A stretch of DNA of 64,000 bases. Source: Syntrophales bacterium (GTDB lineage Bacteria; Desulfobacterota; Syntrophia; Syntrophales; PHBD01). This document shows positions 1 through 64,000 of this stretch, in pieces (positions within the stretch are counted from its first letter, which is position 1; every line of letters begins with the position of its first letter). The translations under genes were made by a program, and so were the position numbers. Location: contig OY764159.1 of assembly GCA_963668175.1 (NCBI GenBank), forward strand, positions 4,448,001 to 4,512,000. The letters are read 5' to 3'. The notes under the pieces are model-generated. The model was given only the letters and a program-made list of their open reading frames with translations, made no database searches and was not told where the DNA came from.

Positions 1-1599
1 CAGAATTTCGAAGTTCCGGTCGGCGATCCGTTCGGCAATACGGACCGTATATTTTATAACGTCATGCAAAGCGGCAAGGACAACGATAATTCGGCGTTTT
101 CCTGCGGTTCGGGCGTCATCTACCAAAGGGAGGCGCTCCAGGAAATCGGCGGTTTCAGCACGTGGAACCTCGTCGAAGACGTCCACACATCCATGCTTCT
201 GCATGAACGGGGCTGGCGTTCTGTTTATTACAACCACCCCCTGACCAAAGGAACGGCCCCTGCGGATATCTACGGCGTCTATACCCAGCGCCGGCAATGG
301 GCAGCCGATTCCCTGAGGATTATGTTCTGGGACAATCCTTTCTTTCACAAGGGGCTCAGCTTCAAACAGAAGCTGCAGTATTTCCATCTGGGTTTTGTCT
401 ATCTGGTCGCCGCTTTCGTCATGCCCTTTTTCTTCATCACGCCCATTTTGGCCCTGCTCGTACAGGAATTCGTCCTCACGTCGCCCGTCGCCACTTACGT
501 CATCCACCGGTTCCCCTATTTCATTGCTATGTCGATGGCCTACGGTCTGATCAACTATCCGACACCCTACATGAAGGCGTTTCAGATGTGGACAGGCCTC
601 TTCCCCCCTTTCATCCGGGCGACATGGATGGCGCTCCTTTCGAGAAAAAAGAAGCCGACGTACCGCGTCAACGTCAAACCGGGGGCAAAGAAGAAAAGAA
701 GGAAGAGTCCCTGGATTGCCGTCATTCCCCAACAGGGAATCATCATTCTCGCGATCTTCGCCATGATTTACGGTTTCATCGAATGGGAGAACAAATCTTG
801 GGATTTTTACATCCTGAACTGCATCTGGGCATTCTGGTCCATCTGGACCATGAGCGGGATATGCATTGCCGCCGTCAAGAAGCATAAGTGGCCGGAAGAG
901 GATGCGGCAGGAACCAAGAAGCCCGTGCCTTTCTTTTCCCGGATCGGGGAGCTGGTTTTGACGGTCGTCCTGTCGGCCGGTGTCCTCGTTTTCTTTACGC
1001 TTGGAGATATGACGGAAGTCAATAAATTCATGACGAGTTTCCGTCTGGAAGTCCTGACGACGGTCGGAATCGAAAAACCTGTTGCGAAAATCGGCCAGGC
1101 GATTTCTCCGCAAACACCTGCAACGGAAGCGGGTATGAGTGCCACGGTCCTTTCGCCGTCCAAGGTCCAACCCGTTCCGCTCCAGGAAAAGAAGGAAGAA
1201 ACCCCTTCATCTCCAGCGCCGGCCGTACCGGTTCAGACGACCGTAGCCCAGGAGAAAACGGCCAGCCCACCGCCCCCCCCGGAGAAAAAGAAGGAAGAAG
1301 TCTTAAAGACGGACGGCGACTGGGCGGTGCAGGTGATTGCCGTACACACCAAGAAAGCAGCGGACGAGCAAAAGGCGAAACTTAAGGCAGCCGGCTTCAA
1401 CGCATACACGTATCAGCCGCCGTCGAACGTCAGAAAGAAAAAGAAGCCCTGGGTCCGGGTTTTTGTAGGTTTTTACGCAAGCAAGGAAGATGCCCAAAAG
1501 GCCGGAGAGAAAATCCGGGAAACGGTATTCCCGTCCAAGAAGCCGTACTGGAGCGTCAGATTTTCGCCCAAGGATAAGGAGATGCTCGCTGGAAATTGA
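1..1599 (+). CDS. Cellulose-synthase-like processive GT2 glycosyltransferase (5'-truncated) with C-terminal TM, Pro/Ala linker and SPOR domain
   Basis: Frame is open from base 1 (QNFEVPVGDPF...). Motifs: FSCGS, VED (TED-like), QRRQW (QxxRW-like), several TM helices, YRVNVK (FxVTxK gating-loop analogue). C-terminal WAVQV..KLKAAGFNAY..WVRVFVGFYASKEDAQK matches the SPOR pattern. Confidence 0.85.
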   Translation, partial: QNFEVPVGDPFGNTDRIFYNVMQSGKDNDNSAFSCGSGVIYQREALQEIGGFSTWNLVEDVHTSMLLHERGWRSVYYNHPLTKGTAPADIYGVYTQRRQWAADSLRIMFWDNPFFHKGLSFKQKLQYFHLGFVYLVAAFVMPFFFITPILALLVQEFVLTSPVATYVIHRFPYFIAMSMAYGLINYPTPYMKAFQMWTGLFPPFIRATWMALLSRKKKPTYRVNVKPGAKKKRRKSPWIAVIPQQGIIILAIFAMIYGFIEWENKSWDFYILNCIWAFWSIWTMSGICIAAVKKHKWPEEDAAGTKKPVPFFSRIGELVLTVVLSAGVLVFFTLGDMTEVNKFMTSFRLEVLTTVGIEKPVAKIGQAISPQTPATEAGMSATVLSPSKVQPVPLQEKKEETPSSPAPAVPVQTTVAQEKTASPPPPPEKKKEEVLKTDGDWAVQVIAVHTKKAADEQKAKLKAAGFNAYTYQPPSNVRKKKKPWVRVFVGFYASKEDAQKAGEKIRETVFPSKKPYWSVRFSPKDKEMLAGN

Positions 1600-1600
1600 A

Positions 1601-2497
1601 ATGCCGGATAGATGCATCGGCCTTTATCTGCCGGAAGATTTCACGGTATCTGTACAAAAGGCCGCTCAGTATCAAACGTCGTGGGCAAAGCGAATTGCGA
1701 TACTCTCCTTTTTTACGGCATGGGGAAACGGATTCGAAAATCCCGACCTGACGGGGATCGAACTGGCCGCGCGAAACGGTTATCTGCCGATGATAACCTG
1801 GGAGCCCTGGCGGTATCACGATCCGTCGAACGCCGGAAAACCGGAAGACCAGCCCGATTTTTCGCTCTCTGAAATCCTGAAAGGCAGGTATGATGCCTAC
1901 CTTCGGCGGTGGGCCGCGGATCTTGCGGCTTTAAGAAGCCCCATCCTGTTCCGTCCGATGCACGAGATGAACGGTAATTGGTATCCATGGTGCGGAACGG
2001 TCAACGGAAATCGTCCGGAAGCGTATGCAGAAACGTGGCGCTACATCCGCTCCATTTTCCGCGAAGAGGGAACCGGCCCATTGATATGGGTTTGGTCTCC
2101 TTACGCGCATTCCGTCCCGGACGAGTCGGGCAACGAAATGGATCTTTACTACCCCGGCAACGGGGAGGTGGACTGGCTTGGTCTGGACGGTTATAACTGG
2201 GGAGACAGCCGTCCCTGGTCGCGGTGGCAGAGCTTCGATGAAATCTTTCAAAAAGGGTACGATTGCCTGGTAAACCTCGCGCCTGAAAAACCGCTTATGA
2301 TTGCCGAGACGGGATGCGCGGAGGAAGGGGGCGACAAGGGCAGGTGGATCGCCGAAGCAGCGGAAATACTGACAGGACGGTTCCCTCAGATCAAGGCGTT
2401 GATATGGTTCAACACGAATAAGGAATGCGACTGGCGCATCGATTCGTCTCCTGAAAGTTCGCAAGCCTTCAGGGATCATTGGAACTGGAGTCATTAA
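1601..2497 (+). CDS. Glycoside hydrolase family 26 (beta-mannanase/beta-glucanase-like)
   Basis: ITWEPW, RPMHEMNGNWYPW (acid/base Glu), WVWSP, GLDGYNWG, LMIAETG (nucleophile Glu). ATG at 1601 lies 1 nt after the upstream stop and is preferred over 1490. Confidence 0.88.
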   Translation: MPDRCIGLYLPEDFTVSVQKAAQYQTSWAKRIAILSFFTAWGNGFENPDLTGIELAARNGYLPMITWEPWRYHDPSNAGKPEDQPDFSLSEILKGRYDAYLRRWAADLAALRSPILFRPMHEMNGNWYPWCGTVNGNRPEAYAETWRYIRSIFREEGTGPLIWVWSPYAHSVPDESGNEMDLYYPGNGEVDWLGLDGYNWGDSRPWSRWQSFDEIFQKGYDCLVNLAPEKPLMIAETGCAEEGGDKGRWIAEAAEILTGRFPQIKALIWFNTNKECDWRIDSSPESSQAFRDHWNWSH

Positions 2498-2528
2498 CGA
2501 TCAATAACGGATTGCAAAAGGACGGGCT

Positions 2529-3287
2529 ATGAGAGATCAAGCATGGGTGCATAGGCAGGACATAAAAATCGGGCGATGGTTTTTTCTATGGTTATTCTTA
2601 TTTCTAACACTTGCTTCCGCCCGTTCATCTTACGCCCTGGATTTTTCGACATTCGCCGGAGGAGAAATCGACGGTCGCAATCAGGGATTCTCTTATCTCG
2701 GCTTCGAGTTGGCCCAGAAGATCACGAATCACGTCGCCGTTGCCGGGAGGGTCACTCCGAGCTACCTCGTTTACAAATACTATTCGGGTGACACGATCAT
2801 TCGAGCCACGTCGCCGGGGATCACCCCTGTGGCTGGTCTCAAATTTTCCTGGGAGAAAACATCTTTCGGCATCTTCGGCGGAGGGGAATTCAGAAACACG
2901 ACGTTGAGTCCCGATGATCAAAATGCGTCCGTAAGGGGGGCCTCATCGGCAGGAGTCGTTCAGGGCGAATTCGACCACTGGTTCCCGACCAAGACAAACT
3001 TCAGCGTCTGGGGGAGCTACAGCGGAACGAGCGATTTTTCTTATGAAAAGGCCAGGATCAAGCAGCAAATTACCAACTTGGACTACAAAGGGCCAGTGAA
3101 TCTTATGGTCGGAATTGACCAGACCTACGGGAGAAACGCGGATTTCCATGGAATAACGGTAGGCCCGATGGTCGAGATGTACTACATCCCCTGGAAAGTC
3201 TCGGTTGCGCTGCGGGGCGGGTATAAGCACGATTCGACCTTCGGAGGCGGAGGCTACGGCGGTATTGAATTGTATAAAGGATTCTAA
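2529..3287 (+). CDS. Outer-membrane beta-barrel protein, BcsS-like
   Basis: Signal peptide (…SSYA|LDF), Gly/Tyr/Ser-rich alternating beta-strands, C-terminal Phe (IELYKGF), position in the GT2/GH operon. Family name is an inference. Confidence 0.6.
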   Translation: MRDQAWVHRQDIKIGRWFFLWLFLFLTLASARSSYALDFSTFAGGEIDGRNQGFSYLGFELAQKITNHVAVAGRVTPSYLVYKYYSGDTIIRATSPGITPVAGLKFSWEKTSFGIFGGGEFRNTTLSPDDQNASVRGASSAGVVQGEFDHWFPTKTNFSVWGSYSGTSDFSYEKARIKQQITNLDYKGPVNLMVGIDQTYGRNADFHGITVGPMVEMYYIPWKVSVALRGGYKHDSTFGGGGYGGIELYKGF

Positions 3288-3345
3288 TTTTCGGGAACGA
3301 TGAACGCCTGCCGGAAGAGGCTGGAGACGCGTTTTGACGTAAGAT

Positions 3346-3362
3346 TGTAAGATTTTTTTACA
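3346..3362 (+). promoter_or_regulatory. Putative enhancer (TGT-N11-ACA) for the PEP-CTERM gene
   Basis: TGTAAGATTTTTTTACA lies about 210 bp upstream of a sigma54 site and has the form described for PEP-CTERM (PrsR-type) enhancer boxes. Confidence 0.55.
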
Positions 3363-3571
3363 AAATCGAAAAAGAGCAAATTTATCTTCAATTACAGATC
3401 CTTTAATCTCCCAAAAGCCGCTGGGCGAACCGACGGCGTCAGCTATCTTTACGGTGCATGACTATGATTTACGCATAGTTGTGCACATTATTACTTCTCC
3501 AAACAATCAAATATCATACATATGGGGCAGTTAGCCACCGGAGACCACTGATACTGGAGGAACCCTAGGGG

Positions 3572-3587
3572 CGGCATATTTATTGCA
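3572..3587 (+). promoter_or_regulatory. sigma54 (-24/-12) promoter of the PEP-CTERM gene
   Basis: CGGCATATTTATTGCA = GG-N10-GC with TTGCA, about 50 bp before the start codon. Confidence 0.75.
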
Positions 3588-3637
3588 ATTATTTACATAA
3601 TTCGAATCAAAGAAATCCTTCACAGGGGGAATATATC

Positions 3638-4366
3638 GTGAATATATTCAAAAGATTATTTCTTATTTTAACTTTCCTGGCTATCACAACAGGCCTCGGA
3701 ACAGGAACGGCCTTCGCTTATCAGATTTATATCGACGGCAGGGACGATGCCGGGACATACGGGGGCGAACAAGCCTTTGTCACTTTAATGTATGACGGCG
3801 GATCTATGCCTGTCACAACGGGTGACGCCGCAACACGCTGGACCAGCCAAGCCGAAGTATGGGCCTATGCAGGATCAAAAAATGTCGCCAACCTTAACGC
3901 ATGGATTAAATCCGCCGGAAACATCTGGTCATCAGATACGACGGTCGGAGAGTCATTGACCGGGCTCTCGGCCGGCACTTACCACATCACTCCGGTACAG
4001 GCCACTTATCTGGCTTTTCAGCGGGACACCTTCAATTGGAGTAATTACTACGGAAAATACTGGTGGGAATTGAAGATCACTGCTACGAATGTTTACGTAG
4101 GCGGAACACATTATGACTCCTATGACTTCACCCTTGGAACCAACCTCGGATACGATACAGCGTCATTAGCTTTCGATTCGGTTCTGAACAGCTATCTGGA
4201 CGTCATCCTGGGAGACGGAGGAACGCTCACCTTCTGGATATACGATGACGGCACCGTCGACAACGCCGGAGGACTTTCCGTGGAAATAACGATGGTCCCC
4301 GAACCCTCGACGCTGCTTTTATTGCTGCTCGGCGTTCCCTTTGTCTTAAGAAAATTCCGGAAATAA
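3638..4366 (+). CDS. PEP-CTERM sorting domain-containing surface protein
   Basis: GTG start after AGGGGGA. Signal peptide (…TAFA), Thr/Gly/Asp/Tyr-rich body, C-terminal VPEPSTLLLLLLGVPFVLRKFRK. Confidence 0.93.
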   Translation: MNIFKRLFLILTFLAITTGLGTGTAFAYQIYIDGRDDAGTYGGEQAFVTLMYDGGSMPVTTGDAATRWTSQAEVWAYAGSKNVANLNAWIKSAGNIWSSDTTVGESLTGLSAGTYHITPVQATYLAFQRDTFNWSNYYGKYWWELKITATNVYVGGTHYDSYDFTLGTNLGYDTASLAFDSVLNSYLDVILGDGGTLTFWIYDDGTVDNAGGLSVEITMVPEPSTLLLLLLGVPFVLRKFRK

Positions 4367-4392
4367 ATCATCGTTTCAGGAGAACAAAAAAT

Positions 4393-4434
4393 AAAAGGGG
4401 TTGGCTCTCGTTAAACGGTAACCAACCCCTTTTT
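4393..4434. terminator. Bidirectional intrinsic terminator
   Basis: AAAAGGGGTTGG…CCAACCCCTTTTT between convergent genes. Confidence 0.8.
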
Positions 4435-4576
4435 GTATCGTCCTTAAACGTCCTCAACACGTATCCAAAATCGCCGGCTTCATACCGGAACCCCCGGGCG
4501 ATTCACCACACGAAAGCTTTGCTCTTAATCAATCCAAGCCGTACCAATATATCGGCGCTGCTTGCGGCATTCTCCA

Positions 4577-5635
4577 TCAAAGTGGTCCCCGCTTTTCCCC
4601 GTGGATTTTCCGTGACGTTTCAATGAGTTTCGATATGATCATCGAGGGCAGCATGCCGGCGCTTGCCGCCTGCTCGAAGAAGAACGAAGACGGGGCCATG
4701 CCGGACGACGAGTTCGGATCGGTGACAAGGACGCGGCCTGAAGACGGGAGATAAAACCCGTCGATCCTGCCGTAGGAGCGGAAACCGAGCGTATGGTAAG
4801 CACGGATAACCTCCTTTTTGATCTTTTCAACCACGTCGGGAGCAAAATTTTTCGGCGGCGTAAACTTCCGGCACCTGCCGGGCATATACTTGTCGTCATA
4901 GGTGTAATAATCGCTCTGGGGATGGATTTCCGTCAATTCCAGGGGGACGGCGTCGCCGTCCATTTCGAGAACGATGCACGAAAACTCCGTCCCGTCGAGA
5001 AATTCCTCGACGAGGACCGCATTGTCCCACTTGAGCGCCTCACTGATCCCTTTACCCATATCGGCAACATCGACGATCTTCGTAACGCCGATACTGGACC
5101 CCTCCCGCGTCGGCTTCGTGACGAAAGGAACATGGAACTGTCCCGTGATCCGGGCGATCACCGACGCTTTGTCGCTTTCCCACTCAGACCGACGGACGAC
5201 ACAGCTTTCAGGTACATCGATCCCCGCATTCCTGAGCAGCATCTGCTGCATATGCTTGTCCATACCCAGGGCCGAAGCAAGTACTCCCGGCCCCGTATAG
5301 GGAATGCCCAGGAGTTCGAGAAGCCCTTGGATGCATCCGTCATCCCCATACTTGCCGTGGAGTGATATGAAAGCGAAATCGATCACTTGTTTAAGGTCTT
5401 CGTAAGCGATCCGGCGGGCCTCCCGGTCAAGGTGCTCCGAGATATCGACGGTCGTGTTCTGGGAAATGAGCTGCCAGGGAACGAGCCATAAGCGGCCTTC
5501 ATGATCCATGAAAAGGGGGACCGGCTCGTAGTATTCCCTGTCCATATTATCGTAGACATTTCTGCCGCTGTTTAAGGACACCTCCTTTTCCGACGACATA
5601 CCGCCAAAGATGATACCGACTCTCAATTTGTCCAT
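4577..5635 (-). CDS. ddl: D-alanine--D-alanine ligase family ATP-grasp protein (atypical C-terminal motif)
   Basis: GIIFGGMSSEKEVSLNSG, LHGKYGDDGCIQG, MDK, KPTREGSSIG, YTYDDKY, GRIDG. ATG 5635 follows GAAGGAGGGG. Confidence 0.8.
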   Translation of the reverse strand: MDKLRVGIIFGGMSSEKEVSLNSGRNVYDNMDREYYEPVPLFMDHEGRLWLVPWQLISQNTTVDISEHLDREARRIAYEDLKQVIDFAFISLHGKYGDDGCIQGLLELLGIPYTGPGVLASALGMDKHMQQMLLRNAGIDVPESCVVRRSEWESDKASVIARITGQFHVPFVTKPTREGSSIGVTKIVDVADMGKGISEALKWDNAVLVEEFLDGTEFSCIVLEMDGDAVPLELTEIHPQSDYYTYDDKYMPGRCRKFTPPKNFAPDVVEKIKKEVIRAYHTLGFRSYGRIDGFYLPSSGRVLVTDPNSSSGMAPSSFFFEQAASAGMLPSMIISKLIETSRKIHGEKRGPL

Positions 5636-5769
5636 GGGATGCCATTCCCCTCCTTCATTTCTTTTTAAGCAAATCTTCTCAGGACCATCTTCCTGCAGCC
5701 GGCAAGACGGTACGGCATACCGGCAATACGAAGCCCGAGCGGCACAAAGGGTTCCGGCCCGGTTCGATG

Positions 5770-6642
5770 TCAATAACGCCGGGCAACGACGATGACGTAT
5801 TGATCCTGGAAATTTTTATTGATGTGCGCAAGCACGCTACCGGGGCAATCCCTCATGAAGAGGCAGATCCCGCCGGCCGTAGATGAATCGAAGTAGCCAT
5901 AATCGTTAACATAATCATGAATATGCTCATGCCCTACGGCCTTTTCCCAGATATTTCTTTCGTCTTCCCGGACGGCCAGACCAAAGGCCAGATGCGTCGG
6001 TGACGGCCGCGACTCGGATGCAAGCCATGCCATGGCGGCTTCACGCGACGGGAACGACCTGACGGCGATCAATTCGCCGATGGCTCCGTCTTTCGAGGAG
6101 CGGAAGTAAAGCCAACAGCTTCCTTCCACGTGTTTAACGCTTTCGTAAGGCAGGTCGTATTTTCGCTCGAAATGCACTTCCGACAAATTGACTTCGTCCA
6201 CTCCGCCGATAAGCGCGCTGTGCACCAGGCCTATTCCCATATCGGCCTTCAGAAGCTCCAGCCCCCTTTCGAAGGAAAGATTCTGGCTGGAGATGGAAAT
6301 GTTCCGCCCTTCCACGTTCAGCCCCTGGGATACGTAAAAAGAGGCCGTATTCGACATCGTATTGATAAAATTATAGGGCATGGGCAGAGATTGCTTCCTG
6401 TATATCTGGTGGAGAACATTCTCCGTGTCCCCCAGATTGCCTCTTTCCGTCGTGAGATAGACAGATGTCCTGCGGTCCAGATCTTTTCCGAAAACGGACT
6501 TATGGGCGCCGATCAGGGACAGGATGACGAACTTGTTGACGCGGCGGAAATGGACCTCGGTATAGCGTTTCAGTTCGTCCTTTAAAACGTGACCGTCCTT
6601 GACCGGTGCCGTGAGAAATATCGAGAATGAATGGATGAACAT
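5770..6642 (-). CDS. Beta-ketoacyl synthase chain-length-factor-like protein (non-catalytic)
   Basis: RRVNKF, PYNFINTMSNTA, ALIGGVDE, EGSC. The catalytic Cys position reads SSQNLSF. Starts 1 nt after the KS stop. Confidence 0.75.
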   Translation of the reverse strand: MFIHSFSIFLTAPVKDGHVLKDELKRYTEVHFRRVNKFVILSLIGAHKSVFGKDLDRRTSVYLTTERGNLGDTENVLHQIYRKQSLPMPYNFINTMSNTASFYVSQGLNVEGRNISISSQNLSFERGLELLKADMGIGLVHSALIGGVDEVNLSEVHFERKYDLPYESVKHVEGSCWLYFRSSKDGAIGELIAVRSFPSREAAMAWLASESRPSPTHLAFGLAVREDERNIWEKAVGHEHIHDYVNDYGYFDSSTAGGICLFMRDCPGSVLAHINKNFQDQYVIVVARRY

Positions 6643-6643
6643 C

Positions 6644-7798
6644 TCAATCCTTGTTCGAAACGACGAGGGAAGTGCAATTCCCGCCAAAACCGAAATAGTT
6701 GAACATCAGGGTGGCGTTTCCCATGGTCAGGTTGTCCGTTACCGGCGTTATGCCCAATTCTTCGTCGCTCGTCTGAAAACCGGGAGTCGCGGGCAGGAAG
6801 CCGTTTTTGACCGCCTCGGTGACAATGATCATCTCGATGACCCCCGAAGCCCCGACCGTATGGCCGACATAAGGTTTGATGCAGGTAACCGGGGGCATTC
6901 GGTTTCCGAAAACAGACTTCATACCGTTGCACTCCGTTCGGTCGTTGCTGTCGCTCCCGGTGGCATGGGCCTTGACGGCGTCGATGTCCACGATTTCTAC
7001 GCCCGCATTGGCCATCGCCTGACCAATGACTTCGGCGATCCAACTTCCCTCGATCGTGTGGCTGGTGACGTTAAACGTGTCGCACAGATTCGCCCCCCCT
7101 CGAATGCGGAAACCGTTTTCGTCCCCGCTTCCCGTATCAAGAATCAGCGCACCGCACCCTTCCCCCATGATAATGCCGTCCCGGTATTTATCGAACGGTT
7201 TGTAGAACGTCTGCGACATGAGTTTAAGGGCTTCGAACCCGTAAAAGCCGGTATTGTTGAACAGGTCATACCCGATGACAAGAGCCCTCTCGATCATGCC
7301 CATTTTGATCATTTGAGAGGCATAGAGGATCGCATTGGCGCTGGACGTACAGGCCGTCGTAAATGTGTAGCACGGCCCGGTGATTCCGAAGCGTCTCGTC
7401 ACTTCCGCCACGAGGGACCCATACCCCAGCGATGCATTGGAAAAATAGTGCGTGCCGTTGACGTCCGATTTTTCATAGTAACTTTCATAGATGGGAATAT
7501 CGATGGACGTGGAACCGAAAAAGACGGCCAGGTTCTTCGTTTCGGATTCTGAAAGGCCCGCGTCCTCTATAGCCCTGGCGATCGTATCGAAGAGGACATC
7601 GTAAAAGAAGGTCTCGGCGCTCCCTCCCCGATTCCGGCGAATACGGTAATAGGGCCTCGAATAGGGAAGCTGTACATGGCTTAAAGGGATGTTCTCCGTG
7701 CAAACATATTTGTCCTTCACGCGGGCAACGACCTCTCCGATATCTTCGCCGAGAGAACAGACAATCGCCCTGCCGCGTATGAAAACATTCCTGTCCAA
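6644..7798 (-). CDS. Beta-ketoacyl-ACP synthase (FabF/FabB-like, active)
   Basis: TACTSS, AHATGS, KPYVGHTVGASG, FGFGGN. TTG start. Confidence 0.92.
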   Translation of the reverse strand: MDRNVFIRGRAIVCSLGEDIGEVVARVKDKYVCTENIPLSHVQLPYSRPYYRIRRNRGGSAETFFYDVLFDTIARAIEDAGLSESETKNLAVFFGSTSIDIPIYESYYEKSDVNGTHYFSNASLGYGSLVAEVTRRFGITGPCYTFTTACTSSANAILYASQMIKMGMIERALVIGYDLFNNTGFYGFEALKLMSQTFYKPFDKYRDGIIMGEGCGALILDTGSGDENGFRIRGGANLCDTFNVTSHTIEGSWIAEVIGQAMANAGVEIVDIDAVKAHATGSDSNDRTECNGMKSVFGNRMPPVTCIKPYVGHTVGASGVIEMIIVTEAVKNGFLPATPGFQTSDEELGITPVTDNLTMGNATLMFNYFGFGGNCTSLVVSNKD

Positions 7799-7802
7799 GC
7801 GA

Positions 7803-8075
7803 TTACTCCGGTTGAATATAATCGGCGAAGGCGTTGATGGATGTCATGACCCGCCTCATTTCCTTGCTGTCCGTAATCGTGATGCCAAACCGGTTCTGGA
7901 TGGCAATCGATATCTGCAGGGCATCGATGGAATCAAGTCCCAGTTTCGACTGGCTGCCGAAAAGCGGTCCCTCGTCGTCAATATCCGCGGCGCTTATCCT
8001 GTCGGCCAAATCGCACTCCTCGACAATCAGCGTCTTCAATTCGATCTTCAGCTGTTCATCCAATGAACCTCTCAT
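7803..8075 (-). CDS. Acyl carrier protein
   Basis: Acidic 90-aa protein with the LGLDSIDALQ phosphopantetheine site. Confidence 0.93.
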   Translation of the reverse strand: MRGSLDEQLKIELKTLIVEECDLADRISAADIDDEGPLFGSQSKLGLDSIDALQISIAIQNRFGITITDSKEMRRVMTSINAFADYIQPE

Positions 8076-9313
8076 ACACTATGGCCTCTTTCAAATTGAT
8101 TCTTGAGAATGATCATTGTTATCACGAGCATGATCAAACCGAAAAGTATAAGCGATAGGGATTTTATCAAAACATCACCGACGCCTCCGTGTCTCAGGAA
8201 CACGTCGAGGAAGCCTTCCAGACCCCAGGACATCGGGGATATGATCGACAATTTCTGCATAAACTCGGGCATGACAAACGTCGGCACCATGATGCCTCCG
8301 ATGGCGGCAAAAATAACGTGCATGACGCCGCTTACGGTGGTGGCCTGCTCCGTTGTTTTCGCCAGCGACGAAATCAGGAGCGCCAGGGAAATCGCGCTGA
8401 AACTGACGCTGGCCGCGATCAGTAACAACCCTCCGAAGGAATCGCCCAGGGTCAGCGCCTGGCCGCCCAGGAGAGGAACGGCATACATGCCGACCATGAT
8501 CATGAGGAAGACCTGGGTCATGTTGATCAGGAAATAGGGCAGAAATTTTCCGAAGAGGAGATAACCCTTCGATACGTTCATGCTGATCATGCGGATCAGG
8601 GTTCCCTGATTTTTTTCCGTGATGAACGTATTGGCGATCGGCATGGAGATGAAGAACATGGCAAAGACAAGCCAGGCCGGCACGGACTGCTGAACCGCGG
8701 AAGGGACGGCGGCAGCCTGCTTATCTTTGTAAACATAACGGATTTCCAGGGCAGGATCGTCGGATACCAGGAGATTCCTTTTCAGGGCTTTCCGGTCGAC
8801 CTTGGCGTAATCGAGCAAAGTGCCTATATTGTCCACGAAAGCGCCGAATCTTAATTTCCCCATGCTGGCGCTTATCGCCTCCTTGAAGACGGCCTGCGTC
8901 TGGGTGCTGACGATGGGATTTACCAACATCAAGAGAGGTTTCCTGCTTTCGTTGACGTTCTTACTTTCCACCACGGCGGTAAAATCTTCCCCGATGATGA
9001 TGGCGAATTTGAAGTTCTCCGCCAGCATCCGGCTGCGTAAGCCTTCCGCATCGACCTTCCCGTTTACGGGATGGACCACGAATGCGCCGATTTTTCCAAG
9101 ATTCTCCAGAAAGAGCTTCGACTCTCCGCCCTTGTCGTTATCGGCCACCAGGACGTGTATCTGCACCTTCGTATGCCCGGCAAACAACTCCCCCATTGCC
9201 ATGGACATAACCATGATGAAGGCCGCCGGCAACAGAAACAAGAGGATCAGCGACGGGATATCCCTGCCGATGATCAGGAATTCCTTTTTCAGGACGTACC
9301 GTATTTTATTCAT
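8072..9313 (-). CDS. ABC-2 type exporter permease
   Basis: KKEF..RD N-terminus, periplasmic loop, QQSVPAWLVFAMFF, EKNQGTL.R, GGIMVP, SPMSW. Confidence 0.9.
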   Translation of the reverse strand: MNKIRYVLKKEFLIIGRDIPSLILLFLLPAAFIMVMSMAMGELFAGHTKVQIHVLVADNDKGGESKLFLENLGKIGAFVVHPVNGKVDAEGLRSRMLAENFKFAIIIGEDFTAVVESKNVNESRKPLLMLVNPIVSTQTQAVFKEAISASMGKLRFGAFVDNIGTLLDYAKVDRKALKRNLLVSDDPALEIRYVYKDKQAAAVPSAVQQSVPAWLVFAMFFISMPIANTFITEKNQGTLIRMISMNVSKGYLLFGKFLPYFLINMTQVFLMIMVGMYAVPLLGGQALTLGDSFGGLLLIAASVSFSAISLALLISSLAKTTEQATTVSGVMHVIFAAIGGIMVPTFVMPEFMQKLSIISPMSWGLEGFLDVFLRHGGVGDVLIKSLSLILFGLIMLVITMIILKNQFERGHSV

Positions 9314-10226
9314 CTCTCAGATGGGCATGGGTCAGCTTTAAAAAAAGTTCTTCAAGGTTCTCGGAACCAAAAGAAATTTTTCTTATCACAAGACGGTTCT
9401 CTTCTAAAAGAGAAAAGACTTGGGTTAAATTCCCTTGAAATTTTTCATTTTTATCAATTCTAATATGTCCCGCACCGGCGTCTACGCCCGGAATGCGTTT
9501 CAACAACTCTGCGATTTTGTCATCGAGGCCTTCCACGCTGATCTTCATGACGGCAGCACGGTTCAACACGTCGTTTTTCCGGCCGTGCAGAACGATCTTT
9601 CCGGCATCGAGAATGGCAATATCGTCGGAAACCTGCTCGATCTCATCCATGTAATGAGACGTATAAACAATGGTCGTCCCCCGTTCTTCCCGGATGTTCT
9701 TTATCATTTCCAGCATATAGCTTCGCGATTGGGCATCGACGCCTACGGTGGGCTCATCGAGATAAAGGATCTGGGGATCGTTGAGCAGGCCGATGGCGAG
9801 GTTCAACCTCCTTTTCATGCCGCCGGAAAACTTGGCGACAGCCTTATTCACAAAAGACTGGAGGCTCGCGATATCGATCGATCGTTCAATCCGGTCCTTC
9901 ATCGTCTTCCCCTTCAATCCATACAGAGCACCGAAATATTCAAGATTTTCATAGGCTGTCAGCGTGGGATAAAGGGCCAGGGTTTGGGGAACGATGCTGC
10001 TGATTGAGCGAATCCCGTCCGGCTCCCGGTCGAGGGAGAGTCCGTTGATCATCACTTGCCCGCTGTCTTTGGCGATCAACGCCATAAGAATGGAGATCAG
10101 GGTGGTCTTGCCGGCGCCGTTCGGACCCAATAAGCCGGTTATCACCCCCCTGCGAACGGAGAGCGTGACGCGATCGACGACCTTAACGTTGTCATAGGAC
10201 TTACAGAGGTTTTCTATCTCTATCAT
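9306..10226 (-). CDS. ABC exporter ATP-binding protein
   Basis: GPNGAGKTT, FSGGMKRR, LDEPT, SHYM. Start at MIEIENL. Confidence 0.93.
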   Translation of the reverse strand: MIEIENLCKSYDNVKVVDRVTLSVRRGVITGLLGPNGAGKTTLISILMALIAKDSGQVMINGLSLDREPDGIRSISSIVPQTLALYPTLTAYENLEYFGALYGLKGKTMKDRIERSIDIASLQSFVNKAVAKFSGGMKRRLNLAIGLLNDPQILYLDEPTVGVDAQSRSYMLEMIKNIREERGTTIVYTSHYMDEIEQVSDDIAILDAGKIVLHGRKNDVLNRAAVMKISVEGLDDKIAELLKRIPGVDAGAGHIRIDKNEKFQGNLTQVFSLLEENRLVIRKISFGSENLEELFLKLTHAHLRDE

Positions 10227-10495
10227 ACGGTTTAAGCGTTCAGCGAAGCAGGAAGACTTCCAATCCTTTTTACGGTTCCCGAAGGACGCTTCGGTCATAT
10301 TTTGTAAAATGTCGGTAAGCATAGGGAAAGAAAGTCCGGATGTCAATATTATTCGGCCGGGCACTGAAACAAACAACATTAAGAGGCAATTCCTTAAGCG
10401 GGATAGAATCTTAATAAGTTGTTGAGAAAATGGAAACGATGCGGTATGACATTTCCCGTTGCTTGATTAACCCGTCCTCAAAAGGATCATCAGCC

Positions 10496-12064
10496 ATGAA
10501 AAAGGATCTATCTAACAATGCCGATCAGGTCGGGACAGTCACCGTCGGCAAGGGAATCGTTTCCCTGGAGAAGATTATATCCGTCGCCAAAAACGAGGCG
10601 GCAGTACAGGTGAGCTCCGAACGGCGCTTCATCAACCGCATGACCCAGTCTCAAGATCAGCTCAAACGGTCCCTCGCAAACGACGTACCCGTTTACGGCG
10701 TGAACACCGGTTATGGAAAATCCTGCGGCAAACGTCTCTCGATGAAGAAAGCCAGCTTCTTAAATGTCAACCTCCTGCGCTTTCACGGATGCGGAACAGG
10801 TGAACCGATCGGCATCGAAGCGACCCGCGCCGCCATCCTTTGCCGCATGATTTGCCTGGCGAAGGGCTACTCTGGCGTTTCCATTGCCCTTCTGGAGAAA
10901 ATGGCCGAGTTTCTTAATCATGATATCATCCCTGTCGTGCCATGCGAAGGTTCCGTCGGCGCGTCCGGCGACCTCACCCCCATGTATTACATCCTGGCCT
11001 GCCTGGCCGGAGACGGGGAGGTCTTTTACCAGGGAAAGCGAGTGGCCACCAAAGTCGCCTTGAAAAAGGCCGCAATTAAACCGCACTCATTCCAACACAA
11101 GGAACCGCTTTCCATGCTCAACGGCACGACGGTCATGACCGGCATCGCCGCCATGGCTGTCGACAGGGCGCAAAGAATCCTCCATGCGGCCATATGCGCC
11201 TCCGCCCTGACCGTCCATGCCTTGAAGGGCCACGTCCATCATTTTCATCCCGTCATCGGCGAAGCCAAGCCTTTTCCCGGCCAGATATTTGTCGCCGACA
11301 GTCTGACCGGACTGCTCCACACCAAGGGGGACCTTGCCAGCATGGAGGCAGACACCGTAGAAACGCTACAGGACCCCTATTCGGTACGATGCAGCCCCCA
11401 GATTCTCGGCGTTCTCCACGATGCCCTGACCTGGGTCAGGGCCTGGGTCGAACAGGAAGCGAACAGCTCCAACGACAATCCCATCTTCGATCCCGCGACG
11501 GGGAAACCGCTTATGGGAGGCAACTTCTACGGCGGGTATATCTCCTTCGCCATGGACGGCTTAAAGACGGCCATCGCGTCCGTCGGCGACATGTCCGACC
11601 GCCAGGTCGCATTGCTCGTCGATCCCCACCAGAACCGCGGGCTCCCTGCGGACCTGGTCCGCGAAAACGGCGATCCGCATCTCCTTCGGCATGGTTTCAA
11701 GGCCATGTCCATATCGACGTCGGCACTGGCTGCTGAAGCCCTCAAAGGCACCATGCCGGCAGGCTCATTTTCCCGGCCGACCGAATCCAACAATCAGGAC
11801 AAGGTGAGCATGGGCACCATCGCCGCAAGGGACGCCGAGAGGAATTGCACGCTCGTGGAACGCATCGTCGCCATTCACCTTCTTGCCGCCGCCCAGGCCT
11901 GCGAGATTCGCGGCGCCTATGGCATACGTCCGAAACTTGCCGCACTCGTCAAGAAGATCCGCACCATCGCCAAAGAGACGATCGAGGACCGTCATATGGA
12001 CAAGGATATCGATCGCGTGGCGAAAGCCATCACCGAAACCGATTTGTTTGTCTTAAGGAAATGA
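10496..12064 (+). CDS. MIO-dependent aromatic amino acid ammonia-lyase (HAL/PAL/TAL family)
   Basis: YGVNTGYG, GSVGASGDL (MIO triad), NGT, QDPYSVRC, NDNP, GGNF, NQDKVSMG. Specificity loop reads LRFHGCG. Confidence 0.93.
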   Translation: MKKDLSNNADQVGTVTVGKGIVSLEKIISVAKNEAAVQVSSERRFINRMTQSQDQLKRSLANDVPVYGVNTGYGKSCGKRLSMKKASFLNVNLLRFHGCGTGEPIGIEATRAAILCRMICLAKGYSGVSIALLEKMAEFLNHDIIPVVPCEGSVGASGDLTPMYYILACLAGDGEVFYQGKRVATKVALKKAAIKPHSFQHKEPLSMLNGTTVMTGIAAMAVDRAQRILHAAICASALTVHALKGHVHHFHPVIGEAKPFPGQIFVADSLTGLLHTKGDLASMEADTVETLQDPYSVRCSPQILGVLHDALTWVRAWVEQEANSSNDNPIFDPATGKPLMGGNFYGGYISFAMDGLKTAIASVGDMSDRQVALLVDPHQNRGLPADLVRENGDPHLLRHGFKAMSISTSALAAEALKGTMPAGSFSRPTESNNQDKVSMGTIAARDAERNCTLVERIVAIHLLAAAQACEIRGAYGIRPKLAALVKKIRTIAKETIEDRHMDKDIDRVAKAITETDLFVLRK

Positions 12065-12113
12065 GGCATCATACAGCCACAGCAAGATATTATAACGCGA
12101 ACAGGAGGGAAGA

Positions 12114-12719
12114 ATGAATCGACACGAGGAGACGATCGGGGACAAAAACGGTTCGACATCCGCAGCCGGCAGGCTCTTGCTGGTTATGGCCGGCCTGTTG
12201 ATTTCGGCTCTCCTTGTCTCGGGATGTGCCGAGGTCAAAATCCCCGTTCACAGGCACCTATACAGGCCCGACCTGCCGAAATCCGTCACCGGTTTCTACA
12301 AGGGAAAACAGATCGACATGAACGGTTTCGAGAACCGCGATGAGATGACGAAGCGGTGGACCTATTTCAGCCCGGACAAGAAAGTCGCCTACGAAGCATC
12401 GGTTCCATTGGAGTACTTCGTCCTGGACTGCTTCCGCGATGCCTTTTGGCTCGCCGGCGCCAGCGTTCTCAAGGATTCGCCCATTACGACCATTCCCGAT
12501 TTGTCCATCATCATCGATCACTGGACGGACCAGGAATTCATCTTTACCGCAACCGTCATGAAGGATAATGCCCTGAAGTTCAGAAACCAGTATAAGATAA
12601 CGGCGCCCGCCGCCAATATGAACGATACGACGAAGCTGGAGAAAAACGTCTATGAAATGATGAACAAGGCCGTCCTGGCGGTCATGACCGATCCCGCCTT
12701 CCAGGCCATTTATAGGTAG
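12114..12719 (+). CDS. Hypothetical lipoprotein
   Basis: AGGAGG RBS, hydrophobic stretch ending in lipobox LVSG-C, downstream terminator. Confidence 0.7.
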   Translation: MNRHEETIGDKNGSTSAAGRLLLVMAGLLISALLVSGCAEVKIPVHRHLYRPDLPKSVTGFYKGKQIDMNGFENRDEMTKRWTYFSPDKKVAYEASVPLEYFVLDCFRDAFWLAGASVLKDSPITTIPDLSIIIDHWTDQEFIFTATVMKDNALKFRNQYKITAPAANMNDTTKLEKNVYEMMNKAVLAVMTDPAFQAIYR

Positions 12720-12733
12720 ATCGCCTAGAACAT

Positions 12734-12771
12734 AAAGACGGGAAGGGCTGCCGCCGCGCCCTTCCCGTTTT
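12734..12771. terminator. Intrinsic terminator
   Basis: ACGGGAAGGGC…GCCCTTCCCGT followed by TTT, between convergent genes. Confidence 0.75.
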
Positions 12772-12790
12772 CTGTATCAACATTCCCCAG

Positions 12791-13276
12791 CTATACTTCG
12801 CTGACCGTCACCTTGACCATGCGGTCGCCCTGCCTCACGGCGTCCACAATGTCCATCCCTTTGACAACCTTGCCGAATACGGTATGCCGTCCGTCGAGGT
12901 GCGGTTGCGGCGAGTGGGTGATGAAGAACTGGCTGCCGTTCGTGTCCGGTCCGGCGTTCGCCATGGAAATGACCCCCGTTTCATGGATCAAAGGGTTGTC
13001 GTCCAGTTCGTCTTCAAATTGATACCCGGGACCGCCCCGGCCGGTCCCGGTCGGATCGCCGCCCTGAATGACAAAATCGCTGATCACCCGGTGGAATATA
13101 ACACCGTCGTAGAATCCCTCCCGGATCAGAAAGACGAAGTTATTGACGGTTTTGGGCGCATGTTGCGCATAGAGTTCAAGTTCGATCACGCCTTTGTTGG
13201 TTTCCATGGTACAGAGATAAACCTTGCCCGGATCTATCTGCATCTCCGGCGGACTGGTCCATTTTTTCGCACTCAT
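12791..13276 (-). CDS. Cyclophilin-type peptidyl-prolyl cis-trans isomerase
   Basis: [46 protein letters not shown]. Confidence 0.95.
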
Positions 13277-13354
13277 TCACTTCCTCCTTACCTATTAGGT
13301 TTGTAAAATGATCAATAAAAGGCCTCGACCTGCCACGATCGTTATGAATGGCAT

Positions 13355-14137
13355 TTAGCGCCCTTTGAAGACCGGCTCCCTTTTTCCTTTGAAAGCGGCT
13401 ATCCCTTCCTGATGATCTTCCGTTTCGATACACAGCAGCTGCATGCCGATTTCAACTTCCAGGCTTGACTGAAGATCGATTCCAATATTCTGGTTCATGG
13501 CCTTCTTGATCATGCTTATGGCCACAGGGGCCCCGGCCGAAAGTCTCCCGGCCATTTTATATGTTTCCATCCTGAGCTGATCGTCGTCGAAGACCCTGTT
13601 GGCGAGTCCCATCTCATAGGCCGTTGCCGCATCGATCACGTCCGCCGTGAAAGCGAGTTCCTTGGCCCGGTGGAGACCGACGGCCCTCGTCATGAAATAG
13701 GTGCTGCCGCCGTCGGGTACCAGGCCGACCCTCGCAAAGCTCAAAGCCAGGCGTGCCGAACGGGCGCAATAAACGATATCGCATGCGAGAACCCAACTGC
13801 ACCCTGCCCCGGCGGCGACGCCGTTGACCATGGCAATGACCGGTTTAGGCAGCCGGACGATGGCGTTCGTGACGGCGTTGATGCCTTCCATATAGCGGCG
13901 GGTGACGCCGACATTGGCGAAGGTCTCCACGTAAGGGAGATCGGCTCCGGAGCAAAAGGCCTTGCCCGCCCCGGTAAAGACGACGGCACGAACTTCCGGG
14001 TCCGCCTCTGCTTTGAGGAACATCTCGACGGTGTCGTCCAGTAACGACTGCGACATGGAGTTGAATGTCTGGGGATTGTTCAGGGTAATGGTTGCAATAC
14101 GATCCTTTTTTTCGTACAAGGCCTGCTTTTCACTCAT
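13355..14137 (-). CDS. Enoyl-CoA hydratase/isomerase (crotonase family)
   Basis: AFCSGADL, KPVIAMVNGVAAGAG, GLVPDGG, EGIAAFKGKREP. GGAGG RBS before ATG 14137. Confidence 0.9.
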   Translation of the reverse strand: MSEKQALYEKKDRIATITLNNPQTFNSMSQSLLDDTVEMFLKAEADPEVRAVVFTGAGKAFCSGADLPYVETFANVGVTRRYMEGINAVTNAIVRLPKPVIAMVNGVAAGAGCSWVLACDIVYCARSARLALSFARVGLVPDGGSTYFMTRAVGLHRAKELAFTADVIDAATAYEMGLANRVFDDDQLRMETYKMAGRLSAGAPVAISMIKKAMNQNIGIDLQSSLEVEIGMQLLCIETEDHQEGIAAFKGKREPVFKGR

Positions 14138-14195
14138 CGTGACACCTCCACAATGTTCGGGGATTGCCTCTCCATGGATGAACCGCACCGGACGG

Positions 14196-15713
14196 TCATT
14201 CCAACCGTTTTTTCAACTCCCGCTTTAGGATCTTGCCCGCCGTGTTTCTCGGAAATTGATCGACAAAAATAATCTTCCTGGGCATCTTGTACTGGGCGAT
14301 TCGCCCCTGCAGACCGTGGATGACGTCGCTTTCTGACAACGTTTGGCCTTCGTGAAGAAGGACGAACGCCGCAACGACCTCGCCCCTCCTGTTGTCGGGC
14401 ATTCCCACGGCCGCCGCTTCCCTGACTGCCGGAAGCGCTTCGATGGCCCTCTCGACCTCGGCGGGATAGATATTTTCACCGGAACTGATGATCATTTCCA
14501 CTTTCCGGCCGACGATATACAGGAATCCGTCGTCATCCCGCCGTCCCATGTCCCCCGTATGGAACCACCCGTTTCTCACGGTCTTCTTCGTCTCTTCCGG
14601 CCTCATCCAATAGCCCGTGGAGACATTCGGTCCCCGGACAATAATCTCTCCAGCTTCTCCTGCCGGAACATCGCGGTCCTCGTCATCCACGATGCGCATC
14701 CGGACGTGAAAGACCTCTTTCCCCACGGAACCCGCCTTCGTGATGGCATCTTCGAGGTCCAGGGAGGTCAGCCGCCCGGTTTCCGTCAGGGCATAGCCCT
14801 GCGCGAATCCGACGCCTTTCTCTTCCTGATACTTCCGGATGACGGCCACGGGGATAGGGGCGCCTCCGGATATGAAGAAATGGACATGTGAAAAATCCGC
14901 CGCCGGCCACTCGGTTGTCTTTGTCATCAGTTGATACATGGCGGGAACGGCGAACATGTAATTGATCTTCTCCCGCACCACCAGATCGACCACATCCGAG
15001 GCGTTATAGAAACCCTTGATGACCAGGGAGCCGCCGGCATAAACGACGGGGATCACGGATGCCCCCAGGGCGCCCATATGAAAAAGAGGGCTCGTCACCA
15101 GCGATTTATAGGTCTTGTTGACGCCGTATCCGACCAGCGAATGGATGGCCGCAAATAAGAGATTCTCATGGGTAATCACCGCACCCTTCGGATCGCCTGT
15201 CGTGCCCGACGTATACATGATCAGGAGCGGATCGGCAAGGCCGACGCCTCCCGCCGCATCCGGCTCTCCCCCGGGGAAGGCCGAAACATGGGAAGAGAAG
15301 TCCCGATCGCCGGAAGGCTCCTTTCCGCCGTGCCGGTGCCAGTGGAGAATCTTCAGATCAGATGCCTTGAGGGCATCGACTGTTTTGTCGAATTCGGACG
15401 AATAGACCAGCATCCGCGGCTTGGCATCCCGCAGGATGTGCATCAGTTCGGGCGGCGCCAGACGTATGTTGAGAGGAACCATGATGGCTCCCGTCTTGGC
15501 GCAGGCGAAGAGGATATCGAGGAACTCGCAGGTATTGACCATGAGAACGGCGATACGCTCGCCCTTGACGATTCCCAGAGATGTCAGGGCATGGGCGGTC
15601 CGGTTGACCCGTTCGTTGAACTGGCGGTTGTCGAATTCGCGATCGTCCTCTTTCAGGAACGGCCTTTCGGGTTTGTTTAGGGCACGCTTGGAAATCCACT
15701 CGCCGATATTCAT
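14196..15713 (-). CDS. Long-chain/aryl acid--CoA ligase (AMP-binding, MenE/FadD-like)
   Basis: YTSGTTGDPKG, GYALTE, WFHTGD, GENIYPAEVE, GKILK. Confidence 0.92.
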   Translation of the reverse strand: MNIGEWISKRALNKPERPFLKEDDREFDNRQFNERVNRTAHALTSLGIVKGERIAVLMVNTCEFLDILFACAKTGAIMVPLNIRLAPPELMHILRDAKPRMLVYSSEFDKTVDALKASDLKILHWHRHGGKEPSGDRDFSSHVSAFPGGEPDAAGGVGLADPLLIMYTSGTTGDPKGAVITHENLLFAAIHSLVGYGVNKTYKSLVTSPLFHMGALGASVIPVVYAGGSLVIKGFYNASDVVDLVVREKINYMFAVPAMYQLMTKTTEWPAADFSHVHFFISGGAPIPVAVIRKYQEEKGVGFAQGYALTETGRLTSLDLEDAITKAGSVGKEVFHVRMRIVDDEDRDVPAGEAGEIIVRGPNVSTGYWMRPEETKKTVRNGWFHTGDMGRRDDDGFLYIVGRKVEMIISSGENIYPAEVERAIEALPAVREAAAVGMPDNRRGEVVAAFVLLHEGQTLSESDVIHGLQGRIAQYKMPRKIIFVDQFPRNTAGKILKRELKKRLE

Positions 15714-16960
15714 AAACCCCCTCCTGTTTCCGCATAGCGCTTGAAGACGACGGATGCATAGGTCCCGCCGAAGGAAACGCCGTTAAGCAGGGCACAGCGG
15801 ATCTCGGCGTCCGAACCTTTCTTTCCCGAAAAGGAGAGCGGCCAGGCGGGATGTTCGAGCCCCACGGTAGGGGGCAATTTTCCCTCCTTCATAGCCAGGG
15901 CCAGGACGGCGGCATTGATACCTCCCGCGGAGAAGGATTCCCCCACGCTTCCCTTGATGGAGAAAATGTGCGGTTTTGCCGTGCCGCCGTCAAAAATCGC
16001 CCCGTAGGCTTCCCCCTCCAGACCGTCGGGATTCCGGCCCCCGTTGGCGGAGGCGGCGATGGCGTCGATATCCGCCACACCGACGCCGGCATGAGCGAGC
16101 GCCCGGAAGACGGTCAGTTTCAATCCTTTCGGGTCGGACGGCCAATCCGAAGGCGGAGCCGGCGACGAACCCAGCCCCCATCCCGCCACAAGGCAGTATA
16201 TAGACGCCCCCCGCTCCAGGGCCGCATCCAGGGACTCAAGGCAGACAATCGCGCAGTTTTCGCCGGCGACAGGTCCGTTCCGCTTCGCGTCAAACGGCCG
16301 GGCTGATTCCATCCCGCCATCCCGGGGAGAAAGCGCCCCAAAACGCACAAGGGACTCGAAGAAGAATTCGGAGATAATGTCGCCTCCGCCCGCAAGCATA
16401 ACGTCCGCCGTACCCTTTTGAATTTCCGCCGCGGCGTAGGCAACGGCCGTCTCTCCCGAAACCCCGAAGTGGGTCACCGTCGAATTGACGCCCCGGAACC
16501 CCAGCTCGATGGAGGCATGGCTCGCCGGGGCATTGAGGACCGTATTGGGAACGAGAATCGGGTTGACCAACTCGGGACCGGATTTGATCAATGTCCGGGC
16601 AAACTGGACGGTGACGTCCGTCGGACCGAACGCCGTTCCGAGAATAATGCCCACCCGGTCGCGGTTGGAGGCTTCTATCTTGAGGCCTGCATCTTCCAGG
16701 GCCAGACGGGAGGCGGACGTGGCCGCGGAGGACAGCCTGTCCATCTTGCGCAGATTCTTGACCGAAACAAAATCGCGCGGCGAAAAGTCTCTGATTTCCG
16801 CCCCAAGATGGGAGCGGAAGCGGGACGTGTCAAAAGATGCAATCGGTGCGATGCCCGATTCTCCATCGTAGAGACGGCGCGAGAAGGTCTCTCTTCCGAC
16901 CCCCAAGGGAGATACGATGCCCACGCCGGTAACAACCGCTTGTCTGTTCATCTCAGGCAT
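15710..16960 (-). CDS. Full-length KS-fold chain-length factor (catalytically inactive)
   Basis: Aligns with FabF, but the triad is lost: THFGVSG for TACSSG, AASANG for AHGTAT, KGSVGES for KSMTGHT. Overlaps both neighbours. Confidence 0.85.
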   Translation of the reverse strand: MPEMNRQAVVTGVGIVSPLGVGRETFSRRLYDGESGIAPIASFDTSRFRSHLGAEIRDFSPRDFVSVKNLRKMDRLSSAATSASRLALEDAGLKIEASNRDRVGIILGTAFGPTDVTVQFARTLIKSGPELVNPILVPNTVLNAPASHASIELGFRGVNSTVTHFGVSGETAVAYAAAEIQKGTADVMLAGGGDIISEFFFESLVRFGALSPRDGGMESARPFDAKRNGPVAGENCAIVCLESLDAALERGASIYCLVAGWGLGSSPAPPSDWPSDPKGLKLTVFRALAHAGVGVADIDAIAASANGGRNPDGLEGEAYGAIFDGGTAKPHIFSIKGSVGESFSAGGINAAVLALAMKEGKLPPTVGLEHPAWPLSFSGKKGSDAEIRCALLNGVSFGGTYASVVFKRYAETGGGL

Positions 16961-18203
16961 TCGCAATCCCTTTTTCCGTGTACGCGCCGAAAATGAGCGT
17001 CGTGTTGTTTCCCCCGAAGGCAAAGGAATTGGACAGAATGATTGCCGGCGGAGCCATTCGGGCGCCCTCCGTCACATAATCGAGATCGCAGGCGGGATCG
17101 GCATCGCACAGATGGATCGTCGGAGGGATAAAACCGTGATGGATGGCCAGGACAGAAACAACACCCTCCAGGGCGCCGGATGCCCCCAGCGTATGGCCGG
17201 TCATGGATTTGGTGGAGCTGACGGGTATCCTGTATGCCCGCTGGCCGAAGACTTCCTTGATGGCCTTGGTTTCCATGACGTCATTGGCGGGAGTGGCCGT
17301 ACCATGGGCATTGATATAATCGATCATGCCCGGAGCGACGCCTGCATCGGCCATAGCCGCCGTCATGGAACGCACAGCCCCGGAGGCCGCCGTGTCCGGC
17401 GCAGTCATATGATGGGAATCGCATGTAACGCCGTATCCAAGGACTTCTCCATAGATCCGGACTCCCCGGTCAAGGGCATGCTGCATAGATTCCAACACCA
17501 GGATTCCCGCCGCTTCGCCTAATGTCAACCCGCGGCGATTCCGGTCGAAGGGGCGGCAGTATTCGGGATCGACGGCCTGCAGGGCGTTGAAGGCGGCGTA
17601 AGTGATGCCGCATAGCGGTTCCGTTCCGCCGGCGATCACCACCGGCGAAGCGCCCGCCCGGATAAGATCCCGGGCGTAACCGATAGCAGTCGCCCCGGAC
17701 GAGCAGGCGGTCATGAAGGTCGTTTTAGGGCCGAAGATGTCCAGATGCGAGGCGATCCTGTCAGCGGTCGAGGCGCAGTATACGGCTGCCAGGGTCGAGA
17801 ACCGCCCATACCGTCCTTCCGTTTCCAGATATTTTCGATAGAAGGCCTCACCTTCCAGGAGACCGCCGGCTCCGCCGCCGATGACCACCCCCATATTCTC
17901 TTTCATCTTGTCGGAAAGGGGATAAAGATCGGCATCGCGCAGGGCTTCAAGCGTTGCAACAAACGCCAGGCAATCGGCCCGACTCATGCGTTTCAGGGAG
18001 TACTCCGCCGGGATCATATCCCGGGGCAGGAAATGACGTACCTCACCTCCCGTATGGGTCCGGTGGGCCGATGTATCGAAGACCGTTACAGGTCGTATTC
18101 CGCATGCTCCCTGACGCAGCCCGGCGGCAAAATCCGGCGCGTTGGCGGCAACGGCGTTGATCGTTCCCAGCCCTGTTACGACGACCCGTTCCGTATCCTT
18201 CAT
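16953..18203 (-). CDS. fabF: Beta-ketoacyl-ACP synthase II
   Basis: RVVVTGLG, TACSSG, INAHGTAT, KSMTGHTLGASG, NSFAFGGNN. Confidence 0.9.
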   Translation of the reverse strand: MKDTERVVVTGLGTINAVAANAPDFAAGLRQGACGIRPVTVFDTSAHRTHTGGEVRHFLPRDMIPAEYSLKRMSRADCLAFVATLEALRDADLYPLSDKMKENMGVVIGGGAGGLLEGEAFYRKYLETEGRYGRFSTLAAVYCASTADRIASHLDIFGPKTTFMTACSSGATAIGYARDLIRAGASPVVIAGGTEPLCGITYAAFNALQAVDPEYCRPFDRNRRGLTLGEAAGILVLESMQHALDRGVRIYGEVLGYGVTCDSHHMTAPDTAASGAVRSMTAAMADAGVAPGMIDYINAHGTATPANDVMETKAIKEVFGQRAYRIPVSSTKSMTGHTLGASGALEGVVSVLAIHHGFIPPTIHLCDADPACDLDYVTEGARMAPPAIILSNSFAFGGNNTTLIFGAYTEKGIANA

Positions 18204-18204
18204 A

Positions 18205-19566
18205 TCACCTGAATATCCTCTCCACGGCTTCGCGGTCGATTTTGCCGGCCGCGGTAACGGGTATCCCATCCGCGATCTTGATACGCTTCGGAATGGCGTG
18301 CGGTTCCAGCATCGCCGCCAGGGCCCGTCGGATCTGGACTTCCGTAAGCGGGGAGACGACGACTGCGGCAATATCGTTCTGACGGCCGTGCGGGGAGGGA
18401 AATGAAATGACGAAGGCGTCGGAAACACCTGAAATCTGTTTCAGTTTGCTTTCAATTTCCTTGAGGTCCACCCTCTTCCCGCCGATCTTCACAATGCCGT
18501 CAACCCGGCCGACAAGAATAAATTGCTCGTGGCCGTTATACGACGCCCTGTCGCCGGTAATGAAGTAACCGTTTCCGTCCTTGTCCAGTTCCGACGAAAT
18601 GAAATCAGAGCGCACCAGAAGCCTTTCCTCTTCGATCTTCCACAGTACATTCTCAAAAGGCTTCCAGGATGTCTGCCCTTCGGCGCGGCAGCGGGTTGCT
18701 ATGCCGCCTGTTTCCGTGGAGCCGTAGATCTCGTGAATGCCGAGACCCGTTCTTTGATAAAAGGAAGAGGCATCCGGTTCTTCAAGCATACCGGCCGACG
18801 AAAAGGCGAGTCTCAAAGAATGCCCCCCCATATCGTCCATTTTCAGGACGCGGTAATGAACCGGAACGCTGATCAGCACCGTAGCCGCGTGGCGTGTGAC
18901 GGCAGACCAGATTTCGCGTGGGAACACATAGGTCCCCGGCAGAACCTTGGCGCCCGATATCAGAGGCAGCAGGATTGAAAACAAAAAACCGTAAATATGT
19001 TGAGGAGGTACGGTAGAAAGGAAGATATCTTCTTTTTGAACAGCGAAGGCACGGGCAAGATACGCGGCTTCTGCCAGTATATTGCGCGGCGTTTTGGACC
19101 ACATCCTCGACCGGCCCGTGGATCCGCCGGTGAAGAGCATGAGAAAAGGTTCGTCCAAATCGCACGCCTGAAACGGGCCGCATGGATATCCGGTAAGGCC
19201 GTATTTCGGATTGATGATCTCCATGCCTTGCGGGGCATCCATTTCCCGATCCGTCAGAATCCGCCGGAAAGGACATATATGATTTATTTCAGTCAAGGTT
19301 TGCTCGGAAAGGGCATGGGGAAGAATGAGGCGGGGCCCACCGCCTAAAGCGGCTATCACCGCGGCGGCAATCAGGGTTTTATTATCGGTATAAAGGCAGA
19401 CGGCATCCCTTATCCCGCCGGACATGGAGAGACGGGATATGATTGTTGCGGCCAAATCGTAAACCTCGCCGTGAGTCGATTCGGCAGGAACGAATGTATC
19501 TGTCCGATGGAACGGGCCTGCCATGATATCGCCGTAAAGTGCAGACAGATTAGTGTTTGTTTTCAT
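18205..19566 (-). CDS. AMP-binding acyl-CoA/acyl-ACP synthetase (aryl-polyene starter-loading type)
   Basis: FTGGSTG, STVPPQHIYG, EIYGSTETGGIA, GR.DGIVKIGGKR, GKIDR. The TVPPQHIYG motif is typical of ApeH/XanA2-like enzymes. Confidence 0.85.
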   Translation of the reverse strand: MKTNTNLSALYGDIMAGPFHRTDTFVPAESTHGEVYDLAATIISRLSMSGGIRDAVCLYTDNKTLIAAAVIAALGGGPRLILPHALSEQTLTEINHICPFRRILTDREMDAPQGMEIINPKYGLTGYPCGPFQACDLDEPFLMLFTGGSTGRSRMWSKTPRNILAEAAYLARAFAVQKEDIFLSTVPPQHIYGFLFSILLPLISGAKVLPGTYVFPREIWSAVTRHAATVLISVPVHYRVLKMDDMGGHSLRLAFSSAGMLEEPDASSFYQRTGLGIHEIYGSTETGGIATRCRAEGQTSWKPFENVLWKIEEERLLVRSDFISSELDKDGNGYFITGDRASYNGHEQFILVGRVDGIVKIGGKRVDLKEIESKLKQISGVSDAFVISFPSPHGRQNDIAAVVVSPLTEVQIRRALAAMLEPHAIPKRIKIADGIPVTAAGKIDREAVERIFR

Positions 19567-19608
19567 TTTATAATGAATGATCCGGTCTTGTTCGTAATAT
19601 TGAGGCGC

Positions 19609-19636
19609 ATTCTATACAAACGCAATAATTAGTCAA
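19609..19636 (-). promoter_or_regulatory. sigma70-like promoter of the ligase-KS-CLF operon
   Basis: TTGACT-16bp-TAGAAT on the minus strand, about 40 bp before ATG 19566. Confidence 0.55.
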
Positions 19637-19928
19637 TCGAATAAACAATCTCGTCATACATTTATAGGCCCTTGCCAACCCGCGGCGGATTTGCAACCGC
19701 CAATCCATCCAAACCGTAACAAGCCGTTTTCACAATATATTATATATCATAGCAGGCCGCACCCTCTTTCAGTTTTTGTCCGATATTCCGGACCGATTCC
19801 AGTCCCTACGGACGCCGCGGGTGCCGTTCATCTGTTATGCAATCTTGATAATGTCAACATATCAATACGATACAAAAATGAATATTTTGGCACACATCGT
19901 GATAAGATTAATCACCGGAGGCCTTACG

Positions 19929-20129
19929 ATGTCGATCATACTGTTCTATACCCCAATATTGAATGGCGACGAATTGCAGCTTCTGGGCATGGTGAGACGC
20001 AATACCGATACTTCCGCGCGTTCAAGAAAACCTCTGACTTACAAGTCGAACGCTCAAGCGCTCGACCACGACATCGATGTCGTGGTCGTGAGAGAAAATC
20101 ACCATAAGGTAGAAGATGCTGTCAATTAA
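19929..20129 (+). CDS. Small hypothetical protein (66 aa)
   Basis: GGAGG 7 nt before the ATG, preceded by the sigma54-like TGGCACACATCGTGA. No recognisable domain. Confidence 0.4.
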   Translation: MSIILFYTPILNGDELQLLGMVRRNTDTSARSRKPLTYKSNAQALDHDIDVVVVRENHHKVEDAVN

Positions 20130-20682
20130 TCACAATGAGATGCTGCCGCCAAGACGTTCATTGTCCTGCAGACCAACGGGACGGCCTTGTCCGCGGCAAC
20201 CCAACAGGGGATCGCGGTCTCTTTCTATGGCTCCGGTCGTATTCCATTCTATACCGGACAACGCCATCCCCCCAAAACCATCAGACAAACACTGATAGAA
20301 TACAAAGATATGCGCTGAGGGCAAAGCCATCCCATGTCTCAAATATTTTTCAGACAGATGCGGATTGCAGGAGAAAGGATTTAGGCTTAAGTTAGCACCG
20401 AAAGAGAGAAGAAATACAACAAGAGAAAAAACCATGATGACCGGAATAAGCAGTGTCATGACGAGCCGAGAGAAAGAGGAATTTAACCCGCAAAAATACT
20501 TGCTGGGGCGAATGATCAAGCGGCCGTCGCAACGTCCGGGTCAACAGGAAACAAAGAAGTCTTATCTGTAAGAGGGAATTCATTTTTAACGATACTGGCA
20601 GATATTCAGGAAGAGGTCATAAGGAACAAGCCCACATGAATTTCTGCTTATAGTAACACAAGTCACCACACCACCACTGGAC

Positions 20683-20732
20683 GAAGCCCCCTGCTTTTCT
20701 GTTGTCCTCCAGGCAGGGGGCTTCCTCTTTTT
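20683..20732 (+). terminator. Intrinsic terminator
   Basis: 12-bp stem GAAGCCCCCTGC/GCAGGGGGCTTC followed by CTCTTTTT. Confidence 0.8.
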
Positions 20733-20898
20733 AAAAACACGCTTCTCGGAACATCATCACATCACATTCATTTATCCGGCGGGAACATCAAGATACGCAA
20801 GGACAGGCACGGTCACTGAGTTGCTGAAATTACTCCGCAATCAGCCTCCGAGAAAGATGCGTTTCGCGACGAGGCCGGCACCGCGGGCATGTATGTGT

Positions 20899-21543
20899 CT
20901 ATCCCAGGATTTTATTCTGGACTGCGTATAAAGTAATTTCCGCGTTGTTTTTCATTTTCATTTTGTCCAGAATATGGGCTCGGTAGGTACTGATGGTCTT
21001 TACACTCAGATTGAGTTCTTCGGCAATCTCCGACACGGTCCGGCCTGACGCGATCAACATCATGACCTGATACTCGCGATCGGAAAGCGTTTCATGGGGA
21101 GGTCGGCTGATATCGATGTCCAGATAATTGGCCAGTTTTTCAGCAAGGGAAGCACTGATGTAACGCCCGCCCTCCGACAATTTCCTGATAGCGGAAATCA
21201 GCTCGTTGGGTGCGCTGGCCTTGGTCATATATCCGGATGCGCCGGCCCGCAAAGCCCTGATGGCATATTGTTCTTCCGGATAGATGCTCAGAATGAGAAC
21301 AGGGAGTTTGGGACAGTCGGCTTTCAGTTCCTTCAATATCTCCAGCCCGCTGCGGCCAGGCATCGAGATGTCCAGAAGAACCACGTCATATTCCTTTTTC
21401 CTGATGAACGCCAATACTTCCTGCCCGTTTCCCGCCTCGTCGGCGACAACCATGTCCGGTGTTTCCGAAAGCACCTGTTTGAAACCGGCCCGGACAATCG
21501 GATGATCGTCAGCGATAAGAATTCTGATCTTTTTGGCTGTCAT
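20899..21543 (-). CDS. NarL/LuxR-family response regulator
   Basis: IADDHPIVR, LLDISMPG, LSDREYQV, LSVKTISTYR HTH. Confidence 0.95.
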   Translation of the reverse strand: MTAKKIRILIADDHPIVRAGFKQVLSETPDMVVADEAGNGQEVLAFIRKKEYDVVLLDISMPGRSGLEILKELKADCPKLPVLILSIYPEEQYAIRALRAGASGYMTKASAPNELISAIRKLSEGGRYISASLAEKLANYLDIDISRPPHETLSDREYQVMMLIASGRTVSEIAEELNLSVKTISTYRAHILDKMKMKNNAEITLYAVQNKILG

Positions 21544-23804
21544 TGCATCCTCTCCGCATTCCTCAGCGGCAGATGAACCGTCACGGTGGTTCCCTTCCCG
21601 CTTTTCCCGGTGATTTTTACATCCCCTCCCCAGTGGTGGACCCGTTCCTTGATCCCGAGAAGACCGAAAGAATCGGGCTTTGCCAGCTGCTCCTCCGTAA
21701 TCCCCTTGCCATTGTCCTTAACCACAAGCTCCAGGTTATCGCCCGTTGCCTTTAACTTGACGGATATTTTCGTCGCCTCGGCATGGCGAAGGATATTGGT
21801 CAATGCTTCCTGAAAGATCCTGAAAACAGTCGTCGAAAGATCGGGATCGAGAGCGATATCCTCAGGATCGAGTATCACTTTACAGGGAATCCCCGTCCTT
21901 TTCTGAAATTCTTCCGCCTGCCATCCGATAGCGACCGTCAGTCCCAAATGGTCGAGCATGCCCGGACGCAGAGCCATGTATATTCTCTTTAAGGTCTGCA
22001 TGGTCATGTCGACGAGGGACGACATGCTCTCCGTTCTTTCCTTAAGGGCGACCATCTCACCCGGTATCTTCCGGTTTAAAAGGACGATTTCCGTATTCAA
22101 CGCCGTCAGCAATTGTCCCAGTTCATCATGGAGCTCCCGGGCAATGCGGGTCCTCTCCTTTTCCCGGACGGATTGAAGATGGGCGGAAAGTTTTCTCAGT
22201 TGTTCCCGTGACTGTTCGAGTTCATTCTTGGCCCGTTTGCCTTCGGTGATATCCTCGTACGTGATGACAACCCGTCTCTCCTGAAGACGCTCACCGATCC
22301 TGGAGACGCTGATGAGACATTCGATATCAATCCCGTCCTTCCGGCGGCAGGGAAATTCCGTGCTGACAATAGGTTGACGCTCAAGAATGGCATAGATCAA
22401 ATCGGCGATCCGTTCGTAGTCCTCGTCCGTTTTATAGAGTATGCGGGTACTTTTGCCGATCAACTCTTTTGCCCTCCACCCGAAGACGGCTTTGACGCCG
22501 TCGTTGGCGAAGATAATGCGTCGATCCTGCAGGCCGATAACGGCATGGGGAATAGCCTCCAGAATGGACGCTTCCAGGGCCTCCAGCTCCGCCAATTTGT
22601 TGCGTGCCTGAATCTGCTCGGTGATGTCCATCGAGTTGCCCAGAACGGCCCGCTCTCCCCTGTAAGGAATGAGCGTCACCGTTTCCATAATCCATCTCAC
22701 TTCCCCTTTTTTTGTAATGATCCTGAATTCATGGGGCGAGGTGCGTTCGCCCCGCAGCATCTTCTTGGAATTGGTCTTCACCATTTGCCGGTCGCCGGGA
22801 TGAACGAGACTCATGGAATTCATGCCTACCAACTCTTTCGGGCTGAAATCGGCATACTTGGCGGCATGGTGATTGACGAACTGGAACATACCGTTCTGGA
22901 CGACATAAACGCCTGCCTGGGAGCTGTTGGCCATGGTCTCATAGGCCTCTTCAACCCGTTTGCGTTCCGTGATGTCCTCGTAAGTAATAACCGTACTTTT
23001 ATTCTTGAGGGTCTCGCCAATGCGGGACGCCGTCACCTTGCAAACGATATCGCGACCATCCTTGCGGCGGCAGGGGAATTCCGTCGCAAATGTCTTGTGC
23101 CGTTCGAGCGTGGAGTATAAATTCCGCGCGATCTCCTCGTAGCCTTCATCCGTTTGGTACAGGATCCTGGATTTCCTGCCTATCAGCTCATCCGCCCGCC
23201 ATCCGAAAACATTATGGACACCGTCATTGGCAAAGATAATCTGCCGGTCCCGGAAACCGATCACCGCATGGGGAATGGCCTCCAGGATAGAGGCTTCCAA
23301 GGCTTCCAGTTCAGCCAGTTTGTCCCGCGTCTTGATCTGCTCCGTGATATCCATGGAGTTCCCAAGAACGGCCCTGGCTCCCTTATAGTGGATGGACGTG
23401 ATGGTCTCCGTTATCCATCTCACCTCGCCATTTTTGGCAATCGTCCTGAATTCGTAAGAAGAGGTTCTCTCGCCCTTAAGCATCTTGATGGCGGCATCCC
23501 GCATCCGCTCCCGGTCATCGGGATGAACGATGCTCATGGACTCCATGCCGATCAGCTCGTCTTTGCTGTAGCCCCAGTAGTTGGTGGTGTGTTGATTGAC
23601 AAAACGGAATTTCCCGTCCTGCACGACATAGATGCCGGCCTGGGAACTGTTTTCAAGGGTCCGGTAAAGGCCTTCCTCGATGATCAGGTCGGTGGCCCGC
23701 GCATTACTCGAAACGTCGAGCTGACCGCGCAATTCGGCCAATTCCCGAAGCAAATCTTTCTTGGTTTTCTTTGTATTTTTAACTGTCGGGGTCATGGGTT
23801 TCAC
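21540..23804 (-). CDS. Cytoplasmic 4xPAS sensor histidine kinase (HisKA_3/NarX-type)
   Basis: Four PAS/PAC units, ERTRIARELHDELGQ, QEALTNILRHA, DNGKG, FGLLGIKER. No TM segment. Start is GTG 23804 or ATG 23795. Confidence 0.93.
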   Translation of the reverse strand: MKPMTPTVKNTKKTKKDLLRELAELRGQLDVSSNARATDLIIEEGLYRTLENSSQAGIYVVQDGKFRFVNQHTTNYWGYSKDELIGMESMSIVHPDDRERMRDAAIKMLKGERTSSYEFRTIAKNGEVRWITETITSIHYKGARAVLGNSMDITEQIKTRDKLAELEALEASILEAIPHAVIGFRDRQIIFANDGVHNVFGWRADELIGRKSRILYQTDEGYEEIARNLYSTLERHKTFATEFPCRRKDGRDIVCKVTASRIGETLKNKSTVITYEDITERKRVEEAYETMANSSQAGVYVVQNGMFQFVNHHAAKYADFSPKELVGMNSMSLVHPGDRQMVKTNSKKMLRGERTSPHEFRIITKKGEVRWIMETVTLIPYRGERAVLGNSMDITEQIQARNKLAELEALEASILEAIPHAVIGLQDRRIIFANDGVKAVFGWRAKELIGKSTRILYKTDEDYERIADLIYAILERQPIVSTEFPCRRKDGIDIECLISVSRIGERLQERRVVITYEDITEGKRAKNELEQSREQLRKLSAHLQSVREKERTRIARELHDELGQLLTALNTEIVLLNRKIPGEMVALKERTESMSSLVDMTMQTLKRIYMALRPGMLDHLGLTVAIGWQAEEFQKRTGIPCKVILDPEDIALDPDLSTTVFRIFQEALTNILRHAEATKISVKLKATGDNLELVVKDNGKGITEEQLAKPDSFGLLGIKERVHHWGGDVKITGKSGKGTTVTVHLPLRNAERMQ
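22260..23670 (-). repeat. Intragenic tandem duplication of a PAS-PAS unit (period 723 bp / 241 aa)
   Basis: NSSQAG.YVVQ…GNSMDITEQI…KLAELEALEASILEAIPHAVIG…IIFANDGV…EFPCRRKDG…ITYEDITE occurs twice. Equivalent bases 22558 and 23281 are 723 bp apart. Boundaries are approximate. Confidence 0.85.
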
Positions 23805-23833
23805 AGGATCAGAATAACGTATTCATCGGGTGA

Positions 23834-23862
23834 AATATAGGGAAAAGGAATCATAAAGTCAA
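23834..23862 (-). promoter_or_regulatory. sigma70-like promoter of the kinase/regulator operon
   Basis: TTGACT-17bp-TATATT on the minus strand. Confidence 0.6.
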
Positions 23863-23923
23863 TGAGAAAGCAGCAGCATAAAGCATCTCACATGGTGCCG
23901 TTCCAAAATATTGCAGAAACGTA

Positions 23924-23963
23924 TGTCATATGGATGGCATGCGTTATTGTCATATTTTTGACG
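23924..23963. promoter_or_regulatory. Tandem palindromic activator-binding sites
   Basis: TGTCATATGGATGGCA (23924) and TGTCATATTTTTGACG (23948) are both TGTCA-N6-TGACA-like and lie 160-200 bp upstream of a sigma54 site. Confidence 0.5.
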
Positions 23964-24119
23964 TCATCGCAGCCTGAAAAGCATTTTCCAATAGATTCGA
24001 GGCCCTCAAAGGATTCCTTTCTTAATGTGGGAGGATACGGCATGAAGAAGTTCAAACCCGCGCTGTGAGACGCTTTCGGGCATACAGACCCTGAAGCTCT
24101 ACGGTCATATTAGATCCTG

Positions 24120-24135
24120 TGGCATATTGATTGCT
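24120..24135 (+). promoter_or_regulatory. sigma54 promoter of the PhcB-like methyltransferase
   Basis: TGGCATATTGATTGCT, near-consensus -24/-12. Confidence 0.8.
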
Positions 24136-24182
24136 TAGACGGAATGATAAACGAATCCTACTGTTATTTATCGGGGGGGAAC

Positions 24183-25505
24183 ATGGCAATCAGCGATCTT
24201 ACAATCAATCAGGCGATACCCGGCAGTCTCACGTCCCATCAGCCTTCACCGGATGTGGCGGACCACAACCATCAGCGCTCGACGACAAGGAATGCAAAAG
24301 CGCTGAAGGGTCTCTCCAACAGGATAGGTGTCGCAGACCTTATAGACGATACGCAGGATCCGCCCTCATTCATCCCTGTCAGGAGTATCGGTAAATCGCA
24401 GGCTCTCGCCGACTTCATTCGTGTATTCGGAGAATTCGAAGATATGCACATTCGTCTGCACACCAGACTGAACGCATTGCCGGTGAACATGGAAGGTCTG
24501 CGGAGGATATTGGATTCGGAAATGGCTGTCTATGACCCGTGGGTGGTTGACGTCTCCGACAGATTGGGAGAGATAACGGCCGACGCTGCGAACGAACAAA
24601 GGCAGGCATACATGCAGTATATCCGGCAGAGCCGTTACTTCAAGATCGTTCAGGAAGCGCCCTTCTACTGGCGGATCATGAACAAACCGAACGGTTACCC
24701 GGGCGATGCGCACATGATGCACTACATTTATCGGAATCAGTACGAAGGTCCGACAACTTTCGGTATGTTTCTCCATAAACATGCCTGCTCAACCAAGGCC
24801 TGCGTGGCAGTGCGGAACCGACGGCAGTTCCTGTCCCAGCACATTCAAAAAACCGGCGGTGGAAAGATCATGAGCCTGGCGGCAGGACCGGCCGAGGAGA
24901 TCAAGGATGTCCTCAGTCACAACGAAGGACGAAACAACTATGAGTTCCTCGCCCTGGATCATGACATGGATACCCTTCAGCAATTCAAGAACGGCAGTCA
25001 CCAGTTGCAATTCAAGTATGCCCTGGCCAATGCCTTCCAGATCATCGCGGGGAATTATGTGACGGCAAAGCCGCGAGACATATTCCACAAATACTGCTCC
25101 CCCGCCCATGATTTCAGAGGCTACTGGCGTCTGCTTATGAGCTATGTGAAATATGAATTGAAGCGCCTGGAAAAGGAAAGCTTCGACCTGGTTTATACGG
25201 CGGGACTTTACGATTATATCAAGAATTTCCCTCTGGACGACGAAAAAGGGACCGTCGCCCTGACCAGGAACCTCTTCAGCCTCGTGAAGCCGGGAGGCTC
25301 ACTGATCATCGGTAATTTCAACCACAACAATCCCCGTCACCTCAGGTTCGCCATGGACTACATCTTCGACTGGCCGCTCATATATCGGGACAAAGAGGAG
25401 ATGCTGGCCTTTGCCAAATCGATCCCGAAAGACGAGATCGCGAATATCGAGGTCCTGGAAGAGGCTGCCAGCATCAACTACTTCCTGAAAATCGACAAGG
25501 CCTGA
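24183..25505 (+). CDS. Class I SAM-dependent methyltransferase, PhcB (3-hydroxy fatty acid methyl ester synthase)-like
   Basis: KPNGYPGD..M..IY, AVRNR, MSLAAGPA, FDLVYTAGLYDY, VKPGGSLIIGNF, DWPLIYRD. GGGGGGA RBS before ATG 24183. Confidence 0.72.
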   Translation: MAISDLTINQAIPGSLTSHQPSPDVADHNHQRSTTRNAKALKGLSNRIGVADLIDDTQDPPSFIPVRSIGKSQALADFIRVFGEFEDMHIRLHTRLNALPVNMEGLRRILDSEMAVYDPWVVDVSDRLGEITADAANEQRQAYMQYIRQSRYFKIVQEAPFYWRIMNKPNGYPGDAHMMHYIYRNQYEGPTTFGMFLHKHACSTKACVAVRNRRQFLSQHIQKTGGGKIMSLAAGPAEEIKDVLSHNEGRNNYEFLALDHDMDTLQQFKNGSHQLQFKYALANAFQIIAGNYVTAKPRDIFHKYCSPAHDFRGYWRLLMSYVKYELKRLEKESFDLVYTAGLYDYIKNFPLDDEKGTVALTRNLFSLVKPGGSLIIGNFNHNNPRHLRFAMDYIFDWPLIYRDKEEMLAFAKSIPKDEIANIEVLEEAASINYFLKIDKA

Positions 25506-25823
25506 TCCGGAAAACCTATAGAAGAGTGTTTCATTGAGGAGGGTGCCACATTGACGCCGGACCGTTACGAACGGCCCGGCGTCCTCATCTCTGCGCTTCC
25601 GAACAGGATTTGCCATGGTTTATCGGCCTGCATCACACAGTCGGCCGAGGCCCCCTCTTCTCGTTTCGTCTGTCTCCTCCTCAGATCATTTTTCGAACGT
25701 CATGAACCCGGGAACTCGCCTGGCTCTTTCGCTGCGCAAGAAGCCGTTTTATTTTTCTTGACTTACATTCGTTTTTTCCCTTAATTGCGGTATGAATTTA
25801 CCTGAAAGCGGAACAGCGCAACG

Positions 25824-26273
25824 ATGGAAACAATGATGCAGATCGAGGATATCATCCCCCATCGCGGACGCATGAAACTGGTGGATGAAATCATCGAAGT
25901 CTCGGAAGATACGGCCATTACCGCCTCCTATCCCAACGATCTTTGGCCCCTGGTCAGCGGCCGGTCCCTCAGCGCTCTCATCGCCGTCGAACTGGTCGCC
26001 CAGACGGCAGCCGTCAATATCGGCATGAAGAGGAAGAAGGAGACGGGTGAAGGCCAGGGCAGAGGATGGATCGTCGGCATCAAGAACGCCGAGTTCTACA
26101 TCAGCGATATCGGACTGAACAGCCGTTTGATTACGAAAGCCAGTGTCTTATACAGTCAGGAGGCATACAGCGTCATCGAAGGATCCGTCACTGCCGAAGG
26201 GAAACTGATCGGCACAGTCTCCCTCCAGGTGTTCCGGGAAGAATTCGGCGCTGAAAATCAGGCGAAGCCTTGA
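25824..26273 (+). CDS. Hotdog-fold 3-hydroxyacyl-ACP dehydratase (ApeP/FabZ-like)
   Basis: IPHRGRMKLVD, ELVAQTAA, GWIVGIK. Confidence 0.8.
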   Translation: METMMQIEDIIPHRGRMKLVDEIIEVSEDTAITASYPNDLWPLVSGRSLSALIAVELVAQTAAVNIGMKRKKETGEGQGRGWIVGIKNAEFYISDIGLNSRLITKASVLYSQEAYSVIEGSVTAEGKLIGTVSLQVFREEFGAENQAKP

Positions 26274-26396
26274 TCATCGGCCGGGAATGCGCTAGGTTTA
26301 TTCTTTACTAAAAGTCCGATCTTTATGGGATGTCAAAATAATGACATCTTCACGGATTGCTGATACGATAGAAGGCAAAATGAAGGAGACACTGTC

Positions 26397-27125
26397 ATGG
26401 ACAATGGAAAAGTCGCAGTCGTCACAGGCGGCAGCAGGGGTATCGGACGGGCGATTGGCGTGGAATTGGCCCGGGCGGGATATCATGTCGTCTTCACATA
26501 CAAGGCCAACGATCAAGCCGCCGAGGAGACGCTGGCCTTGATCAGAGAGACCGGGGGCGAAGGAGAGGCCATGAAGTTCGATGTGGCCGTATCGGCGGAA
26601 GCGGAACAGCACATGTCGGCTCTTGCGTCGCGGGTCAAGAATATCGATGTACTGGTCAACAATGCGGGCGTGACGGCGGACGGCCTCTTCATGATGATGC
26701 CGGAGCATGACTGGGACGCCGTCATCAGCACGGCGCTCAAGGGATTCTACAATATGACGAAACCGGTCATCCGTAAGATGGCGCGCAACAAGAGAGGCTC
26801 TATCGTCTCAATATCTTCTGTTGCCGCTCTTCTTCCGAACCGGGGTCAGGTCAACTATTCCGCGGCCAAAGCCGGCCTCATTGCGGCAAGCCGGTCGCTG
26901 GCCGCTGAAGTGGGCCGCATGGGCATCCGGGTCAATGTCGTCGCCCCGGGGGCGATAGAAACGGAAATGATTCAACATGCCCCCCTGGAGCGTATCAAGG
27001 ACATCATTCCCATGGCCCGGATCGGCCGTCCGGAAGAAGTGGCCAAGGTTGTTGCCTTCCTGTGTTCTGAAGATGCATCCTACATCACCGGTCAGGTCAT
27101 TTCCGTGAACGGAGGCATGATCTGA
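26397..27125 (+). CDS. fabG: 3-oxoacyl-ACP reductase
   Basis: [28 protein letters not shown]. Confidence 0.93.
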
Positions 27126-27158
27126 CATGACCTGCCCTGTCGGAAGGAACCCTGCCTC

Positions 27159-27806
27159 ATGAGGATCAGCAAAAAGACATCCACGCCTATTCGAAAGCTG
27201 ACATGGCGGCTGTGGCCGCTGCTCGTTCTGTGCCCGCTCCTGCTGGGATGGGCAGAGAGCTGGGAGCAGATCAGGCAGCAGTCGGAAAAGATAACGTCCA
27301 TCAGCGCCCGTTTCACGCAGAAAAAAGAAATGAACATCCTGGCCAGACCACTCGTGTCGGAGGGGCGCTTCTACTTCAAATCCCCGGATTCGATACGATG
27401 GGAGTATCTCACGCCGGTACGGAGCATCATGCTCATGCACGGGGGTGATGTCCATCGTTATGTCAAGGGGGATAAGGGTTTCGTCGAAGACGCCGGCGTC
27501 AGGATGCCCGGGATGAAGGTCGTCTTCCAGGAAATCACCACCTGGAGCAAGGGCAGATTCGATCAAAACAAGAGCTTTGCGGCCACATTGAAGCCGGGCA
27601 AGGCACCCATGATTATCCTGACGCCGAAAGAAAAGGGGCTTGCCGATATGATCCAAAGGATCGAAATCACCCTCTCGGGAGAAAAGGCCGGCGCGATCAA
27701 GACCATCCATATCGTCGAGGGCGAAAAGGCCTCAACGTGGCTGGAGTTCAAAGACATCGAACTGAATAAGGGAATCGATGATTCGCTTTTTAAAGAAATC
27801 CGCTAG
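27159..27806 (+). CDS. LolA-like periplasmic lipid/lipoprotein carrier
   Basis: Signal peptide, then SISARFTQKK..IL.RPLVSEGRFYFKSPDSIRWEY. Confidence 0.82.
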   Translation: MRISKKTSTPIRKLTWRLWPLLVLCPLLLGWAESWEQIRQQSEKITSISARFTQKKEMNILARPLVSEGRFYFKSPDSIRWEYLTPVRSIMLMHGGDVHRYVKGDKGFVEDAGVRMPGMKVVFQEITTWSKGRFDQNKSFAATLKPGKAPMIILTPKEKGLADMIQRIEITLSGEKAGAIKTIHIVEGEKASTWLEFKDIELNKGIDDSLFKEIR

Positions 27807-28560
27807 AAGACGTACAAGACCGAACATACCGTTCATCAGAGGGTTTTTTGCCGGCCTGTCGATCATAAAAAGGACAAAAAACCGGCAGCGGGGACGAGGT
27901 TTTGCCGCCTTGCTCCTCATCGTCTTCCTGATTTCGTGCAGCGGAATGCCCAAGCTAAGACCGGCTGATCCCAACATACTCCAGGATGTGAAAAAGCAGT
28001 GCCTGCGCCCCTTTCCCGAGAGTCCCTATCGGCTGATCCATTCCGTGGAGGCCTCGTTTTCAGGAGGAACGCAGATCCATCTTCTCGGCGTTCTGCTTGT
28101 CGACCCCGAGGCAAGGTCGCTTCGCAGCGTTATTATGACCATTGAGGGATTCGTTCTTTTCGACGCAGAACTCGGAAAGCTTGTGCAAATCAATCGGGGG
28201 GTCCCGCCTTTCGATTCGGTCGCCTATGCGGAGCATATGATGGAGGACCTCTGGCTCATGGTCTTCCCGCCTCCGGGGATATTGTCTGATGCCGGCTTCA
28301 CAGAGGACGGCTCTATGGTATGCCGGTTCCGGGATGCGGACGGAGCGACGACCGACATCAGCGTCGGCCGGGAGTCCGTCTGGTTCATCAGGCGGTATGA
28401 CAGACAAGATGTGTTGATTCGTACGGCGAGGGCTTCCCTTCTTAATGAAAACAACATCCCGGGACGCCTCGACTTGGAAAGCCACGGGTCCGGCGGATAT
28501 ACCCTGCATATGGCCTTGATCGGCGCGGAACCCGTCCCATCCGAACCCAATAAGCAATAA
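27778..28560 (+). CDS. Hypothetical lipoprotein (possible LolB-like partner); start uncertain
   Basis: Basic stretch, hydrophobic ALLLIVF and lipobox LIS-C. Fills the gap in the operon. Confidence 0.6.
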   Translation: MIRFLKKSARRRTRPNIPFIRGFFAGLSIIKRTKNRQRGRGFAALLLIVFLISCSGMPKLRPADPNILQDVKKQCLRPFPESPYRLIHSVEASFSGGTQIHLLGVLLVDPEARSLRSVIMTIEGFVLFDAELGKLVQINRGVPPFDSVAYAEHMMEDLWLMVFPPPGILSDAGFTEDGSMVCRFRDADGATTDISVGRESVWFIRRYDRQDVLIRTARASLLNENNIPGRLDLESHGSGGYTLHMALIGAEPVPSEPNKQ

Positions 28561-28573
28561 AAGGATTTTTCTC

Positions 28574-29842
28574 ATGAAATTCAGATTGATTTATCCCCGT
28601 TGGAAGAAACTGGCGAGACAGACCGAGTTTCACCTCCCGCCCCATGGTCCCGTTGTTTTTGCCGCAACGGTCCCGCCCGATATAGATGTTGAATTCATCG
28701 ATGAAAATGTCGAGCCTATCGATTTCGACACTCCCGTCGACTTCATCGGTATTTCCATGATGCTGACAAGCCAGGTGAAGCGGGGGTGGGAGATAGCGGA
28801 TATCTACCGCCAAAAGGGAATCAAGGTCATCGTGGGCGGGATCGCCGTCATGCTCCACGCGGAAGAAATGAAGGATCACGCCGATGCCGTATTCCTGGGA
28901 GAAGCGGAAGGACGCATGGAAGGCGTCTTCGACGATTTCAGGAACAACCGCTTACGAAAGGTTTACAATTACATGGGGGAGTTTCCGCCGATCGAGGCGG
29001 TCGGCCCGGCCCGACGGAGCATCCTGAACCGGGAATTGTACAACTATAAGGGCGTCCAGATGGTGGACTTGGTCCATACGTCAAGGGGATGCCGCTTCGA
29101 CTGTTACCCCTGTTGCGTAAGTTACCTCGGCGGCCGGAAATTCCGGCCCAGGCCGTTCGATAGAGTGGCGGAAGAGCTCGCCGGCATCGACAACAACCGC
29201 CTCTTCATTGTCGATAATTCCCTCGCCCAGGACAAAGAATGGGAAATGGGCCTCTTTCGGGAAATGATCCCTCTGAAGAAGAAATGGTGCTGTCATCCCA
29301 TCGAAAACGACGACCAGGTGCTGGACCTGGCCGCCCAGGCCGGGGCCTGGTACGTTTATCAGGCCATCTTCGATACATCCGATTACATAAAGGAACGGAT
29401 CAAACGTTATCACGACTACGGCATCGGAGTCGAAGGCACGATTCTTCTCGGCCTGGACGAGCATACGGAGGACAGCATCAAGAGGCTGATCGACTTTCTC
29501 ATGGAAGTCGAACTCGATCTGGCGGAATTCACCGTTTTGACCCCCTTCCCCCACACCCGCACTTTCGACGATCTGCACAGGGAAAAACGCATTCTCTCTT
29601 ACGACTGGAACGACTACACGGCAGACAAGGTGGTCTTCCAACCCAAGAATATGTCGCCCGATAAACTCCAGGAGCTTTACGGTTACGCCTGGGATACCTT
29701 CTACGGGGAAGAACCGCAGAATTACAAGATGTTCAGACTGTTCAAGCGGGTCATCGAGAAGGAGCGGGCCGACAATACCTTGAGACCCCGCCGGCGCGAC
29801 CTGACAGCCCGGAAATTCGGCCGCCGGGGGGAGCCGTCTTAA
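28574..29842 (+). CDS. Cobalamin-binding radical SAM protein
   Basis: N-terminal B12-binding region (DENVE, VGG, GEAE), SRGCRFDCYPC (CxxxCxxC), LTPFPHT. Confidence 0.9.
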   Translation: MKFRLIYPRWKKLARQTEFHLPPHGPVVFAATVPPDIDVEFIDENVEPIDFDTPVDFIGISMMLTSQVKRGWEIADIYRQKGIKVIVGGIAVMLHAEEMKDHADAVFLGEAEGRMEGVFDDFRNNRLRKVYNYMGEFPPIEAVGPARRSILNRELYNYKGVQMVDLVHTSRGCRFDCYPCCVSYLGGRKFRPRPFDRVAEELAGIDNNRLFIVDNSLAQDKEWEMGLFREMIPLKKKWCCHPIENDDQVLDLAAQAGAWYVYQAIFDTSDYIKERIKRYHDYGIGVEGTILLGLDEHTEDSIKRLIDFLMEVELDLAEFTVLTPFPHTRTFDDLHREKRILSYDWNDYTADKVVFQPKNMSPDKLQELYGYAWDTFYGEEPQNYKMFRLFKRVIEKERADNTLRPRRRDLTARKFGRRGEPS

Positions 29843-29904
29843 AAAATAGGATACGCTTTGGCTGTAAGCATGCTATAATACTTCAAAACAGGAGGGATTA
29901 TCGC

Positions 29905-31089
29905 ATGAAGAAGCCGTTATTGATCCTGGCGCACATTGCCTTCATGACCGTATGCCTGCTCGCTTGCGACTTTGCCGAAGCCGCCTCTCCGATGCAGGTG
30001 GAACCGCTCCACTCGACCCTCCGGAAGGGAGCGGAAAAGATATTCGATCTGGACACCCAGGGCGCCATAGCCCAATTTCAAAAGGCTGTGGATCTGGACC
30101 GGGAGAATCCCGTCGGCTATGCCTTCCTGACCCTGACATATCTTTTTGCCTATGAGACGAGTTTCGAGCAGAAAGAACGGGAAACGTATCAGGGGTTTAT
30201 GTTGCGTTACGCCGATCAGGCCGTAGCCCTGGGAAGCAAGAGGCTCGAAAAGCGGGCGGATGACGTCCAGGCCCATTATGCCATCGTATTGGCCAGGATC
30301 GCCAAAGTTCGCTGGGCGATCGGTCTGAAACGTTACACGGTTATCGTCCAGGAGACGTCCAACATCTGGGATTACTGCGAAAAGATCAAGAAAGAGGCTC
30401 CGCAGGATTTCGATGTTTACTTCCCGATGGGCCTGCTCCACTATCATCTCGACTTGCTGCCCGGTTTCAGCCGTTTCATCTCTTCCATCCTGATTACGAC
30501 CGGCGACCGCAAGAAAGGGATACAGGAATTGGAGACTGCCGCCCAGAAGGGCGACCTGCTGCGGGAACTCGCCCAGGCGGAATTGACATCGATCTATTCC
30601 AATTACGAGAATATGCCGCAACGGGCCCTGCCCTTGGCCAAAAAATTGAAAGACGCCTACCCGCGCAACTATAATTTCTCTTTTGCCCTTGCCAATACGC
30701 TGTCGGATATACACAGGTTCGACGAAGCCTTCGCCATCGCCCGGGAAATCGAAAAAGGCATTGTCACGAAGACCCCTCCTTATGTCGCAAAGCTCCAGTC
30801 CCGTTATGAACTGCTGATGGGAAGAATCCTCTTCAACCAGCAAAAATATGCTCTGGCGGTGGAGTATCTGCAGCGGGCCAAGCAGGATACCGCCCCGTAC
30901 AATGCCCGTATCAGGGCCTGGGCGCTGGTTCGCCTCGGTATGATAAGTGATGCCCGCAAGGAGAGAAGCAAGGCGCAGGAATACTATTCGCAGGCTCTGG
31001 ACGTGGAAGGGGGAGAAGGAGCCGCCCAGGCGGAAGCCAGGAAATACCAGAACACGCCTTACGTACCGCCGGCGCCCGAGAGCCGATAG
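29905..31089 (+). CDS. Exported TPR-repeat protein
   Basis: GGAGG RBS, signal peptide, repeated A..F.KA..LD / A.EY...A helical motifs. Confidence 0.75.
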   Translation: MKKPLLILAHIAFMTVCLLACDFAEAASPMQVEPLHSTLRKGAEKIFDLDTQGAIAQFQKAVDLDRENPVGYAFLTLTYLFAYETSFEQKERETYQGFMLRYADQAVALGSKRLEKRADDVQAHYAIVLARIAKVRWAIGLKRYTVIVQETSNIWDYCEKIKKEAPQDFDVYFPMGLLHYHLDLLPGFSRFISSILITTGDRKKGIQELETAAQKGDLLRELAQAELTSIYSNYENMPQRALPLAKKLKDAYPRNYNFSFALANTLSDIHRFDEAFAIAREIEKGIVTKTPPYVAKLQSRYELLMGRILFNQQKYALAVEYLQRAKQDTAPYNARIRAWALVRLGMISDARKERSKAQEYYSQALDVEGGEGAAQAEARKYQNTPYVPPAPESR

Positions 31090-31308
31090 CCATGCCGCAA
31101 TCCGGTGCGGCATAGCGGTCATCGTCGACGGAAAGATCGCATCCCTTCGCCATCCCGATCCGGGAAACGCTATAGAAGCGGTATTGCCGATGGATACAAC
31201 CGGTCTCAGTTCGATACGACCTGCGGGGAAAGGATGGGCCCAGACCGGGTCATCTGAATATTTCGGGGAAAGATATTCCTCAAGGGGTCCGTTTTCAGAT
31301 CGCGACGG

Positions 31309-32523
31309 TCAGCGTTCACGGAATTCGAACATGACCTTTTCGTAAGGGGCAAACATCATCTGGTACAGGTCCATGGCGTAGCGGTCCGTCATGCCCGAAA
31401 TGTAGTCCGTCAATACCCGTCTTTTATCGGATATGCTTCCCGCCTGCTCGTACCGCGTTTTCCAATGGCCGGGCAGCATCTCCGGCGCTTTTTCGAGGTG
31501 TTCGAATATCCGCCGAATGACCAGTTTGCCCTTTTCGTTCATGATGCAGACCTGCGCCTTCTTATAGACATTGTCGTATAGATAATCCTTCAGGCGGTTG
31601 AAATCCGCCCAGTCCTTGGCGGGTGCGGCGACAATGTCCATGGCCGTCCGTCTTACGTCCCCCACGGAGCGGATGTTGTAGCGTTTGAGGTTTCGCCGCG
31701 TTTCCCGGATGACCATCACATTGGCCTCTTCGATGAGCGTTCGGACGAGGAGCCGCGACTGCAGAACCGTATCGGATACGAGAAAGTTGCTGAACTGCCC
31801 GGTGCATTTCCTGAGCACCTTGTTCATCAGGGGATTATTCATGGCCCGGGCGTCGTCGATGCTGAGATACCCCGCATTGAGGGCATCTTCCAGATCGTGG
31901 GCGCAATAGGCCAGGGGATCGGCGATATTGACGGCCTGGGCCTCCAGGGAGGAATTGACATACCGGCCGAATTCGGCCGGCGGAACGGGATGGTCGTGAG
32001 TCGTCTTATGGCGGGCGATACCTTCGCGCGTTTCAAAGCAAAGATTGAGGCCGTCATAATCCCGGTAACGCTTTTCCAGGGAGTCGACAATCCTGAGGCT
32101 TTGAATATTATGCTCGAAGCCCCCGTCGTTTTTCATCAGTTCGTCAAGTTCCTCCTCGCCGGCGTGACCGAAGGGGGTATGCCCCAGATCATGGGCATAA
32201 GCGATGGCTTCACACAGGTCTTCGTTAAGGCCTAATACCCTGGCAAAAGTCCTCGCATGCTGGGCGACTTCCAGGGTATGGGTCAATCTCGTCCTGTAAA
32301 AATCGCCTTCCGTAATGAGGAAGACCTGGGTTTTGTACTGGAGGTCCTTAAAGGCCTTTGAATAGAGGATCCTGTCCCGATCCCTCTGAAAACACGTCCG
32401 GAAATCGTCGTGCTCGTCGCCATGGAGCGTTCTGCCGAGACTCCGGGCGCTCTTTGTCGCATAGAGGGCCAGGCTTTCCTCTTCAACCTTTTCAAGTCTT
32501 GCGCGAGGCGTTAATGTCCGCAA
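31309..32523 (-). CDS. dgt: Deoxyguanosinetriphosphate triphosphohydrolase (HD domain)
   Basis: FQRDRDRI, KTQVF, RTRLTHTLEV, HDLGHTPFGHAGE, DYISGMTDRYA. TTG start. Confidence 0.93.
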   Translation of the reverse strand: MRTLTPRARLEKVEEESLALYATKSARSLGRTLHGDEHDDFRTCFQRDRDRILYSKAFKDLQYKTQVFLITEGDFYRTRLTHTLEVAQHARTFARVLGLNEDLCEAIAYAHDLGHTPFGHAGEEELDELMKNDGGFEHNIQSLRIVDSLEKRYRDYDGLNLCFETREGIARHKTTHDHPVPPAEFGRYVNSSLEAQAVNIADPLAYCAHDLEDALNAGYLSIDDARAMNNPLMNKVLRKCTGQFSNFLVSDTVLQSRLLVRTLIEEANVMVIRETRRNLKRYNIRSVGDVRRTAMDIVAAPAKDWADFNRLKDYLYDNVYKKAQVCIMNEKGKLVIRRIFEHLEKAPEMLPGHWKTRYEQAGSISDKRRVLTDYISGMTDRYAMDLYQMMFAPYEKVMFEFRER

Positions 32524-32678
32524 CCGTTTCGTCCTTCGTCGTCATGATTCATGAAATGTAATGAAAAACTATCACCGCTTCATTCGTAAATCAATATCAA
32601 AAGGTGCGGCCTTTCCGGTTGACACGGATGACGAAATTCGCCATATGGGACGGGCGGTCAGATAAGGAGGAACAAGAC

Positions 32679-33854
32679 ATGGCTTTACCCCTGCAAGGCA
32701 TTCGCGTTCTCGATCTTTCGCAACTGTTGCCCGGCTCGCTCTGCACCCAGATGCTTGCCGATTTGGGCGCAGACGTCATCAAAATAGAACATCCGGAAAG
32801 AGGGGACAGTTTCCGTTATGTGGCCCCGTTCATCGGAAACTGGGGCAGTTATTTCCACATTGCCAACCGCAATAAGAAAGGTTTGTCTCTGAACCTGAAA
32901 ACAAAGGCAGGGCTCGAGATACTGAAAGCATTGGCGGAGAAGGCAGACGTCCTTCTGGAGAATTTCCGGCCCGGCGCCATCGGTAAAATGGGGTTGGGCT
33001 ATGAAGATTTGAAGCAGGTCAACCCACGGCTCATTTACTGTTCCCTGACGAGTTTCGGACAGGACGGACCTCACAGCGACCGGGCAGCACACGATCTGGA
33101 CGTCATGGGGCTGTCCGGCATCCTTGACCTCCTGGGCATACAGGGGCAACAACCGATTGTGCCGGTTGTACAGTTTGCCGGCGTGAGCGCCAGCCTGAAC
33201 GCCGTGATCGGTATTCTGACCGCCCTTTTTATGAGAGAGCGAACAGGAGAAGGACAGCACATCGACGCCTCCCTTCTCGACGGATTGACGCCCTTCTTAA
33301 GCCTTATCATGGCCCAATACATGACGGACGGGAAACTCCCGAAGCGAGGGGAAGCTAACCTGGGCGGAGGTTCCGTCACTTATAATGTCTATAAGACCAG
33401 GGACGGGAAGTACATTTCCCTGGGCTGCGTCGAAGAGAAGTTCTGGAAGGGCTTCTGTCAGGCAATCGACCGGGAAGACCTTGTCCCCGCCTGGTCGATG
33501 CCCGTAACCGATCAACAGGAGATCATGTCCGAGATAAGAATGATTGTTGCCGGAAAAACCCGGACGGAATGGCTTTCGCTCCTTTCGCAATTTGAAACCT
33601 GCTTTGCCCCGGTCAATGACCTGGAGGAGGCCCTTGCCGATCCGCAGGTTATTCACAGAGGACTCTGGTTCAAGGATCGACATCCCCACGGAGGCAGTGT
33701 CCCCCAACAGGGCTTCCCGGTCAAGTTTTCCTCCTTTACCCCCGGCTGGCGCACACCCCCACCGGACCTCGGCGAGCATACGGCGGAGATTTTGCGCGAC
33801 ATGGGATATTCGGAAGCCCAGATCGCCGCATGGGTTTCCAAAGGAATCGTCTGA
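32679..33854 (+). CDS. CaiB/BaiF family III CoA-transferase
   Basis: [54 protein letters not shown]. Confidence 0.93.
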
Positions 33855-33938
33855 GGAAACCGGACTGCCCTCTCCCGCCTGAAACCATCGTATATATTCC
33901 GGCCGTGCCCCCAACGCCTCCAAAGGACGCGGGTGGGA

Positions 33939-35081
33939 TTAAAAATGATCTTCCCGGTTGACCACCAGATGTTCACGTTTCTTCCCGTCGACGGCAGACC
34001 GCCAAGGGGTCGTCTGCCAATTGTCGCGGTAGCCGGTCTTGGGCAGCCATGGCGGCAGGGGAAAACGGAAAAAGCGGGAAAGCGAGCAGATATAAGGCTC
34101 ATAAAGCATCCGCAGTTCCGCAAGGTTGCTCGCCAGGATATCCTTGTCCGGCAGGGTCAGACCGGTAGAAGCAACGAGGGCATACAGGCGTTCGAAGTCG
34201 TCAGGAGGGAGTCGGTTGATCGTGCCATGGTGGGGAGGGCAGCTGTAAACCTGGGCCAAATCGACAATCGTGTGCCGCGTCATGGCAAAGGTGAAGCGGG
34301 CCTGATCGCTGCGGACTCCTTCCGTTGCCGCCATGATGATCGCACTGGCATCGAGGATGGCCGTGAGCGATCCCAGCCAGGACTGGTTGTCGTGATGCGA
34401 CCGGAAAAAGGCCAAAATCGGATAGGACAAAAGGCTCTCCAGAAGTTCGGCCGACCATCTTTCCCAATCGTAAAAATGGCGATCCAATTCCGTCAGGTCA
34501 TCCCGGTGGATATGGCGGAGCAGCATCTCGGTGGCCACAGGGGGCGATCCGGCATGAGAATCGAGGAGCGATACGGCAATCTCCCGCCTGGCGAACGATT
34601 GGTTAAGGAGAGGCAGATAGCTGATGACGAGAGCAAGAAATCCGAATCCCATTCCCGACTCCAACGCGGCGAGCCCCCGTCCCAAGGCTGTACCCGGGAC
34701 GACATCACCCAGCCCCAGAGTGAAGAACGTTGTCCCGCTCAGGTAAAGATACGTCCAAAAGCCGGCCGTTCCCTGCGGCGTTGCCAGGATCGTATCAAAG
34801 GCCCAATGCATGAGGGAGAAGCCCGTGATCAGCCCCGTCGCCCAGAGTATAATCAGTACGATGACCGAAAGGGGACCAAAAAAACCAAGGAAAGTATCCT
34901 GGCGGCGATGGGGTTTTATCATGCGTGCCAGGAACAGCCAAATGACCCAGGTGTATCGGAAATAGAGACGGGCCAGACGGAAACGGCGCGTCACCCGCCG
35001 GGGAAGGACCATGGTTTCAAAAGCGTCCCCCAGGATGATGACTATGAGAATCGTACCGACGATAAAAACGGCGATGTTCAA
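33939..35081 (-). CDS. Potassium-channel-family membrane protein
   Basis: TM helices flanking the pore motif YLSGTTFFTLGLGDVVP. Confidence 0.8.
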   Translation of the reverse strand: MNIAVFIVGTILIVIILGDAFETMVLPRRVTRRFRLARLYFRYTWVIWLFLARMIKPHRRQDTFLGFFGPLSVIVLIILWATGLITGFSLMHWAFDTILATPQGTAGFWTYLYLSGTTFFTLGLGDVVPGTALGRGLAALESGMGFGFLALVISYLPLLNQSFARREIAVSLLDSHAGSPPVATEMLLRHIHRDDLTELDRHFYDWERWSAELLESLLSYPILAFFRSHHDNQSWLGSLTAILDASAIIMAATEGVRSDQARFTFAMTRHTIVDLAQVYSCPPHHGTINRLPPDDFERLYALVASTGLTLPDKDILASNLAELRMLYEPYICSLSRFFRFPLPPWLPKTGYRDNWQTTPWRSAVDGKKREHLVVNREDHF

Positions 35082-35282
35082 GTTGCCACCGTCAATCCTT
35101 TACGTATTTTTGCACCGGCAGATGAGCCGTTACAATAAAAAAATACATCATGAGGTGATAGTGGTCAACAGAGAATCCATTGCAGAAAGATGATTTTCAG
35201 GATGAGTGAGATTCCTGTTTTCCTGAGGGAAGTATCGAGAACGTTCGAGAACCGCACCAGGTGATCAATGATCTGCGAAACG

Positions 35283-35314
35283 AAAAAAGCCGTCCCATCG
35301 TGAGACGGGACGGC
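35283..35314 (-). terminator. Intrinsic terminator
   Basis: GCCGTCCC/GGGACGGC stem with a 6-U tail on the minus strand. Confidence 0.75.
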
Positions 35315-35348
35315 CTCTTAAAACTGCCGGTGGTTTTTTTGGTGGGGA

Positions 35349-35747
35349 TCAACCGGCAGGATAACATTTTATCGATTTAATTTTATCGGACCATCCCTTC
35401 TCCCGGAAGTCCGGATAATTGCCCTCTCCCAAGGGGCCCAGTTTATTGCCCTTGCAGTCGGTATCCTCATAGAATTCGCACTTCAGGCCGCTTCCAATCC
35501 GTGCGGAAGAGATGGTACCCGAATAGCTTTGGGCCTTATCCTGCGCGACGTTTGGCGAATCATGCTTCTGCGGATGAAAGAGATCAGGTTCATACGTGCC
35601 CGAAGAAAGGGGAATAGATTCTCCTCCATACTGGCTCTGTCCATAAGCGGTGCCTCTTCCGAATTCGACCTGTTTCTGTGCTGACGCTGAACATCCCGCC
35701 AATCCCACAGCGACTATGACCACCAATGCCCATTTTAGAAGTTTCAT
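35349..35747 (-). CDS. Lipoprotein with beta/gamma-crystallin-like domain
   Basis: AGGAGG RBS, lipobox LAG-C, ISSARIGSGLKCEFYEDTDCKG…WSDKIKSIK Greek-key pattern. Confidence 0.72.
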   Translation of the reverse strand: MKLLKWALVVIVAVGLAGCSASAQKQVEFGRGTAYGQSQYGGESIPLSSGTYEPDLFHPQKHDSPNVAQDKAQSYSGTISSARIGSGLKCEFYEDTDCKGNKLGPLGEGNYPDFREKGWSDKIKSIKCYPAG

Positions 35748-36039
35748 TTTGTGACCTCCTCTTAACCTCTTATCTACGGCCTTCCCGGCGTCCGCCTTAC
35801 AGCCACGGGAACACTCCCGATAAGGCCGAGTCTACGCCCGGACGGCGTTTTTCGCCCTGCGGCCGCGGGATCAAGTCTGAAACCTCAACCCCACGGATAC
35901 CGCGCAACCGAAAGAGGCGATGAAGGAAACCGAGTCTCGGCCGTGCCTGTCCTTCTCTTATCGATCCCTTCCGCCGGCCTGTGCATGATTCCTTTCCGGG
36001 CAAATTCCCGGAGACCCGGTAAAGTCGAATGTCCGTATA

Positions 36040-36318
36040 TCATCGGACTTCGATCCAGACGGCATGTGAAACCAGGCCGTACTCTGCAAGGACGCTGCAC
36101 AGGGAGAGACCGGCGGCACTTCCCCATGGTTCTACCTGATCCGAATTCCAATAAATATGGATATTCAAGCCGTTTTCAGTCATGGCGTGACGGAACAGGA
36201 GGGTTCTCTCGATGCCGCTGTTCGGACCGATTTCCGAGATCAGGCCGGCGACCTTCTGATGCACAATCTCCCTGTTTTGCTCGGCGACCTGCATCATAAT
36301 AACCTCCAGCCATTTCAT
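36040..36318 (-). CDS. Small hypothetical protein (92 aa), sigma54-driven
   Basis: GAGGCGGAG RBS and sigma54 promoter upstream. MKWLEVI…YGLVSHAVW. Confidence 0.7.
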   Translation of the reverse strand: MKWLEVIMMQVAEQNREIVHQKVAGLISEIGPNSGIERTLLFRHAMTENGLNIHIYWNSDQVEPWGSAAGLSLCSVLAEYGLVSHAVWIEVR

Positions 36319-36353
36319 CTTCTCCGCCTCTCGGGTTCTTTTCACCTTATTGT

Positions 36354-36369
36354 CGCATAGACTATGCCA
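36354..36369 (-). promoter_or_regulatory. sigma54 promoter
   Basis: TGGCATAGTCTATGCG = GG-N10-GC. Confidence 0.7.
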
Positions 36370-36419
36370 CACAATATTATCCGTTATATCATATTGTTAC
36401 GAGAATGAATCCAACATTA

Positions 36420-36476
36420 TTGCGATTTTTCGCAGAACAAATTGCGCTATTTCACAACAAGTGCTATATTGCACAA
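36420..36476. promoter_or_regulatory. Three tandem 16-bp upstream activator sites
   Basis: TTGCGATTTTTCGCAG (36420), TTGCGCTATTTCACAA (36442), GTGCTATATTGCACAA (36461). Confidence 0.6.
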
Positions 36477-36603
36477 ATCGGGAAGGTTCTTCATCCCAGG
36501 AACTCCAGTGCTTCAAGGACAAAGTGATGTCTATCGCAATGCCGTATCCGGATAGAATAAAAATAGTATTTCCAATATCTTATATCTTCGGAGGAAACCG
36601 CCC

Positions 36604-38145
36604 ATGATTGATGAAAATGATTTCTTCCGTCAGATGACGATCAGAATCTGCGGCAGCCTCGATCTGGACAGATCCCTTCAGCATTCTCTGCTCTATCTGC
36701 GGTCGTTCATGCCGGTGGACGAGATTTTTCTTCATCTCTACGAACAAAGCCTGGGGGCCATCCGAACCATAGCCGCGGTGACGTCTGCAGACAGCAGGAA
36801 TCCGGAGAAGATAACCCTCCTGACCAGGGAAGGCCGAATGAGTCTGGAAAAACCAGGGGTGCAGAATGTGCGGATCGTCAACCGCCCCGAAAGCGATCCC
36901 GTGATCGCCAAGATAGCGGAATCGTTCCGAATACCCGGATCATCGGCATTAATCATGCGACTGGTCATCGAAGGCGCACGATTGGGGTCCATCGTCCTGA
37001 CAGCGGACGGGTTTGACCGTTACAGGGAAGAACATGCCCGGCTCCTCGCGCTCCTGAACGAACCTTTCGCTGTCGCCCTGTCCAACGCCCTGGCCTACCG
37101 TGAGGTCATACGGCTGAAAGATATGCTGATGGACGACAACCGGTATCTCCACGACGAATTGCTGCGACTGTCTTACGATACGATCATAGGAAGCGACTTC
37201 GGCCTGAAAGACGTCATAGCCATGGTCCAGAAAGTCGCGCCGCTGGAAAGCCCCGTGCTGCTTCTGGGAGAGACGGGCGTCGGCAAAGGGGTTATCGCCA
37301 GCGCGATTCACCAATTGTCGCCGCGAAGAAAAGGGCCCTTCATTACGGTCAACAGCGGCGCGATCCCGGAAACTCTCTTGGACAGTGAACTTTTCGGCCA
37401 CGAGAAAGGGTCGTTTACAGGCGCCTTCGAACAGAAGCGCGGCAGGTTCGAACGGGCCGACGGAGGCACCATCTTCATCGATGAAATCGGAGAACTTCAA
37501 CCTCAGGCCCAGGTCAGAATGCTTCGCGTTCTCCAGGACAAAGTCATCGAACGTGTGGGGGGAACGAAACCAATCCCTGTCGATATCCGCATCATCGCCG
37601 CCACCCATCGCAACCTTCAGGAGATGGTCCGTATGAATCAGTTCCGGGAAGACCTGTGGTTTCGGATCAACGTCTTCCCTATCCGGGTCCTGCCGCTTCG
37701 GGAAAGAAAAGGGGATATTCCGTCGCTCGTTTATTATTTTATCAACAAGAAGGCAAGGGAGCTGAAACTACCCGTCCCTCCCGAACCGGCGCATGACGCG
37801 GTTGAACGACTCATGAGCTATCACTGGCCGGGCAACGTCCGGGAACTTGAGAATCTTGTGGAGCGGGAAATGATCCTGAATCCGAAAGGCCCCCTGGATT
37901 TCAACATCCTAGAGTTTCAGGACGGCGGCTACGACCAGGCATCGCTGCTGACGCTTCCGGGGCGTCCCGTAAGGCTCGACGAAATAACCGCCAGGCATAT
38001 CCAAAACGTGTTACGAATGACCCATGGTGTCGTCCATGGAGCGGAAGGCGCTGCGGCCCTCCTCGGCATCAACCCCAGCACCCTGAGGAGCAGAATGAAG
38101 AAATTGGGAATATCCTACGGCAGGGGCACGAAGAGATACGTGTAG
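36604..38145 (+). CDS. sigma54-dependent activator (GAF-AAA+-Fis HTH; FhlA/NifA-like)
   Basis: N-terminal GAF-like region, [42 protein letters not shown]. Confidence 0.93.
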
Positions 38146-38219
38146 CGTCAGAACTGTTCTGGTGCGTTCCGGAACGCCTGAGAAAGCTTCCCGTCATCGA
38201 AGAAGCATCAAGAACCCCC

Positions 38220-38262
38220 CAAACGAAAATCGGGGATTCGGATTATAATCCGAATCCCCGAT
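38220..38262 (-). terminator. Terminator of tRNA-Leu (perfect 34-bp palindrome)
   Basis: ATCGGGGATTCGGATTATAATCCGAATCCCCGAT (38229-38262), followed by TTTCGTTT on the minus strand. Confidence 0.75.
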
Positions 38263-38288
38263 CTCTGTGAGAAATCCCACTCTATCTA

Positions 38289-38375
38289 TGGTGCCGAAGC
38301 CGGGATTTGAACCCGGACAGGCCTACACCCACTAGACCCTGAACCTAGCGCGTCTACCAATTCCGCCACTTCGGC
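38289..38375 (-). tRNA. tRNA-Leu (anticodon CAG)
   Basis: GCCGAAGTGGCGGAATTGGTAGACGCGCTAGGTTCAGGGTCTAG…GGTTCAAATCCCGGCTTCGGCACCA, with long variable arm and encoded CCA. Confidence 0.97.
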
Positions 38376-38559
38376 AATGATGTCCAAGGAACTGCAAACT
38401 CAAGGGCTCTCTACAACGACGTAAGGTTGGTTGTCAAGGAAAAATGACGGCTGTCGCCGCCGCCGGCTCATTTGATCCGATCAAAAACACCCTTGATATT
38501 CATGGAATAAATGATTAAGTTAGCGCGGCAAATAAACAAAGCAAAGGCAAGCATTATCC

Positions 38560-39495
38560 ATGAAAATCATCACTAGCATCAACGATATTCCTGCCGATCT
38601 GCACGGGTCCGTCGTCACCATCGGCAATTTCGACGGCGTCCATCTCGGCCATCAGTCCATATTCAAACAGGTCGTCGCCGATGCGCGCCAGGTCAACGGG
38701 AAAGCCGTCGTCATTACGTTCGACCCGCATCCGAAGATGGTCCTGCATCCGGAAAGGAGGCCCTTCTATCTGATAACGACCATCTCGGAGAAGGCGGCGC
38801 TCATTGCGCAGACGGGTATTGACGCATTGATCATCATTTCGTTTTCATTAGAATTCGCCAAGACCACGGCAGGAGAATTCGTGAATCATATCCTGTGGGA
38901 TAAGCTTCGCATCCGCAAAATCATCATCGGACACGATTACGCCTTCGGCAGGAACAAGGAGGGTAATGAAGCTTTTCTCGCCGCCCATGGGAAAAGATTG
39001 GGATTCGAGGTACAGGTGATTCATGCGTTCAGCATCGGAGATACGGTCATCAGCAGTACCCGTGTCCGCAACGCCTTGACGGCGGGCGAGATACGCCTTG
39101 CATCGGAATGGTTAGGACGCCCCTACAGTCTGGCCGGAACCGTCGTTCGCGGGCATCAAAGGGGCGCCGGTCTCGGTTTTCCCACGGCAAACATCCAATC
39201 GGACAAGCTCCCTCTTCCCCCGGACGGCGTGTACGCCGTCGTCGTATGCCTGGATGGAAACCGCTACCGCAGTGTCCTCAATATCGGGAACAACCCGACT
39301 TTCGGCGATGCGGCCCGAACCGTCGAGGCCTTCATCCTCGATTTCAAGGGTGACGTCTACGATAAGGACATCGAAGTCCTCTTCATCGACCGGATACGCC
39401 CGGAGATAAAATTTGACGGCCCGGAAAAATTGATCGCCCAGATCAAACAGGACATCGTTCAGGCCGAGACCATTCTCAAGGATATGCCGTCATAA
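38560..39495 (+). CDS. ribF: Bifunctional riboflavin kinase/FAD synthetase
   Basis: TIGNFDGVHLGHQ, TFDPHP, ISSTRVR, LGFPTAN, IRPEIKF. Confidence 0.96.
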   Translation: MKIITSINDIPADLHGSVVTIGNFDGVHLGHQSIFKQVVADARQVNGKAVVITFDPHPKMVLHPERRPFYLITTISEKAALIAQTGIDALIIISFSLEFAKTTAGEFVNHILWDKLRIRKIIIGHDYAFGRNKEGNEAFLAAHGKRLGFEVQVIHAFSIGDTVISSTRVRNALTAGEIRLASEWLGRPYSLAGTVVRGHQRGAGLGFPTANIQSDKLPLPPDGVYAVVVCLDGNRYRSVLNIGNNPTFGDAARTVEAFILDFKGDVYDKDIEVLFIDRIRPEIKFDGPEKLIAQIKQDIVQAETILKDMPS

Positions 39496-39499
39496 CTTT

Positions 39500-40189
39500 A
39501 TGAGAATTCGAAACCTGCATGCCTGGGACGTTACCTCCCGGGAAGCCGTGGCTCTCCAGCAGGAGATCAAAAGTCTCCTGATTCTTGGAGACGATGATCT
39601 TCCCCGACAGATCAGGACCGTAGCCGGGGCCGACATCTCCTACACCAAGGGCAGCGACCTTTTCTTCGCCGTCGTGCTGATCATGACCTTTCCGGATATG
39701 GACGTCATCGAAGAAGCGTCTTTCTGCGCACGAGTCGCTTTTCCTTACATCCCCGGCCTGCTGAGCTTCCGGGAGGGACCTCCCCTCCTTGAGGCCTTCG
39801 CCAAGATCAAAAACACCCCCGACGTCATCATCTTTGACGGACAGGGAATCAGCCATCCGCGGGGCGTGGGACTGGCGTCCCATATCGGTCTTTTCCTGGA
39901 TATCCCTGCGATCGGCTGCGCCAAAAAACGTCTGGTAGGCACCCATGCAGAGGTCGGTCTGCAGGCGGGGTCCGTTGCCGATTTGAGGCTCGGCGAGGAA
40001 ACCGTTGGGGCCGTCGTCCGGACCAAGACGAATGTCCGCCCTGTCTATATATCACCGGGACACAAGATCGGCCTTGAAAAGGCCGTCTCTGTCGTCCTCT
40101 CTTGCTGTCGCGGTTACCGGCTTCCGGAACCGGTGCGCAAGGCCCATCTGGCCGTGAATCGTCTGCGACTGGAAGGTGCACGAGCCTGA
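39500..40189 (+). CDS. nfi: Endonuclease V
   Basis: AGADIS, FPYIPGLLSFRE, DGQGISHPR, IGCAK, YISPGH, RLPEP. Confidence 0.96.
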   Translation: MRIRNLHAWDVTSREAVALQQEIKSLLILGDDDLPRQIRTVAGADISYTKGSDLFFAVVLIMTFPDMDVIEEASFCARVAFPYIPGLLSFREGPPLLEAFAKIKNTPDVIIFDGQGISHPRGVGLASHIGLFLDIPAIGCAKKRLVGTHAEVGLQAGSVADLRLGEETVGAVVRTKTNVRPVYISPGHKIGLEKAVSVVLSCCRGYRLPEPVRKAHLAVNRLRLEGARA

Positions 40190-40263
40190 CACTCGGATCT
40201 CACAAACCAGCCGTTTAAGAAACGCATTCAAAACGGCACCCGCCGACTGCCCGGACATCATTT

Positions 40264-43200
40264 CTATCGGCCGAGTATCACGTCCCCCGTATCGGTGATC
40301 AGTTTCAGCGGCAGTTGGAACAATCTCCTGAAGATATTCAGGACGCCCTCAGCCATGTCTTTGACCGGGACGGCCTGGACGTCCGGGTTGTCCCATTTGC
40401 CTTTGGCCGTAAAATACATTGTTACGAGGCTGTTGGTTTCGTTGGTAAGGATCCATCCTACAACGGGGATATGGCTCACGACCTTATCCACGGTTTGGAG
40501 CGGCTGTACGCCGATCGTCTCCTCCAATTCGCCCCGTACCAAATCCACCTTCCCGATGATGGTGATGTTCATGGCATCGCTCTTGACATAGAGATCGTCG
40601 CTCGCGAGGATACCATCCTTCAGGGTGAAGCGGCCGGTAATCTGACTGTAGGGCATACCGCCGCTGACCATGTCCGGAAGCTGAAACTTAAACAGCTGCG
40701 ATACGTTGAGGATTGAGAATACCTTTGAAAGGACCTGGAACTTATGCAGTGCGCCTTTATCCGCCCGCAGATTGACGGCTCCCGTCACTGTTCGCTTGAT
40801 ATCCGACAAATGGGTCCCGCTTCCTGCAAGGTCGCCTTTTATCGTCATGTCGCCCGTCATTAGCTCCGGGTCTAAACCGACCATCGCCATCGTCTGCCCG
40901 GCGGATATGTTATCGATATTGAAAGCGACCTGATAACGGGGCTCCGAGCGGTCCGTTAAAAAGACGCGGCCGCTCCCGGAAACGTTTCCTCCCAGGGCAT
41001 TGAAACGAAGGGAATCCACATAGAGGGTCTCCTGACGCCAGGAAAGATCGGCGCTGAGTTTATTGTATGGTACGGATTGCAGCTTCCCTTCCAGGGCATG
41101 GATCGTCGCCTTGACGGTCACCTCCGGAGACGTCCCGTTTCTTTTCGATTTCGCCAGGTCGGTAAAGATTTTCAAATCGTCCGTATCAAAGTGGGATGAT
41201 TGCACATGGATATCGTAATGGGGCTTCGGCATGTCCGTGACATGGCCGCTCACGGTCAGGTCCGACCCGTTGACGGTGGCTGCAAGCGATCTTATACGAA
41301 TCCCCCGGTCCGACCAATGAACGTTTCCCTTGAAGTCCTTTATCAAGACAGGACCGGCGGCTCCCTCCAGGCCGATGTCCCTGAGGTCCACGGCTTTCGC
41401 GGACAGGCGCAAATCCAGGGTGGGCTCGGTAAATCCGGAGAGAACGGCCCTGGCTTGAAAAGGCGTGCTGCCGATCTGTCCCCTTATGAGGGAGGTCTCC
41501 AGGTGCTCGTTCTGCAGTTGTACGGTACCGTTCAGGCTGCTGACGGCCTTTATCGCTTCGCCGGGCAGAAAGGAAACATCGGCTAACGTGACGGAACCCT
41601 GCCAACGGATATCGTCCGCAGCCCCGTCTATGCCGTCCAACCGGGCCGATACCCTGACGTTGCCGCTCGGACGCCATTTAGCGATTGCAGGAAATGCCGA
41701 TTCGATATCCTGTATCCTGAAAAGATTGGAATCGAAAGAAACGAAAGCCGCCCGTTTCCCACGGAAAGGATACAGACCGGAAACCTTGATGGATAATGGT
41801 GCAAGTTCATAGGTGCCGTCGACAAGCCTCGCTTCATTATCGTTCATAAGGGATTTAAAGACGACCCGGTTGGGTTGGCCCTGTCTTTTGACAAACGTAT
41901 CGTTATATCTGTAAGAAGCGTCGGTCAGATCCCAGTCGCCCTCCAGTTCATATTGGTCGTATGTTCCTTTTCCCGTCAATCTCAGGACCGATTTTCCGGA
42001 GAAGAATAACTTCTCCGCCCTCTCTTTGCCCAATAGCCACGCAATCTCGCGGGGGCCCGGCGTCATGGTCATCTGGAACGGATATGTCGTTGGCACGGAC
42101 ACGGGATAATCGGTGATCCTCCCGTCCAGCGATAGAGGTGATTCCCCGAAATAACCGGACATCTGGCGGAGATAAAAATCCTTATCCTTGAGTTCCAGTT
42201 CTCCCGATATTTTCGTGAACTTAGGAATCGTCTCGCCGAACGTCATTTGCCCGTTTTTCACACCGGCCCTGATATGGAGGGTTTTGTAATTCTCGTTCGT
42301 GCCCATGTGGGCGATCTGGCTCACCCGTCCCGCCAGCGACCCTTCCAGGAGTTGATAAGTGCCTCCCGTGATGTGCTTCTTAATAAATCCGGCCACGCTT
42401 CCGGGAATGATACCGTAGGGAATGTACGTGATGTAAGACTCCAGGGAAAAGGGGGTTGTCGTCGCCGATGCAGACAGGAACGGATCATTCTTGTCCAAAT
42501 CTTTCATGGCGAAGCGACCCGTAATGTTCATGCCGTCAACCGTCACCCTGATATTTTCAACGGCAATGTCCGAAGGGCTCTTCTTTAATTGGCATGTAAC
42601 TTTAATGTCCTGCGGCTTCAGGACGGCAGGAAAGACGCCCGGATAAGCCAAAACGGCTTTTTGGACGGCAACGGTCCCGGAAATACTGAAGTTGTCGATA
42701 TCGCCTTTCAGATGACTGTCGAGATTGAGCCGACCGGCCATTTTCTCAAAGGGCACACAGGGACGGTAATAAGGCCAGAACTGCTCCAGGGACAATCCCC
42801 GGCACACGAGACCGCCTTCCAGCCTGCTCCTGTACAAAGGAACCGTTGCGGCGGCAATGCCGATCTTTCCATGCAGGGCGATATCTCCCTTGACGTCTCC
42901 CTGAATGACGGCTGTTTCCAGGTCCAGGTGGGATGCTTCTCCCCGTCGCAGATCGCCGATCCGGAAACGGATGCCGTCCAGTACGGTCTTGATCCCCGTC
43001 TGGCTTATCTTTTGGTCGAGAAATTCGATGTGTCCGCCGTTGACCGCCAACCCCCTGATTTCGACGGACCGGGGGGCTTCCTTCTTGCTTCCGATGAGAT
43101 CGCTGATATTGAATTCACCTGACGGATACCGGAGCAGCGTCAGTCTGGGTTTCTCCATAAGAAGCCTCTTGATGACGACCTGTTTCCGGAAGAGCGGCAG

Positions 43201-43491
43201 CAACGCCACCCTTAGTTCCAGCCGGTCCATGGCGGCGAAGGTAGATGAGCCGTCTCTTTCCCGGATTTGTATGCCCCGGAAGGTAAGGACGGGCCCTAAG
43301 GAAAAAGATAAATCGGCACTGTCGTAGGACACGTCGCGGTTGAGCGACGTCTTGAATGCCCGGACGATTTCTTCCTTATGGGTGGCAAGATCGGCCAGGC
43401 CGAGATAAGCGACGACCAGGCCGGCAGCGACAAGCAGAACCGCAAGGATGGATAAGATAATTACGATCTTTTTTCGGCGGGGCTTCATCAT
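40264..43491 (-). CDS. AsmA/YhdP-like bridge-type lipid transfer protein
   Basis: N-terminal TM anchor, long beta-rich body, C-terminal AsmA_2-like region (PYSQITGRF.LKDG, IPVVGWIL, GKWDNPDV). Start could also be 43488 or 43497. Confidence 0.82.
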   Translation of the reverse strand: MMKPRRKKIVIILSILAVLLVAAGLVVAYLGLADLATHKEEIVRAFKTSLNRDVSYDSADLSFSLGPVLTFRGIQIRERDGSSTFAAMDRLELRVALLPLFRKQVVIKRLLMEKPRLTLLRYPSGEFNISDLIGSKKEAPRSVEIRGLAVNGGHIEFLDQKISQTGIKTVLDGIRFRIGDLRRGEASHLDLETAVIQGDVKGDIALHGKIGIAAATVPLYRSRLEGGLVCRGLSLEQFWPYYRPCVPFEKMAGRLNLDSHLKGDIDNFSISGTVAVQKAVLAYPGVFPAVLKPQDIKVTCQLKKSPSDIAVENIRVTVDGMNITGRFAMKDLDKNDPFLSASATTTPFSLESYITYIPYGIIPGSVAGFIKKHITGGTYQLLEGSLAGRVSQIAHMGTNENYKTLHIRAGVKNGQMTFGETIPKFTKISGELELKDKDFYLRQMSGYFGESPLSLDGRITDYPVSVPTTYPFQMTMTPGPREIAWLLGKERAEKLFFSGKSVLRLTGKGTYDQYELEGDWDLTDASYRYNDTFVKRQGQPNRVVFKSLMNDNEARLVDGTYELAPLSIKVSGLYPFRGKRAAFVSFDSNLFRIQDIESAFPAIAKWRPSGNVRVSARLDGIDGAADDIRWQGSVTLADVSFLPGEAIKAVSSLNGTVQLQNEHLETSLIRGQIGSTPFQARAVLSGFTEPTLDLRLSAKAVDLRDIGLEGAAGPVLIKDFKGNVHWSDRGIRIRSLAATVNGSDLTVSGHVTDMPKPHYDIHVQSSHFDTDDLKIFTDLAKSKRNGTSPEVTVKATIHALEGKLQSVPYNKLSADLSWRQETLYVDSLRFNALGGNVSGSGRVFLTDRSEPRYQVAFNIDNISAGQTMAMVGLDPELMTGDMTIKGDLAGSGTHLSDIKRTVTGAVNLRADKGALHKFQVLSKVFSILNVSQLFKFQLPDMVSGGMPYSQITGRFTLKDGILASDDLYVKSDAMNITIIGKVDLVRGELEETIGVQPLQTVDKVVSHIPVVGWILTNETNSLVTMYFTAKGKWDNPDVQAVPVKDMAEGVLNIFRRLFQLPLKLITDTGDVILGR

Positions 43492-43803
43492 CGGCAACCT
43501 ATGGGGACGACGTACAGGTTAAAGACGGGAAGGCATGAATATGACGCCGTACGGGAGCTTCCCGGCCGACCGGGTCCAAAGAAGACGGGAATATTCTTTC
43601 AAATTGACCTGACGGGTCCTCTCAATCCTTAATCCGCATAATCGGAGATCAAAGTTTAATAACGGGCATCTCCCTTTTTGAACACCATTGATCAAATTAG
43701 GTTTTCGACAGCGGGCGACAACGGCAGATTTTCCGTACCTCCATGGATTCACAGGATAGCGCTATAAATCCCTTCGGTCAATACCTTGCGACGCTTGGTT
43801 GCC

Positions 43804-44373
43804 TTAGTCTTTTTGATAGACGGACATTACTTCCGTTCTTGTCAGAACGGAATCCACGCGGTCCACAAGCGCCTGGATGTTTTCCCGGCCGCCCTCTTCG
43901 CGGTCAATGAGGGCAATGACCCTCTCCACGGCCAGCCCCGCCTCGCGTGCTTTTTCTATGGCCGTGATCGTTGATCCCCCCGTCGTGATGACATCGTCGA
44001 TGATGACGACCTTCTCGCCTTTGGCGACATTCCCTTCGACGGCGCTCCTGGTGCCGTGATCCTTCACGTCCTTCCTGACCACGAAAGACTTTATCGGCCT
44101 TCCTCTCTGAAAAGATATGACGGACAGGGCATTGGCGATCGGATCGGCCCCGAGTGTCAGACCGCCGGCGGCGGTGACTTCGGACGAAGCCAGCATGTCG
44201 AAGACAATCTGCCCGATAAGGTTCATGCCCTCGGGATCGAGCGTCGTCGGCTTGCAGTTGAAATAGTAATTGCTGGTCTTCCCTGACGCCAGTGTAAAAG
44301 GCGGATTGTCCCTGTATTTGAACGATTTCTCGATGATGATTTCAGCCAGTCTCTTTTTCAGCGGGTTTTCCAT
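43804..44373 (-). CDS. pyrE: Orotate phosphoribosyltransferase
   Basis: FTLASGKTS.YY, VRK..KDHG, IIDDVITTGGS. Confidence 0.95.
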   Translation of the reverse strand: MENPLKKRLAEIIIEKSFKYRDNPPFTLASGKTSNYYFNCKPTTLDPEGMNLIGQIVFDMLASSEVTAAGGLTLGADPIANALSVISFQRGRPIKSFVVRKDVKDHGTRSAVEGNVAKGEKVVIIDDVITTGGSTITAIEKAREAGLAVERVIALIDREEGGRENIQALVDRVDSVLTRTEVMSVYQKD

Positions 44374-44388
44374 GCTTTCCCTCCCGTT

Positions 44389-46806
44389 TTAGTTTTTCTT
44401 GATCCTCAACAGCTCTTCAACGACGCGAACGGCCTCCACGCCGTCCTTCGCATAGGCGGCCCCGATGGAATCAGCGAACGACCTTGTCACCACGGCGCCG
44501 CCGACGATGAAGCGGCAGCCCGGCAATTCTTTTCCGGCAAGGGCGACGATATCCTTCATGTTGACCATGGTGGTCGTCATCAGGGCGGAGAGGCCAATGA
44601 TATCCGGATGCAACTTGCCGGCGGCATGAACGATATCCTCATTCGGCACGTCCTTACCGAGATCAATGACGCGGTAACCGTGATTCCTGAGTATCAGGGC
44701 GACGATATTCTTGCCGATGTCGTGGATGTCCCCTTTGACCGTCGCCAGCATGATGACGCCCTTGTCGGCTGCCTGGGCATTCTCTTTCTGCAGAAACGGA
44801 TCGAGATAAGATATGCCTTTCTTCATCGCCTCTGCGCTGGCAATGAGCTGAGGCAGGAAATACTCTTTTCTCTCATAGAATTCACCGACCCGGACAATGG
44901 CCGGAATCATGAATGCATCGACGAGGCGCGAAGGTTCGATCCCCCCGTTCATTGCCGTTTTTATAAAATCCGTGATCTCTTCCCGGTTTCCTTCCAGGAT
45001 GGCCGTGTGGACCTTCTGTTCCGGACTTCGGTTTTCGACATCCTCAGGCGGAAGGGACGGTTTCTTGAAATTCGTGATATAGGCGGCTGCGTCCTTATCG
45101 CGCAACTGGAGGACGTCCCCTGCCCGTTTGACATGCATGAACTCGTCGCTCTCGGGATTGGCTATGGCCATCGTCAACCCCGCCGACTGCGCCATGGCGA
45201 GGAAAGCCGCATTCATCCACTTTCTTTCCGGCATGCCGAAAGAGACATTGGAAAGGCCCAAAACAGTCCTGACCTTGAAGTTCGCCCGGCACCAGGCGAC
45301 AACGTCCAGAGTTTCGCGGGCGGCCTGCGGATTCGAGGCCACCGTCATCGTCAATCCGTCCACGACGATGTCGTCCTTAACGAATCCCAAACGACGCGCT
45401 TCGCGGTATATCATCTTGATGACCTTGATGCGTTTGGCAGCCGTTTCCGGTATTTCCCCCTCCGTCAGGGGCAGAAGAACAAACATCGCCCCGTATTTGG
45501 CCGCGATCGGCAGCAGCTTCGTCAGTTTTTCCTTCTCCCCGGAAATGGAATTGATCAGGGCCCGGCCGGCATAAATCCGCAAGGCAGCCTCGATCGTTTC
45601 TATCTTCGCCGAATCGATCACCAGGGGCGCCGATGCCGTGGTCATTAAAACGTGCAGAACGTTCCTGATGGCCTTGATTTCATCCAGGCCCGGGACGCCG
45701 ACGTTCACATCGAGCAGGTCGGCCCCCTTCTTTTCCTGCTCCTTGGCCATTTGCCGGACGATGGCGGTCTTCCCCTCCAGCAGTTCCTGCTGCAGCGCCT
45801 TCTTGCCCGTCGGGTTGAGCCTCTCGCCTATGACATACAGCGGTTTGCTCTCGTCGAAAACAACATGACTCCGCGGCGAACTGACGGCGCTCAAAGATTT
45901 CACCCATGGAGGCATTGGAACACCATCTTCCAAATTCCGGCGCAACGCCGAGATATGGTCCGGAGATGTGCCGCAGCAGCCGCCCATCAGGTTTACACCG
46001 CCTGCAGCGAACCGCGGTCCAAAGGACGCGAACGTCGCCGCATCCATGTCGAAAATCGCCTTATTATCCACAAGCCTGGGAAGACCGGCATTGGGCTTGG
46101 CCACGAGCGGCACTTTCGCGTACGGTTTCATGGCGGAGATGAGATCGATCATCCCGTCCGGTCCCATCGAACAGTTGCAGCCGACCGCGTCGGCCCCAAG
46201 GCTCTGCAGCGTTATCAGGGCGGCCACCGGATCGGTGCCGTTAAGCGTACGGCCGTCTTTCTCGAAGGTCATCGTGACCATCGTAAAGATACGGCCCAGT
46301 TCTTTGACGGCGATGAGGGCGGCCCGGGCTTCCTGGATATCGATCATCGTTTCGATGACGATAAGGTCCGCGCCCCCCTGGATGAGACCTGAGGCCTGCT
46401 CCTTGAAGGCGGCAACCGCCTCTTCAAACCCGAGATCTCCAAAGGGTTCGATAAAACGCCCCGTAGGTCCCATATCCCCCGCGATAAGCGCTTTCTTTCC
46501 CGCCGCTCGCTTCGCCAGCGCCGCCAGCTCGCGGTTAATCTCCAGGATATTTTCCGCGCCGTACTCGGCGAGCTTTAGACGGTTGGCCCCAAATGTACAG
46601 GTATAGATGATATCGGCGCCGGCATCCAGATAAGAGCTGTGAATATCCGCCAGCACGGCCGGGTTTTCGAGACTCCACAACTCCAGACTTGCTCCCGGCG
46701 GCATTCCCCGCTTATACAGTTCCGTACCGGTCGCCCCATCCAGGATAGCGATCTTTTTCTGCAGCAAACGATTGATATTCGATCTTCTCAAAACAGTGTC
46801 CTTCAT
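44389..46806 (-). CDS. metH: Cobalamin-dependent methionine synthase core (Hcy-binding, pterin-binding, B12 domains; no activation domain)
   Basis: LDGATGT, GCNC, GGCCGT, IGERLNPTG, GLSNVSFG, TVKGDIHDIGKN, SALMTTT. Confidence 0.92.
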   Translation of the reverse strand: MKDTVLRRSNINRLLQKKIAILDGATGTELYKRGMPPGASLELWSLENPAVLADIHSSYLDAGADIIYTCTFGANRLKLAEYGAENILEINRELAALAKRAAGKKALIAGDMGPTGRFIEPFGDLGFEEAVAAFKEQASGLIQGGADLIVIETMIDIQEARAALIAVKELGRIFTMVTMTFEKDGRTLNGTDPVAALITLQSLGADAVGCNCSMGPDGMIDLISAMKPYAKVPLVAKPNAGLPRLVDNKAIFDMDAATFASFGPRFAAGGVNLMGGCCGTSPDHISALRRNLEDGVPMPPWVKSLSAVSSPRSHVVFDESKPLYVIGERLNPTGKKALQQELLEGKTAIVRQMAKEQEKKGADLLDVNVGVPGLDEIKAIRNVLHVLMTTASAPLVIDSAKIETIEAALRIYAGRALINSISGEKEKLTKLLPIAAKYGAMFVLLPLTEGEIPETAAKRIKVIKMIYREARRLGFVKDDIVVDGLTMTVASNPQAARETLDVVAWCRANFKVRTVLGLSNVSFGMPERKWMNAAFLAMAQSAGLTMAIANPESDEFMHVKRAGDVLQLRDKDAAAYITNFKKPSLPPEDVENRSPEQKVHTAILEGNREEITDFIKTAMNGGIEPSRLVDAFMIPAIVRVGEFYERKEYFLPQLIASAEAMKKGISYLDPFLQKENAQAADKGVIMLATVKGDIHDIGKNIVALILRNHGYRVIDLGKDVPNEDIVHAAGKLHPDIIGLSALMTTTMVNMKDIVALAGKELPGCRFIVGGAVVTRSFADSIGAAYAKDGVEAVRVVEELLRIKKN

Positions 46807-46874
46807 GCGTGAATCGGTTACGATGCCTCGAAAAAGTTTTTTCTGCCTCGCATCACAACTCTGATCCGGTTTCT

Positions 46875-47498
46875 CTACGACATGACGCCCGTCACCGCCG
46901 TGACCGATTTCTCGGGAACGAGGATACAGCTTTCCGTCAGTTCCACGCCGATCCGTTCCATCTCCAGAAGCCCGTACATGATCCGCTGATTCTCCAGGAG
47001 CAAGTCGCCGTAGCCGGCCGAAAAGCGCTTCTTCATGAGCGCCCTGCCTTCCCTAAGCAGGTGCCTGCTAAAATAATCCATCATCCAGTCCAGGGCATGA
47101 TCCACGATTTCACTTGCGGCCGCGTCCAGGACGATCCCCCGGGTCATGCGATCCCCGGCGGCATCCTCCCGGATGGCCTCCATGATCTCGGGTCCCGCCG
47201 TACATCCCATGAGGACAATTTCCGTTGATCCCGCAAGAAAATCGGCCAGGTTCCTACTTGAAAGGACCAGATCCTGCGGAAGATAAATCCTCGCATCCCG
47301 GATGTCACGAATCTTCAGCCGTCTCGCCACGCCCTGCAAACGTATCAGCGAAGAGGCATCGTCGATGTAGGCCTCGATCTCCTCCTTCCGGATCTGGGAC
47401 AGTTTTGTCATGTCCTTCCGGAAACCCAGGCGTTTGTATATCTGCGGGCGCGGTATGTCAATCGAGATGTGATGAAATAATATTACGGAGGAGGTCAT
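46875..47498 (-). CDS. Stand-alone methionine synthase activation (AdoMet-binding) domain
   Basis: LDAAASE, RFSAGYGD, IGVELTESCILVPEKSVTA. Directly upstream of the metH core. Confidence 0.85.
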   Translation of the reverse strand: MTSSVILFHHISIDIPRPQIYKRLGFRKDMTKLSQIRKEEIEAYIDDASSLIRLQGVARRLKIRDIRDARIYLPQDLVLSSRNLADFLAGSTEIVLMGCTAGPEIMEAIREDAAGDRMTRGIVLDAAASEIVDHALDWMMDYFSRHLLREGRALMKKRFSAGYGDLLLENQRIMYGLLEMERIGVELTESCILVPEKSVTAVTGVMS

Positions 47499-47507
47499 GG
47501 GGTATGA

Positions 47508-48608
47508 TTACGCCGCCTTTGAGATGATCGCCTGTATCTTCTCGATGACCGCATCGCCCATTTCGCGCGTACCCAGGAGAATTGTTCCTTCTTCGTAGAT
47601 ATCCCTGGTCCGGAACCTTTCCCCGAGTACGCCCCGGACGGCGTCTTCGATGATTGCGCCGTATCCGGGCATATTCAGCGAATTTCTGAACATCATGGCC
47701 ACCGACAATATCGTGGCCAGTGGATTGGCTATGTTTTTGCCGGCGATATCCGGCGCCGACCCGTGAATCGGTTCGTACATGGCGGACTTCCGGCCCAGGC
47801 TGGCCGAGGGAAGCATGCCTATCGAACCGGTCAGCATGGAGGCCTCGTCGCTCAGGATATCCCCGAACATGTTGCCCGTTACGATGACGTCGAACTGCCC
47901 CGGATCGCGGATGAGCTGCATGGCGCAATTGTCCACGTACATGTGGTGAAGTTCCACATCGGGATAGTCTCGGCCCACTTCCGTAACCACGTCCCGCCAC
48001 ATTTGCGTACATTCGAGGACGTTGGCCTTGTCGACGGACATGACTTTTTTTCGCCGCAGCCTCGCCAGCTCGAACGCAATCCGGGCAATACGCTCGACTT
48101 CGTCCTCGCTGTAGATCATCGTATTGACACCGATGCGCCGCCCATCTTCCAAGCGGACGCCCCTCGGGGTTCCGAAATAGAGATCCCCCGTCAGTTCCCG
48201 GACGATCATGATGTCGATGCCGCTGATGATGTCCCGCTTGAGGGGCGAGGCGTCGATGAGATCGTCGAAGACGATGACCGGCCGCAGATTTGCAAAGAGT
48301 CCCATCTTTTCCCTGAGCCCCAGGAGGGCCCTTTCCGGCCTGAGCTGATATTCAAGCCCCTCCCAGGCCGGTCCGCCGACGGCCCCCAGAAGGACGGCAT
48401 CGCTGTTGAGCGCCATTTCCAGGCTCTCTTCGGGAAGGGGTTTTCCATGCACGTCATAGGCGGCGCCTCCGACAAGGCCCTCGCGAACGTCAAATCTGAC
48501 GCCGGCCGCCGTCTCGACGAGTTCGAGAACCCTCACGGCCTCCCGCATCACTTCCTGTCCGATCCCGTCGCCGGGAAACACGGCTATTTTAAAAATTTTC
48601 TTTTCCAT
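47508..48608 (-). CDS. leuB: 3-isopropylmalate dehydrogenase
   Basis: [43 protein letters not shown]. Confidence 0.96.
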
Positions 48609-49092
48609 ATCCCATCTTGATGACATGTTTAATTAGACCGCCGTCGACTACGAGTTTTTGCATGAATTCCGGGACTACCTGGATCTGCAGCGTCTCTCCA
48701 CCTTCTATCCTGATCGTTCCCGCGCTGCCGTCAATCTCGATGAACTGACCGTCTTGCACTTTGTCCCACAAATCTACCGATTCGAAGATCGGAAGCCCCA
48801 TATTGAACGCATTGCGATAAAAGATGCGGGCAAAACTCTTCGCCACCACCGAAGCGATACCGGCGGCCTTGATCGCGATCGGGGCATGTTCCCGGGAAGA
48901 CCCGCACCCGAAATTATCGCCGGCGACGATGATGTCTCCGGCCGCGATTTTGCCTATGAACCCCGGATCGGCGTCTTCCATGCAGTGCGCAGCCAGAAAG
49001 GCCGGATCGGAAGAGTTGATGTATCTCGCCGGAATGATGGCGTCCGTATCGATATTGTTGCCGAATTTCCATGCCCTGCCCACAAACTTCAT
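48589..49092 (-). CDS. leuD: 3-isopropylmalate dehydratase small subunit
   Basis: [33 protein letters not shown]. Confidence 0.94.
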
Positions 49093-49175
49093 GAGGAAAC
49101 GCCCCCTTTGTGCCGCCGGCTGCTTTCTTCTGTGCAATACCGGCCGGAAATATTCAAAAGTTATCTTCTGTTTTC

Positions 49176-50435
49176 CTAAAGCGCGTCCGGACCGGCAATC
49201 CTGCCCAGAACGGCCGATGCGGCGGCGACGGCCGGATTGGCCAAATAGACTTCGCTTCCGGGATGACCCATCCTGCCGACAAAGTTTCTGTTGGTGGTTG
49301 CCAAGGCCCGTTCGCCCTCGGCTAGGATCCCCATATGCCCGCCGAGACAGGCCCCGCAGGTGGGCGGACTGATGACAGCCCGGGCATCTAGAAAGATATC
49401 GAAAAGACCCTCGGCCATGGCCGCGCGGTATACTTCCGGAGTGGCGGGAACTACGAGCAGGCGGACGCTGCGGGCCGCTTTGCGGTTCTTCAATATGTCT
49501 GCGGCAATCCTCAGGTCTTCTATACGGCCGTTCGTGCATGACCCGATGTAAACCTGATCCACCTTGATGTTATCGATGGCGCTGATGCCCCGCGTATTGG
49601 AAGGCAGATGGGGAAAGGCCACCTGGGGTTCGATCGCGGTGACATCGATTTCGATGGTCCTGCTGTATACGGCATCCGGGTCGGAGGCATAGAACTCATA
49701 CTCCCGGCGGGCACGCCCCTGTACGTAGGAACGCGTGATCTCGTCCGGCGTAAAAATGCCGTTCTTGCCACCTGCCTCGATCGCCATGTTGGCCATCGTC
49801 ATGCGGTCGGCCATCGGCAGCTTTTCAATCGTATTCCCCGTGAACTCCATGGCCTTATAGAGCGCGCCGTCCACGCCGATCATGCCTATAAGATATAGAA
49901 TCAGGTCTTTGCCGTACACCCACCGGTTCAGGGAGCCGTTGAAGACGATCTTCATCGTCTCCGGTACCTTGAACCATAACTTGCCCGTCAGCATGACGGC
50001 CGCGAGATCCGTGCTGCCGACGCCCGTGGCGAACGCCCCTAGCGCCCCGTAGGTACATGTATGGCTGTCGGCGCCGATCACCAGATCTCCCGGGACGACG
50101 ATGCCCTGCTCGGGAAGAAGCGCGTGCTCCACGCCGCATTCCGCCCCTTCGTAATAGTGGACCAATCCCTGCTCATGCGCAAATTCCCGGAGCAACTTGC
50201 TCTGCTGGGCGGAACTGATGTCTTTATTCGGGGTAAAATGATCGGGAATCAACACCACCCGCTCACGGTCAAAGACCTTTCTGCCTCCGGCTTTTCTGAA
50301 CTCCGCAATCGCGATAGGCGCCGTCACATCGTTTCCCAAGGCGATGTCAATATCTGCATTGATGAGCATGCCGGGCTTAACTTCCGCGAGGCCCGCATGC
50401 CGGCAAAGGATCTTCTCCGTAATCGTCATTCCCAT
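49176..50435 (-). CDS. leuC: 3-isopropylmalate dehydratase large subunit
   Basis: [36 protein letters not shown]. Confidence 0.95.
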
Positions 50436-50660
50436 GATTTACCACCCCGGACAAAATTTCCGTAAACCTTTACAACATAATAGGGCATAATTCAACGGCA
50501 AGGTTTAAATTTAAGGTGTAAGGATCGCCGCGAAGACGGTTTAGAGAAGCCTTATCACGCGGGAGATCGGGATAATGGTCCCCGCAAGTTTCGGGGAAAT
50601 GGAATATGACGGGGGTGGGCAGAAGGGATGAAGCTGAACGAACGGTGTATGCCCGCCACA

Positions 50661-50696
50661 GAAAATCACCTGAAAGCGTGCGCGCTTTCAGGTGAT
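50661..50696 (-). terminator. Intrinsic terminator of the zraP-like gene
   Basis: 14-bp stem ATCACCTGAAAGCG/CGCTTTCAGGTGAT with a U-rich tail on the minus strand. Confidence 0.8.
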
Positions 50697-50712
50697 CGTA
50701 AGAGGGTTTTGT

Positions 50713-51216
50713 CTACCAGTTGCCTCTGCCGCCCCACCCCGGACCTCTCGGTCCAACGGGGCCGGCGCCGTCACATCCAAATCCCGGACCGAATCCCCTT
50801 CCACGGAAGGCCTGTATCTTATCCTTCTGTTCCGGAGTCAGAAGCTTAAATATCGCCAGCCGGTAGCTGAGCATCTTATCCTGCATCTGGTCCCGCAGAT
50901 CACGAATCTCTTTATGAACGGCCGTTATTCTGTTTTCATCGGGGTTCTTTTGCAGCCAGAGCGACCTCAACTCACCCCGCTTGCTGAACATCTTCTCCTG
51001 AAGCGGCCGGATATCTTTCCATTGGGCCTCTCGCATTTCTCTTATTTTTTCCGTTTGTTCCGCACTCAAATTTAACGCTGCGGCACTGCCGTAATCGCCG
51101 TTATAACAGTAACCGCCTCCTCGCCCCCTTCCGTAACCGCCGTTGAAGGCCAGTGCCGAAGACGAAACGGCGGCAACCAACAGGACGGCCAGTAAAGTTA
51201 TCGATCCTTTTTTCAT
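50713..51216 (-). CDS. Spy/CpxP/ZraP-family periplasmic protein
   Basis: AAGGAG RBS, signal peptide, Gly-rich ends, LNLSAEQ…LLTPEQ (LTXXQ) motifs. Divergent from the two-component system. Confidence 0.87.
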   Translation of the reverse strand: MKKGSITLLAVLLVAAVSSSALAFNGGYGRGRGGGYCYNGDYGSAAALNLSAEQTEKIREMREAQWKDIRPLQEKMFSKRGELRSLWLQKNPDENRITAVHKEIRDLRDQMQDKMLSYRLAIFKLLTPEQKDKIQAFRGRGFGPGFGCDGAGPVGPRGPGWGGRGNW

Positions 51217-51255
51217 GTTTGCTGCTCCTTTCGACATGCTTTTTGCTTGTAATAG

Positions 51256-51271
51256 AGCAACGAGCATGCCA
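51256..51271 (-). promoter_or_regulatory. sigma54 promoter of the zraP-like gene
   Basis: TGGCATGCTCGTTGCT. Confidence 0.82.
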
Positions 51272-51367
51272 GACGCCGACAGACTATGCATCATATTGAT
51301 ATTATTAATATTCATTGCATTCGCCTTCGATAGAAACATAAATCAGCGTGAAATAGATGGTTAGCAA

Positions 51368-51415
51368 GTATCCAATTATGGTATCCAGATGAATACAAAG
51401 TATCCAGGCTGACAC
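51368..51415. promoter_or_regulatory. Putative ZraR-like binding sites
   Basis: GTATCCA occurs at 51368, 51381 and 51400, including the palindrome GTATCCAGATGAATAC, 100-145 bp from the sigma54 site. Confidence 0.5.
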
Positions 51416-53158
51416 ATGATGAAAGACTCTTCTCTGGGAAAACGTTTATTGCAGGGCATATCGCCGGGAATAATCGTCGGGGCGCTCGTCGTGCTTCTGC
51501 CTATCTTCATCTTCCTGGCCCTCGACAACATTAATAAACAGAAAGAACAGACGATCAGGCTTTTAACCGAAAAAGGCGCAGCCCTGATCCGCTCCTTTGA
51601 AGCGGGAGCCAGAACGGGAGCAGGAATGCATTGGGGGGTATTTCAGCTTCAGAAATTGCTCGTGGAAACAGCCCAGCAACCGGATATCGACTACCTGATC
51701 GTCACCGATGAACAAGGTCTCATCCTGGCGGACAGCGATCCCTCCATGGTGGGGGAGCGTCATGGCACGAACCTTAACCTTGTCCATATCGCCCAATCGA
51801 AGAGTGTCGCCTGGAGGCAGGTCCAGAATTCAGTGGGTGCCGACACCTTTGAAGTCTTCCGAGGATTCGCACCGACAGAAGACGGATTCAGCGGTTTCCG
51901 ACAGGAAGCAAGAAGCGGAAGAATAAAGCAAGAGGGAAAGAACGAACGCTATGTCATTTTCGTCGGACTCAACATGGAGAGCATAGAAACGGCAAGGGTC
52001 CAGGATATGCATCATACCATCTGGATGGCTGCGATCTTTCTCCTGGCCGGTTTCTTCGGGATCGCCGCTCTATTCCTCGCCCAGGGCTATCGAACGACCC
52101 GCGTCTCCCTCTCGAGGATACAGGCTTTCTCCGACAGTCTGGTGGAGAATATGCCCATAGGCATCATTGCCGTCGATGGCGACAACCGCATCGCCTCCTA
52201 CAACCAGGCGGCCGAAACGATCCTGGGATATCGGACCATGGATATCGTCGGCAGGAAAGCGGAGGATGTTCTGCCTGTTCCCTGCCAGGCCATTTTGGAG
52301 ACAATGAAATCGCAGGAAGCCGTCGTCGAAAAGGAGGTCGAATGCCCGACGCGGGACGGCAGAACAACGCCTCTGGAAATCCTCGGAACGCCACTGCGGG
52401 ACGATGACGGAAACCTGATTGCCCATGTGGTTCTGCTCAGGGATCTGACAGAGGTGATTTATCTTAAAAGAGAAGTCGCCAGAAGCCAGCGTCTGGCATC
52501 GCTGGGACGTCTCGCCGCTGGCGTTGCCCATGAAATCCGCAATCCTTTGAGTTCGATCAAAGGATTTGCCACCTATTTCCGGGAACGTTACCGGGACAAC
52601 GCCCAGGATGCCGGAACGGCGGAGATCATGATCCAGGAAGTGGAACGTCTGAATCGCGTCATCAGCCAGTTGCTGGAATTCGCAAGGCCGCTGCAGATGA
52701 CGCTACAGGATGTCTCCCTGCCTTCCATAGTCCGTCATACCCTGAAGATGATCGAAGGACAGGCGCGGGAACACAGGATCGACATCCGAACCGATCTGCC
52801 CGAAGACATGAAGCCTATCGCTGCCGATCCGGATAAATTAAAGCAGGTTTTTCTCAATCTATACTTAAACAGCATAACCGCCATGGAAAACGGCGGCACC
52901 CTGACCGTCTCGGCCGCACGGGAAGAACATCATACGGTCCGCGTCGATATAACCGATACGGGAAGAGGCATTCCGGCGGAAGACCTGGGGCGGATTTTCG
53001 ACCCCTATTTTACAACGAAGCCGACGGGAACCGGCCTGGGACTGGCCATCGTTTACAAGATCGTCGAGGCCCACGGCGGCGAAATCCGGGTAACCAGCGC
53101 CGTCGGCAGCGGAACGACCGTGTCGATCTATTTGCCGACCATGAAGAAAGACAGGTGA
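51416..53158 (+). CDS. ZraS-like sensor histidine kinase (2 TM, PAS, HisKA, HATPase)
   Basis: LIRSFEAGARTG, AAGVAHEIRNPLSSIKG, NLYLN, DTGRG, GTGLGL. Confidence 0.9.
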   Translation: MMKDSSLGKRLLQGISPGIIVGALVVLLPIFIFLALDNINKQKEQTIRLLTEKGAALIRSFEAGARTGAGMHWGVFQLQKLLVETAQQPDIDYLIVTDEQGLILADSDPSMVGERHGTNLNLVHIAQSKSVAWRQVQNSVGADTFEVFRGFAPTEDGFSGFRQEARSGRIKQEGKNERYVIFVGLNMESIETARVQDMHHTIWMAAIFLLAGFFGIAALFLAQGYRTTRVSLSRIQAFSDSLVENMPIGIIAVDGDNRIASYNQAAETILGYRTMDIVGRKAEDVLPVPCQAILETMKSQEAVVEKEVECPTRDGRTTPLEILGTPLRDDDGNLIAHVVLLRDLTEVIYLKREVARSQRLASLGRLAAGVAHEIRNPLSSIKGFATYFRERYRDNAQDAGTAEIMIQEVERLNRVISQLLEFARPLQMTLQDVSLPSIVRHTLKMIEGQAREHRIDIRTDLPEDMKPIAADPDKLKQVFLNLYLNSITAMENGGTLTVSAAREEHHTVRVDITDTGRGIPAEDLGRIFDPYFTTKPTGTGLGLAIVYKIVEAHGGEIRVTSAVGSGTTVSIYLPTMKKDR

Positions 53159-53159
53159 C

Positions 53160-54524
53160 ATGATGAAGACGAAGAATACCATACTGGTCGTCGATGACGA
53201 CCTGGCCCATCGCACGATGCTGCGGACGCTTGTTTCCGGGTGGGGCTACAGTGTCTCCGAGGCGGACGACGGAGAGAGCGCCATCGCGGCCGTCCGGGAG
53301 AAGCCTTACGACCTGATCCTCATGGATGTCCGCATGATCAAAGTGTCAGGACTCACGGCCCTTTCCGAAATCAAGGCCTTCAATCCGGCGATCCCCGTCA
53401 TTATCATGACGGCATACGCATCCGTGGAGACGGCGGTCGAAGCCCTGAAGAAAGGGGCCTACGACTATCTCACCAAACCCCTCGATTTTGACGAACTGCG
53501 CCTGACCATTGAAAGGGCGATGGAGCACACGCATCTCAGGGAAGAAAACCTGCTCCTCAAGGAGTCATTGGGCAGCCGGTTCGATCGCGGCAATCTTATC
53601 GGCCGCTCCGTCGCCATGACGAAACTCCTGGATACCGTGGCCATGGTCGCCCCCTCGGAGGCGACGGTGCTTATTGACGGCGAATCGGGGACCGGCAAGG
53701 AGATGATCGCCGGCGCCATCCACTTCAACAGCGCAAGAAAGAACAGTCCTTTCGTGAAAATAAATTGCGCAGCCATCACGGAAACCCTGCTCGAATCGGA
53801 ACTCTTCGGTCACGAAAAAGGGTCCTTCACGGGCGCCGACCGCCGTAAGGAAGGCAAATTCCGGCAGGCCGAAGGAGGAAGCATCTTCCTCGACGAGGTC
53901 AGCGAAATGTCCCTGCCCATGCAGGTGAAGTTGCTGCGCGTGCTGCAGGAACGCGAGATCACCCGCGTCGGCGGAGAGGAAGTCATCAAGGTTGACGTGC
54001 GTGTCATTGCGGCGACCAACCGGGACCTCATCAAAGATATGGAAAACGGACGATTCCGCGAGGACCTTTACTACCGGTTGAATGTCGTTACGCTTCATGT
54101 CCCGCCCCTCAGGGATCGCAGGGAGGATATACCTCTCCTTGCCCAGCATTTCCTGAAGGCCTTCGCGCAGAAGAACCGCAAAGAGATTCAAGGTTTCACG
54201 CCGCAGGCCATGGATCGTCTCTTGAAATACCCGTGGCCGGGCAATGTTCGCGAACTCATGAATGCCGTCGAGCGGGGCGTGGTTCTCGCCAGATCGGAAT
54301 ATCTCGATCTCGAAGAACTGCCCTTGATCCTTCGGGACCGGCAGGAAGAGAACCATTCGTTCGCGGCCGTCGATCTAGCCGAAGCGCCGCTGGACGCAGT
54401 AGAGAAGGCAACGATTTTGAAGACACTGGACGCGGCGGCGGGCAACAAAAGCGAAGCCGCCCGGCGTTTGGGCATCACCAGGCGGACCCTTCACAAGAAG
54501 CTGAAAAGTTACGGTATGATGTAA
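53160..54524 (+). CDS. ZraR/NtrC-like sigma54 response regulator
   Basis: REC domain (VVDDD, LMDVRM), GESGTGKE, GSFTGA, GNKSEAARRLGITRRTL. Confidence 0.93.
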   Translation: MMKTKNTILVVDDDLAHRTMLRTLVSGWGYSVSEADDGESAIAAVREKPYDLILMDVRMIKVSGLTALSEIKAFNPAIPVIIMTAYASVETAVEALKKGAYDYLTKPLDFDELRLTIERAMEHTHLREENLLLKESLGSRFDRGNLIGRSVAMTKLLDTVAMVAPSEATVLIDGESGTGKEMIAGAIHFNSARKNSPFVKINCAAITETLLESELFGHEKGSFTGADRRKEGKFRQAEGGSIFLDEVSEMSLPMQVKLLRVLQEREITRVGGEEVIKVDVRVIAATNRDLIKDMENGRFREDLYYRLNVVTLHVPPLRDRREDIPLLAQHFLKAFAQKNRKEIQGFTPQAMDRLLKYPWPGNVRELMNAVERGVVLARSEYLDLEELPLILRDRQEENHSFAAVDLAEAPLDAVEKATILKTLDAAAGNKSEAARRLGITRRTLHKKLKSYGMM

Positions 54525-54750
54525 CGGATTTCCGGCATCGTATTCCCTGTCGGGACGCCACAAACACATGCGGACGGAACCATAAGGCGAGCCGCCTCCC
54601 GGGCGTCATGGACGTACCGATGATCCGGAAAAATCTTTACATTATCACAAAATTATGGAAGCAATGGCGTCGCATTATATCCCGGAGTTTTCGGGATCCA
54701 GGCCATTTCTCCATCGATAGCCCTGGATATCACGGCATGGCGGTTCATTC

Positions 54751-55509
54751 ATGAAAACGGTCAAAGAAGGAAAAGAGCGATACCCGCTGGTGAGGGAAAT
54801 GAACGCTGCCCAGCAGACCGGCATGGTCCGCGAGGTGTTCTCCACGATACACGAGCGATACGATTTCCTGAACCACCTGTTCAGCATGAGGCGGGATATC
54901 GCCTGGAGGCGCTTTGCCGCCGGCAAGATGATCTTTTTCGATACCCGCCGTTACCTCGATGTGGCAACGGGAACGGGCGACCTGGCTGTCGAAGCGGCAT
55001 CACTCCACAAGAATATTAACGTTGTCGGCCTCGATTTCGTCCGCATCATGATGACGGTCGCTTCACGGAAACTTGAAGACCGCCGCCTTGCCGAGCGCGT
55101 CCACCTGGTCCAGGGAGATGCGCTGAATCTGCCTTTCTCCGATAATCACTTCGACGTGACGGGAATCGCCTTCGGCATCCGGAATATACCTGCCAGAGAG
55201 AAGGCGCTGAACGAGATGCAGCGCGTCACGGTCCCCGGCGGCCAGGTCATGGTTCTCGAAATGAACGCCCCGCAGAGCAAATGGATCAAAACGCTTTATT
55301 CCCGTTACCTGGTGCACATCCTTCCGTATTCCGCCCGCTTCTTTTCCCGCAACCCCGCCGCATACGCCTACCTGGCCGATTCCATCATCCACTTCCCTTC
55401 TCCCGAGGAATTTGTCCGTATCATGACCGGGACGGGACTTCAGGATGTCCGGAAGTACCACCTCTCCTGGGGAATCACGCATCTGTACATCGGCGTTAAA
55501 GCGCGATAG
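54751..55509 (+). CDS. ubiE: UbiE/MenG demethylmenaquinone methyltransferase
   Basis: YDFLNHLFS, LDVATGTGD, GDALNLPF, FGIRN, AYAYLADSI. Confidence 0.9.
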   Translation: MKTVKEGKERYPLVREMNAAQQTGMVREVFSTIHERYDFLNHLFSMRRDIAWRRFAAGKMIFFDTRRYLDVATGTGDLAVEAASLHKNINVVGLDFVRIMMTVASRKLEDRRLAERVHLVQGDALNLPFSDNHFDVTGIAFGIRNIPAREKALNEMQRVTVPGGQVMVLEMNAPQSKWIKTLYSRYLVHILPYSARFFSRNPAAYAYLADSIIHFPSPEEFVRIMTGTGLQDVRKYHLSWGITHLYIGVKAR

Positions 55510-55597
55510 GATGAGGAGCATGACTAGCGTTAACACTCATTGCTTTCATGCCACGCCCGATGCCGCTGGCAAACGGGGAAACACAAGATGAGCATAA

Positions 55598-55629
55598 TTG
55601 ACTCCTATTAACAAAAGTGATATTATAAT
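55598..55629 (+). promoter_or_regulatory. sigma70-like promoter
   Basis: TTGACT-17bp-TATTAT, with an overlapping TATAAT. Confidence 0.55.
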
Positions 55630-55755
55630 TATATATTGTCTATGATCGTTGCAGCATGGATGATGATAAAGTCGGGCCGATGGCGGGCAGTTCCTTTAAT
55701 ATGAATGATAACCATGAGTTCTGCAACCGGAATGACCGGATAAGGAGAGGTTATT

Positions 55756-57030
55756 ATGTTAACGGCAATACACATGATCATCATCGCAGCACTCGGCGGG
55801 CTTATTGTGTTTGTACTATCCCGCGTCGCCCGCAAGAGTGACCCCGGGACGAACGAAGAAACAACTGCTGGAGGAAAGAGAAGAAGCAGCCCCATCGTTT
55901 TTGCGGCCTTGACTATAGCATCCCTGGCTGCCGTTGCATTTGCCGTTTACAAATTCATGCCTTCGGACGCTTCCGCACCTTCGGCCCGGACGGCGCTGCA
56001 TCCGGGCCAAGGCACAATGCCCCCGCAGAACACTTATGTGTACATCCCGCCCCCTTCTAGCGACTTGGAAGGCAAACCCGTACCGCCGCCCCCGCCCCCC
56101 ACGGCACAAGAGACACAGACGATCAACGCCCTCTACCAGAAAATAGGACCTTCGGTGGTTTTTGTTATGACGAGTAAAACCAACAACCAACAGGGCTTTG
56201 GAAGCGGATTCTTCATCAATCATAAGGGAGACGTCATCACCAACCACCATGTTCTAAGGGATGCGAATTCAGCTAAAATCAGGACGGCCGGGGGCACAGA
56301 ATACGAAATCAGGAGCGTTCTCGCCGAGGACGTGGCCAACGATCTCGTCATGGTGTCGGTGAAGATCAACTCCGGGGAGGCTCGTCCTTTATCCGTGAGC
56401 GCCTCCCCCCCGTCGATCAGAGAAAGGGTAATCGTGGTGGGAAGTCCCGCTGGTCTGGAACAAACCGTGACGGACGGCATCGTCTCCGCATTGGGAAGAA
56501 CCTTCATGGGCGCGGGAAAATTCACTCAGATATCAGCTCCGATCTCTCCGGGTTCGAGCGGAAGCCCGGTCGTGAATATGAAAGGAGAAGTCATCGGTGT
56601 TGCCAGCGGCGCTTACGTCGGAAATAACGCCCAGAATATCAATTTTTGTTCCGCGGCCGAGAACATCACGGCCCTTTCCCCGGGAAACGGATATTCTCTG
56701 GGCAAGATGGATAAGCCGGCCTGGGCCGTTGCCGCTGAAAAAAGAAAGTCCGAAGAGGAAGACAGAATCCGGCAGCAACAGCAGCGTCAGAAGATGATCG
56801 CCGACATCCACAGCATGACCGACCAGGCTTACACCAAGGCAACGGCTGGCGACAACCAGACGGCCTACCAGCTTTACGAAAAATGCGTATCCCTCTGCCG
56901 CCAGATCGAAGACAACAGATGTATAGGCACCTATCTGCGCAATATGGGCATCATCCTCGAAAGGATGGGGAAGCGGGAAGAGGCGCAGCTATATTACATA
57001 AAAGCCTCCGAAGCCCTTGCAAAGAACTGA
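55756..57030 (+). CDS. Membrane-anchored trypsin-like serine protease with C-terminal TPR
   Basis: Two N-terminal TM helices, Pro-rich linker, GSGFF, TNHHV, NDL, ISPGSSGSP, then helical TPR-like repeats. Confidence 0.85.
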   Translation: MLTAIHMIIIAALGGLIVFVLSRVARKSDPGTNEETTAGGKRRSSPIVFAALTIASLAAVAFAVYKFMPSDASAPSARTALHPGQGTMPPQNTYVYIPPPSSDLEGKPVPPPPPPTAQETQTINALYQKIGPSVVFVMTSKTNNQQGFGSGFFINHKGDVITNHHVLRDANSAKIRTAGGTEYEIRSVLAEDVANDLVMVSVKINSGEARPLSVSASPPSIRERVIVVGSPAGLEQTVTDGIVSALGRTFMGAGKFTQISAPISPGSSGSPVVNMKGEVIGVASGAYVGNNAQNINFCSAAENITALSPGNGYSLGKMDKPAWAVAAEKRKSEEEDRIRQQQQRQKMIADIHSMTDQAYTKATAGDNQTAYQLYEKCVSLCRQIEDNRCIGTYLRNMGIILERMGKREEAQLYYIKASEALAKN

Positions 57031-57105
57031 AAGACGAGGTAAAGGCTGGTCGACAGCTATGTCAGTCGGGAATATATTTACAGCTTCACAGGACACAGAT
57101 ACCCT

Positions 57106-57528
57106 ATGGACAAGAAACCTTTGCACAAGAACTTCGAAATCGCTCGGTCGGTGCCGTTTTACGATCTGGATCCCATCCAGGTCGTCTGGCACGGCAACTA
57201 CCTCAACTACTTCGAGGATGCACGCGTAGCCCTTTTCAGCGAGAACGGCATCGACCTTTTCGATTTCTACAAGAAGAGCAGCATCATTTTCCCCATCACG
57301 AAAACCTCGACCAAACACATACAGCCTCTCCGCTACAGGGACGAATTCATCTGCAAAGCCACGATGGTCGATGCCCGGTTCAAGCTGGTCGTCGATTTTG
57401 AAATCAGGATGGCGTCGGACGGCAAGATCTGCACGCGAGGAAGGACGGAGCAGGTGGCGGTCAAAACCCCGGAGATGGAGATCCTTTTCGCCATTCCGGA
57501 TGAAATCCGCGTAGCGCTGGGATTCTGA
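57106..57528 (+). CDS. 4HBT/FcbC-family acyl-CoA/ACP thioesterase (ApeK-like)
   Basis: VPFYDLDPIQVVWHGNYLNYFEDAR, G.TEQVAV. Confidence 0.88.
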   Translation: MDKKPLHKNFEIARSVPFYDLDPIQVVWHGNYLNYFEDARVALFSENGIDLFDFYKKSSIIFPITKTSTKHIQPLRYRDEFICKATMVDARFKLVVDFEIRMASDGKICTRGRTEQVAVKTPEMEILFAIPDEIRVALGF

Positions 57529-57529
57529 C

Positions 57530-59239
57530 ATGCCGATGTTCGATCGGGCATTCATGGCAGGCACGGAAAGGGTGGCCGCCTGGGCGGACCTTCTGGACAG
57601 GGTCAATGTTTTCCCCGTTGCCGACGGCGATACGGGAAGAAATCTCGTCATCAGTCTCGCGCCGCTTCGCCGTCCGTTAGAAAACTCGAAGTCCGCCGCC
57701 CGGGACCTGCTTCTTGCGGCCCGCGGCAATTCAGGCAATATCGCCGCCCGTTTCTTCTCAAGCTTTATTGAAGTCGACTCCCTGGATAATCTCGCCCGCT
57801 ATGCCCGCAGAGGCCGTGAAGAGGCCTGGAAGGCGATTCACGATCCCAAACCCGGGACCATGCTGAGCCTTTTCGATGCCCTCGCCGACATCCTGCAGCC
57901 GATGAAGTTTCCTGCCGATATCGATTGGGTCCGGCATGTCGTGGACCATCTGGAAAAAATCGTCCGGACAACACCGGATTTCCAGCCGAAACTGAAGAGG
58001 GCCGGAGTCGTCGATGCCGGAGCGCTGGGGATGTTCATCTTCTTTGACGGTTTCTTCAACACCCTCATCGGAAAACCGGATGGTTTTCGCCCGATATCGT
58101 CGGCCTTTGAAGGAATGATCGAGATCAGCCCCTCCTTTCGGGAAGAGGCTGATTCCGGGTATTGCATCGATACCGTTCTTCAGGGATCGGTTTATTCCGG
58201 CGAAACGGTGCAGCGTCTCACGGCCATCGGCGACAGCATCACGGTCTCCGGCGACGGTCACCTTCTCAAGATCCACCTCCACACCCAAGATGAACAAGAC
58301 GCCCGCGAGAAGCTTGCTTCATTTGGGAAAGCAGTCCGGTGGTCTTGCGACGACCTAGGAGAACAGATCCGGACGTTCCGATCCGCCGGACCGAAGCAGG
58401 CCGTCCATCTCATGACCGATGCGGCCGGCTCGGTTACACGTCAGGACAGCCGCCGATACGGGTTCACTCTCTTGGACAGCTACATCGCCGTCGGCGACAG
58501 ATCCTTGCCCGAGACCCTCTTTCAGCCCGAAGAAGTCTACAGGGCCATGAAGGAAGGCACGAAGGTTTCAACGTCGCAGGCCTCCGTTTTTGAACGTCAT
58601 CAGTGCTATCAAGCGGTCCTCGATCTCTACCCCACGGTTCTTTACGTGTCCGTCGGTTCTGTTTTCACGGGCAATTATGAGACGGCGACGGCGTGGAAGA
58701 AACAGTACGATCTGAACGGCAGGTTCCATGTCATCGACTCGCAGTCCGCATCGGGACGGCTGGGACTCGCCTTTCTGGCCGTCGCCAAATATGCCGCGAA
58801 CGTCGGCGATGCCGGCGATATCGCCATGTATGCGGAAGCGGCCGTCCGGCAGTGCCGCGAGTACATCTTTCTCGACAGCCTGAAATATCTGGCGGCTGGA
58901 GGCAGGCTTTCAAAAACGGGCGCATTTTTCGGCGACCTGATGCACATGAAACCGGTTGTAAGCCCGACGGCGGAAGGCGCAAAAAAAATCGGCGTAACGA
59001 GAAACCAAGAGGATCAGATTCGATTTGCCATCGATAAGTTGACTGAAATCTCCCAGGGGCAAGAGATGATGATCATGCTCGAATTCAGCGATAACTATCC
59101 CTGGGTGCGGGATGAAGTCAGGCCCCTGATCGAACGCTGTTGCCCCGCATCGGAGATATTGATGCAGCCGCTGTCGCTGACGACGGGGGTCCATACGGGA
59201 CCGGGGACATGGGGCATTGCTTTTCTGCCAACGGTATGA
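57530..59239 (+). CDS. DAK2 (FakA-like)-DegV (FakB-like) fusion protein
   Basis: DAK2 part: NVFPVADGDTG.N, ARGNSG, GTML, VVDAGA, KIHLHT. DegV part: TD, STSQ, IDSQSAS, YLAAGGR, VHTGPG. Confidence 0.85.
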   Translation: MPMFDRAFMAGTERVAAWADLLDRVNVFPVADGDTGRNLVISLAPLRRPLENSKSAARDLLLAARGNSGNIAARFFSSFIEVDSLDNLARYARRGREEAWKAIHDPKPGTMLSLFDALADILQPMKFPADIDWVRHVVDHLEKIVRTTPDFQPKLKRAGVVDAGALGMFIFFDGFFNTLIGKPDGFRPISSAFEGMIEISPSFREEADSGYCIDTVLQGSVYSGETVQRLTAIGDSITVSGDGHLLKIHLHTQDEQDAREKLASFGKAVRWSCDDLGEQIRTFRSAGPKQAVHLMTDAAGSVTRQDSRRYGFTLLDSYIAVGDRSLPETLFQPEEVYRAMKEGTKVSTSQASVFERHQCYQAVLDLYPTVLYVSVGSVFTGNYETATAWKKQYDLNGRFHVIDSQSASGRLGLAFLAVAKYAANVGDAGDIAMYAEAAVRQCREYIFLDSLKYLAAGGRLSKTGAFFGDLMHMKPVVSPTAEGAKKIGVTRNQEDQIRFAIDKLTEISQGQEMMIMLEFSDNYPWVRDEVRPLIERCCPASEILMQPLSLTTGVHTGPGTWGIAFLPTV

Positions 59240-59272
59240 CGGGAGCCCCACGGCAAGGACAAAGAAATCGCG

Positions 59273-59992
59273 ATGACGCCAGAATCTTTTTCCATCATTA
59301 TTCCCGCATACAATCATGCCGGAGAGGTCGCTTCCGTCGTCAGGAAGGCCCTCGCTCTCGGCATGCCCGTCTTCGTCGTCGATGACGGCTCCTCGGATTC
59401 GACCTTCGACCAAATCAGAGAAATACCCGGCATCACCATACTTCGCCACAGAACAAACATGGGCAAGGGCGAAGCCATCCTCACGGGCTTCAAGGCCGCT
59501 GCACCAACCGCGCAATGGGCCGTCACCATCGATGCGGACGGCCAGCACCATCCGGAGGATTGCGTCAAGCTCATCGCGGCCGTTCCCGAAGGACAAAGGC
59601 CGATTGTCGTGGGCAAGAGGGAAGGCATGTACTCGGCCGAAGTCCCCTGGTCAAGCCGCTTCGGCCGCAAGTTTTCCAATTTCTGGGTCCGCGCCTCCGG
59701 AGGACCGCCTATAACGGACACCCAGAGCGGCATGAGGCTCTACCCTCTCCCCGAATCACTTCATCTTTCCGTTCTGTCGCGCCGCTTTCAATTCGAGGTC
59801 GAGGTCCTCGTCAAGGCCTCCTGGCGGCGCATACCGGTGATCGAAGCCCCCATCGGCGTCACCTACCAGGTCGGAGAGAAGCGGGTCAGCCACTACCGAG
59901 GCTTCGTCGATTTCATGAGAAACGCCGCGGTATTTACCCGTCTTATTTTCATGAGAATTGTGATCCCCTCGTCCTGGCGCGCCCGCTATTAA
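59273..59992 (+). CDS. GT2 glycosyltransferase (ApeJ-like)
   Basis: IIIPAYN, VDDGSSD, NMGKG, IDADGQH, DTQSGMRLYP, SHYR.F.D. Confidence 0.88.
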   Translation: MTPESFSIIIPAYNHAGEVASVVRKALALGMPVFVVDDGSSDSTFDQIREIPGITILRHRTNMGKGEAILTGFKAAAPTAQWAVTIDADGQHHPEDCVKLIAAVPEGQRPIVVGKREGMYSAEVPWSSRFGRKFSNFWVRASGGPPITDTQSGMRLYPLPESLHLSVLSRRFQFEVEVLVKASWRRIPVIEAPIGVTYQVGEKRVSHYRGFVDFMRNAAVFTRLIFMRIVIPSSWRARY

Positions 59993-60154
59993 CGGAAAGC
60001 GTCTCTTTCACCCGGTCTTTTGTCCTGAGCATGAGAGGAAAAATACGGATAGCCGTATAGGAACAGCAGGAAAAGACAGGAGGGCGGAACTGCAACAGAC
60101 TTCGTTTAAGGCCGTTGCGGGCGGGAAAGGCTGTCGCCCCGGGCATTCCGGTTC

Positions 60155-61075
60155 TCAGCCGAGAAATCCCTGGATGATCCGGTTGACGGCCTCTTCGTAG
60201 GATAAACCGAGACTCATAAGTTTTGTAAGCTGGTCGCTGGCGATCTTGCCGATGGAGGCTTCATGGGTCAATTCGGCGTCGGGATGGCGCGCCTTAAGTG
60301 AAGGGACCGTATCGCTGGTTCCGTTATCCATAATGATCGCATCGCATTCGACGTGCCCGAAGCTCTTGGCACGGGCCTCAATGGTGGCGAAGAAATTCTG
60401 CTGGGAATTGCCCTTGATGACCGACCGGGCGATCATGTTGGCGCGGCTGAGGTCGCCGGCAAGGATGATGTCCGTTTTGGATACGGCGTTCTGGCTGAAA
60501 TCCGTCAACACCTTTTCCGTGATCAACAGCATGCTGCCTGCTTCCAGGGTGGCCTCGTTGACCCGATTCGCCTCGTCGACGCCGCCGATCTGGGTGAGTT
60601 CCATGTCGACCTGGGCATCTTCGGCGAGAAATACCTTCGTCGACGGGTTCAGCGATCGTTTGCCCTTCCCGGCACCGGTGGCAAAATGCTTCTCCACGTA
60701 TTTGACCTTGGCCCCGCGATCAACGTGAAATTCGTGGATGCCGGCGTGCCCCTCCGCCTCCGGACCGCCACAGTGGATTCCGCATCCGGCGACGATCGTG
60801 ATATCGGACTCGGCGCCGATAACGAATTTATTGTATACGACGTCGTAGAGCCCGGCCAGGCTCAGGATGACGGGAATATGAACCGATTCGTTCACCGTCC
60901 CCGGTTTGACGGTGACGGTAATACCGGTCCCATCCGCGTGGCTTTCAATATTGATGTTCGCGGAGACTTCCCGCGCCAGCAGCTGACCGTTCTTTCTGAT
61001 GTTGAAAGCACCTTTGGGAAGCCCTTCCAAATCGGCAACGGCTTTCAGCAGTTCCTTATCTAAAGCATTCATCAT
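60155..61075 (-). CDS. SufB/SufD-family Fe-S scaffold (SmsB-like)
   Basis: GAFNIRKNG, VHIPV, AGCGIHC, GHVECDAII, AELTHEASIGKI, LMSLGL. Confidence 0.9.
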   Translation of the reverse strand: MMNALDKELLKAVADLEGLPKGAFNIRKNGQLLAREVSANINIESHADGTGITVTVKPGTVNESVHIPVILSLAGLYDVVYNKFVIGAESDITIVAGCGIHCGGPEAEGHAGIHEFHVDRGAKVKYVEKHFATGAGKGKRSLNPSTKVFLAEDAQVDMELTQIGGVDEANRVNEATLEAGSMLLITEKVLTDFSQNAVSKTDIILAGDLSRANMIARSVIKGNSQQNFFATIEARAKSFGHVECDAIIMDNGTSDTVPSLKARHPDAELTHEASIGKIASDQLTKLMSLGLSYEEAVNRIIQGFLG

Positions 61076-61814
61076 AGGGCCTTGCTCCACAAGTTCTGTA
61101 GCTGCAGATACTCAAGTCGTTCAGCAACGGCAGGGCTCCATCCAGATCCCCCTGGTATACGAATTTTCCCTGGTGGATCATGAGAATGACATCGGCCGCC
61201 TCCAAAAATGCCTTGTTGTGGCTCACGACGATGGTTGTCGTTCCGCAATTCTTCTGCTCTTTTTTCAGCAGTTCGACCATCGGTTCGATGGTCCAGAGGT
61301 CGATCCCCGTATCGGGTTCGTCATAGATGGCAAGTTTGGGATTCCTGGCGATCGTCGTCGCGAGTTCGATCTTCTTGATCTCTCCCCCTGACAGCTTGGA
61401 ATCGACTGATTTATCAAGAAAGGAAAGCGAACAGATGCCTACCCTCTTGATCAATTTCAAGAGTTTCAGCTCGTCTTCGCTGCCGGATGCGATGGCCAGG
61501 AGGTCTCTGAACGTAATGCCCTTGAAGCGGGCCGGCTGTTGAAAGCTGTAAGCAATGCCTGCCTTCGCCCGGTCCGTAATGGAAAGATTCGTGATGTCCT
61601 GCCCTTCCATTACAATGCTCCCGGACGAAACGGGATTGATTCCCATAATGAGTTTCGCCAGCGTCGTCTTTCCGCTCCCGTTGGGGCCGGTAATGGCGTA
61701 AAATTTCGATTTCTCGAAGACAAAATTGATGTTGTCGATGATATGCCGCCGCGAGCCGCCGTTTCCGTCATCCTGATCCGCAACGGAGAAGAATAAATTA
61801 TTCAATTCCAGCAT
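61056..61814 (-). CDS. sufC: SufC-like ABC ATPase (SmsC-like)
   Basis: GPNGSGKTT, ITDRAKAGI..SFQQP, LSGGEIKKIE, DEPDTGID. Confidence 0.88.
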   Translation of the reverse strand: MLELNNLFFSVADQDDGNGGSRRHIIDNINFVFEKSKFYAITGPNGSGKTTLAKLIMGINPVSSGSIVMEGQDITNLSITDRAKAGIAYSFQQPARFKGITFRDLLAIASGSEDELKLLKLIKRVGICSLSFLDKSVDSKLSGGEIKKIELATTIARNPKLAIYDEPDTGIDLWTIEPMVELLKKEQKNCGTTTIVVSHNKAFLEAADVILMIHQGKFVYQGDLDGALPLLNDLSICSYRTCGARPYDECFR

Positions 61815-62103
61815 AGCCAACCTCTCTATCACAGCCAAAACAAGAAAACCCCCGCGACCGCGCCGAATGAAGCAACAGCCCCGGTTATCCCGACGTTCGC
61901 AAGTATCGGATTCCTATTACGGAACGCGCGATGATGATGTTAGTCACGGAAAAGAGAATATTACAAATGGGGACCACTATTTCATCCACCGCACGCTCTT
62001 TGTATGAATTTTTGGTGAATGTCAATAGATAAATCCTATAATTTTTGCATAACAGAATTTCACTCAGGATGTGAGTATGATGGCCGTAAAAACCAGGCAT
62101 GCG

Positions 62104-62886
62104 TTAAAGATATGTTCGGGCGCCGATATAATGCTTCTGGAAGAAACTCTTGGACAAGGAATCCTTGCAGATGGACTTTCCCCGGCCGGGGGCGTGAATG
62201 AACTCCCCGCCGCCCAGATAAACACCTACATGTGTGACTTTTCCCGGCGTTGACGTCGCGAAGAACAGCAAATCCCCTTTCTGGAGTTCATCCTGGCCGA
62301 TAGGTGTGCCGGCTTCAAACTGATCCCGCGAAGACCGGGGCAAATTAAGGCCGTTCAGCTGATAGACCGTCATGGTCAGTCCGCTGCAATCGAAACCGGT
62401 ATCCGCCGACGTGCCGCCCCAAAGATAAGGAACACCGAGGAAGCTTTGTGCCGTCTTCACAAGCTCTTCCCGCAGGTAGGCATCGCCCAGCTGCTGTCTC
62501 TTGGCAACGGCATAGTCTTCGGGCGCGACAATATAATATTCCGCGATCACGCCGGACTGCTTCAGCGATTCAGCCTTCTTGCGGGCGGCCTCCCGTGAAG
62601 CGAAATTCCCGAAACGCACCTTATAAAGACCCGTAGCCGCGACAAAATACGTGGCATCAAGGCCCTGCTTGCACAGACGGTCCGTCAGCCTCACCGCATT
62701 CTGCACCTGGGCGAAGGCGCCGGCCTGAATCGTGTAACCCATGCGGGTCAATTCTTTTTTAGGAGGTGTTTTGGTTTGATACCGGTACTGATAGGTTGGA
62801 TGTTTCCTGCTGCATCCGACAACGATAAGTCCGCAGAGGATCAGCAGTATCGTTCTGAGGACGATCGGATATTTAAACAAGGGCAT
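62104..62886 (-). CDS. Lipoprotein with SPOR and NlpC/P60 peptidoglycan endopeptidase domains
   Basis: Lipobox VVG-C. SPOR: YTIQAGAF…YKVRFGNF. NlpC/P60: LGVPYLWGG, FDCSGL, HVGVY, FIHA. Confidence 0.92.
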   Translation of the reverse strand: MPLFKYPIVLRTILLILCGLIVVGCSRKHPTYQYRYQTKTPPKKELTRMGYTIQAGAFAQVQNAVRLTDRLCKQGLDATYFVAATGLYKVRFGNFASREAARKKAESLKQSGVIAEYYIVAPEDYAVAKRQQLGDAYLREELVKTAQSFLGVPYLWGGTSADTGFDCSGLTMTVYQLNGLNLPRSSRDQFEAGTPIGQDELQKGDLLFFATSTPGKVTHVGVYLGGGEFIHAPGRGKSICKDSLSKSFFQKHYIGARTYL

Positions 62887-63028
62887 CGGTCGGGTATCCC
62901 TGAAATGTCATCGGTAAAGTCATCAGGATATCATTATCGCCGGGATATGCATCCCGCTTTTCCGCAGCCACTGTCTCCGGCCGTTTGTCCTCCGCCGCCA
63001 CGACGCCCATGAGGTGGGTCCCGGCCCT

Positions 63029-64000
63029 TTACATCTGGGAAAGGACGTCCGACACGTGATCGATGTCTTCCTTGCTCAGCATTTCCGTTGCGCAGAAGAG
63101 CAGGCAGTCTTTCAATTCAGGATAATCCCTTCCCATCTCATACCCGCCGATAATGCCCAGGGACTGCAATTTCCGGTTGACGGCGGCGGGGTCGGGACAG
63201 CGGACAACGAATTCGTTATAACACGTTCCTGCAAAAACGGGCTCCCAGCCTTTGAGGCTGCCGAGTTTCTTTCTGAAATAGAACGCCTTCTGCACATTGA
63301 TTTCGGCCAGTTTTTTAAGATTCTTCCCCAGACTGACAAGATAGACGGCGGCCGCCAGCGCACAAAGGGCTTCGTTGCTGCAAATATTGGAAGTGGCCCG
63401 TTCACGCCGGATATGCTGCTCCCTGGTCTGGAGGGTGAGAACGAATCCGCGGCGTCCCTGCCGATCCACGGTCATGCCCGAGAGCCTTCCGGGAATTTTT
63501 CTCAGGAAATCGGCCGTACCCGCCATTATCCCCAGGTAAGGACCGCCGTAATTCAGGGAATTACCGAAGGCCTGGCCTTCGCCGACGACGATATCCGCCC
63601 CAGAATCACCCGGCGGCTTAAGAATGCCCAGCGAAGTCGCTTCAGTAAATCCGGAAATCATGAGGCTCCGGCGGGAGTGGGCAACATCGGAAAGCGCAGC
63701 GACGTCTTCAATGACACCGAAGAAGTTGGGGCTCTGCGCGACAACGGCGGCAACTTTCTCGTCCACGGTCTTTGCCAGGCTGCCCAGGTCGACCTGTCCG
63801 CTTGTTTCATGTTCGACTTCAACAGTCTCGTATCCGTTGGACCAGGCATATGTTCGAACAACCTGCCTGTACTCGGGATGAACGGACCGGGCTATGACGA
63901 TCCTAGTACGGCCCGTGCTTTTTGCGGCAAGCACCGCCGCCTCGGCCATCGCGGAAGCCCCGTCGTACATGGATGCATTGGCGACCTGCATCCCGGTGAG
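63029..64000 (-). CDS. gcvPA: Glycine dehydrogenase (decarboxylating) subunit 1, 5'-truncated
   Basis: Open to the window edge (LTGMQVANASMYDGASA), QSPNFFG, GGPYLG, REQHIRRERATSNICSN. Confidence 0.94.
   Translation of the reverse strand, partial: LTGMQVANASMYDGASAMAEAAVLAAKSTGRTRIVIARSVHPEYRQVVRTYAWSNGYETVEVEHETSGQVDLGSLAKTVDEKVAAVVAQSPNFFGVIEDVAALSDVAHSRRSLMISGFTEATSLGILKPPGDSGADIVVGEGQAFGNSLNYGGPYLGIMAGTADFLRKIPGRLSGMTVDRQGRRGFVLTLQTREQHIRRERATSNICSNEALCALAAAVYLVSLGKNLKKLAEINVQKAFYFRKKLGSLKGWEPVFAGTCYNEFVVRCPDPAAVNRKLQSLGIIGGYEMGRDYPELKDCLLFCATEMLSKEDIDHVSDVLSQM

Follow-up and report, generated by a model that had tools for sequence, protein, structure and literature searches.

The window analysed here is a stretch of 64,000 nucleotides from a Syntrophales bacterium (GCA_963668175.1, contig OY764159.1), and it opens with the 3′ part of a gene encoding a BcsA-like, PilZ-less glycan synthase whose C-terminal tail consists of a ninth transmembrane (TM) helix, TM9, a linker, and a SPOR domain (1..1599, +; 532 codons plus TGA of a 750-codon gene). 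In the ORF listing, the frame is uninterrupted across these positions, with an open 5′ end and a TGA stop. Its product matches the last 532 residues of the 750-aa protein P0002, encoded on a 4.57-Mb contig, at 100% identity, so the 218 N-terminal synthase residues lie outside the window. The next gene on the same strand, which starts 1 nt past the synthase stop, encodes a GH26 hydrolase recognized by Pfam and PDB alignment (1601..2497, +). It is followed by genes for a BcsS-like secreted protein with a signal peptide and an end reading YKGF (2529..3287, +) and for a protein with a PEP-CTERM sorting signal identified by Pfam and NCBIfam (3638..4366, +). The GH26 gene is always paired with the synthase, and the BcsS-like and PEP-CTERM genes are conserved cassette members and the usual companions of this pair. 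A PDB search with the BcsS-like and PEP-CTERM proteins gave nothing usable, and an Rfam scan of the window returned one tRNA and nothing else.

The synthase portion of the window begins with the C-terminal half of the cytoplasmic GT2 domain (1..405, +), as assigned by Pfam, PDB alignment, and motifs. The window product matches the Pfam families Glyco_trans_2_3 (1.1e-13) and Cellulose_synt (2.9e-10), and the NCBIfam CelA model TIGR03030 at 2.1e-46, residues 13-303 corresponding to profile positions 286-575 of 714; full-length P0002 covers positions 55-574 of 714. In the PDB, the best-aligned structures are Escherichia coli BcsA (7lby, 1.6e-28, residues 13-294 on 410-692) and Rhodobacter BcsA (4hg6, 4e-24, residues 7-293 on 290-574). 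A protein atlas search with the synthase returned generic GT2 clusters only. The BcsA-like motifs of the original prediction are largely present. The D, DxD, and (T)ED motifs appear as LDD, DAD, and VED in 109, 111, and 119 of 120 family members, respectively, each being found in the window protein or in P0002, and FSCGS is likewise conserved; within the window, FSCGSG lies at nt 97-114 and the TED-type catalytic motif VED at nt 172-180. The likeness breaks down at QxxRW, which reads QRRQW (nt 286-300), and at the scores, since P0002 misses both curated equivalog cut-offs (TIGR03030, 274.6 against 699.1 bits; PRK11498, 222.8 against 992). The family pattern is Q-R-x-Q-W, with Gln before Trp in 119 of 119 members that have a residue there, unlike the Arg found at this position in 51 of 51 PilZ-bearing representatives.

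The membrane channel part (406..867, +) is equivalent to TM5-TM8 of BcsA by PDB alignment and hydropathy. It is made up of TM5 (nt 406-462), TM6 (nt 490-558), an interface helix (nt 571-639), a gating-loop-like YRVNVK segment (nt 661-678), TM7 (nt 712-768), and TM8 (nt 811-867). The four post-catalytic helices that had been predicted are recovered as three strongly hydrophobic ones (residues 136-154, 238-256, and 271-289) and a fourth (residues 164-186) that is weakly hydrophobic on the scale used and matches BcsA TM6. The BcsA alignment ends where TM8 ends, and in BcsA the cytosolic PilZ domain comes after this helix (PMC8892547). In the window protein, the place of the PilZ start is taken by a basic loop, KKHKWPEEDAAGTKKPVPFFSR (877..942, +; PDB alignment and K/R count), after which the chain enters the extra helix TM9, IGELVLTVVLSAGVLVFFTLG (943..1005, +; residues 315-335, by hydropathy), also as predicted. 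Because KKHKWPEEDAAGTKKPVPFFSR holds five of the six K/R residues of the TM8-TM9 loop (P0002 508-532), we infer that it is cytoplasmic. The K+R counts per loop, 11, 0, 15, 1, and 6, follow an in/out alternation, the last being that of the loop preceding TM9.

Among 135 full-core relatives, TM9 is present in 119, comprising 117 with exactly one extra TM helix and 2 from three multi-TM long tails, and it occurs in SPOR-less relatives too. At the N-terminus, the family has two TM helices only. The slot after TM9 is occupied in relatives by a PG_binding_1 domain (P0132), by GH26, or by an NTF2-like domain; GH26 is fused to the synthase in 9 of 98 representatives, and the 7 of these that were examined each have a single extra TM helix. 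Helix parity with BcsA, on which the original prediction of a periplasmic SPOR domain was based, is thus joined by the positive-inside counts and by the nature of the slot domains, PG_binding_1 and GH26 among them, and together these point to a periplasmic tail.

Beyond TM9, a juxtamembrane segment predicted to be periplasmic (nt 1006-1056) leads into a Pro/Thr/Glu/Lys-rich linker, the two spanning 1006..1311 (+) as delimited by composition and family alignment. The 100 residues preceding the SPOR domain contain P15, T12, E11, V11, K11, and A9, and the long linker first described as Pro/Ala/Glu is better termed Pro/Thr/Glu/Lys/Val-rich. Across the family, the linker varies from 55 to 106 aa, and the mean pairwise identity of its variable part (P0002 576-655) is 0.27, against 0.39 for the juxtamembrane segment and 0.48 for TM9. 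The SPOR domain (1312..1575, +), identified with Pfam, a family profile, and FtsN alignment, is of fixed length (82-87 aa) with a mean pairwise identity of 0.47. Its fixed length and its greater conservation than the variable linker are counted in support of the view that the domain is probably under selection.

SPOR domains fold as a four-stranded sheet with flanking helices. The window protein passes the gathering threshold of PF05036 (E=6.1e-14; 52.5 bits, the cut-off being 21; residues 438-506); the match is far above chance, the domain is kept in relatives, and the C-terminus is therefore of the SPOR type, as predicted. Single-sequence PDB searches with the tail gave weak matches only (0.094 and 0.23) and detection needed the family profile: built from 13 family SPOR segments, it retrieved the FtsN SPOR domain (1uta, 2.1e-5), followed by DamX, DedD, CwlC, and RlpA. 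The equivalents of FtsN Q251/S254 fall in WAVQV (nt 1318-1344) and those of W283/R285 in WVRV (nt 1447-1473), and the last SPOR strand reads YWSVRFS (nt 1546-1566). In the window protein, the key positions are Q444, A447, W484, and R486 (P0002 Q662, A665, W702, and R704). Over the 13 segments, the Q251 position is Q in nine, H in three, and N in one, the S254 position is S in ten and A in three, and the W283 and R285 positions are W and R in 13 of 13. In the W-x-R-x-R strand, the window protein has Phe in place of the second Arg, which 12 of the 13 segments keep. In FtsN, Q251, S254, W283, and R285 are reported to be required for septal localization (PMC6895207). A word-indexed search that used just the SPOR tail returned P0002 and P0003 only and is uninformative on other architectures. 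The window encodes a second SPOR protein, an NlpC/P60+SPOR peptidoglycan hydrolase, which is not a close paralogue of the synthase tail.

No PilZ domain (PF07238) was detected in the synthase at E<=0.1 for the window protein or at E<=0.01, and no RxxxR occurs in P0002 residues 506-750, in agreement with the original prediction. The further proposal that SPOR stands instead of PilZ, replacing control by c-di-GMP, is not borne out by the relatives, as PilZ is found in 0 of 120 listed relatives, SPOR-bearing or SPOR-less alike, and a distant, more canonical BcsA (P0217) carries both an N-terminal SPOR domain and PilZ. The fusion itself recurs in 43 of the 120 listed protein clusters, which draw on four sources (ncbi, jgi, ena, and lgn), in 12 of 62 genome loci, and in 47 of 135 full-core members. 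The clusters and loci with this fusion all belong to Syntrophales-type Thermodesulfobacteriota. PG_binding_1 is found on BcsA-like synthases both in the post-TM9 slot (P0132) and at the N-terminus (P0155), and the peptidoglycan-binding fusions of P0132, P0155, and P0217 are independent.

Short tails without an added domain, ending just past TM8 or after one extra TM helix, are seen in 78 of the 135 full-core relatives. On the core tree, the SPOR label needs 10 changes, of which at least 5 are forced by well-supported branches. The domain is missing at one locus (L008), decayed to a remnant behind an in-frame stop in the linker at another (L035), replaced by an NTF2-like Cds6_C domain at L002 and L004, and duplicated in tandem at L005, L007, and in P0006. 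The synthase frame at L006 has an in-frame stop at an invariant Trp. By these comparisons, SPOR is evolutionarily dispensable, having been lost or replaced several times inside its own clade. The literature searched on Cds6 offered nothing bearing on the NTF2-like domain. A triple fusion of synthase, SPOR, and GH26 was not seen among 23 proteins of at least 1314 aa, none of which has SPOR or GH26, nor among the best 150 relatives at 50% clustering, which make up the survey of proteins of 932-1313 aa.

The neighbouring GH26 protein aligns with the Clostridium thermocellum lichenase CtLic26A at 5e-51 over residues 23-292, whereas the best mannanase match reaches 3.6e-11. Its residues E122 and E236 align with E109 and E222 of the lichenase chain; both members of this Glu pair, which we take to be the catalytic residues, are retained. 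By full-length similarity and these residues, the enzyme is a predicted lichenase of the CtLic26A type. A mannan synthase was considered on account of the GH26 family name and a ManC gene upstream in locus L014, and was rejected, GH26 being 40 orders of magnitude nearer to the lichenase than to any mannanase. No signal peptide was found in the standalone GH26, which leaves a gap in the periplasmic model of the cassette. BcsB was not found among the ORFs within ~7 kb on either side of the synthase in six loci; 23 of these ORFs were scanned with Pfam, and the window covers the downstream side only. Nor did these 23 ORFs include a BgsB-like (membrane-fusion-type) gene, and no BcsC gene was seen near the synthase in the loci examined.

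Taken as a whole, the synthase shares with BcsA (4hg6, 7lby; TIGR03030) a GT2 domain placed between TM helices, ~285 alignable residues, the D, DxD, (T)ED, and FxCGS motifs, a gating-loop-like segment, and the TM5-8 channel. It differs in lacking PilZ, in its Q-R-x-Q-W motif, in its two N-terminal TM helices, and in TM9 with the periplasmic tail. The cassette differs as well, since GH26 stands where Bcs has BcsZ, a GH8 enzyme (PMC8892547), and no BcsB or BcsC gene was seen nearby. With the QRxQW motif, sub-cut-off scores, no BcsB gene in the examined neighbourhoods, and a lichenase-type GH26 partner, this is not an orthodox cellulose synthase. Within the overall explanation, to which we give slightly better than even confidence, the window gene would encode a BcsA-type enzyme of the inner membrane that makes beta-glycan processively, and its polymer is inferred to be a beta-glucan, possibly of mixed linkage.

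A PilZ-less BcsA-like GT2 is also described for BgsA, the mixed-linkage beta-glucan synthase of Sinorhizobium meliloti (PMC10374906, PMC5567048), a likeness drawn from its published description, and the lichenase-type partner hints at a polymer similar to the BgsA product. However, BgsA is reported to end in a cytoplasmic c-di-GMP-binding domain and to work with the partner BgsB (PMC5567048), whereas the window synthase ends in a TM helix and a periplasmic SPOR domain. Plant CesA is described as independent of BcsB and as having an extra C-terminal TM helix (PMC10374906), and is comparable in its added helix and in that no BcsB gene was seen adjoining the synthase; the CesA helix, however, serves trimerization and bears no periplasmic domain. 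The tail itself resembles FtsN, DedD, DamX, and RlpA in its membrane anchor, long low-complexity periplasmic linker, and C-terminal SPOR domain with the equivalents of FtsN Q251/W283/R285 kept, but it is anchored by the final helix of a polytopic enzyme. The equivalog cut-offs for FtsN (TIGR02223, 30.7 against 107.65) and DedD (NF008641, 22 against 150) are missed, and it is the linker and SPOR domain alone that align.

These features can be accommodated by a minimal synthase subfamily, PilZ-less and with two N-terminal TM helices, that would be co-transcribed with its lichenase-type GH26 hydrolase. Past the eighth channel helix, the chain would form a short basic loop in the cytoplasm and cross the membrane at TM9, continuing through a Pro-rich spacer of 55-106 residues to one or two SPOR domains, so that an FtsN/DedD-like tail is in effect built onto a synthase. 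The SPOR domain would bind peptide-free ("denuded") peptidoglycan strands produced by cell-wall amidases and thereby tether the synthase to the sacculus. The known SPOR ligand is described as denuded glycan enriched at the septum (PMC6895207), and polymer secretion would be biased to division sites and new poles because such strands are concentrated there. The tail would then be an accessory positioning module, neither a substitute for c-di-GMP control nor a part of the catalytic core. The reading we lean towards, if not strongly, is that the tail attaches to peptidoglycan from the periplasmic side, with an expected preference for septa and new poles. Most likely, the tail ties the secretion of sugar polymer to the cell wall, and perhaps it does so at division sites; the septal or new-pole localization originally proposed would be a reasonable expectation from SPOR biology.

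The tail may instead anchor the synthase to the sacculus at any position around the cell, with no functionally important septal or polar bias, keeping it in register with an outer-membrane exit or resisting the push of the growing chain. The PG_binding_1 domains of P0132 and P0155 are not septum-specific, and the one in the post-TM9 slot argues for wall tethering generally and not for septal targeting specifically, fitting this account equally well. The loss or exchange of the SPOR tail while the cassette persists is also compatible with it, and so is the statement that passage of Bcs through the wall is not understood (PMC8892547). Yet the domain used by this clade is SPOR, with its denuded, septum-enriched ligand (PMC6895207), and the FtsN septal-targeting residues are retained; a general anchor of this kind is a serious candidate that we consider rather less probable than a septum-biased tether.

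It is improbable that the SPOR domain binds the synthase's own nascent, peptide-free beta-glycan in place of the carbohydrate-binding domains of BcsB. BcsB is described as a tail-anchored periplasmic guide (PMC8892547), so that both it and the SPOR tail are membrane-anchored periplasmic modules, and no BcsB gene adjoins the synthase in the loci examined. SPOR recognition, however, is reported to rely on a basic patch and on the free lactyl carboxylates of MurNAc (PMC6895207), and such carboxylates are absent from a neutral glucan, while the Arg equivalent to FtsN R285 is invariant. Moreover, sister forms suffice with TM9 alone, an NTF2-like domain, or PG_binding_1, and the long flexible linker sets SPOR far from the channel exit.

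A slightly fainter prospect still is that the tail senses the state of the wall: on binding denuded glycan, it would pass a signal through TM9 that activates catalysis, and so take over the gating role of PilZ and c-di-GMP. Control of the synthase must differ from that of BcsA, because PilZ is absent and 119 of 119 family members have Gln where QxxRW has Arg, and TM9 (0.48) and the juxtamembrane segment (0.39) are more conserved than the linker (0.27). However, PilZ-less, SPOR-less QRxQW relatives are the majority (78 of 135), so synthase activity cannot depend on SPOR; a low-complexity linker of 55-106 residues is a poor signal conduit, and P0217 combines SPOR with PilZ. Despite the frame breaks at L006 and L035, an assembly or annotation artefact is refuted by recurrence of the fusion over many independent assemblies (43 of 120 listed clusters and 12 of 62 loci) and by the continuous window frame, and, with a SPOR domain of fixed length, conserved key residues, and tandem copies, a neutral, functionless fusion is very hard to credit.

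The synthase is thus a real, conserved, and uncharacterized variant. Its architecture is supported by the BcsA (1.6e-28) and SPOR (6.1e-14) matches in one open frame, and no characterized synthase of this arrangement was met in the literature searched, as had been anticipated. The way in which synthase-dependent polysaccharide machines deal with peptidoglycan and are positioned on the cell is poorly understood, and a review of Bcs states that in situ information on its crossing of the wall is lacking (PMC8892547). A synthase with its own wall-binding domain offers a simple handle, as the tail can be cut, swapped, or tagged, and its relatives form a natural comparison set with no tail, one SPOR domain, two SPOR domains, or an NTF2-like, PG_binding_1, or GH26 domain. 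A BcsA-type channel enzyme without PilZ, with no BcsB gene seen adjoining, and with Gln for the QxxRW Arg also bears on which elements processive synthesis of a glycan cannot do without. From the lichenase-type partner, there is a hint that anaerobic syntrophs make a mixed-linkage or other beta-glucan; in these organisms, the formation of matrix and aggregates is important to metabolism between species. A bolder and tentative proposal, which we judge more likely wrong than right, is that of a minimal glucan synthase independent of both PilZ/c-di-GMP and BcsB, in which TM9 serves as a socket for SPOR, PG_binding_1, NTF2-like, or GH26 domains and SPOR couples secretion of matrix glucan to amidase-processed septal peptidoglycan, delivering polymer at the division site or new pole. 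If this were true, syntrophic Thermodesulfobacteriota would have a built-in connection that ties cell division directly to the formation of matrix or aggregates.

The 3′ part of the synthase gene occupies positions 1..1599 of the forward strand as a single frame of 532 codons plus a TGA stop, open at the window edge. Its product matches P0002, a 750-residue protein encoded on a 4.57-Mb contig, with 100% identity over the last 532 residues, and P0002 is taken as the full-length form of the window protein. The N-terminal two thirds form a BcsA-type family-2 glycosyltransferase, matched in Pfam by GT2 families and Cellulose_synt, in NCBIfam by CelA (TIGR03030, with profile positions 55-574 of 714 covered by the alignment), and in the PDB by the BcsA structures 7lby (1.6e-28) and 4hg6 (4e-24). 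The alignment to 4hg6 stops at chain residue 574, the end of the channel helix TM8. In BcsA as described, a cytosolic PilZ barrel directly follows the membrane domain (PMC8892547), comprising residues 584-676 of the Cereibacter enzyme (PMC10374906). Here, TM8 is followed by a 22-residue basic loop (nt 877-942, forward strand), the strongly hydrophobic extra helix TM9 already quoted in the original prediction (nt 943-1005, forward strand), a conserved juxtamembrane stretch, a spacer rich in Pro/Thr/Glu/Lys/Val, and a SPOR domain (52.5 bits; cut-off 21). Pfam returned no PilZ match in the window protein, and no RxxxR motif was found in the C-terminal part of this protein or P0002. The predicted architecture of BcsA-like core, extra TM, linker and SPOR without RxxxR is therefore borne out by Pfam, NCBIfam, PDB and hydropathy; the linker, predicted as Pro/Ala/Glu, does not strictly have that composition.

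The predicted SPOR-type C-terminus rests on the Pfam match (6.1e-14) and on a family profile built from 13 tail segments (that of the window and 12 from genome loci), which matches the FtsN SPOR structure 1uta at 2.1e-5, followed by DamX, DedD, CwlC, and RlpA. In that alignment, where FtsN numbering is the 1uta chain index plus 238, the family W-x-V-Q-V-x-S falls on FtsN Q251 and S254 and the family W-I-R on W283 and R285; these four belong to a set of five positions at which substitutions are reported to lower septal localization of FtsN (PMC6895207). According to the RlpA-ligand crystal structures described there, Gln and a basic patch grip the free lactyl carboxylate of MurNAc, and since they need this carboxylate to be free, SPOR is restricted to peptide-free strands (PMC6895207). 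The Gln position is filled by Q in nine segments, H in three and N in one, and the Ser position by S in ten and A in three, while the Trp and Arg positions are invariant in all 13. The equivalents in the window protein are Q444, A447, W484 and R486 (Q662, A665, W702 and R704 of P0002), and a second Arg two residues on from R486, present in the other 12 segments, is Phe. The SPOR domain is of fixed length (82-87 aa; mean pairwise identity 0.47) and the linker of variable length (identity 0.27), the pattern expected if a working domain is carried on a flexible linker.

Three indirect lines concur in suggesting that the SPOR tail is periplasmic. First, since the chain is cytoplasmic after TM8 of BcsA, one further helix would place the tail outside. 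Second, the loops of P0002 contain 11 (N-terminus), 0, 15, 1, and 6 (before TM9) K+R residues, and the family means follow the same trend. Third, other BcsA-like synthases with a single extra helix have PG_binding_1 (P0132) or a GH26 hydrolase in the slot behind it, both being domain types that act outside the cytoplasm. Of the 98 scanned representatives, nine have a GH26 fusion, and in all seven that were checked there is exactly one extra TM. The prediction from TM parity thus agrees with the positive-inside pattern and the domains in the same slot; a weak point of the case is the TM6 equivalent, which is only weakly hydrophobic on the scale used.

Given its homology to BcsA, the synthase would polymerize a β-glycan in the cytoplasm and thread it through its own channel. 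TM9 would then bring the chain back to the periplasm, where the spacer of 55-106 residues may give SPOR the reach to the sacculus, and binding of SPOR to denuded strands would tether the synthase to the wall. The main rival explanation is that the tail acts as a non-specific wall stator, as suggested by the PG_binding_1 domains fused to two further synthases (P0132 and P0155). Guidance of the product by SPOR is a weaker proposal, as SPOR needs a carboxylate ligand. Weaker too is a switch responding to wall state, for most relatives carry the same motif pattern yet lack SPOR.

That motif is Q-R-x-Q-W, found in 119/119 close family members, with Gln at the Arg place of QxxRW; the window protein has it as Q-R-R-Q-W (286..300, forward strand). 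PilZ is missing throughout this QRxQW subfamily, with or without SPOR. Among the more distant representatives of at least 600 aa, PilZ occurs in 51 of the 98 scanned, all 51 of which have QxxRW. The GH26-fused synthases vary at that motif position (R, T, Q, L). P0217, a PilZ-bearing and nearly canonical BcsA (586.9 bits, TIGR03030), has SPOR at its N-terminus (Pfam 8.3e-13). This domain is regarded as an independent fusion because it shares 21% identity with the tail SPOR, and its presence alongside PilZ makes the two domains compatible. The original idea of SPOR instead of PilZ is consequently not supported as worded, as the whole subfamily is PilZ-less regardless of SPOR and P0217 has both. 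Other modules on BcsA-like synthases include bactofilin (P0230 and P0263), receiver (P0123), MshEN (P0244), TPR, BcsB (P0225), and BcsS (P0261), the last being odd on an inner-membrane enzyme if BcsS is an outer-membrane barrel. The 50 representatives below 600 aa were covered by the family SPOR profile, which found no SPOR among them.

The best 120 clusters of the homologue search contain PF05036 in 43, PF24125 in two and PilZ in none, and a direct scan additionally revealed SPOR in P0009. Relatives occur at 62 loci (one genome per species, apart from the window's own; best match to the window protein 61%), and 12 of them have the SPOR tail. A fusion artefact absent from relatives is excluded by its recurrence in these clusters and loci. 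The records of the 12 loci name Syntrophales, Syntrophaceae, Syntrophorhabdus, Thermodesulfobacteriota, or unclassified 'Deltaproteobacteria', and at 50% clustering the SPOR form yields one full-length representative (P0037) and one fragment; it is a narrow clade.

From 181 sequences anchored on the core profile, 46 with a partial core were left out, giving 135 full-core members: 42 with one SPOR, five with two, 10 with other long tails, 61 with a short tail and one extra TM, and 17 ending right after TM8. In the core tree (FastTree, 128 distinct rows), all SPOR rows (43/43) group in a single 70-row clade (support 100), together with 20 TM9-only, six other-long and one truncated row. The SPOR label changes 10 times on this tree, at least five of which are forced by well-supported branches, though such counts do not separate gain from loss, and truncated or otherwise damaged genes may account for some of the rows without SPOR. 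At locus L008 the synthase ends without SPOR and GH26 follows directly, and at L035 an in-frame stop in the linker precedes a decayed SPOR remnant (L035:11765-12094), a tail in the act of being lost. The remnant ends prematurely, with its conserved Trp and Arg positions altered. L002 and L004 encode an NTF2-like Cds6_C domain in place of SPOR, and the SPOR domain is present twice in L005, L007, and P0006. The Cds6_C tail (PF24125, 2.2e-8 and 4.5e-9) belongs to a sub-branch of the SPOR clade (L002, L004; P0040, P0052). The tree pattern and the SPOR-less, decayed, Cds6_C, and double-SPOR cases together indicate that TM9 came first and that the tail is an exchangeable accessory. At L006 (11390-11560), an in-frame stop falls exactly at an invariant core Trp (W485 of P0002); the gene is a pseudogene, unless the stop is a sequencing error.

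Downstream, a GH26 gene (1601..2497, forward strand) is separated from the synthase stop codon by 1 nt, and a GH26 homologue follows the synthase in 36/62 loci across many phyla. Further conserved cassette partners are a BcsS-like secreted protein (2529..3287, forward strand; 17/62 loci) and a PEP-CTERM protein (3638..4366, forward strand; 21/62 loci), with a stem-loop between their genes at 3454-3486. Gene order is not fixed, BcsS being upstream in L010, L011, L013, and L014. In L011 and L014 the cassette lies within a larger Wza/Wzz-type polysaccharide locus. No BcsB or BcsC genes were found in the flanks of six loci (ORFs listed; 23 Pfam-scanned). For the window GH26, the nearest match is the module of that family in C. 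thermocellum endoglucanase H (E=5e-51), which aligns over almost the whole length and at both catalytic Glu; the best mannanase match is at 3.6e-11. The C. thermocellum enzyme, Lic26A, is described as the single GH26 lichenase reported at that time (PMC7157769). A mannan product is disfavoured by this closeness to a lichenase over any mannanase, and the comparison points to a β-glucan, possibly mixed-linkage. The closest functional precedent, likened by its description, is the PilZ-less BcsA-like BgsA of Sinorhizobium (PMC5567048; PMC10374906). No hydrophobic N-terminus or signal peptide was found for the standalone GH26 in any upstream-frame reading (window and 21 loci with a locatable start); the enzyme is either cytoplasmic or exported by an unseen route. 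Fused GH26 occupies the putative periplasmic slot in P0156, P0164, P0165, P0167, P0173, P0175, P0197, P0222, and P0248.

The window encodes a second SPOR protein (62107..62886, reverse strand), which pairs SPOR (3.8e-14) with a peptidoglycan hydrolase domain of the NlpC/P60 type (3.8e-30) and is not closely paralogous to the synthase tail. At about 5770..18430, a gene cluster resembles a pathway for aryl polyenes or a similar lipid pigment: it comprises three genes of ketoacyl-synthase type, a pair of ABC-2 transporter genes, and genes for an aromatic amino-acid ammonia-lyase, an AMP-binding enzyme, and an enoyl-CoA hydratase. A 1077-aa AsmA/YhdP-like protein (40267..43497, reverse strand) belongs to a family of envelope-spanning lipid transport proteins.

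Existing database labels of the relatives are 'SPOR domain-containing protein' or 'cellulose synthase (UDP-forming)'. Titles and abstracts on SPOR domains and polysaccharide synthases yielded no paper on a synthase-SPOR fusion, in line with the original statement that no characterized synthase of such architecture is known, and among the matches listed for SPOR-domain and glycosyltransferase architectures all concern the divisome. Spatially controlled cellulose synthesis has precedents in BcsQ, located at the E. coli pole, and in Agrobacterium, which secretes cellulose at the pole (PMC8892547), but in neither case does the synthase itself use a domain that binds the wall. By analogy with known SPOR proteins, the tethered synthase would be expected to accumulate at sites of recent amidase action, namely septa and new poles.
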